Source of the DNA: Deltaproteobacteria bacterium
Lineage (GTDB): Bacteria > Myxococcota_A > Polyangia > JAAYKL01
Direction: 5' to 3'
Length of the DNA: 64,000 bases
Assembly: GCA_016935665.1 (NCBI GenBank)
Contig: JAFGQN010000073.1
Coordinates: 21,943 to 85,942, forward strand
Shown here: piece by piece, positions 1-64,000 of the stretch
Layout of the letters: each line of letters opens with the position of its first letter
Position numbering within the stretch: the stretch's first letter is position 1
Made by a program: the position numbers and the translations under genes
The notes under the pieces: generated by a model
Told to the model about the DNA's origin: nothing
The model's input: only the letters and a program-made list of their open reading frames with translations
Databases searched by the model: none

Positions 1-1323
1 TTTGTCCAGAATGCCAATGACTTCCCAGGTGACCTGCTCTGCCTGAGAGTATTTACCGGCATCCTTGTCCTGATCTGAGATGCGCATGGGCAGACTGTCA
101 ATGATGGTATCGATGTTATGCACCAGAAATTCCAGGTTGAACAGTCCAGTGGCACAGTTGAACAGAATGCGGTGTCCTTCGGCTTCTTTTTTTAGAACGT
201 CATCTTTGGAGATGGCAACTCCAATATCTGCACAATGCAGTCTATCGTTATCATCAACTACGAGCACGCCACCTTTCACATCTACCGGCGTTCGGAAAGA
301 AAAGTCAAAACCCGCGTCCTTTCCTTTCAACGCCATCAACGCAATAGAGACCGGATTGACAGTTGCCCCGAGGTTGTCGACATTTCCAATGTACACAAAA
401 CGTTTTCCCTGACTATACAACTGCCAGAATATATTTTTTAGAACAACAAAACTCTGACCGTGTCCACCAGGCATTGGCAGGGGTGTATCCGGCTTTCCGC
501 CGGCATTGGCAAAAATTCTTTTTGGGCTCCCCTCACAACTATGGGTGAGCGCAGCCAGCATGGGCTGAATACTGGAGGGCATATCGGTAATGTCCAGACC
601 TGTTTCCGCCATCAAATCAGTTAGCACTTCGCTGAATTTATACTTGCGATATGCTTCGGCCAGCTGGTCGTTGGTATGTACACTGGTCATCTGATACATC
701 GGAAACAGCGTTTTGCTGGACTTCATGCCATTAAGCATTTGCGATTTCAGCGCTTCAATTAAAACACCCCGCATTTTCAATTCCAGGAACGAGGGACCGT
801 GACTGCCGTCCATATTTATAAATGCTGGGGTTAGCCCTTTCGGTTGACCTTTGGATACCTTCGCCATGGACTCGAACTGCGCTTCGCAAATCTTAAAAAG
901 TGATTCGTTAAAGCTGACATTTTTACTCTTGTCCACGTAGCTGCTGGCGGAACCACCGTTGAGTACACCATAGGCAACAACATCGTAGAGTAATATCCCG
1001 ATACGCTCCAATGCGGCATTGTTAAATGTAATCTGGTCACCATCCAGGGTGCCTAGAGAATTGATATCGATAACGACACCGAGCCTGTCAATGGCGTGTT
1101 GTGCTTCACTCGCAAACATGGAAACAGATACATCCCCGGTAATGTCAATAATTCTTTTACCTTGTATTTTGGGAAAGTCTTTTGCGACAATGGGCACAAA
1201 GTGGTCGTATTTTCCAGTATTACACTTGTCGAGGATATTCTGTGTTAATTCAACATCAATGCCCATGGTTTTCATTTTTTCTATGAACGCAGGACTCAAA
1301 TTTTTGGTATCGGATTTTGGCAT
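1..1323 (-). CDS. UDP-sugar pyrophosphorylase (UDPGP family, UTP--glucose-1-phosphate uridylyltransferase-like); C-terminus beyond the window start
   Basis: Continuous minus-strand reading frame from ATG at 1323 (AGGAA about 9 nt upstream) to position 1. It is missing from the ORF track because no stop codon falls inside the window. Translation carries UDPGP-family motifs LNGGSASSY (cf. LNGGLGTxMG), PGGHGQSF (cf. PPGHGD) and IGNVDNLGATV (cf. NIDNLGA). Confidence 0.6.
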   Translation of the reverse strand, partial: MPKSDTKNLSPAFIEKMKTMGIDVELTQNILDKCNTGKYDHFVPIVAKDFPKIQGKRIIDITGDVSVSMFASEAQHAIDRLGVVIDINSLGTLDGDQITFNNAALERIGILLYDVVAYGVLNGGSASSYVDKSKNVSFNESLFKICEAQFESMAKVSKGQPKGLTPAFINMDGSHGPSFLELKMRGVLIEALKSQMLNGMKSSKTLFPMYQMTSVHTNDQLAEAYRKYKFSEVLTDLMAETGLDITDMPSSIQPMLAALTHSCEGSPKRIFANAGGKPDTPLPMPGGHGQSFVVLKNIFWQLYSQGKRFVYIGNVDNLGATVNPVSIALMALKGKDAGFDFSFRTPVDVKGGVLVVDDNDRLHCADIGVAISKDDVLKKEAEGHRILFNCATGLFNLEFLVHNIDTIIDSLPMRISDQDKDAGKYSQAEQVTWEVIGILDK

Positions 1324-1579
1324 TTGGGTGATTCCTGTTTTTTTTATAATTCTGACAGTTCTGATAACTTGAAAAATTTGTTCATTTTTATCAGGCTTAG
1401 GGCGTTTTTGTCATAAAGTTCGACTACTCGTCAATATTTGAATGAAGACATTCAGTGGGTTTCGAATGCATTCGCGCAAATCATGCCTCCGATTGTCAGA
1501 TAATGCACAGCTACTTCAGACCCTTGCCCGGATTTCTGTAAATCAGTATGGCGCCGTTGTTTTGTCGATTATGGACAAG

Positions 1580-1972
1580 CTATAGTTCGCGCACTTCAAC
1601 TTCTTCACTATCCGGCCCCTCAATAAATGCAATTCTCTTCTGTGCGGCATCACCGGAGGGGGGAATGAATGGCTCTTTTATCACCCTGATTCTAAACTCG
1701 TAACAGCGGCGAATAAACATGTCAAGGTCGTCGACGGTAAACGCAATATGATGAGGTCCAACTCCGTTCATTTCATTTGGGGTGGGTGTATCGCTGGACT
1801 TGACTGTATACAGTTCGATGATTGCAGACTCGGCGTCAATGAGACACAGCAGTCGTTCCTTGTATTGGTACGGTTTTTTGATCAATTTGAGTTCAAACAG
1901 TTCAGTATAAAAACGCAGCGCCTTCTCGAAATTGTCGGTTTGACAAGCAACGTGATGTAATTTTGTGGTCAT
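1580..1972 (-). CDS. VOC / glyoxalase-bleomycin resistance family protein
   Basis: 130 aa. Paired beta-alpha-beta-beta-beta module pattern (HHVACQTDNFEKALRFY ... GPHHIAFTVDDLD) typical of glyoxalase I-like VOC proteins. It begins 25 bp downstream of the TIR-radical SAM gene on the same strand. Confidence 0.65.
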   Translation of the reverse strand: MTTKLHHVACQTDNFEKALRFYTELFELKLIKKPYQYKERLLCLIDAESAIIELYTVKSSDTPTPNEMNGVGPHHIAFTVDDLDMFIRRCYEFRIRVIKEPFIPPSGDAAQKRIAFIEGPDSEEVEVREL

Positions 1973-1996
1973 TGTATCCCTTAAAACCCCTTTAAA

Positions 1997-4900
1997 CTAT
2001 TGTGTTCGGGAAGTTGAAACCCGACGTTTTGCTTCAAGCAGTCTATCGCATTCATCCACAAATGATTCTATAGCCTTACGAATACGTTTTTCATCGCCAT
2101 CATCACTATTGTCGGAATTTTGTAAAAGAATTTTGGCGTCATCTCTTACACATTCTACATCCCGTTCTTCGACGAGCTGGCACTTGTGAACTTCTTCTTT
2201 GGCAGCATCGGGTATGTTTTCAATGGGATAACTATTATCAGCTACAGCCATTTTAAATTTGCGTAACATGCTGTTCAGTCGTTTAGTTTGAAGAAGTTTG
2301 TCGCATTCATCCACAAATGAATCGATGGCTTTGGAAATGTGGTGTTTTCGTCCATTACCGCCACAGTTGGAATTTTGCAAAAGAATTCTGGCATCATCTC
2401 GCACACATTCCACATCTCTGTCTCCCACAAGCTGGCACTTATACACTTCTTCCTTTTTCGCATCGGGTATATCGTCGACAACATATCCATCATCTGCGAT
2501 AGCCATTGTATACTCGCATAAAAGGCTATTCAGGTATTCCTGATCGGAAAGCAGCCCCCGCTCTGAAAAGCTGGCTCTTGCCTGAATTAAATACATTTTT
2601 GCCTGGTCTGTCATTCCCATTGTCACTTGCAAAATTGAAATTCTGATAAGGCTTGCATAGAAACTTGGATTCAAAACTACAGAGAGTTCCAGTTTGCTAT
2701 ATGCCTGCAACGCAAAGACCGCATCTTTGTTTCGAAAATAGTCCCTCAGGATGGCGTACCCGTCACTGAAAAGCGCGTGGTACCGCAGCTTCGTATCATG
2801 TTGTATTGCGTGTTTTTCAGCCTTCAGAAATATTTTCTGGCGCTTGTCACTATCTGCTGGATTCGAACGATAGCTGGCGCCCAAACTTCTTTCAGATTCA
2901 ACGAGTAATTCTGGATATAGCCACTTAAAATTTGTTAATCCTGACAGTTTTCCTTCAATTCCCATAAGTGCCCGATGCTCAGCGTTCGATAAATGTTTCC
3001 GCGCTTTACCTTCCTTGCCTTTCTGTCTCCATAAACAACCCAAAATATATTCTTTTTGAGGACATTCTTTTTCGTTGGTTCGTTTGAGTGAATCCAATAA
3101 TAGCAGAACATCGTTTTCGTCAGTATTCTCCATGGATATTGCGCCCAAACAAAACATTGCATCAGAGTACGTGGCTTGCGATACAAGCTCGTCTTTGACG
3201 ATACATCGTAAAAGTTCCGTTACAATTCCCTGCGAAAGAATGGTTCTTGCCGATGAAAAAAGGGATTCATCGACGCTCAAATATTCAAGTAGCAGCAGGC
3301 TAATCAGGAGCTCGTCCCTGTATCTATCGTCCATGTGATCCTGCATCAGAAACACAAAAAAATATGCAGATTGAAGTAGCTTGGAACAAAGTTCTATCGT
3401 GTAGGAAATTTTTTCTTTGGAACACGCGCGCTCTCGAAAAAGTTGCTCATATTTACTGTCAGGTTGAATGACCTCTGCAGCAGTTCTGATAAGTTGGGTC
3501 AAATCGTAGGGAGTCTGTTGAACATTGGAAATTCGATCCCTCAAATCAGTAAGCTGTTTGGGAGTTAACTTGTTATTTGCTATACGAGCGAGTGGTGGCA
3601 AATGAGTGTAAAAACAAACAATGCCATACTTTCTTCGAATCGCAGAAGAAATGCCAATTAGCGGAGAGGATTCGTTGAAATGTGTATAGGAATAACGAGG
3701 TTTAAACGTATCCGGATTCCATCCTGAACACACACGCACCCGCCCATCTGCCGAAATACATATATCCTTTTCAACTGCGCAATACAAACAACGGGAAATA
3801 ATCTCATTGTCCATGTCACAATTAACTTTAACAAATTCGATTTTCAATCTTGTATGACGACGGACAAAGGACATTTTACGTTCGCCAGGAAGGGGGGAGA
3901 TATGGGGTTGATTATAGAGCCGGGCTTTGTTCCCGCTCACACAGGTTTTCGCAACATTAAAAATAGGAAATTTTTTTATTCGGCTGGAATTTCCTTCTCT
4001 CCGCAGAGTTTCGTCAGTATTCATATTAAATGGTTCAATAAACGCAATGCCAATAATTCTTTCGCCCAGGTATCCATGATATTTATCTTCTACCTCATCA
4101 ATCACGCGCTCGATTTCTGATACCCAATCATTAAAATTATCAGTATTGAGCTCAAGTACATGATTGAAACGTACTTTTATGTTTGTTTTTTTTAACAGCT
4201 GAGCAATCCCGTTTTCCACAGAATCAACATCCCACTGCTGCAGCGCCCCGGAATTATCCTGTCGTCTTGGGTATGAAACGCGAATAGATCCAATGTTGCT
4301 ATTATTGAGGTCCTCAATTCTTTGCTCTAAATGTATGCCGTTGGTAACTAAAAAACTGTTCTTCGGACAGGTCGCGAGTATTTGTTTAAGCGGGGCTGAG
4401 TTGTTCAATGGCTCTCCACCCGTAATTGTATACTCAAGTTTTGGCCCAGGATAAATCGGAGATTGAAGCGCACTTTTTTGAATATTTTCAAGGAGTTTTG
4501 ACAGTTTCTCCGGACGCGCCGCTATCCTGCGATCAAATTCGTCACCGTGACACCATGGACATTGAGGTACGCGATCACAGGCTGGGGTAATTTGAATACG
4601 TATACGTCGTTCAGAATCATTCGAAGACCGGTCTATCCTATGTTGCTGTATTTGTTGTCTGTACAATCCATAGTCAGATTCAATTTGATTACTAAGTTGT
4701 TTTAAATCGTCTTTTATATTGCGAGGGTCACATTCGTTGTCCCGAATATACTTTTTTGTCATAATGCCGAACGGCAAATCCTCAATCTTCAAATCTCCAA
4801 GAATTAGAGGAATGACATCCATTTGGCCTCTTAGCTGTCTTGACAAAACTTCCATCAATTCCATGTGGGCCCATGAATCATTTTTGATGTAGAAATTTGA

Positions 4901-5089
4901 TATAACCAAAATCGTTGAGGAACAGCTTTTTGTTGCATGGTCCATATAGTTGAAAAAGTTGGCGCCATATGGAAATTTAAAATCAATCCGTGGAGTAAGG
5001 CCAACATTTGTCATTTCTTCTGCGAGTTTTTTCACGTATTCCGTATCACGATGATCGTAACTGATGAAAGTTTCGGAAAGCTTTCTCAT
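1997..5089 (-). CDS. Multidomain TIR / radical SAM / SPASM-like / TPR-like protein with duplicated C-terminal module (candidate defence or signalling enzyme)
   Basis: ORF 1997..5161. The likely start is the ATG at 5089, with AGGAGA 7 nt upstream. TIR motifs: TFISYDHRD (box 1), ILVISNFYIKNDSWAHMELMEV (box 2 with conserved Glu), VIPLIL. Radical SAM core: ACDRVPQCPWCHG (CX5CX2C) and TITGGEPL. Cys-rich segment: CLYCAVEKDICISADGRVRVC. The C-terminal half is helical and repeat-rich, with two about 86-aa tandem copies at the extreme C-terminus. Confidence 0.75.
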   Translation of the reverse strand: MRKLSETFISYDHRDTEYVKKLAEEMTNVGLTPRIDFKFPYGANFFNYMDHATKSCSSTILVISNFYIKNDSWAHMELMEVLSRQLRGQMDVIPLILGDLKIEDLPFGIMTKKYIRDNECDPRNIKDDLKQLSNQIESDYGLYRQQIQQHRIDRSSNDSERRIRIQITPACDRVPQCPWCHGDEFDRRIAARPEKLSKLLENIQKSALQSPIYPGPKLEYTITGGEPLNNSAPLKQILATCPKNSFLVTNGIHLEQRIEDLNNSNIGSIRVSYPRRQDNSGALQQWDVDSVENGIAQLLKKTNIKVRFNHVLELNTDNFNDWVSEIERVIDEVEDKYHGYLGERIIGIAFIEPFNMNTDETLRREGNSSRIKKFPIFNVAKTCVSGNKARLYNQPHISPLPGERKMSFVRRHTRLKIEFVKVNCDMDNEIISRCLYCAVEKDICISADGRVRVCSGWNPDTFKPRYSYTHFNESSPLIGISSAIRRKYGIVCFYTHLPPLARIANNKLTPKQLTDLRDRISNVQQTPYDLTQLIRTAAEVIQPDSKYEQLFRERACSKEKISYTIELCSKLLQSAYFFVFLMQDHMDDRYRDELLISLLLLEYLSVDESLFSSARTILSQGIVTELLRCIVKDELVSQATYSDAMFCLGAISMENTDENDVLLLLDSLKRTNEKECPQKEYILGCLWRQKGKEGKARKHLSNAEHRALMGIEGKLSGLTNFKWLYPELLVESERSLGASYRSNPADSDKRQKIFLKAEKHAIQHDTKLRYHALFSDGYAILRDYFRNKDAVFALQAYSKLELSVVLNPSFYASLIRISILQVTMGMTDQAKMYLIQARASFSERGLLSDQEYLNSLLCEYTMAIADDGYVVDDIPDAKKEEVYKCQLVGDRDVECVRDDARILLQNSNCGGNGRKHHISKAIDSFVDECDKLLQTKRLNSMLRKFKMAVADNSYPIENIPDAAKEEVHKCQLVEERDVECVRDDAKILLQNSDNSDDGDEKRIRKAIESFVDECDRLLEAKRRVSTSRTQ

Positions 5090-5399
5090 TTTTTTCTCCT
5101 GTAGTCGAAACACATGCGAATGACGATTTTGTCGTTTTTTGAACCTTTTTTGTAGCGACAATTTCAGCAGAAATCAAGGTTTTTCCGGTTTCGGGCGAAT
5201 CCGGTACCATTGATATATCGCTGTGCAATCGTTACAATAAAAATCCTTTTTGTTGGTGTGTCGGCGTGGTCTGGTATTTTTATCGGAATGGTCGGTGAGT
5301 CGTCGGTAACGAAAATTTTTGTGATAGAAGAGAGAGGCGCTTTATTGCGATGAGTAAAAGAAATTTTTTACAATATTTTTAGTCGGATTTCGTGAATTT

Positions 5400-6467
5400 T
5401 TACTTAATCAAAATAACGCCGGCATTCGCGGCGCCGTACAAAGATATTGAATAATCCTTGATGATGTATACCGGTGTTTTCTTGAGCAGCGCGGTGTTGT
5501 TGGGTTTGTAATTCATTTCGAAATAGTTCATGAAAAGGTTGTTTTCCACGAGGTATTTTTCGTTTTTGGTCACAATTCCACCCGCCAGGTACATTCCACC
5601 GGCGCACATGAATACCAGCGACATGGATCCGGCGAATTTGCCGTACGCCTTTACAAACAGTTCCATGGCCTGTCTGCATACATCGTTGCCGTCGGCGTTT
5701 TTGGCCACCATGGCGGGTTTGTCGGCATTGTCGAGTTTGGCGATTTCCTGGCAGACGTCGTCTTTGCCAAGGCCTTTTTCTTCCAGCAGATAGTTGAAGA
5801 TATTGGCAATACCCTGGCCGGATACAAACGGTTCGGTCCCTGGCGCGATGCCCAGTTTTTTGGTCAGCCATGCGGTCAGTGCCACACTGTCATCATCAAA
5901 CGGCGCGAAGCCGGAGTGACCGCCTTCGGACGGGCATGCGGTGTAAACGCCATTGGATTCGGTCAGGAAGCCAACGCCCAGACCTGTGCCGGCGCCCACA
6001 ACGGCTTTGGTGGTGCCGGTTTGGGGCGGAAGTTCGCCGTCGGTGTTTTTAAGCTGCGTGATTTGCTCGGGATTGGAAACGTCCAGAGTGGGAATGCCGT
6101 ATCCAATGGCCAGAAAGTCGTTGATAACCAGTGTCTTTAATCCGGTTTTGGCTTCGATGGCCGCGCCGTCCACGTTCCAGTTGCAGTTGGTCAGTACGCA
6201 TACATTGTTGATTACCGGACCCGCCGCACTGATGCAGCAGATAGACGGTTTCAGCTTGTCGGATTTTTCCACCGCAGTTTGAATGGTCTGCAAAACGGGC
6301 CCAACCAGCTCCGTTACTTCGGAAGATTTGAAAATACATTCAACGATAATACTGTACTTTCCATCCTTTTTACCCACAACCGCCAGATTGGTATTGGTGC
6401 CACCCACATCGCCGGCAAGAATCAACATGTCCTGATCAAAATCTTCGCTCAACCATTTTACTTCCAT
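5400..6467 (-). CDS. glk: Glucokinase
   Basis: LILAGDVGGTNTNLAVV matches the glucokinase N-terminal ATP-binding motif (cf. LVGDIGGTNARFAL). Strong SD: CAGGAGGATCCGCG precedes the ATG at 6467. The longer ORF to 6557 lacks an RBS. Confidence 0.8.
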   Translation of the reverse strand: MEVKWLSEDFDQDMLILAGDVGGTNTNLAVVGKKDGKYSIIVECIFKSSEVTELVGPVLQTIQTAVEKSDKLKPSICCISAAGPVINNVCVLTNCNWNVDGAAIEAKTGLKTLVINDFLAIGYGIPTLDVSNPEQITQLKNTDGELPPQTGTTKAVVGAGTGLGVGFLTESNGVYTACPSEGGHSGFAPFDDDSVALTAWLTKKLGIAPGTEPFVSGQGIANIFNYLLEEKGLGKDDVCQEIAKLDNADKPAMVAKNADGNDVCRQAMELFVKAYGKFAGSMSLVFMCAGGMYLAGGIVTKNEKYLVENNLFMNYFEMNYKPNNTALLKKTPVYIIKDYSISLYGAANAGVILIK

Positions 6468-6727
6468 CGCGGATCCTCCTGAATCAATAACAATCCCCGA
6501 AGTAAATCGGAGATCGGTTAAGTTTGTTTGGGTTTTTATTCCAATTGAATGAAACACACAATTGAAAATTGCTTTTTTAACGCGTTGTTTCAGGGCTCAT
6601 ATAGCGACAGGATGCGCGGGATGGTTTGTTGACATTGGTATACAATGACTTACACTATCTGTCGTTGGCCGAGGAATCGGCAACCAACGCTGAAATCTTT
6701 GTAACCAGACAATAATGGGGGGCCGTT

Positions 6728-8038
6728 ATGGCAAAGAGTTTGTTCCGTATTTTTTTTATTTTTCTAAGCATTGCGATGGTCAGTTCCAGTGTCATGGCTC
6801 AGGATGAAGCGCCAACCCCCGAGCTTCTCCCGGAAATTTCGGACAATATTGTGGATTACCAACGCCCTGGATGGCATCCTCGGCTGAAATTCAATGGCAA
6901 TTTCCAACTGGGGCAATCCAAAGACGTTCCGGGCAATACCGATGGGGTGACGCTTCAGGTGGGGTCGCTCCTCCATGCCACGGCAGATTATCTGAGTCCA
7001 GACCAAAACCACGAATGGACCAACATGCTCCACTGGGATTTGGGATACTCGCGAACCCCGGTGGTGGATGAGTGGATTAAAAGCATGGACAGGCTGGAAT
7101 TTGAAACAGCGTACCTGTACCATTTTTCGGCGGTGCGCTGGATGGGGCCCATGTATCGCTTAAGAATGGGGACATCCCTGTTGCCGGCCTACGAAGTGCG
7201 CTCCTTTGCGACCGCCGTGGTAAAACTGGATGATAACGATGTGCCCCACGGCCTGCGTAATTATGCTGAGGGAACGCGTATTCCTCTGACCGATGCGTTT
7301 GCGCCACTCACATTGCGCCAGATGCTGGGACTTTTTGCCCGCCCGGTTTCTAAAACCGCCTTTAGACTGGATTCCAATCTGGGGCTCGGGATGTGGAAAA
7401 CCTGGACGCGGGGCGGCTATGTGCTGGATGACATTGAAGATACCGACGCATTGGAATTGAGACGTATCGACAATCCGTTTCAGATGGGGGCGGAGGCCGA
7501 AGTTAAAATCAGTGGAGAGTTAAAGGAAAATCTGGTGTCCTACGCCGCCGGTGGGATGTTGATGTATCCGTTTTATTCCGACAAGGACGATACCACTGAT
7601 TTGAGTGGCGCCGAAAAAATGAACCGGGAGTTGTTCGTAACTCTTGGGGTCAATGTTACTGAATATTTAAGCATTAACTATACGTTCAAGGCCATGAAAT
7701 ACCCGCTCATAATTGACAAGGTACAGATTCAAAACAGTCTGCTTCTCTCGGTGGGATTTGATTTGATTGGCAATCCGCCGCCTGTTCCACCCGATGCGCC
7801 GTGTGATTGCGCAGATGCCATAAATGCAGCCAAAACAGACTGGGAAGCAGCAAAGGCCAATGCAAAGAAGCAGGAGATGGCGGACGAATTCAATTCGGTT
7901 GCTGAATCCGAAACTGTTTTGCCTCAAAGTGAAGCGGTTGAAGCCCCTGTTGCGGGCGAATCCGCTGCACCCGGCGCTGATGTTGCCTCGGATAATGCCG
8001 TCGACAGCGCGGCCGATGGTGAAATGACGGAAAAATAG
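6728..8038 (+). CDS. Secreted hypothetical protein (signal peptide, acidic low-complexity C-terminus)
   Basis: N-terminal FRIFFIFLSIAMVSSSVMAQ signal peptide. No recognisable catalytic motifs. Confidence 0.45.
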   Translation: MAKSLFRIFFIFLSIAMVSSSVMAQDEAPTPELLPEISDNIVDYQRPGWHPRLKFNGNFQLGQSKDVPGNTDGVTLQVGSLLHATADYLSPDQNHEWTNMLHWDLGYSRTPVVDEWIKSMDRLEFETAYLYHFSAVRWMGPMYRLRMGTSLLPAYEVRSFATAVVKLDDNDVPHGLRNYAEGTRIPLTDAFAPLTLRQMLGLFARPVSKTAFRLDSNLGLGMWKTWTRGGYVLDDIEDTDALELRRIDNPFQMGAEAEVKISGELKENLVSYAAGGMLMYPFYSDKDDTTDLSGAEKMNRELFVTLGVNVTEYLSINYTFKAMKYPLIIDKVQIQNSLLLSVGFDLIGNPPPVPPDAPCDCADAINAAKTDWEAAKANAKKQEMADEFNSVAESETVLPQSEAVEAPVAGESAAPGADVASDNAVDSAADGEMTEK

Positions 8039-8134
8039 CCCCGGTCGGACGGCGACGAAATCTCCATTTCCCGTTTGAATTGCACGCCCTTTAATTGTAC
8101 AACCGCCTCACAGAATTGACCCATGGAGGCCCCT

Positions 8135-9577
8135 ATGTCAGATATTGCAACCATAATTCTTGCCGCCGGTAAAGGCACTCGTATGAAATCCGAGCGCGCG
8201 AAAGTGCTTCAGGAGGTCTGCGGTCTGCCATTGGTGGCGTATCCGCTGGGATTGGCCGCAACGCTGCGAAGCAAATCCACCGTGGTGGTGGTGGGCCATC
8301 AGCGCGAAGCGGTGGAACAGACGGTAAACCGTTTCAAAGGTAAACAATCAGTGGAATTTGCGCACCAGCGGGAGCAACTGGGTACGGGCCATGCCGTGAT
8401 GACGGGAATGAAGCCGCTAAAAAGCCACGAGGGTCCCGTCTTTATTTTGTCCGGAGACGTGCCGCTGCTGCGAAAGCGCACGTTAAACCAACTGAAAAAA
8501 GCATACGAAAAAAAAGGGGGTCCCCTCGCTTTTGTGACGTTTACAACCCCCGAACCGGGTGGATACGGACGGGTGATTCGTTCCGAAAACAACAGCCCGG
8601 TGGCCATTCGTGAATTTCGGGACTGCAGTGAATCAGAGAAGAAGATCTGCGAAGTCAATGCAGGGATATATTTGATTGATGCGGGGTTTTTACGCCGTGC
8701 CACCCGTAATCTGAAGAGTGACAACGCGCAGGGAGAGTTTTACCTGACGGATTTGATTGAAATGGCCGCCGCCACCCACGATGTGGCCACGGTGGATGCG
8801 CCGATGGCTGAAGTGAGTGGTGCCAACGACCGTTTTGACCTGGTGATGGTGGAACACACGTTGCGTCAGGAGATTCGTTCAAAATGGCTGGCCGCGGGGG
8901 TATCGATTCAGTCGCCGGAGACGGTTCACATCGACACGGACTGCAAAATTGGTTCGGATACCTGGATTGGCGCTGCCGCGCATCTTCAGGGGAGCACAAC
9001 CGTGGGCAAAGGCTGCATCATTGAGCCGGGGGCCATTATCCGTGATTCGCAGATTGCCGATAATGTGGTGATTAAGGCATACTCGGTGCTGGAAAATGCA
9101 AAGGTGGACAGCGACGCCACGGTGGGGCCCATGGGACGGTTGCGTCCGGGGTCGCATCTGAAAAAAGGCGCCCATGTGGGCAATTGGGTGGAACTGAAAA
9201 ATACCGTCCTCGGGGAAGGCTCCAAGGCCAATCATCTGACCTATCTGGGAGATGGGGAAATCGGTAAAGGTGTCAACATTGGTGCGGGGTGTATCTTTTG
9301 TAATTACGATGGATTTTTGAAACACAAAACCATCATTGAAGACAACGTGTTTGTGGGTTCGGATTCTCAAATGGTGGCGCCGGTGATCATTCGCAAAGGC
9401 GCCTATGTGGCGACCGGAACCACTGTCACCGGCGAGGTGCCCGCCAATGCCATGGCCATTTCACGGGGGCGTCAAATCAATCGAAACGGCCTGGCGCTGA
9501 AAATCAGAAAGCGTTTGAAAGAGGCTAAAAAAGAGCTTCAAAAGAAGCGTGGAACAGAGAGCGGTACAAAAAAATGA
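8135..9577 (+). CDS. glmU: Bifunctional UDP-N-acetylglucosamine pyrophosphorylase / glucosamine-1-phosphate N-acetyltransferase
   Basis: ILAAGKGTRMKS nucleotidyltransferase motif. C-terminal left-handed beta-helix hexapeptide repeats. GGAGG lies 5 nt before the ATG at 8135. Confidence 0.9.
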   Translation: MSDIATIILAAGKGTRMKSERAKVLQEVCGLPLVAYPLGLAATLRSKSTVVVVGHQREAVEQTVNRFKGKQSVEFAHQREQLGTGHAVMTGMKPLKSHEGPVFILSGDVPLLRKRTLNQLKKAYEKKGGPLAFVTFTTPEPGGYGRVIRSENNSPVAIREFRDCSESEKKICEVNAGIYLIDAGFLRRATRNLKSDNAQGEFYLTDLIEMAAATHDVATVDAPMAEVSGANDRFDLVMVEHTLRQEIRSKWLAAGVSIQSPETVHIDTDCKIGSDTWIGAAAHLQGSTTVGKGCIIEPGAIIRDSQIADNVVIKAYSVLENAKVDSDATVGPMGRLRPGSHLKKGAHVGNWVELKNTVLGEGSKANHLTYLGDGEIGKGVNIGAGCIFCNYDGFLKHKTIIEDNVFVGSDSQMVAPVIIRKGAYVATGTTVTGEVPANAMAISRGRQINRNGLALKIRKRLKEAKKELQKKRGTESGTKK

Positions 9578-10050
9578 AATTATCTTTGTTTCTCGGTGCA
9601 GCCATTGTGGGTGCATCGCTGGCAATGGGCTGTGCCCCTGTGACGTCCACCCGGATCGGTCCACCGGTTTCGCCCAAAAGCGAAGACTGCGATATGGAAA
9701 TTCTCGAAGCAGGCAAAACGCCCACTCGACCCTATCGGGATGTGGGAATGGTGTCTCTCAAAAATTGTCCTGAGTACGATACGGGCGCATGCAAAAAATG
9801 GTTGCGCCAGGAAGCGTGCCGTCTCGGTGGAGACGTGGTGTATCTGCCGCACAAGGGCAGTGTGGATGATCGCCCCGAGACGCTGGCCGGCGGGGTCACT
9901 TACACACTGACGGTGGCCGCCTATGTGGGACAAATGGCGCCGACAAAAGATGACGCCGTATTGAACAGTACCCCCGCAGAACCATGCGACGTGTCTGACG
10001 CATCAGATGAGGAAACAGACGCCCCCGAAGATCAGATGTGTACGGAGTAG
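9574..10050 (+). CDS. Lipoprotein, function unknown
   Basis: Lipobox LAMGC after a hydrophobic leader. ATGA overlap with the glmU stop. Confidence 0.5.
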   Translation: MKLSLFLGAAIVGASLAMGCAPVTSTRIGPPVSPKSEDCDMEILEAGKTPTRPYRDVGMVSLKNCPEYDTGACKKWLRQEACRLGGDVVYLPHKGSVDDRPETLAGGVTYTLTVAAYVGQMAPTKDDAVLNSTPAEPCDVSDASDEETDAPEDQMCTE

Positions 10051-10054
10051 GCCG

Positions 10055-10678
10055 GTGAAGCAGTTTTTAAAAGACCTTTTTAATGTTCCCAATTCGATTT
10101 CGCTGTTTCGTCTGGCGGCGACGCCCCTTTTGCCCTTTTGCTGGTTCGTCCTCGATAGTCCCGGACTATCATTGACAATTGGCGTCATCGTGGGCATCAC
10201 GGATCTGTTTGATGGCATTCTGGCGCGTAAACTTAATCAAATGACCGATCTGGGGGCGCTCATCGATCAGCTGGGGGATCTCATTTTTGAATCCACTTGC
10301 CTGCTGATTGCGGTGGTGGATGGACACTTGTGGATGGGGTGGTTGCTGGTATATCTGTTTCGCGAGTTTACTGTGACCGTGTTGCGCACCTATGTATACA
10401 GCAACGGCGGCACACTTCCGTCGTCATGGATTGGGAAAGCCAAGTCCAGTCTGCTGCAGTATGCCTTTTTCCTGCTGTTTCTGGGGGTTGTGCTTTCCAG
10501 ACCAGGGGTGCTTCCCGCCGAATGGATTCTGGCGGGCATTGTTCCAGGACAGCTGGTGAAGTTTGGTGGCGTTTTTTCCATATTGATAGGACTGGCGGTG
10601 GGACTCATTTCCGGATGGCAGTATCTGAAGGCCTTTGTGGCGTTTTACATCGAAAAAAACATCGCTGCCAACAAGTAA
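10055..10678 (+). CDS. CDP-alcohol phosphatidyltransferase family protein (PgsA-like)
   Basis: DLFDGILARKLNQMTDLGALIDQLGD matches the CDP-OH phosphatidyltransferase signature D-x2-DG-x2-AR-x8-G-x3-D-x3-D. Multiple TM segments. GTG start with GGAG upstream; the start position is uncertain. Confidence 0.7.
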   Translation: MKQFLKDLFNVPNSISLFRLAATPLLPFCWFVLDSPGLSLTIGVIVGITDLFDGILARKLNQMTDLGALIDQLGDLIFESTCLLIAVVDGHLWMGWLLVYLFREFTVTVLRTYVYSNGGTLPSSWIGKAKSSLLQYAFFLLFLGVVLSRPGVLPAEWILAGIVPGQLVKFGGVFSILIGLAVGLISGWQYLKAFVAFYIEKNIAANK

Positions 10679-10690
10679 GGTTGAGCTGTC

Positions 10691-11272
10691 GTGATTACGT
10701 TGAAAACGCCATTCACCTCGCAGACTGAAATCAAAAAAAGCCGTTTTATCGCCCACGCGGCGCCGGTGCAGTCCAAAGAGGCGGCCATGGCGTTTTTAGC
10801 AGCAGTGCGGGACGACACAGCCACGCATAATTGCTGGGCATATAAAATTGGCAATGAGTATCGGTTCAGTGATGACGGGGAGCCCGGGGGAACGGCGGGA
10901 AAACCGATTCTGGCGGCGATTGACGGCAGCGGTGTGGATGGCGTCATGGTGGTTGTGGTGCGTTTTTTTGGTGGAATCAAACTGGGCGCCGGTGGGCTGG
11001 TACGCGCCTATGGCAATGCGGCCGCCACGTGCATAGGGCATGCCGAAAAAGAAGAAGTGATCCCGATGGTGGCCCTGGCGTTTCAGATTCCGTTCGATTG
11101 TCTGGGATGCATCTACCCGCTGCTCAATCGATTTGACGCGCAGAAGCTGGACGAGGAGTATACCGCTACCCAGGTTGTATTTGATGTGTCCATTCCTCAA
11201 AAGAATCTGGAGTTGTTTGCCAAATCATTGAGCGACGCCACCTGTGGCCAGGCTATTTTTTCAGAAGACTGA
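10691..11272 (+). CDS. yigZ: IMPACT / YigZ family protein
   Basis: KSRFIAH ... GEPGGTAGKPIL ... RFFGGIKLGAGGLVRAY, typical of the UPF0029/IMPACT N-terminal domain. GTG start. Confidence 0.7.
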   Translation: MITLKTPFTSQTEIKKSRFIAHAAPVQSKEAAMAFLAAVRDDTATHNCWAYKIGNEYRFSDDGEPGGTAGKPILAAIDGSGVDGVMVVVVRFFGGIKLGAGGLVRAYGNAAATCIGHAEKEEVIPMVALAFQIPFDCLGCIYPLLNRFDAQKLDEEYTATQVVFDVSIPQKNLELFAKSLSDATCGQAIFSED

Positions 11273-11320
11273 AAAGGTCGATTTCTTGATTCTCGTCAAT
11301 GGTCGTGCTTTTAAAAAAGA

Positions 11321-12295
11321 ATGAAACAGCGTTTTCAGTTGGTCCGATTGGCATTGACCGTGGGCATCTGCGGATGTGCATTCGCGTGTAAATCTTCGCC
11401 GGCGTCTCCCCACGGCGGTTCCCGGAAATTGCCCAAAGCAGACCCCCTAACCTCGCCGGATGTCCCAGAGCCGATAAAGCATGAATCCCATGGTTTCAAG
11501 GAACTGATGTGGCATTTTCCAGAGACAGGGCTCGGGCCAACGGCGGTTCATATTACTATTCCAGATTCCGACGTGTCTTCGCGTCGCTATCCGGTGCTGA
11601 TTGCACTGCATGGTCGGGGGGAAGCTCTTAAAACACCGGAGCAGGGCGCTCGGGGGTGGCCTTCTGATTACGGCATGCTGCACGCGTTGAAGCGGTTGTC
11701 CTCCCCCCCTCTGACGGAAAATGATTTCGGACAGATGGTCACCCAGGAGCGGCTGAAAATCATCAATCGCACTCTATCAAACCGGCCCTATCGGGGATTG
11801 ATCATTGTATCGCCGTACATTCCCAACCAATTTGGTCGTCATTTACAAAGCGATGCCAACATATATGGCCGATTTTTGACCCAAACCCTTTTGCCCAAAA
11901 TCTATTTGGAGCTGCCAGCCACAGGGACGGTGGCCGATACGGCGATTGACGGGGTGAGTCTGGGAGGACGCGCTGCCATCGTTATCGGATTGACTCACCC
12001 GGCACAGTTTGGGGCGGTTGGTGGGATTCAGGCGGCACTGGGGGCGACACAGATTCAAATGGTCGTGCGGCTCCTTGAATCAGCGCGGCAACAAAATCCC
12101 CATTTGGCATTTCGACTGCTCAGCAGTACCGAAGATGTGTATCGCGACGTCACTGTGACACTGTCCCAAAAACTCCTTGACGCCGGGTTGCCCCATGAGA
12201 TGGCGATTGTGGAGGGCAATCATTCGTATGAGTTCAACCGTGGTCCCGGCGTATTTGAGATGTTGCTCTATTACAACCGGATTTTTTATCCATAA
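11321..12295 (+). CDS. Putative esterase (alpha/beta hydrolase) lipoprotein
   Basis: Lipobox ICGCAFAC. LIALHGRGE and the GVSLGG nucleophile elbow (GxSxG). Confidence 0.55.
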   Translation: MKQRFQLVRLALTVGICGCAFACKSSPASPHGGSRKLPKADPLTSPDVPEPIKHESHGFKELMWHFPETGLGPTAVHITIPDSDVSSRRYPVLIALHGRGEALKTPEQGARGWPSDYGMLHALKRLSSPPLTENDFGQMVTQERLKIINRTLSNRPYRGLIIVSPYIPNQFGRHLQSDANIYGRFLTQTLLPKIYLELPATGTVADTAIDGVSLGGRAAIVIGLTHPAQFGAVGGIQAALGATQIQMVVRLLESARQQNPHLAFRLLSSTEDVYRDVTVTLSQKLLDAGLPHEMAIVEGNHSYEFNRGPGVFEMLLYYNRIFYP

Positions 12296-12365
12296 ACGCT
12301 GGCTTTGTGTTCAGTAACGGATATGCGGTCAAGCCGCAGAAGAGATAGTCTGTCGTCGCAGAGTA

Positions 12366-12399
12366 AAAAAAAAAACCCCACATTCCTGTGAGGTTTCTT
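12366..12399 (-). terminator. Rho-independent terminator downstream of tRNA-Gly (possibly bidirectional; also follows the esterase gene)
   Basis: Minus strand reads CCUCACA-GGAA-UGUGGGG (7-bp stem with one G-U pair) followed by an 11-nt T run. Confidence 0.5.
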
Positions 12400-12402
12400 T
12401 TG

Positions 12403-12474
<72 letters not shown>

Positions 12475-12487
12475 GAAAGGTGGGCTC

Positions 12488-12516
12488 TATTTAACGGTCT
12501 TTTTTTGGCTTGTCAA
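12488..12516 (-). promoter_or_regulatory. Sigma-70-like promoter for tRNA-Gly
   Basis: On the minus strand: TTGACA, a 17-nt spacer, then TAAATA, about 13 nt before the mature tRNA 5' end. Confidence 0.45.
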
Positions 12517-12764
12517 GAAACTAAAAACATAAAGTTCATTTTTTTTGTTCAGCCTCAAGCGTGCGGATTCGTTCACTTTAATGGTCGGATAATTGTCGGA
12601 ATATGAAAAATACACAACCACCATCCAGATGTTCGCCGCGCCTGATTTCGCTTTGGGTTTCTGTGAATTCTGTTAGACTGTGACGTGATTCACTATTATT
12701 AATGTTAGATAAGTATACTAAAAAGTCATAAAAAAATTTACTGCATGTGGGGTGTGCGCACCAG

Positions 12765-13820
12765 ATGGATACTAACAGATTGGAAACATTGCCGGCAGAC
12801 ACAAGGCCGTTGGAACTGATAGAGGAATACACCTTTCCAACCCATGATTTAATGATGAAAGTGCTCGGACCAGGCAGCGACTTTATACAGCCCATTTCGA
12901 GGGAACTGGGCGTTAAAATTGGAATGCGGGGGGATACACTGCTGTTTCGCGGTGAACCCGAAGCGGTGGGAAGCGCCATTAAGCTGGTGGATCAGCTCAC
13001 GCGGGTTTGCCGTGGACATAAAACATTAAAGGAAGCGGATGTGGTTCGCGGGGCGCGCATTCTCGCAGAGAATCCGTCGGCGCAGCTGGGCAGCATTTTT
13101 AACGATGTGATTCACGTCACTTCGTCCAGGAGATTGATTACCCCCAGGGGGCTGGCGCAGAAGCAGTATGTGGATACCATCCGCAACAGGGACCTGACGT
13201 TTGGCATTGGACCGGCGGGGACAGGTAAAACCTATCTGGCAGTGGCCGTGGCGGTCAACGAGCTTTTGGCGGGACGGTTCAAGCGCATTATTTTAACACG
13301 TCCGGCGGTTGAAGCCGGAGAAAAGCTTGGTTTTCTCCCCGGAGACATGGTGGAGAAAATCAACCCTTATGTGAGACCGCTGCACGATGCATTGAACGAT
13401 ATGATGGACGGGGCCAAAACACAGGAGCTTATGGCAACCGGTCAAATCGAAATTGCCCCGCTGGCCTTTATGAGAGGGCGGACCCTGAACGATTCGTTCG
13501 TTATTCTGGACGAAGCACAGAATACCACACGAGCGCAGATGAAAATGTTTTTGACGCGCCTTGGATATTCTTCGAAAGCTGTCGTCACCGGCGATGTCAC
13601 TCAGGTGGATCTGCCCCACAGCACTGTTTCCGGGCTGGTGGATGCGCGCCGGGTGCTCGCCAATGTGGAAGGCATAGGGTTTTGTTACTTTTCGGATATG
13701 GATGTGGTCCGGCACGAGTTGGTGCAGCGGATCATTTTGGCATATGAAAAAACAGAAAGCACGACTGCGAATAAACAGTCGGACAGGGAAGCAAATCATG
13801 GCGAAAATCAATCTGAGTGA
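12765..13820 (+). CDS. phoH: PhoH-like ATPase
   Basis: GPAGTGKTYLAVA Walker A and ILTRPAVEAGEKLGFLPGD, both hallmarks of the PhoH family. ATG at 12765 is preferred over the GTG at 12747. Confidence 0.85.
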   Translation: MDTNRLETLPADTRPLELIEEYTFPTHDLMMKVLGPGSDFIQPISRELGVKIGMRGDTLLFRGEPEAVGSAIKLVDQLTRVCRGHKTLKEADVVRGARILAENPSAQLGSIFNDVIHVTSSRRLITPRGLAQKQYVDTIRNRDLTFGIGPAGTGKTYLAVAVAVNELLAGRFKRIILTRPAVEAGEKLGFLPGDMVEKINPYVRPLHDALNDMMDGAKTQELMATGQIEIAPLAFMRGRTLNDSFVILDEAQNTTRAQMKMFLTRLGYSSKAVVTGDVTQVDLPHSTVSGLVDARRVLANVEGIGFCYFSDMDVVRHELVQRIILAYEKTESTTANKQSDREANHGENQSE

Positions 13821-15711
13821 ATGGCTGAACGCCTTTGAGGGGCTTCATTGGGGAGAACTCGGGTTTTCGGAACCTATGCGGGCCGAGGATACAATGCTGC
13901 TCACCCATAATAGCGGCGGGCAAATAATCCTGATGAATTCCGAGCAGACCGTGGCGGCGCCGGAGGATGTGTCGCGTATCCTTGTTGCGGACGATGCGAG
14001 CAATTTGAAATCAAATGGTTTTTTTGCAGTGTTGGCGCCTGGCGCATCGGTGCCGCAGTTGAGCAGCACCCTTAAAAGTGCGGCAGAGTTCAGTCGCCTC
14101 AAGCAGGGGGAAAGCCACAACCAGCAAACCATTCAGCGTCATGACTATGTGCTGCGCGAACTGCTGGAAATTGGCAAGAGTCTCAACTCATTTCAGAGTC
14201 TGGAGACACTTCTTTCCAATATTCTGCAGAAAAGTCGCCAGATGATCGGCGCGGACGCAGGCAGTATTTATGTGGTGGAGGGAAATGATAAGCCGATAGA
14301 GCAGCGGCGTCTGCATTTCAAGCTTGTGCAAAATGACAGCATTGCCTGTCATACCGAGGAGTTTTCCATGCCAGTATCCATGGCATCGATTGCCGGTGCG
14401 GCTACGGTGATGAAACGATCGGTGAACATTCCCAATGTGCGGGATTTCCCCAAAGACGTGCCGTATCAGTTTGATCACAGCTGGGATGAACGCACGGGGT
14501 ATCGGACCATTTCCGTATTGGCAGTGCCCATGACCAATCAGGAAGGCACCGTCATGGGCGTGATTCAGCTTATTAACAAGAAGAAAAATCCGTCAATGAA
14601 GCTGGTGACACCGGCAGATTTTGAAAAAGAAGTGATTCCCATGGACCCCGCCGGGTGTGATCTGATTGAAACTCTGGCGTCACAGGCGGGTATCGCCATG
14701 GAGAATGCTCGGCTGTACGCCGAAATAAAGCACATATTCAGCGGCTTTGTTAAAGCCTCCGTGCATGCCATCGAGCAACGGGATCCCACCACCTCCGGTC
14801 ACTCGTTCCGAGTGGCGGCATTGACCCGGGAGCTGGCGAGAGTGGTAACCGCGCAAAAAACAGGGCGTTTCAAGGACGTCCAGTTCACCGAAGATGAAAT
14901 CCACGAAATCGAAACCGCAGCGTTGCTGCACGATTTTGGAAAAGTGGGCGTCCGTGAGGAAGTGCTGGTAAAAGCCAAAAAACTGTACCCGCAAAATCGG
15001 GAAATCATTCGCGCACGCATTGATTTCATCCGAACATCCATCGAAAACGATCATCTTCAGCGACGGTTGGCCATGTTGGAAGAGGGCGCACCGTCTGAAG
15101 AATTGGCGATTCTTGACGATGCCCGACGCCGCGCGGTTTCTGACATCGACGAGTGCTGGCGGATTATCAACGCCGCCAACGAGCCAACGGTTTTAAATGA
15201 AGGCGATTTTGCCAAGGTGGAGGAAGTGGCGGGCCGAACATTTTTTGATTTAAATGGCAAGCGTCGTCACTATCTGGAGTCTGATGAAGTCAAGGCGCTG
15301 CTGGTGGCCAAAGGCAGCCTGACCGCGGAGGAGCTGGAAGAAATTCGTTCTCATGCGGCCCACACCATCTCTTTTCTGGAGCGGATTCCGTGGGGCGTCG
15401 CCATGAAAAACATTCCCAAATACGCAGGATGTCACCATGAAAAACTCGACGGTAGCGGATATCCCAACCGATTAACCGACAAGGACATTCCATTGCCTTC
15501 CAAAATCATGGCAGTGGCAGACATTTACGATGCGCTGACGGCGGCCGATCGTCCCTACAAAAAAGCGGTGCCTGTCGAAAAAGCATTTCAGATTTTGGAT
15601 TTTGAAGCGAAGGATAATCATATCGATGCCGATCTGGTGGCTCTTTTTAAACAATATGAAGTGTATAAAGTCATTGAAGGCAAGCAGCCATCCGAGCTGA
15701 TTGAACAATAA
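13797..15711 (+). CDS. GAF domain / HD-GYP phosphohydrolase
   Basis: HD motif (LLHDFGKVGV) and HHEKLDGSGYP (GYP motif). The N-terminal GAF-like region is unchecked. The ORF begins 13702 inside phoH; the ATG at 13797 (MAKINLSEW) is the more plausible start. Confidence 0.7.
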
Positions 15712-15717
15712 TTAGAA

Positions 15718-16698
15718 ATGTTTCGTGTTTATATCCCGTTGATTTCCATGGCGCTGATAACGGCCATATCAACTCAAAGTATGTCGCAGGAACAATTGGC
15801 GGCCGTTGACACATCGTCGGGGGTTCAAAAAGAGCCTGTCAACGACGCGGGCAATACGGTGGATGAGGGGCGTGCCATCACAGAACCACAAGCAGCGGGT
15901 GGCAATGGTTCGGGAGATGGTTTTTTGCCGAACACGTCCGTTGACGACCCCGGCGTTCCGGATGCGAATCCTGAAATGACGGGTTATGATGCAGCTGAAG
16001 CACCGCCGGATGCAGAAGTCCTCGATGAAGACCCGTTGGACGCTGAAGAGACCGCTGCCACCATGGCGGTTATTGGGGTGGATGATGCCAATGTTCCAGG
16101 GGAATCATCGACACGGACAGCGGAATTAATAGAATCGCTGAAACCGTACGGCAAGGGCGATATGGAGCTATCCGTTGGCATTGGCGGCCGGGGGGGAGAT
16201 GGGTTTACCCTTGCCGCATCGGCCGTGTTCGCTTACTACGTTATTGATCGATTGGCGCCGGGAATGGAAATGGACTATCAGGTGACCTTTGCCGATGTGA
16301 AGTACCCGCAAAGCCTGACGCTTTTTCCGTTCGTGAAATTTGTGTTGATTCGTGCGTTCAAAGTGGCGCCGTATTTATTGGTGGGCGGCGGACGCACTTT
16401 CGAGTGGGGGGGCGCCGATACGTCGTACGATTCGGTCACGGGTGAATTTAACGGATATAGTGCGGTCAGCTCGTGGGTTACCGGAGTTGGGGGTGGGGTG
16501 ATGATTGGTATGGGGAATAGGGTGCGCATTCAAATTCAATTGCTGGCCATGTATAGGGTACTTGATGAAAAAATATGGCGGGACGCCAGGGTGGTGCCTG
16601 TAACAGATAACTCGGGAACAACTTACATACTCAGTGGCGAACGGACCGATAGATATTGGTATCCCGCGCCCAGTTTCTGGTTGTCTTTCGTCCTTTAA
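15718..16698 (+). CDS. Secreted hypothetical protein (acidic N-terminal region, Gly-rich C-terminal half)
   Basis: Signal-like N-terminus IPLISMALITAISTQS. No catalytic motif recognised. Confidence 0.4.
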   Translation: MFRVYIPLISMALITAISTQSMSQEQLAAVDTSSGVQKEPVNDAGNTVDEGRAITEPQAAGGNGSGDGFLPNTSVDDPGVPDANPEMTGYDAAEAPPDAEVLDEDPLDAEETAATMAVIGVDDANVPGESSTRTAELIESLKPYGKGDMELSVGIGGRGGDGFTLAASAVFAYYVIDRLAPGMEMDYQVTFADVKYPQSLTLFPFVKFVLIRAFKVAPYLLVGGGRTFEWGGADTSYDSVTGEFNGYSAVSSWVTGVGGGVMIGMGNRVRIQIQLLAMYRVLDEKIWRDARVVPVTDNSGTTYILSGERTDRYWYPAPSFWLSFVL

Positions 16699-16726
16699 CT
16701 GAAACGGAATCAGGAGAAACGCAAAA

Positions 16727-17365
16727 GTGAAGTACGATATTGTAGTGACCAGTGGTTTTCAGGAAAACTGCTATATTCTTTGGGACGACGCAACGATGGC
16801 GGGTATTGTCATCGATCCGGGGGATGACGCCAATGAGATACTGGCTACGATTGAAAAACGCGGGGTGAAGGTGACAGCAATTTACAACACCCATGGTCAT
16901 TTTGACCACATTGGCGCCGTTCATCCTCTGCAAAACAGTCTGGATGTACCATTCGCGTTGCATCGGGGTGATGCGGAGCTGGCGGCATCGGCCAGTACAC
17001 AGGGACAGATGTTTGGATTGCATTTGCCCATGTCGCCGCCAAAAGTGGATGTCTGGCTGGAAGATGACATGGCGATAATTGTGGGTGAACAAAAGGGAAA
17101 AGTGTTGCATACCCCGGGACATACCCAGGGGGGAGTGTGCTTTCTTTTCTCAGATATGGTTTTCGTTGGGGATACGCTTTTTGCCGGGTCGGTGGGCCGA
17201 ACGGATTTGCCCGGTGGCAATAGTCGGCAGTTAATCGCATCGATTCAGCAAAAATTGATGTCCCTTGATGACACCGTCAAGGTATTCCCCGGTCATGGCC
17301 CCGTTACCAGTATTGGAAAGGAACGGAAGTTCAATCCATTTATCAACTATAACGGTACATTTTAG
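16727..17365 (+). CDS. MBL-fold metallo-hydrolase (hydroxyacylglutathione hydrolase-like)
   Basis: THGHFDHIG zinc-binding motif and further His/Asp ligands (HTPGHT). GTG start with GGAGA upstream. Confidence 0.8.
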   Translation: MKYDIVVTSGFQENCYILWDDATMAGIVIDPGDDANEILATIEKRGVKVTAIYNTHGHFDHIGAVHPLQNSLDVPFALHRGDAELAASASTQGQMFGLHLPMSPPKVDVWLEDDMAIIVGEQKGKVLHTPGHTQGGVCFLFSDMVFVGDTLFAGSVGRTDLPGGNSRQLIASIQQKLMSLDDTVKVFPGHGPVTSIGKERKFNPFINYNGTF

Positions 17366-17581
17366 TATTCTATACTGCTTTATAATCTGCTGCCGAAGCA
17401 TTTTAAGTGTTGTCATTTTTGAGTGCCGTACGGTACATGTATGGTAAATCAGCACCAACAGATATTCTGCGCTTGAATCGACTCATAGGCTTTAGTAAAA
17501 GTTACGAAACCTTTGGTTGGGTGTGGTTCGAAAAAAAATTCGGGGTATGGTTAACGCTTGCGAAGAAGCGGTTGGCAAACG

Positions 17582-19465
17582 ATGAGATGCGAAATATGCG
17601 GCGCTCCTCTTGTGAGCGATAACAACAGTGGACAAACAGTGTGCAGGCGGTGCATGACCAAAACACCGGAGGCAAGTCGCTATTCCAACATGCCCAGGCC
17701 TCTGCCGTCCACGCAACCAGAGATTTCAAATCATTCAGGAAAACCAAGAAGTGCGGTGGGAACCATGGCCACCGGTTTTATGCGCCCGGGCGCGTCGCGT
17801 CCACCTCAAAACGACGATTCCGACACGCCGCTGGTATACCGCAGTACCGCGCCAGGACCCATTTTTGACGATATGGGGGAAGCATCGCCATCGCATGTGA
17901 CCGATGGGGGCGCGCGTCATACGCAACCAACAGCAGCGTCTGCTGTTTCAGCTTATCGGCGGGAAGAGCGGGAGACAAAGGATCCGGCTATTTTCAAAGA
18001 CAGTTTCGGCAGTGCAGCGGAGCGCGCAAATCTGCCCCTGCCCGAAGCGAGGAGAGACACGCCTGTGATTCAGCCCACCAGCGTGGTGCTGGACGGCAAA
18101 TACCGGCTGATTGATGAACTGGGGCGCGGTTCGATGGGAACGGTTTTTCTCGCTGAAGATATTTTGCTTCGACGCAAAGTTGCGGTGAAATTTTTGCTGC
18201 CGGAACTGGCGCATTCCACTGAATGTTGCATTCGGTTCAAGCGGGAAGCCATTGCCATGGCATCGATTCGAAATGAGAGTGTGGCACAGATTTTTTCCTA
18301 TGGTGAAGATATGGGGACACCTTATTTCGTGATGGAATATCTGGAAGGTCAGACGGTTGAAGAGTTGATTGATGCCTATAATCGTCGCGGTTTGTTCATT
18401 CCCCTAAAGAAAGCCGTTCTTATAATGAGCCAGGTTATTGGTGGCGTGGCCGCCATCCATAACGCCAATGCGGTTCACCGGGATATTAAGCCCGGCAACG
18501 TGATGATTACGTATGATCCCATGCGTGCGGTGATCATGGATTTTGGTTTGGTGCGGGACATTAAGGTGCAGGACGATATGCGCACACTGGCGGGGACCCC
18601 TGCGTACATTGCGCCGGAGCTGGTGGAAGGCAAAACGGAGGACGCCAAGAGCAAGTTGGCCGATATTTACTCCCTCGGCGCGACGTTCTATGAACTGGTT
18701 ACCGGAGCCATCCCTTTTATGGGCAATTCCTGGGTGGAGATTTTACAAAAGCATATCGCGGAGATTCCCAGATTTCCATCCAGTCTCAGGCCGGGATTGC
18801 CGGAGTCATTTGATGATCTGATTCTGCGCGCCATGTCAAAGGTGCCCGATGAGCGGTATCAGAGTGGCGAGGAGCTGCTGGACCATCTGTTGCAGATTTC
18901 CGAGGATGCGAACATCATGGATACACCGGGCTCATCCCGGGCCCCCAGATCCTCGCTGTTCAGTCATCCGCCCGCGAGCGCCAATAGTGCCGGCGCGCGC
19001 ACGTCCTCAAGTGGTGTTGTCCGCCGGTATTCCTCTTCAGCCCCTGGCATTTCACCAGTTGCGTCCAGCGCGTCGGGGACATTGCTGGTGGCGGATGCCG
19101 ATACCCGTTTTCGATCGAATGTGTACAGTAAAGTCAAAGCCAATGCTCCGGATATTCGCATCCACTCCGCCACAGACGGGTTGATGGCGATGGACCTTTT
19201 AAAAACCTATCATCCCGATGTCCTGCTTATAAATCTGGCATTGCCTGAAATGAACGGCTTTGAAATTGTGGCTTCTATTGTGGCCGAACGGGACGAATTC
19301 CAGACGAATGTCATCGTGGTCTCTGAAAACAGCGGCGCCACAGGGATGAAGGATGCGCAGTTGCTTCGCGCCATGGGGGTGGACCATTTTTATGCCAAGC
19401 CGGTGGATGAAGATGCGTTGCTGGAAGCGATGATGCCGCTGCTGGAGGGTTCCGGCAACGCATAG
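17582..19465 (+). CDS. Ser/Thr protein kinase with N-terminal zinc ribbon and C-terminal response-regulator receiver domain
   Basis: CEICG...CRRC zinc ribbon. Hanks kinase motifs GRGSMGTVFLAEDILLRRKVAVK, HRDIKPGNVM, DFGL, GTPAYIAPE. C-terminal REC-like segment (LLVADADTRFR ... DVLLINLALPEMNGFE). Confidence 0.8.
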   Translation: MRCEICGAPLVSDNNSGQTVCRRCMTKTPEASRYSNMPRPLPSTQPEISNHSGKPRSAVGTMATGFMRPGASRPPQNDDSDTPLVYRSTAPGPIFDDMGEASPSHVTDGGARHTQPTAASAVSAYRREERETKDPAIFKDSFGSAAERANLPLPEARRDTPVIQPTSVVLDGKYRLIDELGRGSMGTVFLAEDILLRRKVAVKFLLPELAHSTECCIRFKREAIAMASIRNESVAQIFSYGEDMGTPYFVMEYLEGQTVEELIDAYNRRGLFIPLKKAVLIMSQVIGGVAAIHNANAVHRDIKPGNVMITYDPMRAVIMDFGLVRDIKVQDDMRTLAGTPAYIAPELVEGKTEDAKSKLADIYSLGATFYELVTGAIPFMGNSWVEILQKHIAEIPRFPSSLRPGLPESFDDLILRAMSKVPDERYQSGEELLDHLLQISEDANIMDTPGSSRAPRSSLFSHPPASANSAGARTSSSGVVRRYSSSAPGISPVASSASGTLLVADADTRFRSNVYSKVKANAPDIRIHSATDGLMAMDLLKTYHPDVLLINLALPEMNGFEIVASIVAERDEFQTNVIVVSENSGATGMKDAQLLRAMGVDHFYAKPVDEDALLEAMMPLLEGSGNA

Positions 19466-19485
19466 TTTAAAGTGCCGACATTAAA

Positions 19486-20337
19486 TCACCCGTAGTGTTT
19501 TTTGGCGGAATCCACAGTCTGAGCAATGAGGGTTGCGATGGTCATGGGGCCAACCCCGCCGGGTACAGGAGTGTAGGCGCTGCATTTGGCAATGGCGTTT
19601 TCCAAATCCACATCGCCGCAATTTTCCGCTGGGTGATACCCCGCGTCAATGATAACGGCGCCGTCTTTTATCCAATCGGCTTTGATAAATCTGGGAATGC
19701 CCACTGCGCCCACAACCACATCGGCGCGTTGTACTTTGTCGGCCAGGTTTTCGGTACGGGAGTGACAGATAGTAACCGTGGCGTGTTTATTGAGCATCAT
19801 CATGGCCAGTGGTTTTCCAAGGATGGGACTGCGACCCACTACCACCACGTCTTTTCCCTTTAAGTCTATTTTATAGTAATCAATAAGAGACATGATCCCC
19901 TGGGGGGTGGCACTGCCATAGACGGTTTCTCCCATGGCCATTTTTCCAAATCCCAGACAGGTGACCCCATCCACATCCTTTTCGAGTGCAATGGCGTCAA
20001 AACAGGCCCGTTCGTCTATCTGTTTGGGAACAGGGTGCTGAAGCAGAATGCCGCGGACAGCTTCATCGGCGTTCAGCTCGTTTATTTTGGCCAGCAATTG
20101 GGCTGTGGTGGTCTCTTTGGGCATTTCCACTTTTAATGATTCCATCCCCACTTTGTTGCAGGACGTCTGCTTCATTTTTACATATGTGGCGCTGGCGGGG
20201 TCGTCACCCACCAGAATGGTCGCCAGAATGGGTTTGGCGTTGGGATTGGATTCCTGCAACGCGGCGATTTCCTTTTTTAGCGTCTTACGCGTTTCTTTGG
20301 CCAGGGCTTTGCCATCCAGTACTATTGGTTCAGACAT
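19486..20337 (-). CDS. folD: Bifunctional methylenetetrahydrofolate dehydrogenase / methenyl-THF cyclohydrolase
   Basis: Typical FolD sequence throughout ([47 protein letters not shown]). Confidence 0.9.
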
Positions 20338-20906
20338 TGCTTTTTTTTCCTTCGTTTTGCAAAGTAATAAACGGCGAGCACACTATCATATTTTAAAAAA
20401 AGATGTGTCTCTTTTTTGGCCCAGTGGCTACCCGGAGATTGATGACGAAACGTCAGCAATTATACAGTCAGGCGCCGGGCCGAAAAGACCCGCGCGAACT
20501 GCGCCACGATATACAGATGGTTCAGCAGGCATGTCATGGAGATGAGGCGTCGAAGCAGCAGGTGTTGGAAGTGGTATACGACAGAGTGTGGAAATCGCTT
20601 TCATTCCTGTCGAACAATGTTCACGACGGGGTGAGTCATGAGCTGGATTGGAGAGTGCAATATGGATTTTCAGGCCGAGGATTACAGCCACAGTGCACAG
20701 GTGACCTACTGTCCATTCCAATAGAAAATCAAATTCCTAAAAGAGAACCCAAAACGACCCTAACTTACCGAAAAATAACGTATTTGAAATCGTGACAAAC
20801 TTGACCCTCCCGGGGTTTGCTGTTACGTATCGGGGCAGGACCTGCCGGCATGTGGGTTCGCACTTTATAACACGATGCAAAATCGATAAATTTCCAGGGA
20901 GATGCC

Positions 20907-21689
20907 ATGAAAAGATTGGCTGTCATATCATTGCTGCTCTTTTGGGTCAGTGGGTTGATGTCCTGTGGTTCAGCGCAAATTTCAGAAGAATCCATTCGCA
21001 AATCCAATCGATTTTACGACGCGGCTGTGATCGCATGGACGGACAAAAACGACAATTTGACGGCCATTCGTCATTTGACCCGGGCCGTGGAAGCGAACCC
21101 GGAAAATGATGACGCCCAGTATCTGCTGGGAACCATTCGGCTCAGCCGGGGCGAGTATGCCGAGGCCGAGACTCATCTGGTGGCGGCGATTACACATCGA
21201 GCAAACGACCCGGCGAAAAAGGTGGAGGCGCAAAACAGCCTTGGGGTTCTCTATATTCATACCAAACGCTACGAAGAAGCGGTGACCGTGCTTAAAGAGG
21301 CCTCGGCGGAAGTGCTCAATCGCGCCCCCTGGCTGGCGTATGGCAATCTGGGATGGGCCTATACCGAACTTGGAAAATACGACGCCGCCATTGATGCCAT
21401 CAAGCGGGCATTGTTTGATCAACCGCAGTTTTGTGTGGGGTTGTACCGGCTGGGCAATGCGTATTACCAGAAGGGCGACTACGTTGCAGCGCGGCAGTGT
21501 CTGAATGATGCCCTTTCTGTTCAGGCGGACGGTTGTGATCGTCTGCAGGAGGCGTATCATCTGTTGGGGATGGTGCATCTGCGACTGGACAACAGTGAAG
21601 ATGCCATGAATGCGTTTGAAACCTGTGTTCAGGTCAATCCCAAAACCGATATTGGCAGGAGCTGCGCTGACATCACTCAACGTGAGTAA
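20907..21689 (+). CDS. TPR-repeat lipoprotein
   Basis: Lipobox LMSCG. At least three TPR-like helix pairs (AQYLLGTIRLSRGEYAEAETHL; YGNLGWAYTELGKYDAAIDAIKRAL; LYRLGNAYYQKGDYVAARQCL). Confidence 0.6.
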   Translation: MKRLAVISLLLFWVSGLMSCGSAQISEESIRKSNRFYDAAVIAWTDKNDNLTAIRHLTRAVEANPENDDAQYLLGTIRLSRGEYAEAETHLVAAITHRANDPAKKVEAQNSLGVLYIHTKRYEEAVTVLKEASAEVLNRAPWLAYGNLGWAYTELGKYDAAIDAIKRALFDQPQFCVGLYRLGNAYYQKGDYVAARQCLNDALSVQADGCDRLQEAYHLLGMVHLRLDNSEDAMNAFETCVQVNPKTDIGRSCADITQRE

Positions 21690-21722
21690 TTTGAACTCAT
21701 AAAAAAATCGCGGGAGCGTTCC

Positions 21723-23090
21723 ATGCAAACCACACACCAGCAAAAAAATTATCGCTACTACGGTACATTGCGTCGACTGCTCAACCGCAAAGCCGGCCCC
21801 AATATCCGCAAGATTGTAGACAAAACGCACCCTGCCGATATGGCTCAGATTCTTTCCTATTTTACCGCGGAGGATAAGCTCGGTATTATTCGCTATGCCA
21901 AGGATGACCGTCGGCGTGCCGAAATTCTTAGGGAGATGCAACTGGAATCGGCGGCTGAAATGGTGCTGCTGATGCAGGTGCCCCAGGCGGTGGCCATCAT
22001 TCTGGAAATGTCTACGGACGACCAGGCGGACCTTTTGGGGAGCCTCGACGAGCAGCATGCCAACGCCATTATTGCTGCCATGCCCAAGGACGAGTCCGAC
22101 GATGTTCAGGAACTGCTGCGTTACGACGAAAACTCCGCCGGCGGTATCATGAATCCGGATGTTCTGGCCATTCACATGGACAGCACCATTGCCGAGGCCA
22201 TCAAAGTGGTTCAGGATCACGAAGATGTCGATATGATATTTTACCTCTACGTGGTGGATGATCACGGCTCCCTGTGTGGTGTGCTCTCTTTGCGCCATCT
22301 GGTCATTTCCAAACCCGATGTGGTCATTAAACATATCATGAATCCCAATGTGGTTTCGGTGCGTACCGAGGAAGACCAGGAGGATGTGGCCCGTCTGGTG
22401 ACCCGATACGACTTTCTGGCCATTCCTGTGGTGGACGATACCAACAATCTGGTGGGCGCGGTCACCGTGGATGATGTTATTGACGTTATCGCCGAAGAGG
22501 CCACCGAGGATTTCCTGAAAATGGCCGGCGCCGGTGAGGAGCAGGAGGAAAATGCCTCCGCTTTCAAACATGTTTTGGGGCGCGCGCCATGGTTGTTTGC
22601 CGCACTGGTGGGCGGGATAGCCACGTCGTTTGTGATTCGCAACTTCGAAGATACTTTGTCTACTTATTTGTCGTTGGCGGCGTTTATTCCCGTGATTATC
22701 GGTATGGCGGGTAATGTGGGCACGCAATCTCTGGCGGTGGTGGTTCGCGGTCTGGCCACCCGGCAAATCAAAATCAAGCAGGCATGGCAAACCATTTCCA
22801 ACGAGATTCTGGTGGGAACACTGCTGGGGTGCCTGTACGGCGCCATTCTGGGGGCAGTTGGCTTGTGGCAATTCTCCGGAAATACACCCATGGCGTTCAA
22901 CCTCGCCATTGCAGTGGGGGCCGCCACTGCAACCGCCATGCTGCTGGCGGCGCTGGTGGCCTCTTCCATCCCGCTCATGTTTGCCCGAATCAACATTGAT
23001 CCGGCTGTGGCGACGGGGCCGTTTGTGACCACAGCCATCGATATTCTGGGGGTCACCATTTACTTCACGGTTGTTAATCTTCTGGTATAG
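21723..23090 (+). CDS. mgtE: Magnesium transporter MgtE
   Basis: MgtE N-domain, tandem CBS domains and TM domain with PVIIGMAGNVGTQSLAVVVRGLA. Confidence 0.9.
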   Translation: MQTTHQQKNYRYYGTLRRLLNRKAGPNIRKIVDKTHPADMAQILSYFTAEDKLGIIRYAKDDRRRAEILREMQLESAAEMVLLMQVPQAVAIILEMSTDDQADLLGSLDEQHANAIIAAMPKDESDDVQELLRYDENSAGGIMNPDVLAIHMDSTIAEAIKVVQDHEDVDMIFYLYVVDDHGSLCGVLSLRHLVISKPDVVIKHIMNPNVVSVRTEEDQEDVARLVTRYDFLAIPVVDDTNNLVGAVTVDDVIDVIAEEATEDFLKMAGAGEEQEENASAFKHVLGRAPWLFAALVGGIATSFVIRNFEDTLSTYLSLAAFIPVIIGMAGNVGTQSLAVVVRGLATRQIKIKQAWQTISNEILVGTLLGCLYGAILGAVGLWQFSGNTPMAFNLAIAVGAATATAMLLAALVASSIPLMFARINIDPAVATGPFVTTAIDILGVTIYFTVVNLLV

Positions 23091-23097
23091 AGGTCGT

Positions 23098-23871
23098 TTG
23101 ATTTTAGAAACCGCATTTATTTTGCGCGCAGTCAATTACGGGGAATCCGATCGTATTTACACGCTGTACACTCAGGGGCATGGCAAATTGAGCGCCATCG
23201 CCAAAGCCGCGCGTAAAAGCACTAAACGGTTTGGTGGCGCGCTGCAACCTTTTGCAGTGTTTGAGGTGGCTTTAACGCCATCTCGGCGGGGCAGCAGCAA
23301 CATGTACACGATTGGTGAGGCAACAATGGTGGCCGCCAATGACGGGCTGTCGAAAAATCTGTCCAGATTGGGAATTGCCGCCTTTTTACTGGAGCTGTTG
23401 AGAGAGGTCGCGCCAGAGCACGAGTCCAGCGCGCCCCTGTTTGACGTGGGCAAAGAAGCGTTGGCGCTCCTCAGTGACACCTGTCAGCTGCATGAGCGGA
23501 ATCTGCTGTTGTCGGCGGGCATGAGAATTCTGGCCCAATCTGGACTGGCCATGAGCGTGGGGAGGTGCAATGCATGTGGCCGGCCTGTTCCCCCCGGTAA
23601 ACCCATTTACTTCGATGCGCTGCGCGGTGGTGTTGTGTGTACGCCCTGCGGCGGCGGCCCGATTTTGCTCGATGCGCAATGTGCTGCCGCGTTCAGATTT
23701 CTGGCGACACATCCCATTGCAGAAAGCGCGGCCCTTTCCATTGACCCGCCTGTGCTGGATGCCATGGAGTCGGCGTTTATTGCTTTTATTCATATGCATC
23801 TCGAAAAGCAATTGAAAACCCCCGGCTTTATGAGTCAGATTTCAGCACGAGACAGGCAGGACTCAGAGTGA
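23098..23871 (+). CDS. recO: DNA repair protein RecO
   Basis: N-terminal OB-fold (ILRAVNYGESDRIYTLYT) and C4 zinc finger CNACG...CTPCGG. TTG at 23098 just after the mgtE stop is the likely start; the ATG at 23071 overlaps mgtE. Confidence 0.75.
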   Translation: MILETAFILRAVNYGESDRIYTLYTQGHGKLSAIAKAARKSTKRFGGALQPFAVFEVALTPSRRGSSNMYTIGEATMVAANDGLSKNLSRLGIAAFLLELLREVAPEHESSAPLFDVGKEALALLSDTCQLHERNLLLSAGMRILAQSGLAMSVGRCNACGRPVPPGKPIYFDALRGGVVCTPCGGGPILLDAQCAAAFRFLATHPIAESAALSIDPPVLDAMESAFIAFIHMHLEKQLKTPGFMSQISARDRQDSE

Positions 23872-23987
23872 TAGTCATTTAAATATTGATGAAAATTCGC
23901 ACTCTGACCAAATGTTTCTGATTTGCCATATCCTTGTCACACCGTTAAGGCAAATTGGGTGGGTAACCTCTTACAGGAGTTATCCAA

Positions 23988-24269
23988 ATGGAAAGAACAA
24001 CCAGGAACAATAAAATAAAGATATATTACGATCCGCGGACATTGCCTGTGGAACAGAATTCCAACCGTATCTCCAGACTATTTGTGGAGAGCGCCAATCG
24101 GGATGAACCCTGGAAAATCACGGTCAAGCCCACTTTGGGCATGTACGAGCTCAAAGGTGAAGTGGACAGCCGTCAGACGCACGACATAATTCTCACGATT
24201 GTTCAGACGAATCATCCTTATCGAGATATTATCGATTATATTTCTTATCCAGATAAACCCGCAGCTTGA
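23988..24269 (+). CDS. Small hypothetical protein
   Basis: 93-aa ORF with no recognisable motif. Coding status is uncertain. Confidence 0.3.
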   Translation: MERTTRNNKIKIYYDPRTLPVEQNSNRISRLFVESANRDEPWKITVKPTLGMYELKGEVDSRQTHDIILTIVQTNHPYRDIIDYISYPDKPAA

Positions 24270-24614
24270 TACCCGCGATTTCAAATTCGTCGCAAACCGG
24301 CAAATGGCTGTTCTCGTCCGGTGCGCCCCAGCGCAAAAAACGCAGCGTTGCGCGGCAAGTGGGAATGATAAATCAAAACATGTAGGTTATCGAATCGTTT
24401 ATCGAGCTTGCCGGCGAATGCCTGATTTAAATCTAATGGCGACCAATGCGGCTTAGAGGCCTTTTTTTGAGCCGTTTTTTTGTGGAAAGGATACAACGTT
24501 GTCCTGAAAAGATCCCTTTTCTTTTTTTTACTAAAGGAATATAAATTCGGGCCTGAGTTTCAATTTCTTTAAAACGGTAGGTATCTGATAACCCACAACC
24601 CAGCGGGAGACGGC

Positions 24615-26681
24615 ATGTCAAAAAAAATTGAGAATATTCCACTGCTTAGAGCCAAAGAAAAGTTTGGCTACAGTCTTGGTGATTTTGCATCGAATCTGTT
24701 CTGGATGACATTTATTTTCTACGGAATGTTTTTCTACACAGATGTATTTGGTTTACCAGCGGCAATGGTCGGAACCATGTTTGGTCTGACTAAATTGTGG
24801 GATGCGGTCAACGATCCAATGATGGGCATTATTTCCGATAGAACGGATACAAAAATGGGGAAATATCGCCCCTACCTGCTGTGGATGTTTGTGCCATTTG
24901 GCATCATCGGCTTTTTCGCATTCTACACCCCGGATATGACCGTTACGGGAAAACTCGTATATGCCTACATTACCTATACCCTCATGATGATGGTGTATAC
25001 GGCGATTAATATTCCCTATTCCGCGCTGATGGGCGTGTTGACTCCCAGTTCCAAAGACCGTACCAGCATTTCTTCTTATCGTTTTGTGGCCGCTTTCGCC
25101 GGCGGTATTGTGGTACAGATGATTACGGTGCCCATGGTGTCCGCCACCGGGGCCAATTCAACGAATGTCATTAACCTTGAGCAGGTGAACCCTCAAGAGA
25201 TTGTTATTAAGGAAACCGGGGTGGGCACCATTCAGCTGCAGGCCAATTACGAATCTGTGCTGCCCACTCCCAAGACCTGGCAACAGGAATTGTCCGCCAG
25301 ATTTACGTCGGTGGTAACCGATGATCAGCACAAACAGCACACCGCCAATATCTGGGTAAATGTGCCGGAGCGCCTCAATGAAATCAAACCCGATGGTTGG
25401 AAGGATAAAGTGGTGGCCGACAATCAGATGCTCGGTGGAAACTTTTATCTTGAAAAGGGGTTTGGAGAAAAGAAAATTGATTTGATCGCGCTTTTCAATC
25501 CCGCCATGGTGGTGTTGGAGCCGCCGGCGGTCATTGGATCCACCGAAAAGAAAGAATCTCTCAAAGACGTTCTCAAAAAGGACGCTGGGCTTTCCGATGA
25601 CGATATCACCAAAATCGTGGATAATTTTGGTGGCGCACCGGAGGTTCGCAAAGACGATTTAACAGCACTGTTTGCAAGTTTGAAAGCCAAAGATGCCGCC
25701 AAATGGTCAAAAGCAGAGGAAATTGCCCTCTCCGCCCGGTTTGAAAAACAACCCCCCGAAGAAATTATTAAAAAAGAAACCGATTGGAAATCCGCTCCCG
25801 TGTTAAACGTGGTGGATCAGCAGACCGGTTTCGAGTTCACCATTGGACTGTACGCCCTGTTGGCTATGGGCTTTTTCTTTGTTACATTCCTGACCACCAA
25901 AGAGCGTGTTAAACCGTCAAAAGATGCCAAGTCATCGGTGGGCAAAGACCTTGTGGACGTGGTTTCCAACCTTCCCTGGTGGATTGTTGGTGTCATGGGC
26001 TTGTTCTCCATTGCACAGGTTTGCATCCGCAACGGTGTGGTGATGTATTATTTCAAATATTACGTAAAAGATATTGAAGCGTCGGTGCCGTTCATGCTGG
26101 CGGGAACCGTGATGAACCTGATTGGTGTACTGGCAACGGATTGGCTGACGCGTAAACTGGGCAGTAAAAAGATTGTGTACGCGTTTTGTTCGTTCTTCAC
26201 CGTAGCCACCATGATGCCATTTATGTGGCTGAGCTCAGAGAGCCTGCTGGTGATGTTTGCGCTTACCGCCATTGGTGGGTTCCTGTCCGGCCCACTATCC
26301 CCCATTGTATGGGCCATGTATGCGGATATTGCGGATTACTCTGAATGGAAAAAAGGCACTCGCGCCACGGGGCTGTTTTTTTCGGCGGCCACATTTGCCC
26401 AAAAAATGGGATGGACGCTGGGCGGCATGCTGGCAGGACTGCTGCTGTCGTGGTATGGATTCCAGGCCAATATGGAGCAGAGCGCGGAAGCCATATCCGG
26501 TATCAAGTCCCTTATGAGCTGGATACCTTCCATTGGGTGTGCCATTGCCGGCGCGGTAGTGCTGCTCTACACTCTGGATGATAAAACAATGGATAAGATT
26601 GTGACCGAGCTGGAAGAGCGTCGCGCCAAAGAGAAAGAAAACGAAAACAATGACGCTGACGCCACACCGGCAGAAGCGTAA
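24615..26681 (+). CDS. GPH-family (MelB-like) sugar:cation symporter with a large central soluble insertion
   Basis: GPH signature DRTDTKMGKYRPYLLW after TM1-2. 12 predicted TMs split 6+6 by an insertion of about 210 aa. GGGAGA RBS. Confidence 0.7.
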   Translation: MSKKIENIPLLRAKEKFGYSLGDFASNLFWMTFIFYGMFFYTDVFGLPAAMVGTMFGLTKLWDAVNDPMMGIISDRTDTKMGKYRPYLLWMFVPFGIIGFFAFYTPDMTVTGKLVYAYITYTLMMMVYTAINIPYSALMGVLTPSSKDRTSISSYRFVAAFAGGIVVQMITVPMVSATGANSTNVINLEQVNPQEIVIKETGVGTIQLQANYESVLPTPKTWQQELSARFTSVVTDDQHKQHTANIWVNVPERLNEIKPDGWKDKVVADNQMLGGNFYLEKGFGEKKIDLIALFNPAMVVLEPPAVIGSTEKKESLKDVLKKDAGLSDDDITKIVDNFGGAPEVRKDDLTALFASLKAKDAAKWSKAEEIALSARFEKQPPEEIIKKETDWKSAPVLNVVDQQTGFEFTIGLYALLAMGFFFVTFLTTKERVKPSKDAKSSVGKDLVDVVSNLPWWIVGVMGLFSIAQVCIRNGVVMYYFKYYVKDIEASVPFMLAGTVMNLIGVLATDWLTRKLGSKKIVYAFCSFFTVATMMPFMWLSSESLLVMFALTAIGGFLSGPLSPIVWAMYADIADYSEWKKGTRATGLFFSAATFAQKMGWTLGGMLAGLLLSWYGFQANMEQSAEAISGIKSLMSWIPSIGCAIAGAVVLLYTLDDKTMDKIVTELEERRAKEKENENNDADATPAEA

Positions 26682-26989
26682 ACATTTCCAGACGTCACCG
26701 CATCGCCATATCATTCTGCATACCTGCCAGGCATCCAATAAGTTTTGTCTGTGAGCTGCAATCACATCGAACGATCGCTCACAGGGGCAAAAAAGGTTTA
26801 CTCTCACAACAAAATTCCGTAATGAGATGGCGGCGCCGGTGACTGCCAGTGACTGTATGACATCCGTCCGATAGTGGGAACCGTTGACCCGAAGGTCTAA
26901 CTCCGTGTACTGACATGACGCAACGACTTGAACAGCGAATGCTGGCAGCGAATACCGAATCTTAATCTGGTGGAGAGGACGAACAGCGA

Positions 26990-27400
26990 ATGACAACAGC
27001 CGGCGATGCGTACCGGATACGAAAAAATGATGGTGGATTGGTCTTTTATACGCGATATTTTGGAAATGTGACGCTCAACGTACTGATGGAGGCGAGTTCA
27101 AAACGGCTTGCGGATCCGGAGTTTAAAAAGGCGGTATTCAGTATACAGGATTTAAATGAGGCCAGCAGGGTGGACATGTCTGCGGATGATGTTCGGACGT
27201 TTGGTTATCATGTTCGCAACGTATTGGAAACGTATCGGCATCTGGTGCTGATTACAGTGGTCAAAGACCCGGTTGCCTACGGGTTGAGTCGTATCTGGAA
27301 AGGCGCCGCACGACCCTCTTCCAATGAATTACATGTAGTACACACGGAAGCTGCGGCCTGGGATATTGTCAAACGCATCTGTAAGGACCGAAATCTCTAA
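26990..27400 (+). CDS. Hypothetical protein
   Basis: 136-aa ORF with GGAGAGGA upstream. No motif recognised. Confidence 0.4.
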   Translation: MTTAGDAYRIRKNDGGLVFYTRYFGNVTLNVLMEASSKRLADPEFKKAVFSIQDLNEASRVDMSADDVRTFGYHVRNVLETYRHLVLITVVKDPVAYGLSRIWKGAARPSSNELHVVHTEAAAWDIVKRICKDRNL

Positions 27401-27484
27401 TATTTTTCGAAGTGTTTTGGCGCGCGTGATGGCAGCCATGTCAAGTTGCGCCATGACGCTCTTTATCCTTCATCCGTTGGGCAA

Positions 27485-28684
27485 CTACATGGCCTCGGCG
27501 TAGATTTCGGCGACCGAGTCTCTGTCTGCATCATTGGGCGCCAGTCCAAGCAGGGGCTCCAGCCCGGGCGTTTCGTATACCAGTTTGACCAGTTTTTCTA
27601 TCTGTGAGCTGTCGAATCCGTTGTTGGAAAGACCTTTGACCACACCAAAACGGGATAACCACTGATTGAGACCGTCGAATACCACTTCGCTTTCGCTGAC
27701 GTCTCCCTTTAATCCAGGGACAATAGCGTTCAGGACAAATGCCAGTGTTTTGGCTCTGGCGCTGTATATTTTTTTGACCACAGAAGGCAGGAGTAACGCC
27801 AAACCAAGCCCATGAGGAAGCGATGGATCGATACCGCTTAATGGGTGCTCCAGTGCATGAGTGTAGTGCAGCAGCCCGTTGTCAAACGAGACGCCGGCGG
27901 TCATGGCAGCATACGTTAAAAAATACCGCGCTTCCAAATCTCCGGGTGTCTTCATTGCAATCGGCAGGTATCTGGCCACCAGATCAACGGTTTGTTTTGC
28001 CAGCAGAACAGAGTATGGGTTGGCGACCATCGACGTGCAGGCCTCCACCACATGGTTCAATGCATCAATGGACACATATGCGGTCTGATCCACTGGCAGA
28101 TTCACCATGAGACGCGGATCATCAATGGAGAAACGGGGATAAATCACATCGGTCGCGATATAGGGTTTGTGTGCTTTTTCCGGGATGGATACCACTGCGA
28201 ATCGATTCGTTTCCGTGCCCGTGCCATGGGTGGTGTTGATGGTCACAATTGGCACAGCCCTTTGGGGCGTGAATTGATATCCGTAGAGATCGCGCGCGGT
28301 TTTGTCCTTATGGGATATTAATATGGCAACACTTTTGGCAGCATCAATAGGACTACCACCCCCGATGGCCAATACCGCCTGCGCGCCAAATTTTCGTGCA
28401 GCGTTTGTGGCCGCATCCACATGATCCACGGTGGGATTGGCCGTCACCTCGGAATACTGAACATAGTCAATGTCATGTTTGTCCATGGCTGAAACACAGT
28501 GGTCCCACGCCCCGCATTTTTTGTATGACTGTTTGCCGGTCACCACCGCGATTTTAGAAATACCATCGGTTTTAAGCGAATTGAGGATGTCATCAATTTT
28601 TAAGATGGCATCGACCCCAAGGTATACAGTTGATCGGGTTCTAATTTCGGAAACTGAGCGGAAATCGATTTCTTCCGTCCACAT
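27485..28684 (-). CDS. Iron-containing alcohol dehydrogenase family protein
   Basis: GGGSPIDAAKSVAIL (Fe-ADH GGGSxxDxAK) and downstream His ligands. AAGGAGGTG RBS 7 nt before the ATG at 28684. Confidence 0.85.
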   Translation of the reverse strand: MWTEEIDFRSVSEIRTRSTVYLGVDAILKIDDILNSLKTDGISKIAVVTGKQSYKKCGAWDHCVSAMDKHDIDYVQYSEVTANPTVDHVDAATNAARKFGAQAVLAIGGGSPIDAAKSVAILISHKDKTARDLYGYQFTPQRAVPIVTINTTHGTGTETNRFAVVSIPEKAHKPYIATDVIYPRFSIDDPRLMVNLPVDQTAYVSIDALNHVVEACTSMVANPYSVLLAKQTVDLVARYLPIAMKTPGDLEARYFLTYAAMTAGVSFDNGLLHYTHALEHPLSGIDPSLPHGLGLALLLPSVVKKIYSARAKTLAFVLNAIVPGLKGDVSESEVVFDGLNQWLSRFGVVKGLSNNGFDSSQIEKLVKLVYETPGLEPLLGLAPNDADRDSVAEIYAEAM

Positions 28685-29151
28685 AGGCACACCTCCTTGA
28701 TTTTTTTTGTGTCGCCAACAATTCCACATATTGCCGAGAATGACAAGCGAAATGAATGGAAAGTATGTATATTTTTCTATGCTTTAGCAAGTATGGTCTG
28801 GGTTGACCTTCAAAAACGTTGGGAAATGTCTGCAGTGGCGTTTGCGCGATACGGAAAAACAACAATCAAGCCCCCCAAAAGGGGAACGCTGGGTTATTAT
28901 ATTTAGTGTAATGATTTTGATTGTATTGATTTTTTGCTTAACAAAAATAAGTGTATTTAACAAAAATCAGTTTCGTCTACATTTTCAGTTCAAGTGCCGG
29001 GCTTTTTTTTAACGAAAATGCCATTGTCCAGTGATTATCAGCTTGCCAGCGCCAACTGCGCCACGTATGACTTGCTGCCCTTTTTAAAGGTTTAAAGAAA
29101 AAAGGGATTGCGTATCACAGGATATTCGCCTGGGAATTTGGTTGTAAGCTG

Positions 29152-30723
29152 ATGAAAAAAGTGATTCTGGTTTTTGTTCCCGGCGCCGCGCCGAACTGCA
29201 TTCCTCTGGGTATCGCGTCTCTTTTTGCCTACGCCCAAAATGCGTTGCCGGACATTGCCATCTCCATGGTGGATTTAAGTATTCTCTTTTGGAATCGATT
29301 GGCGGTGGGCGACAAAATCGGCAGAGACGAAACAGAAGCGCTGTACCAGACCGCCGATGCGTTTTTCAACAAGACGCTGTATTTGGAAAAAAGACACAAA
29401 ATGGCAGCATTGATGACTCGCTGGCAGCAGATAACGCATTCCCTGATGACCCGGCTGAGTGGTGATAAACAGGAAATGGATCCGTGGTACACCGCGACCC
29501 TGTTTGAAAAGTTGGAGGTGACGGATACAGATATTGTGGCATTATCGGCAGCGTATCCCGAACAGCTTTTTCATGCGGCGGTGATCGCGCGGTTGCTGAA
29601 ATCGCGTTATCCGAATCTGACCGTTGTGCTGGGGGGATCCGCGTTGCCATCCATTCATCCCAGCACCTTTATGGCTGCGGTTCCTCAGTTGGATGGTCTG
29701 TATCTGGGAGAAGGAGAGCAGGGGCTGGTGGACTATATTTTGGGCCAATCCCATGAAAGTCGTGGCTGGATGGTGCGGGAAAGGGGACAGATAACCTCGG
29801 GCAGGCGCCCTTTAGCGATTCCCATGCAGAATCTGCCTGCCCCCTCATTCCATGATCTGCACATCTCCACGCGTTGGATGCCCACACCGGTATTGCCGGT
29901 GGCGTTTTCAAGAGGGTGCAAGTGGCGAAAGTGCGCATTCTGTTGCCACAATTTTGGATTTGCCGGATATCGCACGAATGATTATGCGCGGTTTGCAACG
30001 CATTTGGAACAATTGCAACAGCAGTATCACGCCGCGTATTTCTATTTTACCGACCAGTATATTGACGCGAACGCGCTTCATGGAATTGCAACCGAAATTC
30101 TTAAACGCAAATTGCAGATTCGATTCCACGTGATGGGTCGGCCCACTTCAGACTACACCAGAGAGGTGCTGGAACTATTGTTTGAAGCGGGATGCCGATG
30201 GATTAGCTGGGGTGTGGAATCCGGGGCACAATCGCTGCTCGACGGATGTCAGAAAGGGACACAGGTGGCCGCAGTGGCCCGTGTGCTCAAACACAGTCAT
30301 TTGGCAGGCATCAATAATCTGGCCATGATGGTGTTTGGATTGCCGGGAACCAATGATGCGCTTTTTCAGGAGACGCTGGATTTTGCCACCGATGTGAGTC
30401 CCTGGGTAGATGCGTTTACAGACTCCAGTTTTCAATTATTTGAAGGAACGCCGTATTATAATCGCGCCCAAGCGATGGGCATATTTCCCGGCGAGAATGA
30501 AATACTGTTTAAAGTGGGTAATGTTGCGGTGGTGTCCAATCGGCTCGCATATCGATATACGTCACAAAATGGAGAACCGGTCCTGCCGCCGGGCCCCGGT
30601 GAGGTGGCCCTGTGGCAACGATGGAAGGCGTGGATTCGCGGCGAGTCTTTTTTTGAAACGCTGTCCGCTGAGCATTATCTGTTGATTGCAGATCACCTGT
30701 CCAAAGCACCACTGCTCAATTGA
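29152..30723 (+). CDS. B12-binding-domain radical SAM protein (class B-like)
   Basis: N-terminal Rossmann-like B12-binding-type region. Cys cluster GCKWRKCAFCC (CX4CX2C) and WGVESGAQSLLDGCQKG, typical of B12-rSAM enzymes. Confidence 0.65.
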   Translation: MKKVILVFVPGAAPNCIPLGIASLFAYAQNALPDIAISMVDLSILFWNRLAVGDKIGRDETEALYQTADAFFNKTLYLEKRHKMAALMTRWQQITHSLMTRLSGDKQEMDPWYTATLFEKLEVTDTDIVALSAAYPEQLFHAAVIARLLKSRYPNLTVVLGGSALPSIHPSTFMAAVPQLDGLYLGEGEQGLVDYILGQSHESRGWMVRERGQITSGRRPLAIPMQNLPAPSFHDLHISTRWMPTPVLPVAFSRGCKWRKCAFCCHNFGFAGYRTNDYARFATHLEQLQQQYHAAYFYFTDQYIDANALHGIATEILKRKLQIRFHVMGRPTSDYTREVLELLFEAGCRWISWGVESGAQSLLDGCQKGTQVAAVARVLKHSHLAGINNLAMMVFGLPGTNDALFQETLDFATDVSPWVDAFTDSSFQLFEGTPYYNRAQAMGIFPGENEILFKVGNVAVVSNRLAYRYTSQNGEPVLPPGPGEVALWQRWKAWIRGESFFETLSAEHYLLIADHLSKAPLLN

Positions 30724-30838
30724 TGCAACACAATATATGGAACAGTTGGTCCAGTTGTTGTGCAGAATGCTTTTATCGTCTATTGTTGGTTTACATTGTT
30801 GTTAGATTATATTCCTTTTTGAATGAATGAGGTGTTTG

Positions 30839-31873
30839 ATGCGATGGATGTTTATTTGTGCAGGACTGTTGTTGTTGTTGTTGTTGAACGTACAGGTGAA
30901 TGCACAGACGGACGAAACAACGGATTGCGATGACGGTTGCATTCCATTTTCCGAGGTAAAGGAGCTGCAGGGCGATGGGGCGGCGACTCGCTCTAAATGT
31001 GCACCCGGTTGTGTCGCCATTGAGGAGATCAAATCAAGACAGCCACATCCATCGAGCGATGAGAACGAAAATGCCGCGACTGTCGTGACTTCAGCCCCTC
31101 AGGAGAGTGGCGCCATTGAAAAAGAGGATACTGGCGCAGTGACTGGACCTTCTGAGCGGTTGGTGGATGGGCGTCTCTCACAGCTGGTGCTCCAGCCCAC
31201 TGCGCTGGGACTGAAAAAACGTCAGGTGGCCATCACTGGATTTGGCGCCGGATACTGGCAGGGCGAAATAGGGGTGACCGACCATTTTTCGGTTTCCGCT
31301 TACACCGTTGTGCCCGCGACCATTGCTGGTTTCGGTTTGAAAACAAAGATACATACCCGACTGGGCTCCAATGCGGCCATCTCTCTGTCCGCCATGGGAA
31401 TCATTGGCGGTCCATACATTGAGGGTGGCGGCATTTTTATGATTACCGAAGTGATTCAACCCACCTTTACGCTGGTTACCACCGACAAGAAGCATTTGCT
31501 GAATTTCTCCTTTGCCGCAGGAGGTATGCAGCTGTGTGCCAGACAACATTTGTTTTCCTCGGATTATGACGACGACTACAACGGATATGAGTGTGAGGGG
31601 TTGGGGATGCTGCTTATGGCGCCACGACTGGGATACCGAGCAGCGTTGCATCGGCGCGTGGCCCTTTCGCTGGAGTGGTTGATGCCCCTGATTTCCGAGG
31701 AAGGCGATGAAAATGGACATATCCATCTCATCAGTTACAGCGTACAGATTCATGGAGATCTGCTGTTTTCGGATTTAGGGTTTCTGCTGCCCATCTGGGA
31801 TGAAATAGCAGACGAAATTTTTCAGTTTTTTCCTATTGGTATCCCATATTTCACTATTGGATTTAAAATCTGA
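30839..31873 (+). CDS. Secreted hypothetical protein
   Basis: Signal peptide MRWMFICAGLLLLLLLNVQVNAQ. GAGGTG sits 5 nt before the ATG at 30839. Confidence 0.45.
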   Translation: MRWMFICAGLLLLLLLNVQVNAQTDETTDCDDGCIPFSEVKELQGDGAATRSKCAPGCVAIEEIKSRQPHPSSDENENAATVVTSAPQESGAIEKEDTGAVTGPSERLVDGRLSQLVLQPTALGLKKRQVAITGFGAGYWQGEIGVTDHFSVSAYTVVPATIAGFGLKTKIHTRLGSNAAISLSAMGIIGGPYIEGGGIFMITEVIQPTFTLVTTDKKHLLNFSFAAGGMQLCARQHLFSSDYDDDYNGYECEGLGMLLMAPRLGYRAALHRRVALSLEWLMPLISEEGDENGHIHLISYSVQIHGDLLFSDLGFLLPIWDEIADEIFQFFPIGIPYFTIGFKI

Positions 31874-31917
31874 ATCCGGGGCGAGGTTCGAACCCTTTCA
31901 GAATTGAGATAACAGCG

Positions 31918-32799
31918 CTACTCCAGCACAGGGGTGTAGGTGGAGATGCATTCGATACTGGTGGTGATGTGGAAATTGGATTCGTTGGTGTGGCGCTCTG
32001 CATGGAAGATATCCATGGTGTACTCTTCGCCGGTGGTGAGCCCCAACGCGTCCAGATTAATTTGTCCGCTGGTTTGGGGATGAAGGCCACCAAGGTCCAT
32101 GGCCAGTTTGCCGTCAATAAACATCCACAAATCGTCATCCCCGGTAAATGAGAAGGTCTCACCGCCGCGGTAGTTGAATTTCAAGTGAACTTCGGTGGTG
32201 AAGTGATAGTTATGACCGTTGCCTTGATCGCCAAACGTCTGATTTTCAGCATTCCCTTCAGGGAATTGATCCAGCGGATAGAATGCGTTGTTGCGATACT
32301 CGTACATGCCGTTGCCAATGCTCGATAACGGTATTTTCACCTGAAATTCACGGCTGACGTTCGGGATGGACTGATACCATTGGGCAAATGAATCCGCGCT
32401 GGTAATTTGCTGGCCATACTGTGTTCCCTCACCGGTGCCGGCAAAGACCGGCTTGCTGTCGGCGCCCAATGTCTGTGCGACCAGTCCTTCGGTTTGCGAG
32501 CTGCCGCCGTATACTTCGAAATCGGGATGCTCGGATTTGAAATCGCGAATGGTAGCGACTATTTCGTGGCCACATGTGTCCGTCTCTGAGTCCTGGATGA
32601 AGGATGAATCGCGGCTGCTGTCTGTGCCTGGCGTGTTGTCCGAGCCATTGATGTTGTCGGTATCGTTGCTGTCGGTGGATGTGGCCTGGCCGTCCGAGTT
32701 GGAAATATCATCCGAGCATCCAACCATTGCTGCCAGAATCACAACACCAATGGCACACGTCCATCCGGTTAAAAGGTATTTTTGTTCAATTTTAAGCAT
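31918..32799 (-). CDS. Fibro-slime domain lipoprotein
   Basis: Lipobox AAMVGC, then a D/S/T-rich linker. The C-terminal domain has fibro-slime-like motifs FSFTGDDDLWMFIDGKLAMDLGGLH ... FHAERH. The start is taken at MLKIEQ, with GGAGAAAA upstream. Confidence 0.6.
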   Translation of the reverse strand: MLKIEQKYLLTGWTCAIGVVILAAMVGCSDDISNSDGQATSTDSNDTDNINGSDNTPGTDSSRDSSFIQDSETDTCGHEIVATIRDFKSEHPDFEVYGGSSQTEGLVAQTLGADSKPVFAGTGEGTQYGQQITSADSFAQWYQSIPNVSREFQVKIPLSSIGNGMYEYRNNAFYPLDQFPEGNAENQTFGDQGNGHNYHFTTEVHLKFNYRGGETFSFTGDDDLWMFIDGKLAMDLGGLHPQTSGQINLDALGLTTGEEYTMDIFHAERHTNESNFHITTSIECISTYTPVLE

Positions 32800-33027
32800 G
32801 TATTGTTTTCTCCTGGTTCCTGATGGTTGTTCTGCGTCAATTCGAAGTGGCGCGCTTCCTGGATTTTCCATTATACCTGAATACTATCGATAAAGAAAAT
32901 GGTGAAAAAAAACTTTGAACCAGTATCGAAGTGCCCTTGTGTTTTCAGTCACAATTGGATTAGCGATTGATGTTGGACGGGATGCTTTCAATCAAAATTT
33001 TACTCTTTTAGTAAAGTTCAATACTCT

Positions 33028-34545
33028 TTGCCAATGTCGATTCAAAATTCACGGCGTTTTTCACAGATTGTTTATGAGGCGTTCCATTTGCCAGGAACAG
33101 GAGCGTGGCGCTGGACAGAGGGAACCATCTGGTTTCTGATTGTTGTATCCAGCGTATTGATGTTGCTGGACTTTTTTTTGTGGGAAACACAACCTGACTG
33201 GCTTCGTATTCTCGACAAGGTGATTCTGGCGTTGTTTGCAATGGAACTGTTTTTAAGAATTCTCACGTATCGTTCCAGCACAACCGACGTTTTTTCCGGG
33301 GGACATCTGTGGCGAGCGCGAACGCATTTGTCAGATCGGTTGCTGTTCCTCATATCGCCTTTGCAACTGCTGGATTTGGTCGTGATTTTAACGTTTTTGC
33401 CTCAGCTGCGGGGACTGCGGATTTTGCGATTGCTGCGTCTGGCCAGAGGCCTGAGATTGTTCAGATATTCCGACCCGTTAAAAGATCTGGTGCGTACATT
33501 TGAAGAAAATTCACTGCTTTATGCGTTCACGTTTTTCTTTCTGACGGCAGTGGTCACCCTTGGGGGAATATCATTTTACCTGGTGGAATCCGGCGTCAAT
33601 CCGTCGGTGACGTCGGTGCAGGATGGCATATGGTGGGCTCTGGTGACCGTTACCACCGTGGGCTACGGCGATGTGACACCGGCGGTTCTGCCTCTGGGCC
33701 GTGTGATTGCGGGCGTGATTATGGTTCTGGGGATGTTTACACTGGCGCTGTTTGCCGGTATTGTCAGCAGCACGCTGCTTCGCGTGTTGATTAATTTGCG
33801 GGGAGATCAGTTTCGCATGTCCAATTACACCAATCATATTGTGGTTGTCGGCTACAATGACGCCTGCAATCTATTACTGGATGCGTTGCTCAAGGAAACC
33901 AGTTCCGCTCAAAATGAGCTGCTGATTTTTGCTGAGGGCGAACGCCCCAGGGAGTTGTCGCCGGACTTTATCTGGGTCAGCGGCAATCCAGGGCGAGAAA
34001 GCGAACTGGACAAGGTGCGGTTGTCTCACGCCAAAACCGCAATAGTCGTGGGCGCCCGTCACATGGCGCCGTCGCAGGCGGATGCCACCACTATCATGAC
34101 CGTGTTCACCATCCGTTCGTACATGGCGAAACAGTCCATGACAGAAAAACGTAAAACGCCCATTTACATCGTTGCGGAAATACTGGACCCGGAAAATGTG
34201 GCGCATGCCACCACGGCAGGCGCAGACGAAGTGATTGAAACCACCCGATTGGGTTTTTCAATGATGGCCCATGCCGCCCTGGTGCCTGGCAGCGGCACGA
34301 TTATGTCCAATGTGGCTTCGGCCGGCGCCCACAGTTTGTATATTACTCCCAATCCGGAACAGAGCGAGATGACGTTTGATGCATTGGCAGATAAACTTCA
34401 CCGGCAATTTGGCATCATATTGCTGGGATTGCGCAACCCCCAAAATGCGAAAGTGAGAATGGATCCCGGCGATGATACCCCTGTCCCAACCAACGTGGAG
34501 CTGGTATATCTGTCCAGGACCCCAATCCCGTCAGACGCGGCATAA
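33028..34545 (+). CDS. Voltage-gated potassium channel with C-terminal RCK (TrkA-N) domain
   Basis: S4 arginine ladder LRGLRILRLLRLARGLRLFRY. Selectivity filter TTVGYGD. RCK Rossmann HIVVVGYNDACNLL. Confidence 0.85.
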   Translation: MPMSIQNSRRFSQIVYEAFHLPGTGAWRWTEGTIWFLIVVSSVLMLLDFFLWETQPDWLRILDKVILALFAMELFLRILTYRSSTTDVFSGGHLWRARTHLSDRLLFLISPLQLLDLVVILTFLPQLRGLRILRLLRLARGLRLFRYSDPLKDLVRTFEENSLLYAFTFFFLTAVVTLGGISFYLVESGVNPSVTSVQDGIWWALVTVTTVGYGDVTPAVLPLGRVIAGVIMVLGMFTLALFAGIVSSTLLRVLINLRGDQFRMSNYTNHIVVVGYNDACNLLLDALLKETSSAQNELLIFAEGERPRELSPDFIWVSGNPGRESELDKVRLSHAKTAIVVGARHMAPSQADATTIMTVFTIRSYMAKQSMTEKRKTPIYIVAEILDPENVAHATTAGADEVIETTRLGFSMMAHAALVPGSGTIMSNVASAGAHSLYITPNPEQSEMTFDALADKLHRQFGIILLGLRNPQNAKVRMDPGDDTPVPTNVELVYLSRTPIPSDAA

Positions 34546-34602
34546 ATGCGATTTTTTGAGCGTGATTGAAATCCGGATGTGTTTAAAAAGATGAGAGCAC
34601 GA

Positions 34603-35193
34603 ATGAAGAAGATTCAAATGATACAGATATTGGCCATCATCGCGTTGATGTGGGTGGCCTGTGATAACTGTGAAAAAAAAGAGGTGGCCGCCTTGCTGAT
34701 GCCGTCGGGCAATGAGGATTCGCTGGTCGCCACATCGGTCACCTGGCACGAGATACCATCGGGAATCAGTTGTCTGGACAGCCGGTTTTTTGAAATATCC
34801 AACACATGGCCAAAAGCGGAAGTGGTCGCGGACCTGCGGGCCATGAGCGGTCATTCAATCTACAACGGTTTCAAGGCAGGCGCGCTCATCATTCGAAGTG
34901 AGGCCGCGTTCAACGGCATACGGGATTTGGGATGCCTCGAAGGACTGGACCCATTTTTGAATATTGACTGGATAACGCAAACACTGATTGTCACCCACGT
35001 TCAAAGCGATGCAGGCTGCCTTGAGTCAACAGACATCGCCATGCAGCAAAATGAGAGAGCCCAGGCGAGATTGACCGTTACTGTGACGTATTCCCCGGAC
35101 GGTGGCTGTACATTCGATTTCCCCCGGTCTTTCGTGGTGGATACGGCATCCGTGGCCGCCAGAGTGTCCATCGTTGCCGGATGTGGTGAATAG
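34603..35193 (+). CDS. Hypothetical lipoprotein
   Basis: Hydrophobic leader ending LMWVAC. The start is uncertain (34579 GTG, or ATG at 34591 or 34603). Confidence 0.4.
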   Translation: MKKIQMIQILAIIALMWVACDNCEKKEVAALLMPSGNEDSLVATSVTWHEIPSGISCLDSRFFEISNTWPKAEVVADLRAMSGHSIYNGFKAGALIIRSEAAFNGIRDLGCLEGLDPFLNIDWITQTLIVTHVQSDAGCLESTDIAMQQNERAQARLTVTVTYSPDGGCTFDFPRSFVVDTASVAARVSIVAGCGE

Positions 35194-35400
35194 ACCGACG
35201 CAAATTTTCTGTTGATCCAGCCGACTCTCGTCGTTCAACAGCGCCATTTGACATTTCTTACTATCCAACGGGTCGCTCCAGAGGATGGGATTTCCATGTT
35301 TTTGCCAAACATTACACCTGTTTTTAATGGTGACGGATACACTGCTGGGTGGAGACGCGCATTTTATAATTTTTAAAAAAAACCAGGAGACACATTAAAA

Positions 35401-36525
35401 ATGAAAAATCTACTCAAATTGTTATTTCTATTCGCTTTTTTATGTTCGTGTTCCACTTCTGAATCCGGCGACGGGACGGAAACGGACAATTCTGATTTGC
35501 TATCTGGCAATTCGGATGCCGATTCCGATACGGATAGCGATGGAGATACGGACACGGATGGAGATACGGACACGGATGGAGATACGGACACGGATGGAGA
35601 CACGGACACGGATGGAGACACGGACACGGATGGGGATACCGACACGGATGGGGATACCGACACGGACGGAGATACCGACACGGATGGGGATACCGACACG
35701 GACGGGGATACGGACACGGATGGGGACACCGACACCGATACGGACGGCGATGATGTGAAGGTTTTCCTTGCAGGGGATGACGTCAATTCGAATGGACCTT
35801 TGGAAACTGTTGTTGAAGAAAACATTAATTTCAGCGGCGGTGGCAATATTCTTGTTCGACCTAAAACGCTCACCGACGAACCAAACACGAAGCATCCGGT
35901 TGCTATCTGGGGACCCGGCGGCGGTACGCCACCAGGCGATTATTTGCAGCTTTTAACCCGCATGGCCTCTCAGGGGTTTGTCGTTGTGGGCATTCGAGAG
36001 TCAAGCGGTGGCGCCGAGCTGATGTCCGCGGCCATTGACTGGTTGGAAGAGCAAAATGGCGATTCGAACAGCCCAATGTATGACAAGCTCATTCTGAATC
36101 GTGTTGGTGTTTTCGGCCATTCCATGGGTGGTCTTTCTTCTGAAGCAACGGCTCTGGTGGATAGTCGTGTGACGACAGCGCTTTTGGACAACAGCGGCGC
36201 CTTCGACCATGATCAATTGGTAAATATGAAAGTTCCTGCAGGTATCATTTATGGTGAAGACGGTATGGAAAGACCAAATGCCGAAGGTGATTACAATAAT
36301 GCGGGAAACAAGGGACCATGCTGGCTGGGAATGATGGCGGGAGGCGGCCATGGCTCTGGCCCCTGGGACGGTGCCGCTGCAAACGTGGCCTGGATGCGCT
36401 GGCACATTGGCGGCGAAAATGCCCGTAAAGATGCGTTCCTTGGGCAAGGTGGCGCATACAATAATACGGGCATTTGGACCACCAAATCGAAGAATTGGGA
36501 CGGTTGGAAAAACTGGAACGAATAG
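35401..36525 (+). CDS. Secreted lipoprotein esterase/lipase-like alpha/beta hydrolase with (GDTDTD)n acidic repeat linker
   Basis: Lipobox FLCSCS. An acidic repeat linker of about 80 aa. Hydrolase domain with the GHSMGG nucleophile elbow and a VAIWGPGGG oxyanion region. Confidence 0.7.
   Translation: MKNLLKLLFLFAFLCSCSTSESGDGTETDNSDLLSGNSDADSDTDSDGDTDTDGDTDTDGDTDTDGDTDTDGDTDTDGDTDTDGDTDTDGDTDTDGDTDTDGDTDTDGDTDTDTDGDDVKVFLAGDDVNSNGPLETVVEENINFSGGGNILVRPKTLTDEPNTKHPVAIWGPGGGTPPGDYLQLLTRMASQGFVVVGIRESSGGAELMSAAIDWLEEQNGDSNSPMYDKLILNRVGVFGHSMGGLSSEATALVDSRVTTALLDNSGAFDHDQLVNMKVPAGIIYGEDGMERPNAEGDYNNAGNKGPCWLGMMAGGGHGSGPWDGAAANVAWMRWHIGGENARKDAFLGQGGAYNNTGIWTTKSKNWDGWKNWNE
35515..35750 (+). repeat. 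18-bp tandem repeat array (about 13 units; GATGGRGATACSGACACG) inside the esterase lipoprotein gene
   Basis: Directly visible perfect and near-perfect 18-bp units. They generate artefactual ORFs in other frames on both strands. Confidence 0.9.
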
Positions 36526-36759
36526 TATTGGAGATGGACACATGGAAATGTGTCTTACCTGCCGTTAGTTCGTTCACTCCCTGGACGAAATTTTTTCGAA
36601 AATCCCCGATAAATTCAGGTCGCCGCAGATAATCCGTGCGTATCAAAGGGATAATGTGCCAATAGCCACTACTCATAAGCGTTGTACTGGGGCTTCTGAT
36701 TTTGCAGCGTCGGTGTCCCGGAGTATATTCAAAAAAGCAATTCTCTATCAGGAGGGGGC

Positions 36760-37128
36760 ATGGACAGCAAAGTGAATGTGAGGTGGACAACCATTGGCAG
36801 GCACGAGTGTCTGCGTTTTGGGTTTAGCGAAAATCTGACTGAAGGGTCCGCCATGGATGCCATCATGCGTTGGGACAAGGCTTTCGGGGAACGTCCAGGA
36901 GAAAAAAAAACGTTGATATGGGCCGCGCAGGATATGAAAGCATACGAAAGTGGCGCCCGGACGCTCTGGACCAACGCTCTTAGACACATGAAAAATCAAA
37001 TCGATCAGATCTGGCTGGTAACCACGTCAAACGTGGTATCGATGGGAGCATCGCTAATGAGCGTCGTTATTGGCATCCCAATAAAAACTGTTAAATCCGA
37101 ACAGCAGTTGTATCAAAAGCTCCAGTAA
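36760..37128 (+). CDS. Hypothetical protein
   Basis: 122 aa. AGGAGGGGGC immediately precedes the ATG. Confidence 0.45.
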   Translation: MDSKVNVRWTTIGRHECLRFGFSENLTEGSAMDAIMRWDKAFGERPGEKKTLIWAAQDMKAYESGARTLWTNALRHMKNQIDQIWLVTTSNVVSMGASLMSVVIGIPIKTVKSEQQLYQKLQ

Positions 37129-37233
37129 CACAACGATAACATGTCGTGTCACAATTTGAGTCTCGGAGTATCGATAGCAGTAAGGAATTGAATTCTTTCA
37201 TTAATTTTTAAATACGCTAAATAAGTTTGCGCT

Positions 37234-38028
37234 TCATCGACGCAATCCGGCGGTCCCTTCCAGCAGCATTCCCCTGATGCGTTGGACTTTGTCCCGTGCC
37301 ACAGGCACACGGAGCGCACTGCCTGTTTCGTCGTGAGAGTCACCCACTCGGAGTGTCCATCCCAGTTCATCTTTTTCCATCGCCAGAATGTGTGCAGTAC
37401 TGACCACCCAATTTCGATGCACACGGAGCCCTGTTAGCCCCATCGCCGACTCCATGACTGCAAGGGACACGTCAATGTCAAAACGGCCAGCTGCACTATG
37501 AACAAACGCCAGTCGTTCCGATGCCTCGAACGCCCATACCTCGTGAGGCGGAAGGAAAACCAGGCCATTTCGATTTCTGGCCACCACGCGAGAGGGGACG
37601 GGATTGGCAGCAGAGGGGCGTCGGCGTGTAATCCGTGACAGACATTCCGCCACCCGTCTTTCGGTAAATGGCTTTAAAAGATAATCCGCCACATCCAAAT
37701 CAAACGCCTCCATGGCATGCTGTTTATACGCTGTGGCCAACACAAACAGCGGCGCTCTGTCATGCCGCGAAAAATCACGCACGATGGCCAGACCGGCGTC
37801 TTTGCATCCGGATGACGCGAGACTAATATCCACAAAAGCGACATCCAGATGAAGCTCACCGTTTTCCAACGCCTGCCGTGCCTCGCTCTCGGTTGCCACC
37901 GCTGCAACCACCTGGGCCTGCCCCGTGGAATGAAGCAGTTCCACCAGATATGCTCGGGCGGGGCGTTCGTCTTCCACCACCAGCGCCCGAACCGGTGTTT
38001 CAAATGGCCATGATTCCTTGGTTGTCAT
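37234..38028 (-). CDS. LytTR-family response regulator
   Basis: REC domain (ALVVEDERPARAYL ... D) and a C-terminal LytTR DNA-binding domain. ATGA overlap with the upstream kinase stop. Confidence 0.8.
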   Translation of the reverse strand: MTTKESWPFETPVRALVVEDERPARAYLVELLHSTGQAQVVAAVATESEARQALENGELHLDVAFVDISLASSGCKDAGLAIVRDFSRHDRAPLFVLATAYKQHAMEAFDLDVADYLLKPFTERRVAECLSRITRRRPSAANPVPSRVVARNRNGLVFLPPHEVWAFEASERLAFVHSAAGRFDIDVSLAVMESAMGLTGLRVHRNWVVSTAHILAMEKDELGWTLRVGDSHDETGSALRVPVARDKVQRIRGMLLEGTAGLRR

Positions 38029-39218
38029 GTCAATGCTCCAGGAATTACCAGCGACACTCTGCAACCCGGTTTGGCAGCATGAATGGTCATTGACGCTCCA
38101 GGAAAGGTATGGACCAATCGCTCACGCACCAGTTTCAGTCCAACGCCTTCGCTGGCCAATGGGTTCATCCCCGGGCCATTGTCAGAAATATCCATATGAA
38201 TATCCCTGCCATCCACGCCTGCGCAAATGCGCACAACACCGGGAGAATCACGCCGCAGGGCACCGTGTTCAATGGCATTCTCCACCAGTGGTTGCAACAG
38301 CATTCTGGGTACCATCGCCGACGTGGATGCATCATCCACATCCCACTTAAATGCAATCCGCTCGGCATATCGTGCCTCTATGATTTCAACATAGCGTTCG
38401 AGCCACGCCATTTCGCTTTGCAAAGAGACCATTTCACTGCTGTCTTCAAGAGAATCTCTAAGAAGGTCGCCTAACGCAGCCAACACATTTCGAGCCTTCT
38501 TTGCATCGGCAGTGGTCAGTCCTGCCACTGTATTTAGAGTATTCAGCAGAAAATGAGGATGAAGATTCGACCGAAGTTGCGCCAGTTCCGCCTTTGCTCT
38601 CGCACTTTCCGCCACAAGCACACGCTCCCGTTCGTCATCCAGTTTTTTGGGGAAATAGAAGACCAGCATCCAGCAGCCCAATACGATCAGACCCGTAATA
38701 CCGTACCAAAACCAGACCAGCTCCGGAGATTTCACGCTAACAGGCACATGCAGCCTTACAACGAGCCATCCCCAGACCATACTAAACAGCACAGCCACAA
38801 ACAGTGCGTTTTTTCCCATCCATCCGCGTCGTTCAACAACCGCATATCCGACAAAAAGAATGAATGCCTGCAGCACAATTGCCATCGACGCCCATATGGA
38901 GGGCTGCAGTGGATTGTCTTTTTCTATGAAATCGTGTGCAACGTGGGCAACACACAAAAACAACACCGCCCCTCCACCTCGGAGATAGTGTTTCACAGCA
39001 CTGCCGGACTTTATATTCATGGCGCATTCATACCATGTCAACGGCCATCTCGAAATGGTGAATTGTGTTTCTGACGCAGGGGCAAATCGTTTTTGTTTTT
39101 TCCCATGCCTTTCGCCCCATCCGGGGCAACCGAGAAGCTGCCTGCCCAAAGCACGCACCAATACAGCGAATCCCTTGTTAAAATATTTGGCCCCCGCCCC
39201 TGTTTTCTTTTTAATCAT
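38025..39218 (-). CDS. LytS/YehU-type sensor histidine kinase
   Basis: His-kinase motif LRSNLHPHFLLNTLNTVAGL and a C-terminal HATPase_c. N-terminal TM helices. The start is uncertain. Confidence 0.75.
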   Translation of the reverse strand: MIKKKTGAGAKYFNKGFAVLVRALGRQLLGCPGWGERHGKKQKRFAPASETQFTISRWPLTWYECAMNIKSGSAVKHYLRGGGAVLFLCVAHVAHDFIEKDNPLQPSIWASMAIVLQAFILFVGYAVVERRGWMGKNALFVAVLFSMVWGWLVVRLHVPVSVKSPELVWFWYGITGLIVLGCWMLVFYFPKKLDDERERVLVAESARAKAELAQLRSNLHPHFLLNTLNTVAGLTTADAKKARNVLAALGDLLRDSLEDSSEMVSLQSEMAWLERYVEIIEARYAERIAFKWDVDDASTSAMVPRMLLQPLVENAIEHGALRRDSPGVVRICAGVDGRDIHMDISDNGPGMNPLASEGVGLKLVRERLVHTFPGASMTIHAAKPGCRVSLVIPGALT

Positions 39219-39516
39219 ATGCCAAAACCCCCGCGAAATAATCCATACAAAAGCAACTGTTTTCGTTTTTTACCCGCAGGATAAATATATCCTTAATAGT
39301 GGCCCGCATTAGACGTTTCAGACCGACATGTTCTCTACGGATACCAGCACCCCCCATTGCCCTACGAACCGGTTTCAAGACATCGGTTCGTGGGCAGTAA
39401 AGCACGGTCGGTGAAACAGTGGATACCAACCGTCTGACATGTCGAACAATTCCTTTTTTCTAAAATACAATGCAATATAAAGCAGATATTCACAGTTCAG
39501 GGAAAGGCGCTTTTAC

Positions 39517-40602
39517 ATGATATATCCTCACATGCCAGCCTGGGTTATTAACCTTTCATGGTTCGCGCTTGTATTCCTCGCACTTTTCTCATCCCGGATT
39601 CACGCATCTCAACCCCATGAAAAAGACATGCAGGGTATACCTCGCTATGGGCAGCCTGTTGCATTTGGCGAATATGTACATCCTCCCGCCACACGGCTTA
39701 TCTTAAAACATTTGACAGCCGTTCGTTACAATCCACTCGGTGTGGTTGATGTCATTCATTTTGGCGTTCAAAGGGTTCTGTTTCGCAAAGAGCATCCGGT
39801 TACTCGCAGCAATTACGTATACTCCGGCGTTCGTTTGAAAATTACGCCCACATCCCTCAAACCGGGCGTCGTCCTGGAGTTGGCGCCCCTCAGCGTTTTA
39901 ACAATACAAACCAGTGCGCAATGGATGCAGTATTTTCATACCTTCAATTCGTTTCAATCGTTTGCTTCAGCCAAAGATGACTATGCCGACAAAACACTGT
40001 CGGAACGCGCCGACGAGGAACGCAGCTATGCCACCAGTGGCCTTTCAGCCGATGTGAGCCCCATACTGCAATTCCGAGTGCCAATCGGTAAAAAGAATAA
40101 CCAGGGAAGCCCGCGCTTTTTTATCGCCATTCGCAATCAATTATGCATGGCCTATCACCGCATGAACACCAAAGACGCCTCCTTTCAAAATGGACGCAAA
40201 GATCCTGTGTGGTACAGTAACGAGCTGGACACACTGGCGTCCACAAATGGCTGGACCCTGCAAAATCGACTCGATGTGATACTGATGACCCGAATCCGAC
40301 TCAATGTCGGTGTGCACTACGAAGCGGTGCGGCCCATTTACAGAAATACCGATTTTCGAACGGCTAAAGAGGCTGATTCATACCGCAACGAAAACAGCCA
40401 TCACCGTCTGGGGCCCCTCATTGCGTATCGTTTTTTTGACCGCGCCTATACCCGCTTCAACCGCCCAACACTCATCTTTTCCGCCCACTGGTACCTGTCC
40501 CATCGCTGGAGACACGGCGCCGAAATTCCAACCGCGCTTCCTTACATGCTTCTGGCCTTCTCTTTCCAATCAGACTTTCTCCATGGGCCGCAAAAAAACT
40601 GA
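39517..40602 (+). CDS. Secreted hypothetical protein
   Basis: Signal peptide (NLSWFALVFLALFSSRIHA). First gene of a three-gene same-strand cluster. Confidence 0.45.
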   Translation: MIYPHMPAWVINLSWFALVFLALFSSRIHASQPHEKDMQGIPRYGQPVAFGEYVHPPATRLILKHLTAVRYNPLGVVDVIHFGVQRVLFRKEHPVTRSNYVYSGVRLKITPTSLKPGVVLELAPLSVLTIQTSAQWMQYFHTFNSFQSFASAKDDYADKTLSERADEERSYATSGLSADVSPILQFRVPIGKKNNQGSPRFFIAIRNQLCMAYHRMNTKDASFQNGRKDPVWYSNELDTLASTNGWTLQNRLDVILMTRIRLNVGVHYEAVRPIYRNTDFRTAKEADSYRNENSHHRLGPLIAYRFFDRAYTRFNRPTLIFSAHWYLSHRWRHGAEIPTALPYMLLAFSFQSDFLHGPQKN

Positions 40603-40808
40603 CCCCTGGGATGGCTGCCCAATTTCGTATACCCAATGCCATCTCATAACCACGATAAAATATGCGGATATTCGACGCGCGCCTGAAATAGGGGTGTTCA
40701 ATCGGCTATTGGGAGAGTGTCAGCAATTTTTTCATCCAATTTTACCGCCATCGTTTTGCCGCTATATTAAGTGTTTCGCAATTTTCATCGTTTTTGGGAG
40801 GCTTATCC

Positions 40809-41675
40809 ATGACTGAAAAAAAATGCGCGCACTGTTCCGCTTTACTTTCACCGGACTCGGCATTCTGCGGTGCCTGCGGAAAACCGGTGGCAGACACAGC
40901 CGCTGCGCCGCAACCTGACTTTAACAAAGATACGCCCATCGACACCGAATCCCCAACGCCCGCCGTTGGAAACGCAAAAACAATGCTGCTCCATCAGGCG
41001 GTGGTTCCCCCTGTGTTGCCCGACGCTTCACCCAAATCATTGCCTGAAGAATCATCTGAAACGGTACCCAAAACGTCGCCTGAAACAAGAGCAGAGGATA
41101 CCCACAAAGAGCATGCTTCCAAATCAGCGAAAGGCGGTCCAGGGGCACCTGCCATCATCGCTGTGGTGGCGGTTCTGGCGCTTGTCGCAGGAGCAATCGT
41201 GTTTCTCCTCTGGCAGGCGAAATCCCCACCGGACGCAGTGACGGACCGTCACACGGACACCGATGCCAAATCCGACAAACCCACCGCAGAAAAAGGTGCG
41301 GATCATTTTGTTCCCATCGATGAGTTGTCCGCCGATGACGTGGAACAGGTTCTGCAGGACGGCAAACGGTTGCCGGCAATCAGCGGATTCAAGTCGGCTA
41401 AGGATGTGGTTGAACCGTTCTCGGTTACATGGCTGACCGTGGATATTGACAATCCCGAAAACGCAGGGTTCAGTCTGTATTATGCCAGTACGTGTGGCGT
41501 GGTCTCTCAGGATTTTGCCGCGCACAATCGCGCTCGGTTTGTGGCGCCCGATAGCCCGGGTATCTGCAATGTGACAGTGGAGGCGAAATCGGCCAACATG
41601 CTGGCCGGCATCTTTCGCACCATATCCATATTGGTCTCTGCCAAAGACGGAGAGGAGATGCACTATGAGGAATAG
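40809..41675 (+). CDS. Zinc-ribbon / single-pass membrane protein
   Basis: CAHC...CGAC zinc ribbon, Pro-rich linker, TM helix IIAVVAVLALVAGAIVFLLW and a C-terminal extracytoplasmic domain. GGGAGG RBS before the ATG at 40809. Confidence 0.5.
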   Translation: MTEKKCAHCSALLSPDSAFCGACGKPVADTAAAPQPDFNKDTPIDTESPTPAVGNAKTMLLHQAVVPPVLPDASPKSLPEESSETVPKTSPETRAEDTHKEHASKSAKGGPGAPAIIAVVAVLALVAGAIVFLLWQAKSPPDAVTDRHTDTDAKSDKPTAEKGADHFVPIDELSADDVEQVLQDGKRLPAISGFKSAKDVVEPFSVTWLTVDIDNPENAGFSLYYASTCGVVSQDFAAHNRARFVAPDSPGICNVTVEAKSANMLAGIFRTISILVSAKDGEEMHYEE

Positions 41676-44600
41676 TCAGTCTCATCTGTGGCGGTTTCGA
41701 CTCACGCTCTTTCACCTGACAGGGGCAACCATTCTGTCCATGGCGGCCGCGCTCATTGCCGACAGTACTGCGAGCCAGATTGGGAATGCGGATGTCAGTG
41801 CCGTTAAAGACATTTACATGCAAAAAATGAAAACCGAGTTTGACAACGCCATCGCACAGGTGACCAAAGAACGCGACGCATTGCAAAAAGACACTCAGGC
41901 CTGGCGCGAGCTGAACGGGGAACTGAAATCGCTTCAGTCCAAAAAACAAAAATTTGAAAAGGTGGAGCTGGGGATAACCATTTATAGCTCAGTAAAAAAC
42001 GCAAAGGACGCCATGGCGAGTCTCATTGAGGAGGCGCAGAAATCCAGGCGGGGCTTCGATGTGAATCCGGATGTGCTCGCCGGGCATCGCATCGTTGCGC
42101 TGGACAGTCTAAAGGCGCTAAACACAGTTCAAACGGGCAAAGATTACTACGACAAGATTAAAACGCTCTCAGAAGATCTCAACCGGCTGAAGGAATCGGA
42201 TTTATCTCCATCCACCAGAAAGCTCGCCCAATCCATGACGGTTCTCACCCGGCTGATGGAGGAATTTGGCGACAAGACGCCAGTGGTGGGTGAAATCATT
42301 AAAGCCTATGGGCAGATTGGCGGCGGGCTGGTGACCAAAGCCGCCGAGCTGGACGCAGCGTTTGCCGATCTGGAACAGGGCCAGCTCATTAAGGATGGTG
42401 TGGGCAATCGCGGAATTCGCGCCACCATGGCGAAAAAGGTGCCTTACTGCGACAAGGATACCACTGTTGTGGCGTGGGCGGTGCCAGGCGTGCCACGAGT
42501 GTACCGGAACACCTGCACGGTGCTGATTTGGGATTCCGGTAAAGAAAACTGGCATAACGCCAAAGAGGCCTATCCCAATCATACACCCGATGCGCTGACA
42601 GAGATGATACTGTCACGCTATACCACATATCTGGAATACGAACTGTCGAAGCCCACCCCGTACCAGCTGTTAAACGGATTCGAAAAGGCGGTGGTGCTGA
42701 CGGCGACCACCTCCAAAAGAGGGGTTCAATCCGGTGAGACAATTGAACTGACCGCCTCGGGCAAATGGTTAAAAGACCTGCAACCGGTTTCCAGACGGCT
42801 GAAAGTAAAATTTAGAAACAAAAGAAAGTTTCTTTTAAAGTCTACCGGGGGGGAATTTTCCTCAGATGGTGATGGCCTGCTCAACTCGAAGATAGGATGG
42901 ACTGCCCCCAATGCCACCGAGGGGATGTTTTATCAGGAAGTGGACCTCAATGAAGAGGACTACTTTGCGGTGCGGCCCGCTGAAACGTCGGTTGTCATGG
43001 GGTTGCCCGGGCGGATTCAACTCCGGATGAACAGGGAAAGTCCGTTCACGGTGGGCAGCAGCGTGCGATTGGAAGCCCTGCTGGTGGACGATACGGGAAC
43101 CCCTTACCTGAAAAAAGATGCCGGGGGATGGTTTACCATTTCATGTGACGAATGTGAGCAGAAGGGCGGCAGTATGCTGGCATTTGCGGCCAATGCAACG
43201 CATTCGGGAATGATGGAGCGATGGAAAATGCCCGATGAACCAGGGGAATATCTTTTCCAGGTTTCGTATGAACCAGGTCATTTTGTTAAACAACCCATCG
43301 CCGCTGACGCCCTCACCGAAAAGGTCACGGTTGTGCCCCCCAAATTCAGTCTGACAGTGGAACCTGAAATAGCGCCAGCGGATGAGAAGCAGGATGCTGC
43401 ATATGAATGGATCGTTAAGAATGACGATGTCATTCCGGTTAATCTTCGATTTCGACGGCAGTTTTTACGGGATCAGAAAAACTACTGGGCCCTGGGTGAG
43501 CTGCCCGCGACGATGACTCTTGAACCGGGCGAGACGCAACGAATTTCCTTTTCGATGAAAATTACGGATGTGGAGAACGCCAGAATCCAGAAAGTCAAAT
43601 GGATTGCCTCCCCGGAGCTGGCTGTTGCGGATGAGGCGGACAAGTGGTCGAGGTTTGCTGTGGTCGAAGCGCGAAATGATGCCTTTCAGGGAGACCTGGT
43701 GCCTGCGGTGGATGGAGTTGCTTACCAGTTTGGACAGGGACTGCCCAACGCGGTTTCCGGACGGCAGGACGCGCGTGACATTATCGCCATGCGTCTGAGC
43801 CGTCTGGAAAACATCAATAGCGATCTTACCCGGTCGCTGGCTGCCTCCGGGGCCGAAGTGAGCACCTTTATTTCGTTTTATCGCGATAAATTAAAGAGCA
43901 ATCCCACGTCTTCCCATGCGGCCACATACAGTTACTTTGGCGAAAAGTGGTATCCTGGATGGCAACAGATACTTGCGGATTTCCATGCCACCGGCATCTC
44001 TGTCGGCATGATCAATGGCAACCGTGCACTTTCAAAGATGGGCAATGTGACAGCTCCTGATATTGAAGGTTCAGGACAGGTCACCTGGCAGAATGGACTC
44101 TCGTATTATGTTCAGCTCAACCAGCGGTATTATATGAACCTGGAAAAACGCATTCTGACCCAACTGAAACGACTCATCGAAAAGTATGGCGACACAGCGA
44201 TGCCAAAGGAGGACCATGCGCGATACGTCGCTGAATACAACCGGCGAAAAGCGCGCAGCAACGGCGATGTGGGTCCCCTCGGCGATGCCGGGGACTGGCT
44301 GCCTTTTGAAGAGGCGATATACAAATTACTTTCCACTGAAGAAATGCCAAAGGAGGAGGAAACCGATTCCGACACGCAACCTGTATTTTCCCTCTCAACG
44401 TTTGCGGGCACCTGGAAAGGAACCATGGTACCAGTGGGAGAAGCGGCGCGCCTGGCAAAGCGACATGGTGGTTTCAAGGAAGAGCCGGCGACGATAATTA
44501 TATACGAGAAAGACGGCAAACTGTATGCGGATTTATCGCGCATGCAGGACGATGATGATGGCTTGTTCGTTCCGTACAAAAATGAACCCCTGAGTGTCAG

Positions 44601-44961
44601 CGGGCGTCGGTTCGTTTGGGAAAAGGGCGGTTCCCATACCATCCAGGGATTTACGAAAAGCAAGACCTATCATTGGAAACAGGGGTTTGCGGGCGAACTG
44701 CAGGGAGAAGGAAATATCCTCTTTGGTTTTGTTCGGATTATCCTTCTTGACTTCGATATTCAATTTAAAATGGTTCTGACAAAATCGGGGTCCGGCGCTG
44801 TGGCGGATACGTCTGTAAAGGACCTCGAGTACGATCCCATGGGGCTTGAAAACGAGGCCGCCAAAGATGACTCCACAACGACTGAATTTGTCGCCATTCC
44901 CGGTGATGACGGCATTTTCCGTATGGACCCGCCCAAACCGCTGTCAATATTTAAGCTGTAA
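41665..44961 (+). CDS. Large (1098 aa) hypothetical envelope-associated protein
   Basis: Overlaps the upstream gene by 11 nt. N-terminal hydrophobic segment and a coiled-coil-like region. No catalytic motif recognised. Confidence 0.5.
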   Translation: MRNSQSHLWRFRLTLFHLTGATILSMAAALIADSTASQIGNADVSAVKDIYMQKMKTEFDNAIAQVTKERDALQKDTQAWRELNGELKSLQSKKQKFEKVELGITIYSSVKNAKDAMASLIEEAQKSRRGFDVNPDVLAGHRIVALDSLKALNTVQTGKDYYDKIKTLSEDLNRLKESDLSPSTRKLAQSMTVLTRLMEEFGDKTPVVGEIIKAYGQIGGGLVTKAAELDAAFADLEQGQLIKDGVGNRGIRATMAKKVPYCDKDTTVVAWAVPGVPRVYRNTCTVLIWDSGKENWHNAKEAYPNHTPDALTEMILSRYTTYLEYELSKPTPYQLLNGFEKAVVLTATTSKRGVQSGETIELTASGKWLKDLQPVSRRLKVKFRNKRKFLLKSTGGEFSSDGDGLLNSKIGWTAPNATEGMFYQEVDLNEEDYFAVRPAETSVVMGLPGRIQLRMNRESPFTVGSSVRLEALLVDDTGTPYLKKDAGGWFTISCDECEQKGGSMLAFAANATHSGMMERWKMPDEPGEYLFQVSYEPGHFVKQPIAADALTEKVTVVPPKFSLTVEPEIAPADEKQDAAYEWIVKNDDVIPVNLRFRRQFLRDQKNYWALGELPATMTLEPGETQRISFSMKITDVENARIQKVKWIASPELAVADEADKWSRFAVVEARNDAFQGDLVPAVDGVAYQFGQGLPNAVSGRQDARDIIAMRLSRLENINSDLTRSLAASGAEVSTFISFYRDKLKSNPTSSHAATYSYFGEKWYPGWQQILADFHATGISVGMINGNRALSKMGNVTAPDIEGSGQVTWQNGLSYYVQLNQRYYMNLEKRILTQLKRLIEKYGDTAMPKEDHARYVAEYNRRKARSNGDVGPLGDAGDWLPFEEAIYKLLSTEEMPKEEETDSDTQPVFSLSTFAGTWKGTMVPVGEAARLAKRHGGFKEEPATIIIYEKDGKLYADLSRMQDDDDGLFVPYKNEPLSVSGRRFVWEKGGSHTIQGFTKSKTYHWKQGFAGELQGEGNILFGFVRIILLDFDIQFKMVLTKSGSGAVADTSVKDLEYDPMGLENEAAKDDSTTTEFVAIPGDDGIFRMDPPKPLSIFKL

Positions 44962-45396
44962 ATCCAACCAAAAACGGTCGCGTCCCTGGACACGTCATCG
45001 GCTCCGTCGACTTGAGACAGAACACGTATACTGCTGCCACAAATGCCTCAGTCACCACGAACTCGACATTTGCTTTTTGCAGGCGAGGGATATTTTTGAT
45101 GTTAAGGATGGTATTACGATCTCACTCAAGATTGACGGGAGATATGGTTTCGCCTCATAGATACACAGCAAATCGTTGAACTCATGGTGTTACCTTCGGT
45201 AAAAAAATAGACATTTGCGGCAAAAAAAAGGAGTCTTCAGTGGGAATGAGGATTGACCGTCCATCGGTTTGTCAATATTTTGAGCACAATTTAAATATGC
45301 CTGTCAGTTCTGGCACGATGTTGGTTGTAATATATGATCGTGTTTATAAACCACATTTATAGGCAGGTCTCTTTTCTGAAAGGGTAGTTGAGTATA

Positions 45397-47610
45397 ATGA
45401 AAGGCCGCTTATTAATTATTTGCTTCTCACTGCTAATTTGTGTCACCGCCTGCGAAAAGGACAAAACAAATCGCGTGGAAGATGAAACGGTTACCACCAC
45501 CGATTCCAATGTTGGTAGAGACAGCTTTAAAGATACCGATTCCAATGCGGACAGTGATTCCAGCGCTGATTCAGGCAGTGTTTTCGATTCTGATTCCGAC
45601 GGTGTTGCAGACTCTGACTCACACCGAGGCGCCGCCATGGATTCGGAGAGTGACCCTGACACGAATTCACAAGAGGACCCTGGCACAGATTCAATCAGCG
45701 ATACCATTTCTGATTCAGACAGTGTTGAAAGCAAAGATTCGGGCAGCGATACCGGCGCGGATACAGCGGAGATTGCAATTTTCACTCCCGGAACAGCCTG
45801 TACGCAAAAAACTGCTGCATCGGATTGTGGTCTGGATTTGATATGTGTGGACGGCGTATGCTGCAATGAACTTTGCGCCGGTGCATGTGCATCCTGTACC
45901 ATTCCCGGTTTTGAAGGCCATTGCCTTACTTTGAACCAGGGCACAGTGTGCCGACCCGAAGCAACACCCTGCGATGCCGCCGAACTGTGTGATGGACTCA
46001 GTCAGGAGTGCCCCCTGGATGAAGGCAAACCATTGGGGGCAAGTTGCGGCGCCCAGTTATCCAGTGCCTGCAATGCTCCGGACACCTGCGATTTAGATGG
46101 CATTTGTCAGCCCAATTTTGCAACTGCGGGGACGCCATGCGGTACCGATGGCGGCGCGTGCAAAGTGAGTCCCATGTGCAACGGGGCGGGCGCCTGCACC
46201 AGCGCGGTGAACAAACCGGACGGTACGCCCTGTGGAAACACCACCACCACGGAATGTGATATGCCCGATAGCTGTTTGAATGGTGAATGTTCCCCCAATT
46301 TCGCGGTCCTTGGAACCCCTTGCGGCGACATTGAAGATGTTTCTGAGTGTAACAGGGCAGACCAATGTGACGGTCGCGGTTCATGTTCGGCCAATCTGGT
46401 ATCCGCAGGCGTCCCCTGTGGCGATACGGACGAAAGCGTCTGCGATTTGGCAGACCAATGCGATGGCAAAGGCAATTGCGACAGTAGAACGCTTCCAGAT
46501 CAAACCGCCTGCGGTGACGATTTCGTTGGAGAATGCGACAAACCCGACAGCTGCCAGGGTGGTGTGTGTGTGTCCAATCATGTCCCCGACGGCGCCGCCT
46601 GCAATGAGAAAAGTTGGGAGATCGCTTATCGGTGTTCTGACACGGACTGTTCAGCCACGCCACAGAAACAGGTGCAGAGCTGGTCTTGCAGAACCGGTGT
46701 GTGTGACACAGATCCCGCCATGTGGGAAAATCTGGGTGACGGCTATAACTGCAGAAACACTGAGATTTGCCAAAGCGATGGTGAAACCTTTGCCGAATGT
46801 GAACCGTGTGAACAGGAACCGTTTGATGAATGTGTTGGCCAGTCGGCAATTAGTCACTATGGGAGCGGGTTTTGCACCACTGCCATTTCGGGAGTTCCGG
46901 AGTGTTACTTTGAGTTTACAGAAGAAGAGTGTGCGAAAAATACAGATGGGCAAACAAACTGCGCAAAAGGCGCCTGTACCGAATTCACCTGTGAACCTGG
47001 TGAAAAAGATGCGATATACACCTTTGATACACAGTTCGATGCCGAAGGCTGGACCCTCAACAAATGGCATTCCGATCTGAACTGGCCGTGGTCCATGACT
47101 ATGGCGTCCAGGTTTTTGCGAATGGACTTCGCCTACGCACCGGAGAGTGATTGCTATTATTACCCGCCGGCAACGGCCTGCCATTATTACGATTTCGCCA
47201 ATGACGACGAATCCGATGCCGCACTGATTTCTCCACCCATGTCGTTGTATGCATGCACCACCGGCACTGTATCTTTTTATTTCACGATGCAGGATGAAAG
47301 CGATAATTGTCCAGCAACAACTTTTGCGCTGGAGTGTGGCGTCGAAGGAGATTGGATAACACTCTGGTCCAGGGACGACATCAACAAAGACGTAGCGCCG
47401 AATGGCAATTACCAGGCATCGAAAATAAGCGACATTGACATCTCTCCGTGTCTGGGTCGGGAAGAACCCGTATTTTTCCGCTTCATTCCACACAACCTGT
47501 GCAATCTGTCCATCAGATTTCTGATGATCGACAAATTTTCAATTACCGCCAAACAGGAAGTCCATTATCCGAATACGGATGAAGATTCTGCAAACGACAC
47601 AGTTATGTAA
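45397..47610 (+). CDS. Cysteine-rich-repeat lipoprotein
   Basis: Lipobox ICVTAC. A D/S-rich acidic linker. At least 7 tandem copies of the CxxxDxCDGxGxCxxxxxxxGxxCG module (e.g. ECDMPDSCLNGECSPNFAVLGTPCG), then a C-terminal domain. Confidence 0.6.
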   Translation: MKGRLLIICFSLLICVTACEKDKTNRVEDETVTTTDSNVGRDSFKDTDSNADSDSSADSGSVFDSDSDGVADSDSHRGAAMDSESDPDTNSQEDPGTDSISDTISDSDSVESKDSGSDTGADTAEIAIFTPGTACTQKTAASDCGLDLICVDGVCCNELCAGACASCTIPGFEGHCLTLNQGTVCRPEATPCDAAELCDGLSQECPLDEGKPLGASCGAQLSSACNAPDTCDLDGICQPNFATAGTPCGTDGGACKVSPMCNGAGACTSAVNKPDGTPCGNTTTTECDMPDSCLNGECSPNFAVLGTPCGDIEDVSECNRADQCDGRGSCSANLVSAGVPCGDTDESVCDLADQCDGKGNCDSRTLPDQTACGDDFVGECDKPDSCQGGVCVSNHVPDGAACNEKSWEIAYRCSDTDCSATPQKQVQSWSCRTGVCDTDPAMWENLGDGYNCRNTEICQSDGETFAECEPCEQEPFDECVGQSAISHYGSGFCTTAISGVPECYFEFTEEECAKNTDGQTNCAKGACTEFTCEPGEKDAIYTFDTQFDAEGWTLNKWHSDLNWPWSMTMASRFLRMDFAYAPESDCYYYPPATACHYYDFANDDESDAALISPPMSLYACTTGTVSFYFTMQDESDNCPATTFALECGVEGDWITLWSRDDINKDVAPNGNYQASKISDIDISPCLGREEPVFFRFIPHNLCNLSIRFLMIDKFSITAKQEVHYPNTDEDSANDTVM

Positions 47611-47829
47611 TACAGACCAATCGCGTTCTCGAAATGCAGGGACGGGTCATTATGCCCGGCCGACGCCTGGGAAAGGCGGCAGATAGACTACCGCCCCTTC
47701 GTACAGCAGGAGTCGTCAGAATCCACAGACAAAGGATGAATGGTCCAATGGGTATTTGGGGGTTTGCTTTACAGCGCGATGGGTTCAGCGGCACGTATGC
47801 TCAATGGCACGTGTTTCCTTCTCGCCCAT

Positions 47830-48384
47830 TTAAATGGAGTCGGTAAACGCATTGCCTGCTTTTATCCACAATGTGTTGTCAGCGATTTTTATGGGGGTCA
47901 CGACCCTGATCATGAGTGCGCCTGTTATCAGGCATGTAACAATACCCAAAATACCAATAAGAACGATCGCGCCTGAGACGGGACTGCCGCTGTCGGTCAT
48001 CAATGCGCCGATTATGGCTAACAACAGACACATCAGTGACCCGATTGAAGCAATCAGAATTCCCATGACCCGCCGTTTTCGATGGCGTTCGCAAACGCTG
48101 ATATGAATTGTCCCTTTTTTGCGCACAATGAGTGCAACAATAAGATACAGAATCCAGCTTACTAAAAACAACAGGTATATCCAGCCTGGATGCCAAAATA
48201 ACTTTCGGGTCATTTTGCGTCCGGATACCGCCTGGTTGCAAACGGCACAGCGGTCAGGCCATTCGGCGTTATCGGCGCACACAACGAAATTGCCTTCTCG
48301 GCGCAATCCGACCAAGTCGTTGGCAACATGCTCAGGAAGAACGGCGTCGTCAATTTTTTTGGGGGGAGCGTACGGATTTTCCAT
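47830..48384 (-). CDS. Hypothetical membrane protein
   Basis: CxxC pair followed by 3-4 predicted TM helices. Confidence 0.4.
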   Translation of the reverse strand: MENPYAPPKKIDDAVLPEHVANDLVGLRREGNFVVCADNAEWPDRCAVCNQAVSGRKMTRKLFWHPGWIYLLFLVSWILYLIVALIVRKKGTIHISVCERHRKRRVMGILIASIGSLMCLLLAIIGALMTDSGSPVSGAIVLIGILGIVTCLITGALMIRVVTPIKIADNTLWIKAGNAFTDSI

Positions 48385-48727
48385 CAGAGACCTTTCTGTG
48401 TAAAAATATTGTCACAATATAACAGATTTTAAACATGGCTCACTTCAAATATTTGCAGATAGAATTTGCTGAGCGAAGGAGATTAACATACATGTAAAGT
48501 GGCAAAAGACGTTCCTGCCAGCCCCTAACGGTTCTCATGGCAAAGGATTTGACCGGTATGGGGTGTTTCGAAAAGTAGCAGATTTATTATTTTCATTCCT
48601 GCTGATATATATTCAATCCAACTCGGAGTGAATGCGCTGAGTCCCAAACAGGGGTTTTGACGAGCAATGTGGTGCGCCTTCATACGGGTTGTTGTTTAAC
48701 CATTTGAGAAAATGCGAAGAGGCGTGT

Positions 48728-49114
48728 ATGCAGATTCGGTTAAAGGGTGAAATCTCTCTGGAGTTGGAGAACGGATTTACGATTAGCTACAGAATGATGG
48801 AGCTGCTCATGGTTATTGAAAAAACCGGCTCCCTGAACCAGGCCGCTAAAGATTTGGGTGTCTCGTACTCGCATTCATGGAATATTCTGAATCGGTTAAA
48901 CTGCCAGCTGCAGCAGCCTATTGTCATTACCCAAAGGGGCGGAAAAGGCGGCGGCATCGCGCAGCTTACAACTGCCGGCAAATCACTTCTTCAAAAATAT
49001 CTGACTGTGCGCAGTACCTTCTTTGAAATACTGGAAGGGTATTGCATCTCCATTGATGATATAGCCGTTGCGGATGACTCACCCAAACCTGACGTTTCAA
49101 AGAAAAAAGTGTGA
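48728..49114 (+). CDS. ModE N-terminal-domain (wHTH) family transcriptional regulator, lacking Mop/TOBE domains
   Basis: ISYRMMELLMVIEKTGSLNQAAKDLGVSYSHSWNILNRLNCQLQQPIVITQRGGKGGGIAQLTTAGKSLLQKY aligns closely with the E. coli ModE N-terminal domain, including the GGKGGGG motif. GAAGAGG RBS. Only about 128 aa. Confidence 0.6.
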   Translation: MQIRLKGEISLELENGFTISYRMMELLMVIEKTGSLNQAAKDLGVSYSHSWNILNRLNCQLQQPIVITQRGGKGGGIAQLTTAGKSLLQKYLTVRSTFFEILEGYCISIDDIAVADDSPKPDVSKKKV

Positions 49115-49150
49115 AACGCTACTGGGGTGTTCCCCATCGGACGTCGTTAA

Positions 49151-50329
49151 TCATGGAATGTTTGCCGGTTTTCTTTCGGCATGTCTTAAAATGTCATCCA
49201 GCTGTTCATCCGAAAGCGAAATTCGATAAAACAGTTTATACGCCTTTTTGAATTCCTGCCGGATGTCAAAGGGGTACAAATTGGGATATATCAGATGGGC
49301 CAGCCATTTTACGCCGACAATGCGATTCACCGATGGTGGTCTGTCGAAAACATTAAAGGGCGTATACGGAATCTGAAACAGCAGTCCGTTCTTCACAGCC
49401 TTCAGCGAAAAGAATCGGCTGTCTTTTAAAATACTGTCGTATGTTTTGCGCTCGTTACCGAATCCCAAATCCTGGCAGACCAGAATCATATCCGGATTCC
49501 AGACAAGCAGTTGCTCCGGCGATACCTGCGCCCTGCCCATGCCGCCTCTGCCTTTGGTGACTTTTAGCACTTCAGTGGTGGCCACATTTTTGGCGCCAAC
49601 CATTTCAAGCAATTCCGAATGCAGTGACCCGGTCGGATCCGTATTCAGGCCTTCCGGCCCTTCCGCGTAATACACACGGATTTTCTGATCTTCAGAAATG
49701 GTGGCCGCGGTTTTGTCGATTTCTGCCAGCATATCTTCCACATACGCTGCCAGCGCATTGGCGCGTTCCGACTCCTCAAGCACACTGCCCGCAAAACGAT
49801 AAATGGCCGGCAGTTTTCTGATTCCCGCATCGATCACAATCACAGGAATACCCACCATCGATTCAATCCGGTTTGCCAAATCAATTGCCGCCCGATTTAA
49901 AGACGCATTTTCAGCGGTATGTATCATCACATCCGGCGCAGTCTTCATAATCTCTTCGATGTTCCCCTCCTTTCCCGCATACCAGCCCCCCAACACCGGT
50001 AGTTTAAGATACGCGTCACAAAGGTATTGTCGCTCAACAGTGGTGGGCGCCCAGTTCAGTCCCGCGATCTTCGAAGGGTTCAGCGTATACATTAAAAGGG
50101 TTCCCATGGGGCTTCTGCTAAACACCGACTGTATCTTTTCAGGGATGGATACCTGTCTTCCCGCCATGTCAGTAATGATTCTGGTTTTAGGCCGCGCGGC
50201 CGACGGTGCGCTCAACGGCGCATCCGATGACGGCCCGACATGGTCCTGTTGCGAAAAGACAAACACGGTTACAGCAATGCAACCGGCAAGCAGTAACACC
50301 ACATATCTGACTATACGCTTTTTATTCAT
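49151..50329 (-). CDS. ABC transporter periplasmic substrate-binding protein (FecB/BtuF-like, metal-chelate type)
   Basis: Class III PBP pattern. The start at MNKKRIV forms an ATGA overlap with the ATPase gene stop. Confidence 0.7.
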   Translation of the reverse strand: MNKKRIVRYVVLLLAGCIAVTVFVFSQQDHVGPSSDAPLSAPSAARPKTRIITDMAGRQVSIPEKIQSVFSRSPMGTLLMYTLNPSKIAGLNWAPTTVERQYLCDAYLKLPVLGGWYAGKEGNIEEIMKTAPDVMIHTAENASLNRAAIDLANRIESMVGIPVIVIDAGIRKLPAIYRFAGSVLEESERANALAAYVEDMLAEIDKTAATISEDQKIRVYYAEGPEGLNTDPTGSLHSELLEMVGAKNVATTEVLKVTKGRGGMGRAQVSPEQLLVWNPDMILVCQDLGFGNERKTYDSILKDSRFFSLKAVKNGLLFQIPYTPFNVFDRPPSVNRIVGVKWLAHLIYPNLYPFDIRQEFKKAYKLFYRISLSDEQLDDILRHAERKPANIP

Positions 50330-51174
50330 ACGGCTTTCTCTTTTATCGATGACATGTTCTGTGACGGATGCCGCAGACAGGGAACACACACGCTGACCGG
50401 ACTGTCGATATTGTTGTGCATCTCTTTTACCACCACATCCACGCCGTATACGTTTCGCATTAACGACGACGTGACAACAGTTTGAGGGCATCCGGTTCGG
50501 GTCATGGCGCCGCGGTTAAACACAACCACACGGGTGCCCAACTGCAGCACCTGATCAGGAGAATGGGTGGTCATAATGATTCCTATGCCGCGTTCCTTCA
50601 GTTCCAGAATACGTTCAAGAATTCGAATCCGGTTGCCAAAATCCAGATTCGATGTGGGCTCGTCCAGCACCAGATATCGCGCATCCTGCGTCAGCGCCCT
50701 GGCGATAAGCACCATCTGACGCTCGCCACCGCTCAACCGGCTGTATACTTTTTTTGCCAAATGAGAAATGCCAAGCGACGCCATGCATTCCTGTGCCTTT
50801 TCGCAGTCCAAAGGAGACGGTCCAAGCATCGAATTCACATGAACGCCGCGTCCCATCAGCACCACCTCCTCCACAGAAAATGGAAATGGCACATTGGCAA
50901 ACTGCGGCACATAGGCAATTCTGGTGGCCAGTTTCGAAGGCTTCATTTGGGCCACATCTGTGCCGTCGATAAACACTTTTCCGTCAAGGGGTTTAATAAA
51001 CCCAAGCAGCGTTCTGAAAAAAGTTGTCTTCCCCGCGCCATTGGGGCCAAACAAACAGACGACTTCTCCTTCATCCAGAGAAAAGGAAACATCCTGAACA
51101 ACAATTTGTTTACGGCCGTTTTTACTGTTCGTTCTGCCGTAGCCACACGACAGGTTTACACACTCAAGTGTCAT
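50326..51174 (-). CDS. ABC transporter ATP-binding protein (FecE/BtuD-like)
   Basis: Walker A GPNGAGKTT, LSGGERQ signature and LVLDEPTSNLD Walker B. Confidence 0.85.
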   Translation of the reverse strand: MTLECVNLSCGYGRTNSKNGRKQIVVQDVSFSLDEGEVVCLFGPNGAGKTTFFRTLLGFIKPLDGKVFIDGTDVAQMKPSKLATRIAYVPQFANVPFPFSVEEVVLMGRGVHVNSMLGPSPLDCEKAQECMASLGISHLAKKVYSRLSGGERQMVLIARALTQDARYLVLDEPTSNLDFGNRIRILERILELKERGIGIIMTTHSPDQVLQLGTRVVVFNRGAMTRTGCPQTVVTSSLMRNVYGVDVVVKEMHNNIDSPVSVCVPCLRHPSQNMSSIKEKAV

Positions 51175-52256
51175 CGGCAGCTCCTTTGCTTACAGAAAAT
51201 CAGGTACAGAAAAAAAGGCGCCCCAATCAATGCGGTGATAATACCCAGGGGAATTTCGACCGAAACGCTGGAACGGGCGATGTCATCAACAATCATTAAA
51301 TAGATGGCGCCTGTCAGCATGGAAAACGGGACCAGCGTTTTGTGATCGGGACCGGTTATCATTCTGCAGATGTGTGGAATAATCAACCCAACCCAGCCGA
51401 TGATGCCGCTGATTGAAATGGCCGCCGCGGTAATAACGGTTGAACAGACAATAATCATCAGGCGCAGAGGCCCGGTATTTACCCCAAGTGACCTGGCCTC
51501 ATCATCGCCAAAAGACAAAATATTGAGTTTCCAGCGAACCAGAAAAAGCGGAACGCTTCCCAGGGCAATTGGCAGCGCAACAGATCGCACATCATCCATG
51601 TTCACCGAGGCCAGACTTCCCATGAGCCAAAAGGTAATGGCCGGCAGTTTATCGGTGGGATCGGCCACATACTTTGTAAGCGAGATAAACGACGCGAAAA
51701 CCGTGCTGACCACCATTCCCACCAGAATCAGCATGATCACCGAATCGCTGTCCCGCTTGAGCGCCCGGCCAAACAGGCATGTGATGGACACGGCGACACT
51801 GCCAAAACCAAAGGCCATCAGCTGAACACCGGCCAGATTCATCGACAGCAGAATCCCAAGGGCGGCGCCAAACCCGGCCCCGCTTGACACACCCAGAATT
51901 CCCGGGGACACCATTGGATTTCTGAATATGCTCTGATAAATCGCGCCCGACAGCGAAAGCGCACTGCCGGTCATCGCCGCAGCCAGGATGCGCGGCAACC
52001 GAACGTTAAAGATAACCGTGTTGACGGTTGCAAAATCGTTCAGCGGCAACCGTGCCACTTTAAGCCACAGCAGCGTGAACAGCTGTTCGACACTCACGCC
52101 GTAACGACCGGTTGTAAAAGAAACAAGCACTGTGATCAGCAGCAATGCAAAATAAAACGCGCTGCTCTTTGCCAGTCTCCGAAAAAAACCTGGCTGGGAC
52201 GCTGCATTCAAAAATTGAGTCGACATTGGGTTTCCAATCGATAACTGCGCCTGCAT
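51171..52256 (-). CDS. FecCD-family ABC permease
   Basis: About 9 TM helices typical of BtuC/FecCD permeases. 4-nt overlap with the ATPase gene. Confidence 0.8.
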   Translation of the reverse strand: MQAQLSIGNPMSTQFLNAASQPGFFRRLAKSSAFYFALLLITVLVSFTTGRYGVSVEQLFTLLWLKVARLPLNDFATVNTVIFNVRLPRILAAAMTGSALSLSGAIYQSIFRNPMVSPGILGVSSGAGFGAALGILLSMNLAGVQLMAFGFGSVAVSITCLFGRALKRDSDSVIMLILVGMVVSTVFASFISLTKYVADPTDKLPAITFWLMGSLASVNMDDVRSVALPIALGSVPLFLVRWKLNILSFGDDEARSLGVNTGPLRLMIIVCSTVITAAAISISGIIGWVGLIIPHICRMITGPDHKTLVPFSMLTGAIYLMIVDDIARSSVSVEIPLGIITALIGAPFFLYLIFCKQRSCR

Positions 52257-52260
52257 CTTT

Positions 52261-53073
52261 TCAATCTGCTGTTATCCGCTGATGGGACGCCTCGGCGTCG
52301 TTCATGAGTTTTTGAATTTCCGCGAGAATATTAAACGCGATGCCTAAAGGATTGTTCTGCCCAATATCGAGCCCGATGGGGCTGTAAACCCGATCGTCAA
52401 TAACGCCCCCGTTGTCTGTAATCGCCTTAAACCGGGCAACAACCTTGTTGCGGCTGCCCATCATGCCAATGTAGGGAACAAGGGGGTTTTCAAGCAACTG
52501 TGCCAGCACCTCTCCGTCGTGCTGATGGCCATAGGTCATAATCACGCAGTAGCTCTGAGATGTGAGATGTATCCGTTCCGCGATGTGATCCCACTCGGCA
52601 ACCACCCGTTCGGCGGCGCCGGGGAACCTGGCTTTTGTGGCATACTCGGGACGGCTGTCAAATACACGATAGGGCTGCCCCAGCACCTCGCAAAGCTTTC
52701 CAAGGTGCTCCCCCACGTGACCGGCGCCAAAAATAACAATTTCCTTTTGCGCAACTATAGGCTCCACCAGAATGGAAAGCCGACCACCGCAGTCGCCCAC
52801 AACAACCGTATCGGCGTCTTCCTCTGACCACGCGTCTTCATTAAGAACATAATGAATCAGTCGGCATTTTCCGGCGGCAATGGCATTAATAGCCGCCTTT
52901 CTGGCGTGATGCTCAACACCGCCGCCCCCCACCGTGCCCGCGCAGACATCGTGAATATTGACCACCATTCGGGCGCCCTGTCCCTGAGGCGTGCTGCCTT
53001 TGCTTTCGACAATAGTTACCATCGCGCAGGGAATGCCCTGCCGGGTCCAGTGCATCAACTGTTCAAGCCACAT
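52261..53073 (-). CDS. XdhC/CoxI-family protein (molybdenum cofactor insertion chaperone-like)
   Basis: N-terminal XdhC_CoxI region and a C-terminal Rossmann domain (IVIFGAGHVGEHL). The ORF extends to 53091; the start is uncertain. Confidence 0.7.
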   Translation of the reverse strand: MWLEQLMHWTRQGIPCAMVTIVESKGSTPQGQGARMVVNIHDVCAGTVGGGGVEHHARKAAINAIAAGKCRLIHYVLNEDAWSEEDADTVVVGDCGGRLSILVEPIVAQKEIVIFGAGHVGEHLGKLCEVLGQPYRVFDSRPEYATKARFPGAAERVVAEWDHIAERIHLTSQSYCVIMTYGHQHDGEVLAQLLENPLVPYIGMMGSRNKVVARFKAITDNGGVIDDRVYSPIGLDIGQNNPLGIAFNILAEIQKLMNDAEASHQRITAD

Positions 53074-53854
53074 GAGATACCTCCAAATCAATTTCTGGTT
53101 GAATAATATTAAAATGCCGCACCGCGCCCGCTGGCGCTTTCTTCATACTCGTACCGCCGTGCTGCAGGTATGACATCAGTCCGTTGGCATCACACACCTC
53201 AGTCCCACCCGCCGCATGAATACCAAACTCGAAAAGCCGCGCGCTGACAGGAACAGTGGGACCGACAATAATGCGCGCTCTGGCGTTGGGTGTGCGTTTG
53301 ACGACATCGTGAAAAGTGCCATTGAGCAGGGTGAGTCCGGTGAGGAAAACCAGCGATGCATTTTTAAGCGGTTCATCCGCATCGTTCCAGTGAATGTCTC
53401 CAGCTCTTGGCGCCAGCTCAACAATGGTGACCGGATATCCCGACTGACGCCACATGGCTGCTGTCTCAAAATGGCCAATAAAGCAGCTGGGTTCGGTTAT
53501 AACACACTCTGCAAAGTGCGCCATCGCATCACCATATCTGACTTTCTGTGGCTCACGAATGCCTGCGTTGAGGCAGGCCATGGCGGCTGCCCGATGCACG
53601 ACTTCTCTTGAAGCGAACCCCTCTGCCACCACGTCACGGACCGGTCGTCCGAGCCAGTGCGATATATCGGTATTCCCAGGGCACAGCAGGTCGGTTGCAG
53701 GTTCAGGAATACTGACCACCGCGACTCTGTCAACGCAGGCGACCACCCAGTGACGAAAAACGTGCAGGGACGCCACTGTCGAATCGGGGTTCGCCAGGTC
53801 TTTTAGCAATGATTGAACAAGTCTCTGATTCATAATGTATTCTCCCTTATTCAC
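53063..53854 (-). CDS. DUF364/DUF4213-like protein (Rossmann-like, putative metal-chelate handling); paralog of 61317..62087
   Basis: About 45% identity by eye to the 61317..62087 product over the full length. Confidence 0.55.
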   Translation of the reverse strand: MNKGEYIMNQRLVQSLLKDLANPDSTVASLHVFRHWVVACVDRVAVVSIPEPATDLLCPGNTDISHWLGRPVRDVVAEGFASREVVHRAAAMACLNAGIREPQKVRYGDAMAHFAECVITEPSCFIGHFETAAMWRQSGYPVTIVELAPRAGDIHWNDADEPLKNASLVFLTGLTLLNGTFHDVVKRTPNARARIIVGPTVPVSARLFEFGIHAAGGTEVCDANGLMSYLQHGGTSMKKAPAGAVRHFNIIQPEIDLEVSHVA

Positions 53855-53878
53855 TTTTCCATCGATGCTGCGCCTGCA

Positions 53879-56071
53879 TTAAATCTGCGTTCCGACGCCA
53901 ACAATTATTTCGCGCCCCGGTCTGGGTTCGAAGCGACCAATGACATAGTTGGCGTCTGTGAGATTAAAACCGTCGATATACAGGTAACCGCCCTTAAGCG
54001 GCGCAAAGACCGGTTCATAGCGGATATGACTGTTCAGTAAAACAAAGTCAGGCGTCCGGTCCCTTACCCACTGGTTCGTCGCGTCAGAGTATTCTGCGTG
54101 CTGACCGGAATTGTACACAGCCTCCAACGAGGCGGTCAGTCCAAAATCGAAATTGAGACGGGCACCGGCCACAACCCTGTGAGGCGTGATATAGTTGATG
54201 CGAATGTCGTTTATGAGATCTTTCGAAAAAAGATATCGGTATCCCCCGTGAATCTCAAAAAGCGGAACCGGCGTGTACCGAATGTCGAACTCGGTGCCTG
54301 CAGTAACTGCGCGACCAATATTGTCAAACGTGCCCTCGTTTTTTTCGATGAGATTGCGAATGCGGCTGCCAAAAACATGAAACGAGGTATCAAGGCCGGC
54401 AAAGGGGATGTCACTGCTTTCCAGACCAAGCTCTCCCATCCACGCCTCTTCCGGCTCAAGGTCCAGATTGCCTCCCACCACATTTTCGAAGAGCTCCTTC
54501 AACAGGGGAAGCCGCACCTTATGTCCCACTTCGGCTGTTGCCCGAATTCTTTTCGAAAAAGTAACCTCCGCTGCGAAACGCCCCTCAATACCCGGAATCA
54601 ACCGGTTGTCCACAGGCAGGCTCTCACCCTCAACCTTTTGAGCCAGCAATGACATGCCGCTAACACCCAGCCCGGCATTGAGGCGCAGCTTTCCCAACAC
54701 CTGTGTGTCTTCAATGGCCGCGGTATATTTATGGGATACATAGTGCTCCCACGCCCCCCACCGCGTTGCGCCATTTTCGTTCGGCACGGGCAAATCGTGC
54801 TGTCGATGACGATCGAGATCATAATGAAGCCTGAGCTGAAGGGTATTGCCACTGACAAGCGCCCACTGTCCGGCAATATCGGCGCCAAAGCTTTCGTTGG
54901 CATAAGCGGATTTTATAAACCACGCTTTGGGATTGTCTGTTAAATGCGTGTGGGTGGCGTCTGTGTAATCATGAAGACCATCGCGATGAATATGCGTGTA
55001 CAGATGTGCTTCAATGCCCCTGAACCCAAAGGTTGCCGGCATGGTTTCAGGCCCCAGCGTTCCTTTTAGCCCCACAAGAAAGGTATCGTAGCGATTAAAG
55101 CGCCAGTATCTTGTAAACCCGCTTTGCGTAAACGGTGGAATGCTGCGGGGCGCATGAATGGTGTTGGCAAAAAGGGTCAGTGATTTGTTGCGGCGAGGTG
55201 CATAGCGGGTCATCAGCGTGAGCGACGCCCTCTGATAGTCGCTGCCATCGCGCACGCCACCCGATTCATGATAGGAAACGTTTTTTTCGGTTTCCTTATA
55301 TGAGTCCGACAACGGGTACCCATCGGAGCGCTCGTAACCGGCGCCAAAAAAAGTGGTGACATCTCCAGTCTGAAAGCACAGGTTTGATCTGGCGCCAAAC
55401 AGGGTCATCTCACCATCGGAAGGACGGCTATACACCGTTGTATCCATGGTTTGACGGCATGCATCGGGAACACTCAGACGCACAACACCACCGGTTGTAT
55501 TGGGACCATAAAGCGGTGAGACAACCCCTTTTTCGAGTGTAATATCTGCAAGGGCAAACACCGGCAGCGCGTCGATTTCGAAATGGCCGTCATACACTTC
55601 TGCAACAGGGATGCCTTCGAAAAGAATCTGGATTGATTTCTCATTATAGCCACGAATCTGCAGCGTGGCCCCGGTCTTTGGAGCCCTGTTCACCTCCACT
55701 GCGGGTTCAAACGACAACACATCGGGTACAGTGCGCGCACCGCGGCGCTGAATTTCATCACTGTCTATTTTTGTTCTTGTCCCAACCGGTTCAGTCCGTT
55801 TTGCCAAAACGACTGTGGTGTACCCCTCATCTGTTGCCACTTCGCCAGTGTCATCCGTTTTTGTCTGTGCAAAAAGGGATGTGGAAATACCCAGCACTAT
55901 TCCTGTAAAAGTCGCTGGAATTACGGATGAAATGAAGATGTTTTTACGTGGACGACGCTGTTGGTTCATAGTGGTTACCATCGCTACACACTTTCCCATG
56001 CAGAATTTTTTTCTGCGGCAAATCCGCCGAATGGATGTATCCGGCATCCCGGTGGCGCCGTATTGGTTCAT
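53879..56071 (-). CDS. TonB-dependent outer-membrane receptor
   Basis: Signal peptide, TonB-box-like region and plug domain (GATLQIRGYNEKSIQILFEGIPVAEVYDGHFEIDALP ... GGVVRL), followed by a long beta-barrel. An alternative start lies at 55969. Confidence 0.8.
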   Translation of the reverse strand: MNQYGATGMPDTSIRRICRRKKFCMGKCVAMVTTMNQQRRPRKNIFISSVIPATFTGIVLGISTSLFAQTKTDDTGEVATDEGYTTVVLAKRTEPVGTRTKIDSDEIQRRGARTVPDVLSFEPAVEVNRAPKTGATLQIRGYNEKSIQILFEGIPVAEVYDGHFEIDALPVFALADITLEKGVVSPLYGPNTTGGVVRLSVPDACRQTMDTTVYSRPSDGEMTLFGARSNLCFQTGDVTTFFGAGYERSDGYPLSDSYKETEKNVSYHESGGVRDGSDYQRASLTLMTRYAPRRNKSLTLFANTIHAPRSIPPFTQSGFTRYWRFNRYDTFLVGLKGTLGPETMPATFGFRGIEAHLYTHIHRDGLHDYTDATHTHLTDNPKAWFIKSAYANESFGADIAGQWALVSGNTLQLRLHYDLDRHRQHDLPVPNENGATRWGAWEHYVSHKYTAAIEDTQVLGKLRLNAGLGVSGMSLLAQKVEGESLPVDNRLIPGIEGRFAAEVTFSKRIRATAEVGHKVRLPLLKELFENVVGGNLDLEPEEAWMGELGLESSDIPFAGLDTSFHVFGSRIRNLIEKNEGTFDNIGRAVTAGTEFDIRYTPVPLFEIHGGYRYLFSKDLINDIRINYITPHRVVAGARLNFDFGLTASLEAVYNSGQHAEYSDATNQWVRDRTPDFVLLNSHIRYEPVFAPLKGGYLYIDGFNLTDANYVIGRFEPRPGREIIVGVGTQI

Positions 56072-56143
56072 CGCAATGCAAATGCGTTGGGTTTGTCTCC
56101 CTCTCGCATTATCGTTATGCTTTCGAACTATAACGACTGGCCT

Positions 56144-56174
56144 TCGTTATTCTGCCATAGCATAACGCGTGCCA
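56144..56174 (-). promoter_or_regulatory. Conserved cis-element copy C (sigma-54-like TGGCAC-N-GC core plus CGTTAT-N11-ATAACG inverted repeat) upstream of the TonB receptor operon
   Basis: Minus strand reads TGGCACGCGTTATGCTATGGCAGAATAACGA, 73 nt upstream of the 56071 ATG. It matches copies A and B. Confidence 0.55.
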
Positions 56175-56585
56175 TCAATGGTGCTGACCTTGCTTTCGGG
56201 CATCTGCGCGCAGGAGTTTTCGCCTCGCCCGTCAAATTTTTAACTGAGGAAAAATGCGCGAATTATAACGGCACAACTAAGAAAAACATTAAAATCACAG
56301 GACAGAAACGGCGTTGCCGGGGTTGGCAACGGCCATCTGTTTTCTCGCATCACGCCTTGCGTCACAAAAACTATTGTGTAAGTAATTATCCTTGCGACAC
56401 CGGCGGAAAGACACTTTGAGTGGATCTTTTTTGTTACATATATGTTGTTTGAAAGCATTCAATTCTACATCATTGTCAGAAATGGCATCAGAGATCACGG
56501 CGCTGAAAACCGCTTCTCCAAAAGAGAACGTAAAAAAAAGGGAATCACAACAATGCAAACGGTTTGAGAATGATACCAGGGCGCA

Positions 56586-57665
56586 TCAGCACGCCTGGAT
56601 GGCAGCGGTTTTAAACAGGCACCATACATTTCGACCTGGTTCCATGCACATGCGCCGTTGTGACTCGCCGGTTATTTCAACCAAAAGCCTGAAGCCTACA
56701 TCAACAGCGCATAATGTGGAGCCGTTTCGTTCGACAATGTCTTCAATTTTACCTTCGATCTGATTTTGAATGGTGACATTGTCAAGTGCCGAAAATGACA
56801 GGGAAATGTCATCTGCCCCCACAAACAGTTTTACCGACTGCCCCGGCGATGAGTTCACTTTTCCCATGTCACATTTTACGCAGACCCTTCGTGAATTATT
56901 TTTCAAGCATAAAAAGGTAAGCCCCGTAGCTTTGTCCGTTCCCGCAACCTGCATCTCAACGGCATTGAGAGGCGAGCGTTTTCCGATTATCTCTGCAGAT
57001 TTATCCGATTTTAACAGTTGGTAGTATTCATCGTGGCCAACACACTTGCCGTCTTTAATAAGACAAAGGGTATTGGTCAATTTCAGCAGGTCCGGCAGGT
57101 CGTGACTGACAACCAGAATTGGCATGTTAAATGTGCGTTGAACCTTTAATATAAACGGCAGAATCTGCTCCCGCAATTGCATATCCACAGCGGAAAATGG
57201 TTCGTCCAAAAAGAGTATGTCCGGTGATGACAAAAGCGATCTGCCCAGCGCTGTCCGTTGTCGCTCGCCGCCGGATATGGCCGACGGCTTGCATTTAAGA
57301 AGGTGTTTCAAATCGAGCATGTCGACAACATCATCAAAAAACACGGTTGCAGCTCTGTCTTTTTTCACGCCGTATCTCAGATTTTTTTCCACTGTCATAT
57401 GAGGAAACAGTCGGCCCTCCTGAAACACATACCCCACATTGCGATTTTCAACGGGAACATTCACACCTTTTTCCAAATCCAGCAGCACTCTGTCTCCGGC
57501 GACAATGCGCCCTTTTTTAGGCTTCACCAAACCCGCCAGTGCCTGCAGCAGCGACGTCTTTCCAGATCCGCTTTGCCCAAAGATTCCGGTAATCCCGTTT
57601 TGAAACGTTTCGCGTATCTCCACATCGAAATGTTTTCTTTCAAGAACAATATCCACATCTATCAT
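56586..57665 (-). CDS. modC: Molybdate ABC transporter ATP-binding protein ModC (with C-terminal TOBE/Mop-like domain)
   Basis: Walker A GQSGSGKTS, LSGGERQR signature and a C-terminal about 130-aa TOBE-like domain. Confidence 0.75.
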   Translation of the reverse strand: MIDVDIVLERKHFDVEIRETFQNGITGIFGQSGSGKTSLLQALAGLVKPKKGRIVAGDRVLLDLEKGVNVPVENRNVGYVFQEGRLFPHMTVEKNLRYGVKKDRAATVFFDDVVDMLDLKHLLKCKPSAISGGERQRTALGRSLLSSPDILFLDEPFSAVDMQLREQILPFILKVQRTFNMPILVVSHDLPDLLKLTNTLCLIKDGKCVGHDEYYQLLKSDKSAEIIGKRSPLNAVEMQVAGTDKATGLTFLCLKNNSRRVCVKCDMGKVNSSPGQSVKLFVGADDISLSFSALDNVTIQNQIEGKIEDIVERNGSTLCAVDVGFRLLVEITGESQRRMCMEPGRNVWCLFKTAAIQAC

Positions 57666-57728
57666 AATTCACTTCCGGCATTTTCATTGGTCAAATGAAC
57701 CTTTTCACGAGTTTTCAACATGCCACTT

Positions 57729-58043
57729 TCAAAGGCGAGCTGTCTTCATTCGGCGCAGATACCATTGAGACAATGCCATTGCTAAAAAAGAAATCAGCAC
57801 TGACACCATCACCATACGAAAGGTGGCGTGTTCTCTGCGGTATTTAATGTGCTGTCCGAAGGCGTTGTCAGTGCCAAATCGTTTTGCGGGTTTCATGATC
57901 TCACCGAACCCATTAACAGGCGTTGCAGCGGCTTTGGCATCGCTTGTAAACAAATTCGACCTGCAGGAAGGCAAAAGCATCAGCGCCAGAAATGCTGCGC
58001 GAACAGATGGCCACATTGTCCTGTGTAATTTCGATTTAATCAT
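57729..58043 (-). CDS. Small hypothetical lipoprotein/membrane protein upstream of modC
   Basis: LLPSC lipobox-like motif and a C-terminal TM segment. The start is uncertain. Confidence 0.3.
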   Translation of the reverse strand: MIKSKLHRTMWPSVRAAFLALMLLPSCRSNLFTSDAKAAATPVNGFGEIMKPAKRFGTDNAFGQHIKYRREHATFRMVMVSVLISFLAMALSQWYLRRMKTARL

Positions 58044-58401
58044 CTTTCCTACTCGGTAAGGGTCAGGTTGAAGATTTGCGTTATATGCATCGCAAATAAC
58101 GTACCATGCACCACAGTGAGGCGACACCGCCGCTGCCGCCTGAAAAATTCAGTATCTCGCGCTTTGAAGACTTTACAGGTGTCCATCAAATTAACTTTGG
58201 AAAGTTACATTTGGGTACTTTTGGATGAGAAATGCTACAATTCGGAATATTCCAGAAAGCGTCGACCATTCGTGGCGCTATTTACCAATTCATTGCAGTG
58301 TCAGAGTTCAGAATTGTACAAACTTTGAGTTTTTGCCACGCTCTCAAATACTGGCAACGCCTGATTGGTGCAGTATCCCGTCATGTCCTCAATGCAGATT
58401 G

Positions 58402-58430
58402 TGGCACGTTATATGCGATAAGAATAACGA
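58402..58430 (+). promoter_or_regulatory. Conserved cis-element copy A upstream of modA (and divergent from the modC side)
   Basis: TGGCACGTTATATGCGATAAGAATAACGA, 52 nt before the modA ATG. GG-N10-GC spacing as in sigma-54 promoters. Inverted repeat CGTTAT/ATAACG with an 11-nt spacer. Confidence 0.55.
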
Positions 58431-58481
58431 TGCGGCAATAAAAAAAAATGACTTTTTTTATATTTCAAAGGAGCATCTGCC

Positions 58482-59258
58482 ATGTCATGCACACGTGTGT
58501 TAATTTTCGCTTTTGGCGTCCATTTTATGCTTGCCTGTTCGCCGGAACCACCACAACCCACCGATATGCTCAATGGAAAATCTGCTGGTGGACCTGCTGA
58601 AATCTTCGTCGCCAGTGGCGCAGGGTATCGAAAACCCATTGACGAAATAAAATTTCTCTTCGAAAAGAAAACGGCCATCGCCGTGAACTGCATTTATGGA
58701 AACATGCGGCAGATTACCACTCAGGCAAAAACCAGCGGTAAAGTAGCTGTCATTATAGGCGACGTTAAATTTTTAAACAAAATGGACATTTCGTTTAAAA
58801 AGGAAACCGCCATCGGCATTGGCAGACTCGTCATTGCGGCACGGAAAAACCTACCGCTGAATGGTATTGATGATCTGACGAAATCCGAGTTTGACCGAAT
58901 TATTGTCCCGGATTCAAAAAAGGCAATATATGGCCGAGCCGCCTTTGAAGCCATGACCAAACGGAACATTTATAAACAAATACAACCCCGACTGATCACC
59001 GTTCAAACCGTTCCCCAGGTCACATCGTATCTGGCAGGCGGCACCGCTCAGGCCGGCTTCATGAACCGAGCCGATTTTCTCTCCCTCAACCCCAATAAAT
59101 TCAAGGCAATCGACATAGACAGGTCACTATATGAATCAATTATTATTGAAGCGGCCCTAACCGAACACGCAACAGACGCGGCCGAGCAATACATGCGCTT
59201 CCTGCAAAGCGATGCCGCGAAAGGCGTGTTTGACAGGTTTGGTTTAGGTCTTGAATAA
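58482..59258 (+). CDS. modA: Molybdate ABC transporter substrate-binding protein ModA-like
   Basis: Signal peptide and a PBP2-type fold resembling the ModA family (IFVASGAGYRKPIDEI ... AAKGVFDRFGL). Confidence 0.7.
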   Translation: MSCTRVLIFAFGVHFMLACSPEPPQPTDMLNGKSAGGPAEIFVASGAGYRKPIDEIKFLFEKKTAIAVNCIYGNMRQITTQAKTSGKVAVIIGDVKFLNKMDISFKKETAIGIGRLVIAARKNLPLNGIDDLTKSEFDRIIVPDSKKAIYGRAAFEAMTKRNIYKQIQPRLITVQTVPQVTSYLAGGTAQAGFMNRADFLSLNPNKFKAIDIDRSLYESIIIEAALTEHATDAAEQYMRFLQSDAAKGVFDRFGLGLE

Positions 59259-59926
59259 TGCGCGTTCACCTTTTTGCCGATAGACTGTTTTCTCTATCGC
59301 TTTCGTTTAAAATTGTGTTTGCCGCACTGCCGATTCTGCTGCTCGTTGCGATGCTTATATCTTTTTGGGCCATGAATGCGAGAGGCAGCACGCGATTGTG
59401 TATCGATGTGTGCCTGACACTTCCCATTATTTTCCCCCCAATCGGCATCGGTTTCCTGCTGGTGTATCTGTTTGGCGCGCACGGCATACTTGGGCAGATA
59501 TTGGGTATTGACCTGATATTCAGCTTTCCAGGACTGGTGCTGGCCGCCTGCATTACCGGGATTCCTTTTATTGCGCAGCCGATTGTTACAGGCATGGACG
59601 GCAGGCTTATCAATCTGTGCGAGGCCTCCCATACCATGGGCAAAGGGAGAACCACCACTTTTTTCAGGCTGGTTTTGCCCTTGTTAAAAAGCAATATTAT
59701 CGCCGGCGCTCTGCTTGCCAGTGCGCGTATTCTTGGAGAAGTGGGCATTTCTCTGATGATAGGTGGCAACATCAAAAACAAAACAAACACCATCTCTCTT
59801 GAAATCTACAACGCGGTACTGGACGGTGAAAACCATGAAGCGCTAGTGTTGTCTTTGTTTCTCATTGTCATTTCAATTTTAATATTCTCCTTAATCAGAT
59901 TTTTAACCCGTAAAGAAACCTGGTAA
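59258..59926 (+). CDS. modB: Molybdate ABC transporter permease ModB-like
   Basis: Five to six TM helices with an EAA-like loop (CEASHTMGKGRTTTFFRLVLP). Translationally coupled to modA. Confidence 0.75.
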   Translation: MRVHLFADRLFSLSLSFKIVFAALPILLLVAMLISFWAMNARGSTRLCIDVCLTLPIIFPPIGIGFLLVYLFGAHGILGQILGIDLIFSFPGLVLAACITGIPFIAQPIVTGMDGRLINLCEASHTMGKGRTTTFFRLVLPLLKSNIIAGALLASARILGEVGISLMIGGNIKNKTNTISLEIYNAVLDGENHEALVLSLFLIVISILIFSLIRFLTRKETW

Positions 59927-60009
59927 TCAGACAGTGGCGGCTCGAAATACGCGGCGATTTTAAGTCGTGAATGGGCTCTCATTGGTTCCATGCAGTCCAG
60001 TATCCAAAC

Positions 60010-60038
60010 TGGCACGTTATATGCTCTCAGAATAACGA
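60010..60038 (+). promoter_or_regulatory. Conserved cis-element copy B upstream of the porin gene
   Basis: TGGCACGTTATATGCTCTCAGAATAACGA, 70 nt before the porin ATG. An upstream block ATTGGT..GCAGT..CAGTATCC is also shared with copy A. Confidence 0.55.
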
Positions 60039-60107
60039 AACCGAAGCGCACTCTTTCGGAGTGGCGTTCCATTGAAACGGCTGTTCACCTGATGCGGAGG
60101 TAAAGTT

Positions 60108-61280
60108 ATGCGTCACACAACACACTTGTCTATTATCGTTTTCGTTCTCATGTTCACTGGATCTGCAGTCGCTTATTCACAGGCAGCTGAAAACGGCAAC
60201 GATTTAAACAGCGCTGTAAGCACCGGTGCGCCACAAATAGTGTCTTCACCAAACCTTGCCGGATATGATGGCGGAGTTCATGTCACTGACAAAAATTCCC
60301 GATTTCATCTGCTCATTAATGGCATGGTAAAAACACGATTTGACCTTTCTGGCGATGAAATGGTTCAGAAGCCAGAGGGGATGGCATCCGATGTGACGCG
60401 CACCTTTCACTCCTCGTTCAACGTGCCGTTTGCACGGCTAATGTTTTCGGGGCACGTCTTCAGCAACAAACTCAAATACACACTTTTTTACGACTTCTCT
60501 AAAAACAAACTGATTTATGCTTTTTGGGCGTGGCACTTCATTCCGAAAAAACTGGTGCTCAAGGCGGGTAGGTTCAAAAGGCCTTTTGCACGCGCGTTTC
60601 TAGCGTCGTCGGTGCGGCGACAGTTCATCGACACCCCGCTGGGAATGCTTGGGCATGGCATTGACGTGGGGATTGAACTTGGCAACTGCTATTCCAACGT
60701 AAACGGTTTCGAATGGGCCATTGGTGTTTTCAATGGCAGCCCTGGAACATCGGGAGATTTATCGCCCAACATCACCGCCCGGCTGGGATACAACAACGGC
60801 ATTAAAGGATACGAGGAAACGGACTTCAATGGGGGCGGTTTCAGATACGGCTTTGGTATTAGTGGGTCGACGGAGTTTGATCATGACAACAACAACGCCA
60901 CAGTTCATTATGCCGGCGCCGATGTCATCGTCAAAGCCCATGGGTTCAGTGCAAATGGCGCAGTGTATCTCGGCGGCAGCGCAATGGATACTATTTTTGA
61001 TGAATCGAGAATGAGGCATGTGGGAGGCCATATCCAGGCAGGAATTGTCATTGGCCACCTGGTGGAGCCAATCGTGCGATACGGTTTTACCCATGAGCGT
61101 CATGTAAAAGACGATGTGCAACATGCGTTTACCGGCGGCGTGACGTTGCATTTTATCCCCAACCATCATCTCAAATGGGAAAACAATTTCACCATACACA
61201 ATACACCGCTGCCAGACAGCGCCCCTCAGAATGCGCTGGTTGATATGCTGTTCGTCAGTCAGCTGCAGCTGTTTTTTTAA
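60108..61280 (+). CDS. Outer-membrane porin (phosphate/anion-selective porin O/P-like)
   Basis: Signal peptide, beta-strand periodicity and a C-terminal Phe. Confidence 0.6.
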   Translation: MRHTTHLSIIVFVLMFTGSAVAYSQAAENGNDLNSAVSTGAPQIVSSPNLAGYDGGVHVTDKNSRFHLLINGMVKTRFDLSGDEMVQKPEGMASDVTRTFHSSFNVPFARLMFSGHVFSNKLKYTLFYDFSKNKLIYAFWAWHFIPKKLVLKAGRFKRPFARAFLASSVRRQFIDTPLGMLGHGIDVGIELGNCYSNVNGFEWAIGVFNGSPGTSGDLSPNITARLGYNNGIKGYEETDFNGGGFRYGFGISGSTEFDHDNNNATVHYAGADVIVKAHGFSANGAVYLGGSAMDTIFDESRMRHVGGHIQAGIVIGHLVEPIVRYGFTHERHVKDDVQHAFTGGVTLHFIPNHHLKWENNFTIHNTPLPDSAPQNALVDMLFVSQLQLFF

Positions 61281-61316
61281 AAACACCACGTCTCACGTGG
61301 CACAAATGGGAGGAAG

Positions 61317-62087
61317 GTGACTGATATGCGAATGTCCCTTGTAAAAAAATTGATTGCAAGCATGCAAAACCCGGACGCAATAGTCGAGGAACTTTGGGTG
61401 TTTCGTCACTGGGTGGTCGCTAAAACGTCAGTGGTCAGCATCCCTGATGCGGGTCCCGAAGGTCTCTGCTGCGGACGCAGTGATTTGTCAGACTGGCTGC
61501 ATAAACCAGTCCGCGAGGTGGTACCGGCGGGTATGACGTCACGGGATGCAGTGAGACGCGCCGCTGCAATGGCATGCCTGAACGGCTGTATTCGGCCAGC
61601 CAAAAGCATGTATGAAGGCAACTCAATTATACCGTTTGCCCAGATGGTGCGCAACGTGCCCACCTGCTTCATCGGACATTTTCAGGAAGCAGAACGATGG
61701 CGCAGCCTGGGATATCCGGTTACCATTGTTGAGCTGTTACCCCGCAAAGGAGATGTTCACTGGCTGGACGCAGATGAACAGCTGGCGCAGTGTCGCATAG
61801 TGTTTATCACCGGGCTGACATTGTTGAATGATACTTTCGAGCAGGTGATTGGCCGTACTCCCAACGCCAGAATCCGTGTTTTACTGGGGCCCACGGTACC
61901 CCCAACCGCGGCGTTACTGGAATGCGGCGTGCATGTAGTGGGCGGCACGAAAGTGGTTCATTTTGAGAAGTTACTGAAATATTTTCAATATGGCGGAACG
62001 AGTATAAAAAATGTGCCTGCCGGCGTTATTGAACGATTCAACATTGTACATCCCGGTTTGCAACTGAAAATGCAAAATGTAGCCTGA
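61317..62087 (+). CDS. DUF364/DUF4213-like protein, paralog of 53063..53854
   Basis: Conserved blocks shared with the paralog: VFRHWVVA, RRAAAMACLN, CFIGHF, GYPVTIVEL, FITGLTLLN, RTPNAR, GPTVP, YGGTS. Confidence 0.55.
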   Translation: MTDMRMSLVKKLIASMQNPDAIVEELWVFRHWVVAKTSVVSIPDAGPEGLCCGRSDLSDWLHKPVREVVPAGMTSRDAVRRAAAMACLNGCIRPAKSMYEGNSIIPFAQMVRNVPTCFIGHFQEAERWRSLGYPVTIVELLPRKGDVHWLDADEQLAQCRIVFITGLTLLNDTFEQVIGRTPNARIRVLLGPTVPPTAALLECGVHVVGGTKVVHFEKLLKYFQYGGTSIKNVPAGVIERFNIVHPGLQLKMQNVA

Positions 62088-62158
62088 AAAGCGTTTTGAA
62101 TCAGTAACGCGCAGGCCCCGGGAATATAAGCGTCGACAAACATTGAAGCGTTGTCGAA

Positions 62159-64000
62159 TCAGGTTGCTGCATTGTTTTGGCTGGATAAAAGGGTTTCCAG
62201 TACACTCGCAAATGGAATATGAGCGCAGATGTTGAAAAGAGGATTCCCTCGCAGGGTTTTCTTCGCAAAAACCGCTGGTGAATTCAATCCGCACAGGAAA
62301 CGGGCTTGCTGACGCGGCCTGCCGAGGGCTTTGGGATAACGAACGGAAAGAGCCCTTATGCGTTGAAGGATGTCGGCACTGATCTCATGGGCTGGACGCC
62401 TGTTTAAAATGACTGCTGTATCCCCCATGCAAATGCCGCAATGTCCACACGGTTCAATCTCCTCTCCAAACCAGGCAAGCAGACGACGGGTCAGACAGCT
62501 GGTTTCTTCAGCATAATTTATCATGTCGCTAATGCGGTCAATCTCAAGCTGCTCATGTTCATAAAACAGTTTCTCAAGATCTGTATACAGTTTGACGCGA
62601 TCAATGTCTTTCTTAACGCGTTTAAATTTTTGGCGGTAACCGGACAGCTGTAACGTGATGAGTTGTTTTTCCTGCAGGCTCTCCATTGCGCGGAGAATGA
62701 CATCACGATCAAATCCGGTTTTCTCCTTTGCCCCGACAATATCCAGCGTAATCCATTTGCGGGCTTTGTGGCAGCAGGCGAATATTTTTCTTAAAAATGC
62801 CCCCTGACTGGGAGTATATTGGTCCAGGATTTTGGCGCTCGTTTGATGCGGCTCAAAACGAATGTCGCTGTAATAGTAGCCGTCAAACTGAATTATTCCC
62901 ATTAACTCCATGTGCGTCAACAGAGTACTGACAACGAGCTGACGGATGTCGTGATCCCGTGCGAGCTCCCGGGCCGTTATATCAATATCGTCGCCTGCGT
63001 CCAGCAGGGTATTGACCACACCGGTAATGCCAGACGCATCGGGAGTATCTCCGTAAACAAAATTTTCAAGAGTAGTACAATCATCGGCACATGCAAAAAG
63101 TTCACAAATCGAGGGCGCGCCATCGCGACCCGCACGACCGGTTTCCTGCAGATAACTTTCAAACCCTTTTGCCAGATGGTAGTGATACACATAACGGATG
63201 TCCGCTTTGTCCACGCCCATACCAAACGCGATGGTGGCGCAAATGATTGGGATTCGCCCTGCCATAAACGCTTCCTGGGTTGCAACGCGCACCTCGGTTT
63301 TCAGGCCGGCATGATAGGGCGCTGCATTGAAACCGTTGTCGCAAAGCAGGCCGGCAATATACTCGGCGTCTTTTTGGAGGTGTACATAGACGATTGCCGA
63401 GCCTGCCGGGCGTTCATTCATTCGTTGCAACAGGAGTTGTTCCCGCGCATCCCCTTTGCATGCGGTCACACGGAATTCGAGATTTGGCCGATAGAACCCG
63501 GTATTGACAATATCGCGTTTGTGGATGTTGAAAGCGGCCGCCATATCGTCTGCAACTTTTGGTGTTGCCGTCGCCGTCAGTGCCAGCACCCGTTCAACCT
63601 TTAGTGATTTGACTGCCTGTGGCAGCTTAAGATAATCCGGCCTGAAATTGTGCCCCCATGCAGAAATACAGTGCGCTTCATCGACTGCCAGAAGACTTAT
63701 CTTCTGCCCCCTGATCAGGTTCAAAAAACGCTCATTGGTTAAACGCTCGGGGGAGACAAAGAGCATCTTTAAATCTCCCTGGCGAACAGCATTGGAAACC
63801 TGACGGTACTGATCTTCGCTAAGACTTGAATCCAATCGCTCAGCTTTAATATTCTTTGATTTGAGGCTGTCAATCTGATCCTTCATCAACGCCAGCAGCG
63901 GTGAAATCACCACTGTCAGTCCGGGAAGCATGAGTGCTGTAAGCTGGTAGCACAGGCTCTTGCCCGACCCCGTGGGAAATATGGCCGCAGCATTGCGCCC
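62159..64000 (-). CDS. recQ: ATP-dependent DNA helicase RecQ (N-terminus beyond the window end)
   Basis: [17 protein letters not shown], a helicase C-terminal domain, the RecQ zinc-binding Cys cluster, and RQC and HRDC-like regions. The frame is open to the window end. Confidence 0.85.

Follow-up and report, generated by a model that had tools for sequence, protein, structure and literature searches.

A radical SAM and helical core with interchangeable N-terminal modules and a VOC partner: a candidate two-gene conflict cassette carrying a TIR domain in a deltaproteobacterium

Background

To our knowledge, a role in antiviral immunity has been demonstrated for no radical SAM enzymes other than viperins. 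Their prokaryotic representatives (pVips) are anti-phage enzymes that make ddhNTP chain terminators, and viperin is not known to possess a second Cys cluster. A different use of the same superfamily within predicted conflict systems was described by Kaur et al. 2020, who reported radical SAM effectors in the vWA-MoxR FtsH ternary systems, where the domain forms an effector of its own, with peptide modification as its predicted activity, and is found without fusion to TIR or CHAT, without a helical domain and without a partner from the VOC superfamily (PMC7159879).

On the side of the effectors, the STAND/Avs and TIR-bearing immune proteins combine a swappable N-terminal module (TIR, CHAT, HD or transmembrane) with C-terminal TPR-like repeats, and the TIRs of the Thoeris ThsB/BtTir type possess a TIR_2 domain with a conserved Glu, the residue that is catalytic in TIR NADases. 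Here we analyze a gene from a 64,000-nt stretch of deltaproteobacterial DNA (the window), whose product shares features with each of these groups. The original prediction, made from the letters of the window, named TIR with radical SAM as a combination not known from any described family, and indeed we found no description of such a cassette in the searchable literature. We propose, with a probability of about 0.5, that the gene and its small downstream neighbor together constitute a conflict cassette of two genes that is horizontally mobile and most likely serves in anti-phage defense or abortive infection.

Results and discussion

The gene occupies positions 1997..5089 of the minus strand (stop codon 1997..1999) and encodes a protein of 1030 aa. 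The ORF originally considered, 1997..5161, is present on this strand and would yield 1054 aa if read from an upstream TTG at 5161; however, the ATG at 5089 is the likely start. A Shine-Dalgarno-like AGGAG can be read from the sequence at 5096..5100 (minus strand), with a 6-nt spacer to this ATG, and the 1030-aa product is identical to NCBI MBN2526502.1. The public annotation of the latter, "TIR domain-containing protein", leaves the enzymatic part entirely hidden. All motifs previously quoted for the protein are there (FISYDHRD, SWAHMELMEV, ACDRVPQCPWC with its CX5CX2C pattern, GGEPL and CLYCAVEKDICISADGRVRVC), and they follow the claimed order, from TIR through radical SAM and the auxiliary Cys cluster to the helical repeat. 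A promoter and terminator scan of positions 1200..5500 revealed nothing exceeding the shuffled expectation.

The chance that this architecture is an artefact, with an assembly error or a frameshift having joined separate TIR and radical SAM genes, is negligible: the same full-length arrangement is kept at 27-41% identity in independent assemblies from several phyla, and the identical protein occurs also on a second assembly (a Logan read set).

The TIR domain (4670..5077, minus strand; aa ~5-140) passes the Pfam TIR_2 profile (PF13676) with 48.9 bits versus the cutoff of 28 (E 1.1e-12; aa 32-125 of the 1054-aa ORF), in agreement with the earlier assignment. Foldseek matches it to BtTir (7uxr, TMt 0.65), to the TIR of MAL (0.64) and also to the TIRs of RUN1 and SPARTA, the confidence of the predicted structure within this domain being moderate only. 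BtTir 7uxr is also the best sequence match in the PDB, and the Glu of its WxxxE motif (WTEYEL) is aligned to the conserved E77 in WAHMEL, which is retained in 15 out of 15 family members with TIR_2 as well as in the member with DUF4062. We predict that E77 is the intact catalytic residue of an NAD+-cleaving TIR domain in this genome. An identity with Thoeris was considered and rejected, as the PADLOC match to ThsB is weak (2.8e-4) and there is no ThsA-like neighbor; in contrast to ThsB/BtTir, the TIR domain analyzed here is not a stand-alone sensor and can be replaced by unrelated effectors.

Downstream of the TIR domain lies the radical SAM core (3890..4615, minus strand; aa ~159-400). Upon realignment of 21 family sequences, the three Cys residues of the cluster motif CDRVPQCPWC (C171-X5-C177-X2-C180; 4550..4579, minus strand) and the GGEP SAM-binding motif (aa 224-227; 4409..4420, minus strand), which aligns with GGEP of MoaA, are all invariant, as are R161/R164, TN, R307/N309 and four further Cys residues. 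The model exhibits the partial TIM-barrel fold of radical SAM enzymes, with MoaA as the top match by both fold methods. The window protein falls below the threshold of PF04055 (no match at E<=1), which is passed by its relatives P0013, P0014, P0015, P0016, P0017, P0018, P0023 and L021 (31.7-40.3 bits versus 29.5). We regard the core as a MoaA/viperin-related enzyme with two Cys clusters, predicted to cleave SAM.

The spacing CX5CX2C, highlighted earlier as non-canonical, is present in this protein but is a lineage-specific loop insertion in three members rather than a trait of the family: 18 of the 21 members have CX3CX2C, while the first spacer is longer by 2 aa in the window protein and by 5 aa in P0002 and P0009. 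Some known radical SAM enzymes tolerate longer first spacers. The parallel drawn with the second radical SAM gene of the window (29152..30723) is coincidental; this gene, ~24 kb away, encodes a B12-binding class B enzyme and was rejected as a related component.

The second Cys cluster (C424-X9-C434-X2-C437-X16-C454; 3728..3820, minus strand) is a candidate auxiliary Fe-S site with four invariant Cys residues, situated in the most conserved region of the protein (46% mean identity). The cluster noted originally is present, but the label "SPASM-like" was imprecise: SPASM (PF13186) shows no match at E<=1, and just four invariant Cys residues are found downstream of the core, compared to the seven-Cys motif. 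The CX2CX16C part falls inside the alignments of four relatives to the MoaA model, and in a global hhalign comparison it pairs in register with CX2CX13C of MoaA, at low column confidence. The profile of the cluster region alone, searched against PDB sequences, retrieved no MoaA or twitch match and only a weak zinc ribbon (E 0.9); because of this failure, the homology to the auxiliary cluster of MoaA relies on the full-length HMM envelopes and the low-confidence global alignment. The extra invariant residue, C424, could contribute to a four-Cys site or to a zinc site.

MoaA is the GTP 3',8-cyclase, a radical SAM enzyme of the SPASM/twitch group. Its R17 and the Arg pair that binds guanine have roles that have been described (PMC9026282), enabling a residue-level comparison. 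In the HMM alignment to 1tv7, R17 (S. aureus numbering) pairs with the invariant R164, located 7 residues upstream of C171. On the other hand, the positions aligned to R266/R268, after CX2C, are variable and non-basic, with E/D at 440 and the invariant D442, in a region where the alignment is of low confidence. Since the guanine-binding pair is not conserved, a nucleotide substrate is a guess. The scores against the MoaA equivalog models (31.4 and 32.5 bits versus cutoffs of 284 and 325) amount to about one tenth of what membership demands, and the protein further departs from MoaA in possessing C424, in its fusion to TIR and to a helical domain of 530 aa, into which the polypeptide runs on instead of ending in the Gly-Gly tail, and in its gene neighbors, which include no moaC or other Moco genes at any of the loci examined. 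The relationship to viperins is not closer: the viperin_w_prok model gives 19.4 bits versus the cutoff of 180, and the PADLOC matches to pVip are partial (~150 of 260 positions). The second Cys cluster, the fusion with an effector and a helical domain, and the VOC partner all set the protein apart from pVips.

These comparisons bear on a reading that we consider rather unlikely, namely that the radical SAM and helical core modifies a macromolecule (a peptide, a protein, or an RNA held by the solenoid) in the manner of the SPASM/twitch peptide maturases, which would make the cassette either toxin-like or a system for modification, perhaps with a link to conflict all the same. SPASM is undetected and the additional Cys residues number only four, MoaA is preferred by both fold methods and the equivalent of R17 is invariant, and in 11 loci, inspected up to 600 nt from the cassette, there is no conserved small ORF that might encode a precursor peptide.

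The TPR-like solenoid (2522..3589, minus strand; aa ~501-856) is modeled as helices throughout (pLDDT mostly 80-90), and its Foldseek matches are TPR superhelices, e.g. those of Ctr9 and OGT, which bears out the helical or TPR-like character initially ascribed to this part; in the relatives, the domain yields weak Pfam TPR matches. The structure models, built from 8 sequences, are of moderate confidence as a whole (pLDDT about 72). Among the matches listed in a search with the profile of the helical domain only, whose prefilter was saturated, the sole entry was an N-terminally truncated family fragment, and in the sequences covered the domain is always accompanied by the radical SAM core. Its second half is better conserved than the catalytic core (39% versus 33%); the domain is not hypervariable and is therefore hardly what one would expect of a domain that senses a diversity of phage proteins directly. 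It is followed by a helical module (copy 1, aa 857-940; 2270..2521, minus strand) with the invariant D892 and C895, and by its duplicate (copy 2, aa 941-1030; 2000..2269, minus strand). Pairwise alignment of the two copies (63% aa and 73% nt identity) confirms the duplication reported earlier, which was missed by Tandem Repeats Finder and is unique to this protein, as no other family member has copy 2.

The partner gene (1580..1972, minus strand) begins 24 nt past the stop codon of the large gene and encodes a 130-aa protein of the VOC (glyoxalase/bleomycin-resistance/dioxygenase) superfamily, which matches PF00903 with 48 bits versus the cutoff of 20.6 (2e-12). H7, E53, H75, E124 and E126 are invariant among the partners from five loci, and the protein is a predicted metalloenzyme in which the paired H/E metal ligands are intact. 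It fails each of the specific equivalog models (YaeR, 45.9 versus 140; MMCE, 38.4 versus 115; GlxI, 37 versus 120). Among the 14 cases that could be read, the VOC gene is directly downstream in nine, fused to the C-terminus of the large protein in two (P0018 and P0019), replaced by a viperin-like radical SAM gene in one, and absent in two. The nine cases come from distinct members, among them the variants with CHAT and with transmembrane helices described below, and the VOC gene often overlaps the stop codon of its upstream neighbor. This conserved partner had escaped notice in the first reading of the sequence.

About 20 full-length cluster representatives share the radical SAM and helical core, and on this unchanged core the N-terminal position varies. 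TIR_2 occupies it in 15 of the 21 sequences, DUF4062 in P0016, a CHAT protease in P0015 and L021 (both over the Pfam cutoff; PADLOC chat, 5e-19), HD-CE in P0018, P0019 and P0023 (with the cutoff passed by P0023 only), and three transmembrane helices in P0013. A literature search for HD-CE returned unrelated papers only. The CHAT variant is present on two independent contigs, so the N-terminal variants are unlikely to be assembly chimeras.

This variation disfavors both mechanisms that were initially put forward, according to which the radical SAM enzyme acts chemically on a nucleotide that its fused TIR produces, or the TIR gates a radical SAM effector. The two domains do share one polypeptide, the catalytic Glu of the TIR is conserved, and MoaA-like enzymes act on nucleotides (PMC9026282). 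Nonetheless, members that lack TIR and instead have a CHAT, HD-CE or transmembrane N-terminus retain the same core and its VOC partner, and hence the chemistry of the radical SAM enzyme cannot hinge on anything made by TIR; we consider these mechanisms very improbable. On this comparison the TIR domain is a replaceable predicted effector rather than a gate.

If effectors are swapped, the core would be the control unit. The radical SAM domain might then serve as a sensor or guard, responding to SAM loss, Fe-S damage or a phage-specific nucleotide, replacing the STAND NTPase switch and triggering the N-terminal effector. The effector-central-helical layout does mirror that of STAND/Avs, with radical SAM at the position of the NTPase, but the VOC enzyme, closely linked and in two members fused, keeps its metal ligands, and this and the invariant catalytic residues argue for turnover chemistry, and we know of no precedent for a radical SAM domain acting as an immune sensor; this reading appears quite improbable. 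As for STAND proteins themselves, an identity with them was rejected: the layout of effector and C-terminal repeats is there, but the central P-loop NTPase (NACHT, NB-ARC) is absent in the Pfam, NCBIfam and PADLOC scans. The family also differs from STAND/Avs in that its repeats are conserved rather than diversified and that it possesses a small enzyme partner.

The family is found in metagenome-assembled genomes of Deltaproteobacteria, Falkowbacteria, Ignavibacteria and Cloacimonadota. With occurrences in 3 of 185,579 species genomes, the cassette is rare; a scan of IMG/VR found no viral relatives, and the flanking genes differ and are unrelated from locus to locus. In the window, its GC content is 0.414, compared to 0.507 for the remainder, which, like the unrelated flanks, speaks for mobility. 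Some loci are near Shedu, restriction enzyme or toxin-antitoxin genes, while in L003 and in the genome of the window its neighbors are housekeeping genes and not a defense island. The latter neighborhoods are in line with a cassette for small-molecule biosynthesis or salvage without an immune role, in which the product or repair target of the radical SAM and VOC enzymes would be a metabolite, and TIR and the alternative N-termini would have regulatory or scaffolding functions. Likewise, VOC enzymes are typically metabolic isomerases, epimerases or lyases, and the MoaA-like fold is that of a cofactor pathway. Yet the exchange of TIR, CHAT, HD-CE, DUF4062 and transmembrane modules is typical of conflict effectors and not of metabolic enzymes, the distribution is extremely sparse and patchy, the GC content is low and the flanks are unrelated, and the MoaA membership tests failed, with Moco genes not adjacent. 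A purely metabolic role is, in our opinion, unlikely.

We therefore return to the conflict cassette. A role in defense or conflict, which we infer, has become more plausible than it was for the TIR-bearing protein considered singly, because relatives have CHAT, HD-CE, DUF4062 or transmembrane modules where this protein has TIR. In the scenario we propose, the constant core would be the radical SAM enzyme with its conserved TPR-like domain, paired with the small VOC metalloenzyme, and the N-terminal slot would hold an interchangeable cell-damaging effector, which is TIR in this genome. The radical SAM domain would cleave SAM reductively and abstract hydrogen from a small nucleotide-like substrate, the leading guess being a nucleoside triphosphate, as suggested by the MoaA-like fold and by the Arg equivalent to R17 of MoaA. 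The VOC enzyme could process the product further or detoxify it, and the helical domain could control assembly or access of the substrate. Activation would gather the TIR domains, leading to the degradation of NAD+. Counting against the conflict cassette are the housekeeping neighbors, the sub-threshold score for PF04055, the 5-residue Cys spacing, the conserved rather than hypervariable helical domain, the missing guanine-binding Arg pair, the moderate confidence of the structure models and the two members without a VOC neighbor.

Conclusions

We tentatively suggest that a radical SAM enzyme might be the central engine of a modular immune or conflict protein, taking the place of the STAND NTPase, and that together with the VOC enzyme it might make or sense a new modified nucleotide controlling TIR, CHAT, HD or membrane effectors; this stronger proposal is possible rather than probable. 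If it is true, the family would provide immunity with a second radical SAM module, architecturally unrelated to viperins, which is connected with effectors of the TIR, caspase-like, HD and membrane types and has a VOC metalloenzyme as its partner, and would thereby widen the known chemistry of immunity. As a compact two-gene system, the cassette is directly testable, and it could reveal a new antiviral or signaling nucleotide.

Architecture of the TIR-radical SAM protein and its family

The large gene is a single open reading frame (1997-5161, minus strand, mechanical start TTG), in which all motifs quoted in the original prediction are present. Inspection of the sequence reveals AGGAG and a 6-nt spacer preceding an ATG at 5089, and initiation at this codon yields a 1030-aa product, identical to MBN2526502.1, an NCBI entry from a Deltaproteobacteria MAG with no annotation beyond "toll/interleukin-1 receptor domain-containing protein". 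Residue numbers used here follow the 1030-aa form. An exhaustive profile search returned a family of about 20 full-length cluster representatives, together with fragments, mostly on short contigs. The core composed of the radical SAM and helical domains is present in all full-length representatives. The concern that the fusion could result from a frameshift or from misassembly is dispelled by the conservation of this architecture among the relatives, which excludes an assembly artefact for all practical purposes.

The N-terminus of the family varies. A TIR_2 domain is found in 15 of 21 sequences, including the protein from the window, where it scores 48.9 bits against the Pfam cutoff of 28, as the original prediction had anticipated. 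Its best match among solved sequences is the bacterial BtTir, with E77 aligned to the Glu of the WxxxE motif, and an equivalent Glu is retained in all TIR-bearing relatives. Elsewhere this position is occupied by the TIR-like DUF4062 (P0016), by a CHAT protease (P0015 and L021, above the Pfam cutoff and at 5e-19 with the PADLOC chat model), by HD-CE (P0018, P0019 and P0023, only the last above the cutoff), or by three hydrophobic helices (P0013). Domain swapping on a constant chassis is what characterises the effector modules of prokaryotic conflict systems (compare PMC7159879). Judging from these comparisons, the TIR domain is an interchangeable effector, since the core and the partner gene persist where it has been replaced; the radical SAM chemistry therefore cannot depend on a TIR product. 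The same observation disfavours both mechanisms suggested in the original prediction, namely modification of a TIR-derived nucleotide by the radical SAM enzyme and gating of a radical SAM effector by TIR, while the swapping of N-termini strengthens its general reading of a putative role in defence or conflict. In the CHAT variant L021 (482-3760), residues 225-284, downstream of CHAT and ahead of the radical SAM core, exhibit a weak, sub-threshold match to EAD7 (Effector-associated domain 7; E-value 0.001, 19.2 bits vs. 32), a hint of the kind of adaptor that conflict systems typically contain.

The family is rare. Among 185,579 species-representative genomes it occurs in three (Falkowbacteria, Ignavibacteria and Cloacimonadota), and five loci were found in JGI metagenomes; a scan of IMG/VR returned no members. 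It could be argued that the cassette is purely metabolic, but the effector swapping and the sparse distribution make this quite unlikely.

The radical SAM domain and the second cysteine cluster

The Pfam model PF04055 does not match the protein from the window, and on its face the test proposed in the original prediction failed. Nonetheless, profile comparisons indicate that the radical SAM domain is real, because it is matched by the MoaA equivalog models (E-values 4e-8 and 9e-8) and by the viperin/pVip models (5e-4 and 3.5e-7), because the family profile matches solved radical SAM enzymes (Tes, 5e-7; MoaA, 4e-6; NifB, 8e-6), because hhalign with Escherichia coli MoaA gives a probability of 97-98%, and because eight relatives score above the PF04055 cutoff. 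Residues R161, R164, Q166, C171, C177, C180, H181, D183, the GGEP motif (224-227), T249, N250, R307 and N309 are invariant in 21 sequences. R164 is aligned with R17 of Staphylococcus aureus MoaA, an essential active-site residue (PMC9026282). The non-canonical CX5CX2C spacing was correctly noted for this protein, but it is not typical of the family: 18 of 21 members possess the canonical CX3CX2C, and insertions of 2 or 5 residues are limited to the protein from the window and two close relatives.

The second cluster (C424, C434, C437 and C454) is invariant and located where the protein is most conserved (residues 401-500, mean pairwise identity of 46% in alignment A4). No SPASM profile matches the protein from the window, contrary to the SPASM-like domain initially proposed. 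The CX2CX16C part of the cluster falls within the MoaA-model alignments of four relatives, and a global profile alignment places it in register with CX2CX13C of MoaA. By itself, the region shows no significant similarity to anything solved, and the two arginines with which MoaA binds guanine have no conserved counterparts in the family. The cluster is best described as a putative auxiliary site of the MoaA/twitch type with an extra Cys; alternatively, it could bind zinc. A macromolecule-modifying, maturase-like radical SAM enzyme is unlikely, given that no SPASM domain is detected and that no small ORF is conserved within 600 nt of the cassette in 11 loci.

The helical and C-terminal modules

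The domain at residues ~501-856 is helical throughout and is matched by TPR superhelices (structure models built from 8 sequences, with moderate confidence). In alignment A4, the second half of this domain (residues 701-856) exhibits a mean pairwise identity of 39%, compared to 33% for the radical SAM core and 32% for the TIR domain. Because the helical domain is not hypervariable, its second half being more conserved than the catalytic core, a role in binding a fixed partner or in assembly is more likely than the sensing of diverse phage proteins. Such high conservation is unexpected for repeats acting as a diversifying sensor.

The C-terminal helical module of ~85 aa, in which D892 and C895 are invariant, is tandemly duplicated in the protein from the window only (2000-2269 and 2270-2521, minus strand; 63% identity at the amino acid and 73% at the nucleotide level). 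Tandem Repeats Finder did not detect this duplication.

The partner gene

A gene encoding a 130-aa member of the VOC superfamily (1580-1972; PF00903 above the cutoff) is located 24 nt past the stop of the large gene. The same VOC subfamily is encoded by a separate downstream gene, often overlapping the stop, in the window and next to P0003, P0004, P0005, P0006, P0007, the CHAT variants P0015 and L021 and the transmembrane variant P0013 (partial); in the HD-CE variants P0018 and P0019 it is fused to the C-terminus. No downstream partner was seen for P0008 or for L018, where only 323 nt are readable. The VOC partners retain the H/E/H/E metal ligands and resemble YaeR/SMU1112c, methylmalonyl-CoA epimerase and glyoxalase I, missing all equivalog cutoffs.

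P0017 has a viperin-like small radical SAM protein in place of VOC. In its subclade, this second small radical SAM gene (L026:4030-4809, plus strand) overlaps the stop and encodes CNGGCPGC and GGGEP motifs. Its homolog P0041 (L024:5394-6731) is a complete 445-aa gene, in which a remnant of the family C-terminal module is fused to a small radical SAM domain; its best NCBIfam match is viperin_w_prok (7.7e-18, 64.6 bits vs. a cutoff of 180), spanning model positions 7-250 of 281.

Genomic context

The flanks of the cassette differ between loci and contain unrelated genes. In the source genome (L027; window 1-6557), it lies between a glucokinase gene (5400-6557, minus strand) and a UDPGP-family gene that extends past the left end of the window. 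At 0.414, the GC content of the cassette is below that of the remaining window sequence (0.507), which points to its insertion by horizontal transfer. The sole tRNA gene in the window, tRNA-Gly (GCC) at 12402-12474 (minus strand), is not adjacent to the cassette but ~7 kb away.

Some loci of the family have known genes of the defence or toxin-antitoxin type in their vicinity (Shedu SduA, a Gp49/HTH pair and an EcoO109I-type restriction endonuclease; L001:20860-22215, L001:2699-3332 and L008:4088-4832), long contigs being few. Two genomes that are not related to each other, from Ignavibacteria and Cloacimonadota, carry DUF2971 genes no more than a few kb from the cassette (L001:1691-2413, minus strand; L016:13556-14338, plus strand, the same as L005:4235-5017); the proximity may be coincidental or reflect a loose association. 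The second radical SAM gene of the window (29152-30723, plus strand) encodes a B12-binding class B enzyme (PF04055, 1.2e-13; PF02310, 4e-8) with the predicted CX4CX2C motif (RGCKWRKCAFC); located about 24 kb away, it is without apparent connection to the cassette.

Relationship to known systems and possible function

Identification as MoaA, viperin, a SPASM maturase, STAND or Thoeris was considered, and each is contradicted by one or more of the tests that define membership. In agreement with the original prediction, the searchable full-text literature yielded no account of either the cassette or a fusion of TIR with radical SAM; what comes closest is a radical SAM effector, not fused to other domains, of vWA-MoxR systems (PMC7159879). 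It is rather doubtful that the cassette represents a categorically new mechanism. In its working it would most resemble a hybrid of two known themes, the viperin-style radical SAM nucleotide enzyme and the modular effector-plus-repeat immune protein, with radical SAM in the usual position of the NTPase.

The best explanation of the family, to which we assign a probability of about one half, is a mobile two-gene conflict cassette. The results above establish the identities of the domains, the conservation of catalytic residues, the swapping of effectors and the linkage of the partner gene; a function in defence, the substrate and the order of events we infer. The radical SAM domain could instead serve as a sensor, which we find very unlikely. 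In the conflict cassette, the MoaA/viperin-related enzyme would act on a nucleotide-like substrate, the VOC enzyme would process or neutralise its product, the helical domain would govern assembly or access, and the N-terminal effector, here a predicted TIR NADase, would damage the cell once activated.

Follow-up and report, generated by a model that had tools for sequence, protein, structure and literature searches.

A ModE-type inverted repeat built into putative sigma-54 promoters of a predicted molybdate/tungstate regulon

The window (the whole stretch of DNA analysed, 64 kb) encodes a molybdate transporter together with a porin, the genes for a TonB-dependent uptake route and a short regulator. 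The gene identities, namely, modA, modB, modC, the Porin_O_P porin, the TonB-receptor Plug domain, the FecCD permease with its ABC ATPase and periplasmic binding protein, and XdhC, were all confirmed, and the ModE-like regulator was borne out by profile, sequence and PDB matches alike. The relevant genes and gene-associated features are:

48728-49114, plus strand: ModE N-terminal-domain-only regulator, 128 aa, without a Mop domain
49151-56071, minus strand: six-gene operon for a TonB-dependent receptor, a DUF364 protein, XdhC, a FecCD permease, an ABC ATPase and a periplasmic binding protein
56312-56331, minus strand: hairpin resembling a terminator, in the interval from modC to promoter C
56586-58016, minus strand: a 95-aa ORF (57729-58016), possibly a decayed binding-protein gene, and modC (56586-57665)
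58482-59926, plus strand: modA (58482-59258) and modB (59258-59926)
60108-62087, plus strand: Porin_O_P-like porin (60108-61280) and DUF364 protein (61362-62087, public assembly call)

The inverted repeat CGTTAT-N11-ATAACG has five exact matches in the window, compared to 0.10 expected from shuffled sequences, none of which reached five, and all five are intergenic and clustered within 4 kb. When the spacer was allowed to vary from 8 to 14 nt, the same five sites were recovered in the window, every one with 11 nt, and when up to two mismatches were tolerated, only three additional, scattered matches appeared against 1.46 expected, which is the chance level. The pattern TGGYAC-N5-WTGC matches the window five times, with 0.86 matches expected, and four of these five coincide with the repeat. 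Four repeats are fused to TGG(C/T)ACG-N4-(A/T)TGC, each oriented toward its downstream gene and each with the exact GG-N10-GC spacing of sigma-54 promoters; these composites face modAB, the porin-DUF364 genes, modC, and the TonB-receptor/DUF364/XdhC/FecCD operon, respectively:

58402-58430, plus strand: composite A, upstream of modAB (GG 58403-4, GC 58415-6, repeat 58407-58429)
60010-60038, plus strand: composite B, upstream of the porin-DUF364 genes (GG 60011-2, GC 60023-4, repeat 60015-60037)
56144-56174, minus strand: composite C, in the class 2 register, TGGCACG-CGTTAT-GC (GG 56173-2, GC 56161-0, repeat 56145-56167), upstream of the TonB-receptor operon
58079-58106, minus strand: composite D, facing the 95-aa ORF and modC (TGGTACGTTATTTGC at 58106-58092, repeat 58079-58101)
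56113-56135, no strand: repeat E, a candidate operator, which is a bare repeat without the -24/-12 element

Copies A, B and C had been noticed in the first-pass annotation, and their sequences read as quoted there, but the total of three does not stand, given that D and E were overlooked. The placement of modC under copy A likewise has to be abandoned: modC is predicted to possess a promoter-operator of its own, copy D. Apart from these two corrections, those parts of the initial interpretation that could be checked all held. The distance of 52-73 nt to the start codons holds for the ORF starts, whereas copy C lies about 175 nt upstream of the NCBI start of the TonB receptor (P0127, 696 aa), which is 34 codons shorter. 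Repeat E is located 10 nt downstream of copy C on the minus strand, at about +13 to +35 from the putative transcription start of promoter C, and has a counterpart with one mismatch at 1668-1690 of the related locus L060.

To assess conservation, we compared 15 sites, taken from the window and from nine related loci of metagenomic origin. The element is kept across these sites while the flanks diverge, and the composite recurs in L002, L045/L051, L050, L053, L056, L060, L062 and L063, upstream of modA, the porin gene, the gene of a second ModA-like binding protein, and the TonB receptor gene. Orthologous sites were identified for composite A (L002 9875, L050 2836 on the minus strand, L056 2418), composite B (L002 10522, and, on the minus strand, L045 4580 and L051 4810), and composite D, with TGGTAC (L002 9572 and L056 2118, both on the minus strand), whereas the register of composite C is kept in L060, L061, L062 and L063. 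These comparative data contradict the notion that the copies arose by recent duplication within the genome or form a small dispersed repeat devoid of a regulatory role: orthologous positions retain the element although the proteins of the locus are only 50-80% identical and the flanks have diverged, and the element is found only before Mo-related operons, always facing the gene. A similarity between A and B upstream of the element that is absent in the relatives could favor such an origin, which we consider extremely improbable. The upstream block shared by A and B is indeed present in the window, as originally claimed, but it is not conserved in the related loci; the similarity is weak and spans about 50 nt.

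The alignment reveals two registers that differ in the distance from GG to the repeat (3 or 5 nt), and both classes are maintained across lineages: class 1 is TGGCA-CGTTAT-ATGC and class 2 is TGGCAYG-CGTTAT-GC. Despite this 2-nt shift of the repeat, GG-N10-GC remains constant in both registers, at 14 of the 15 sites. Furthermore, the left inner flank of the repeat (ATGC or GCTA) is conserved and the right one is not, and TGGCA has no mirror on the right flank. The fixed spacing in both registers, together with the one-sided inner flank, implies that the -24/-12 unit and the palindrome are distinct elements. Where half-sites have decayed (CGTTGT in L002, CACAACG in L050), TGGCAC and TGC are still intact. 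The sigma-54 consensus is TGGCACG-N4-TTGCW, and TGGCACG-N4-(A/T)TGC(T) shares 11 of its 12 positions and keeps GG-N10-GC exactly; the promoter-register consensus of the aligned sites, tGgcAcG...TaTGCt, fits as well. The initial reading of the element as a -24/-12 promoter is strengthened by these comparisons across loci.

It seems unlikely, in our estimation, that sigma-54 plays no part and that the element is an operator of the ModE type, extended asymmetrically, such that TGGCAC...TGC is contacted by the regulator or belongs to a sigma-70 or ECF promoter. An extension of the operator would be expected to shift along with the repeat, so the fixed GG-N10-GC speaks against it; moreover, the extension is always gene-distal and is unmirrored on the right flank in 14 of the 15 sites. 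The invariant TGC is not required by an ECF or sigma-70 promoter, and no sigma-70-like promoter or hexamer pair was detected in any of the four intergenic regions. Nevertheless, several observations are compatible with this alternative. The one exceptional site, in L061, has GA in place of GG, and its palindrome extends to GACATGCGTTATGC/GCATAACGCATGTC, reaching into the -24 region, so that the repressor could read part of TGGCAYG there. GGCAC is loosely similar to the ECF -35 motif GGAAC, the porin promoters are not accompanied by an upstream activator site, and neither an enhancer-binding protein nor rpoN was detected in the window. Specifically, searches of the 64-kb window identified no RpoN-box motif or rpoN signature, neither the window nor L002 yielded a Sigma54_activat domain or a GAFTGA motif, and no rpoN or enhancer-binding protein gene was seen adjoining the L002 locus. 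The absence of a cognate activator or rpoN gene from the available DNA sets these promoters apart from canonical sigma-54 promoters, which they resemble in the conserved palindromic blocks located about 70-150 bp upstream. The closest genome is a Polyangia MAG from the Myxococcota; members of this phylum generally encode sigma-54 and are rich in sigma-54 activators.

The candidate activator sites include:

58205-58212, plus strand: GTTACATT block, at about -105 from promoter D
58238-58260, no strand: central palindrome ACAATTCGGAATATTCCAGAAAG, conserved in the alignment, a candidate shared enhancer or a site for another regulator
58313-58320, minus strand: TGTACAAT block, at about -87 from promoter A

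The TGTACAAT block is an inverted copy of the GTTACATT block, and the central palindrome lies about 150 bp from each of the two divergent -24 elements. Of 14 promoters, 8 have blocks of the TGTACA type between -66 and -109, with 0.034 expected per 60 nt; conservation of these blocks and of the GGAATATTCC palindrome is seen at a subset of the promoters, and no recognisable block of this kind precedes the porin promoters or the receptor promoter of the window.

The regulator matches the ModE family profile TIGR00637 with an E-value of 6.5e-22 and a score of 77.4 bits, below the curated cutoff of 98.5 bits, and the HTH_1 profile above its cutoff; its helix-turn-helix region is 37% identical to residues 7-103 of E. 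coli ModE, and its PDB matches are 2ijl (the best, 4.8e-15), 1b9m and 1o7l. ModE residues 122-262, the Mop part, have no match anywhere in the window, and no Mop protein is encoded there; given also that the protein ends at 128 aa, we assign it to the N-domain-only subgroup rather than to full-length ModE. A ModE-N homologue is encoded in every related locus that is long enough (L002, L045, L050, L051, L053, L063), and in these six the gene and the repeat occur together, often adjacent to each other; conversely, L001 and L059 have, on the available sequence, neither the gene nor the repeat.

The resemblance between these half-sites and the operator half-sites of E. coli ModE, as originally suggested, proved to be an identity: the hexamers are the outer hexamers of the MG1655 modA operator, CGTTAT-N12-ATAACG, and they also agree with the consensus given for ModE in PMC2700814 and PMC545781. 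The spacer is 1 bp shorter than that of MG1655, at 11 nt in 5/5 window sites and at every site identified in the related loci (other spacings were searched for in the window and in L056-L063 only), so the repeat lies outside the Mo-box definition CGnTAT(ATA)-N6-(TAT)ATAnCG, with hexamers 12 nt apart; the inner TATA symmetry is absent from the right half.

Conceivably, the promoters are of the sigma-54 type but the palindrome is bound by some other protein, an activator or an unrelated repressor, with the linkage to the ModE-N gene being coincidental. This would account for the spacer that differs from known ModE sites, for a regulator that has no sensor domain, and for the lack of the repeat upstream of the regulator gene itself. 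However, it is hard to reconcile with hexamers identical to those of the E. coli operator, with the ModE-like helix-turn-helix, or with the co-occurrence of gene and motif in the related loci, and an activator site at -21 to +2 would be mechanistically implausible for sigma-54. We consider this explanation quite improbable.

An even smaller probability, close to nil, attaches to the possibility that the conserved sequence works as RNA, either as a Moco/Tuco riboswitch or through a hairpin that the inverted repeat would form in the leader. Moco riboswitches are often found upstream of mod genes (PMC11672702), and the transcribed repeat could fold into a 6-bp hairpin. But this stem is short and without covariation, the hexamers being conserved as sequence with a free spacer, and the putative leaders are no more strongly folded than shuffled sequences (z = -0.4, +0.9, -2.0 and +0.4). 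No match to the Moco riboswitch family RF01055 was obtained at the gathering score in the whole window or at E<=10 in 55900-60300, nor was there any other relevant Rfam match.

Taking this evidence together, it appears probable that the four units are transcribed from sigma-54 promoters that are repressed by the ModE-like protein through a built-in operator. Each full copy would be a sigma-54-type promoter of the form TGGCACG-N4-ATGC(T), with TGG(C/T)AC at -24 and (A/T)TGC at -12; transcription from composite A would start near 58428. Inside this promoter, the 23-bp operator CGTTAT-N11-ATAACG would occupy approximately -21 to +2 (class 1) or -19 to +4 (class 2). A dimer of the 128-aa protein bound there would block access to the -12 element and to the melting region and thereby repress modAB, porin-DUF364, modC and the TonB receptor-DUF364-XdhC-FecCD-ABC-binding protein operon. 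Repeat E, located in the leader of the receptor operon, might be a second operator that tightens repression or acts as a roadblock. Transcription would depend on an enhancer-binding protein encoded elsewhere in the genome, for which the candidate enhancers are blocks resembling AATGTACATT, at about -70 to -110, and the conserved palindrome GGAATATTCC, located halfway between the modC and modA promoters, which are divergent. Under this scenario, the four units would form a compact molybdate/tungstate acquisition regulon, with the outer-membrane porin, the TonB-dependent receptor, the FecCD-type importer, XdhC and the DUF364 proteins as candidate components of Mo/W acquisition. A more ambitious version, which we put forward tentatively as a possibility rather than an expectation, holds that, in this uncultured Polyangia-like lineage, the whole Mo/W regulon runs on sigma-54, combining a sensor-less ModE-N repressor at -21 to +2 with an unlinked enhancer-binding protein that conveys the metal signal or a physiological one and acts at AATGTACATT/GGAATATTCC, and includes import of chelated Mo or W by the TonB receptor, FecCD, XdhC and the two DUF364 proteins. 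If so, these proteins would constitute a "molybdophore"-type pathway for import and processing of the complex; a literature search turned up no dedicated receptor/importer set for chelated Mo or W, and to our knowledge none has been described.

The element looks like a neat variation on an established mode of control rather than a new kind of system. The closest precedent is Rhodobacter capsulatus, where morAB and the divergent morC depend on NifA/RpoN, with putative sites for both, and are repressed by the ModE-family proteins MopA/MopB at a Mo-box (PMC6925177). In both systems, the genes of a ModABC-like transporter are divided between a modAB-like operon and a divergent modC-like gene. In R. 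capsulatus, however, the ModE homologues that act as regulators are full-length and contain molybdate-binding domains, and activation is by NifA, whereas here the regulator consists of the N-domain only, there are no nif genes nearby, and a single fused promoter-operator design with fixed registers is found in all four units. Compared with the E. coli modABC operon, the operator similarly overlaps the (here, putative) transcription start region of a molybdate transporter operon, and the N-domains are homologous, but E. coli ModE contains a di-Mop molybdate sensor that is missing here; the E. coli modABC promoter is of the sigma-70 type. Because all individual parts are known and R. capsulatus provides a functional precedent, the advance is incremental. 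If correct, though, the proposed scheme offers a natural example of a repressor operator held at a fixed register in sigma-54 promoters across a small regulon, and the two registers, with the repeat shifted by 2 bp and GG-N10-GC unchanged, lend themselves to examining how the position of a repressor influences the formation of the sigma-54 closed complex. The scheme would, in addition, reveal the way in which a ModE protein without the molybdate-binding domain is integrated into Mo/W homeostasis, the Mo-sensing mechanism of N-domain-only ModE proteins having been called unclear by Rodionov et al. in 2004 (PMC545781). Like the regulator described here, the ModE proteins of Desulfovibrio/Desulfotalea and of Agrobacterium tumefaciens (PDB 2ijl) that consist of the DNA-binding domain alone are short and encoded near mod genes; the A. 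tumefaciens protein reportedly represses modA in response to Mo. The motif predicted in Desulfovibrio, CGGTCACG-N14-CGTGACCG, is unrelated to the present repeat, and no link to sigma-54 was described for it (PMC545781). Among the best 150 representative homologues of the regulator, proteins with the DNA-binding domain alone are the majority.

The CGTTAT-N11-ATAACG repeat is present at five sites in the 64-kb window (starts 56113, 56145, 58079, 58407 and 60015), where shuffling yields an expectation of 0.10 and none of 100 shuffles reaches five. When the spacer is opened to 8-14 nt, the identical five sites are recovered, with N11 in every one, and with two mismatches permitted, just three additional scattered matches appear, which is the chance level. 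The pattern TGGYAC-N5-WTGC matches the window five times, compared with 0.86 expected, and four of the five matches coincide with the repeat. The element in the window is real and strongly non-random. The first-pass annotation had listed three copies, namely, A (upstream of modAB), B (porin-DUF364), and C (TonB-receptor operon); their sequences match the window exactly as quoted, and all three are genuine, but the total was too low, the actual count being five repeats and four promoters, with the following additions:

58106-58092, minus strand: copy D, a new full copy, reading TGGTACGTTATTTGC and facing modC
56113-56135: operator E, the fifth repeat, without a -24/-12 element, immediately downstream of copy C

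Thus, modC, which had been attributed to copy A, does have a promoter-operator, but this is its own copy D. Every copy points toward its gene. The upstream block reported as common to A and B is there in the window but is not kept in relatives and, therefore, is probably a trace of duplication. No repeat was found in the window upstream of the regulator gene, that is, there is no sign of autoregulation.

The gene assignments made from the sequence alone are borne out by Pfam and NCBIfam: ModA scores above the TIGR01256 cutoff, the identity of ModB is supported, and ModC, which contains a TOBE domain, scores above the TIGR02142 cutoff. A Porin_O_P-like porin gene is followed by a DUF364 protein gene, and the minus-strand cluster encodes a TonB receptor (Plug), DUF364, XdhC, a FecCD permease, an ABC ATPase, and a periplasmic binding protein. 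With its TonB-dependent receptor, its FecCD-type ABC importer, XdhC, and a pair of DUF364 paralogues (49151-56071, minus, and 61362-62087, plus), the Mo-type regulon may serve to take up and process Mo or W in a chelated form instead of as the free oxyanion; the receptor-DUF364(-XdhC) linkage is found again in three related loci (L060, L062, and L063). The start of the receptor (53879-56071, minus) is ambiguous: the longest ORF, from 56071, is 730 aa, whereas the NCBI protein is 696 aa, with a start near 55969; with the latter start, the leader would be about 180 nt long instead of about 77. The stretch from promoter D to modC includes a 95-aa ORF (57729-58016, minus) without a family match; in another frame of this ORF, at 57842-57886, 15 aa match (60%) a second ModA-like binding protein, which takes up the same position in the Polyangia MAG locus L002 and in L056, so the ORF may be a remnant of a decayed gene. 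Two further proteins bear no relation to the finding: a 1054-aa protein with an N-terminal TIR domain (1997-5161, minus) and a Ser/Thr kinase fused to a receiver domain (17558-19465, plus).

The putative regulator is a short protein:

48728-49114: regulator, 128 aa, with a match to TIGR00637, the model of the ModE repressor domain, at 6.5e-22, short of the curated cutoff

The regulator shares 37% identity with residues 7-103 of E. coli ModE and has no match to the Mop half of that protein; a tblastn search of the window with E. coli ModE also detected no standalone Mop protein. Among solved structures, the regulator is closest to the N-only protein 2ijl (135 aa), and short N-only proteins are the majority among the best 150 representative homologues. 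DNA-binding-domain-only ModE proteins have been noted in Desulfovibrio and Desulfotalea, with a sensing mechanism called unclear and a predicted motif unrelated to the repeat of the window (PMC545781). The resemblance to E. coli ModE half-sites proposed at the outset proved exact for the hexamers: the MG1655 modA operator is CGTTAT-ATTGTCGCCTAC-ATAACG, with a 12-nt spacer, as in the published consensus ATCGCTATATA-N6-TATATAACGAT (PMC2700814, PMC545781), whereas the spacer in the window is strictly 11 nt.

Related loci were gathered with three queries: ModA, the regulator, and the receptor. The nearest genome match is a Polyangia MAG (phylum Myxococcota); the genome scan with ModA gave only two loci, one of which, in a Spirochaetes MAG, lacks the motif, and among ModA homologues of at most 50% identity (L057-L059), the motif is absent or the promoter region lies beyond the contig. 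The composite element recurs in front of modA (L002, L050, and L056), the porin gene (L002 and L045/L051), and the gene of the second ModA-like binding protein (L002 and L056), where it takes the TGGTAC form seen in copy D. It also precedes a binding-protein-modD-regulator operon in L053, whose regulator shares only about 60-65% identity. The second operator, E, is retained in L060. In the alignments, the element is nearly invariant while the flanks differ, and this conservation at orthologous positions rules out a non-functional repeat. A regulator homologue is present on each related locus of sufficient length; L001 and L059 have neither a homologue on the available DNA nor the repeat. An RNA element was likewise set aside, the Moco riboswitch check having been suggested at the outset: neither this nor any other relevant Rfam family matched, and folding of the inferred leaders is comparable to that of shuffled sequence.

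Two registers of the repeat relative to the -24 GG, class 1 (TGGCA|CGTTAT|ATGC) and class 2 (TGGCAYG|CGTTAT|GC), are kept across lineages; the palindrome shifts by 2 nt between them while GG-N10-GC stays constant, and all five receptor promoters (window, L060, L061, L062, and L063) are in the shifted register of copy C. The inner flank is conserved on the left only (ATGC or GCTA) and variable on the right, and TGGCA has no mirror on the right flank except in L061, where GG is changed to GA and the palindrome is extended. In the modA promoters of L002 and L050, a half-site has decayed with TGGCAC and TGC still intact. Aligned in promoter register, the 15 sites give tGgcAcG...TaTGCt, which at the level of sequence is the sigma-54 consensus, TGGCACG-N4-TTGCW. 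None of the four intergenic regions has a predicted sigma-70-like promoter. In these comparisons, promoter and operator behave as separate units. A non-sigma-54 reading, with an asymmetric extension of the operator or a promoter of ECF type, would account for the L061 variant and for the absence of an activator, given that neither an enhancer-binding protein nor rpoN was detected in the window or near L002 (Pfam on the large ORFs tested, motif scan of six-frame translations); we nevertheless consider such a reading unlikely because it leaves unexplained the constant GG-N10-GC over two registers and the invariant TGC.

Numbered so that the C of the GC is position -12, the repeat extends from about -21 to about +2 at class 1 sites and from about -19 to about +4 at class 2 sites. 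A ModE-N dimer on the repeat would obstruct the -12 element and the melting region and would therefore most likely act as a repressor, and operator E (about +13 to +35) could provide extra cooperative repression or a roadblock on the receptor operon. The full model, sigma-54 promoters under repression by a ModE-N protein, all functional steps of which we infer, appears reasonably probable, and it upholds and extends the initial interpretation to five repeats and four promoters, including one for modC. Upstream, in the spacer that separates the divergent modC and modA, three blocks are conserved between the window, L002, L050, and L056: in the middle a palindrome, TTCGGAATATTCCAGAA, some 150 bp away from either -24 element, and inverted blocks GTTACATT and AATTGTACA on both sides of it. 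Of 14 promoters, 8 have TGTACA-type blocks between -66 and -109, those of L053 and L060 among them (0.034 expected per 60 nt). It is plausible that the TGTACA-type and spacer blocks are activator sites, and AATGTACATT and GGAATATTCC blocks are candidate activator-binding DNA; the porin promoters and the window receptor promoter have no upstream activator-type block. The GGAATATTCC palindrome is conserved between the divergent mod promoters (window 58244-58253, L002 9714, L056 2260), and L062 has it too, on the downstream side of its receptor promoter (2895); a 17-mer copy with three mismatches falls within the regulator's own coding sequence (48875-48891, minus).

The nearest functional precedent for this regulon is R. 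capsulatus morAB with the divergent morC, where morAB needs NifA and RpoN for transcription and is under MopA/MopB repression through a Mo-box; mopA-modABC of the same bacterium, unlike morAB/morC, is activated by NtrC and uses the housekeeping sigma factor (PMC6925177). The window system differs from known ones in combining an N-only regulator with E. coli-type hexamers at N11, in the single fused promoter-operator design across all four units, in the two conserved registers, and in the inclusion of the porin and the TonB receptor/FecCD/XdhC/DUF364 cluster.

The repeat pattern by itself is not diagnostic since, among 46 metagenome matches to TGGCACGTTAT-N11-ATAACG, only L045 is part of the regulon system, the others being in unrelated contexts or chance matches at that database size. 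On seven AT-rich metagenome contigs, TGGCACGTTATYTGTnTnnRGTATAACG lies 60-130 nt upstream of genes for a lipoprotein family (about 230-275 aa, no Pfam match):

L006, 365-392: AT-rich contig site
L007, 2394-2421: AT-rich contig site
L008, 95-122: AT-rich contig site
L026, 126-153, minus strand: AT-rich contig site
L042, 2079-2106, minus strand: AT-rich contig site
L043, 16-43: AT-rich contig site
L044, 694-721, minus strand: AT-rich contig site

No ModE-N homologue was found on the available DNA of these contigs, which may represent a second, unrelated lineage fusing a -24/-12-like element to the same inverted repeat. In a set of near-identical contigs (L022 7326-7353, minus; L027 912-939; L028, L029, L031, L034, and L037), TGGCACGTTATTTGCAATATTAATAACG precedes a DtxR-type regulator gene (Fe_dep_repress + FeoA) by about 80-115 nt. 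Finally, in L002 (10001-10549), the modA match ends after about residue 191, directly into the porin promoter, and modB is missing; window modA carries TCTGGCAGG at the corresponding point, which suggests a microhomology deletion against ...CTGGCACG or an assembly collapse.
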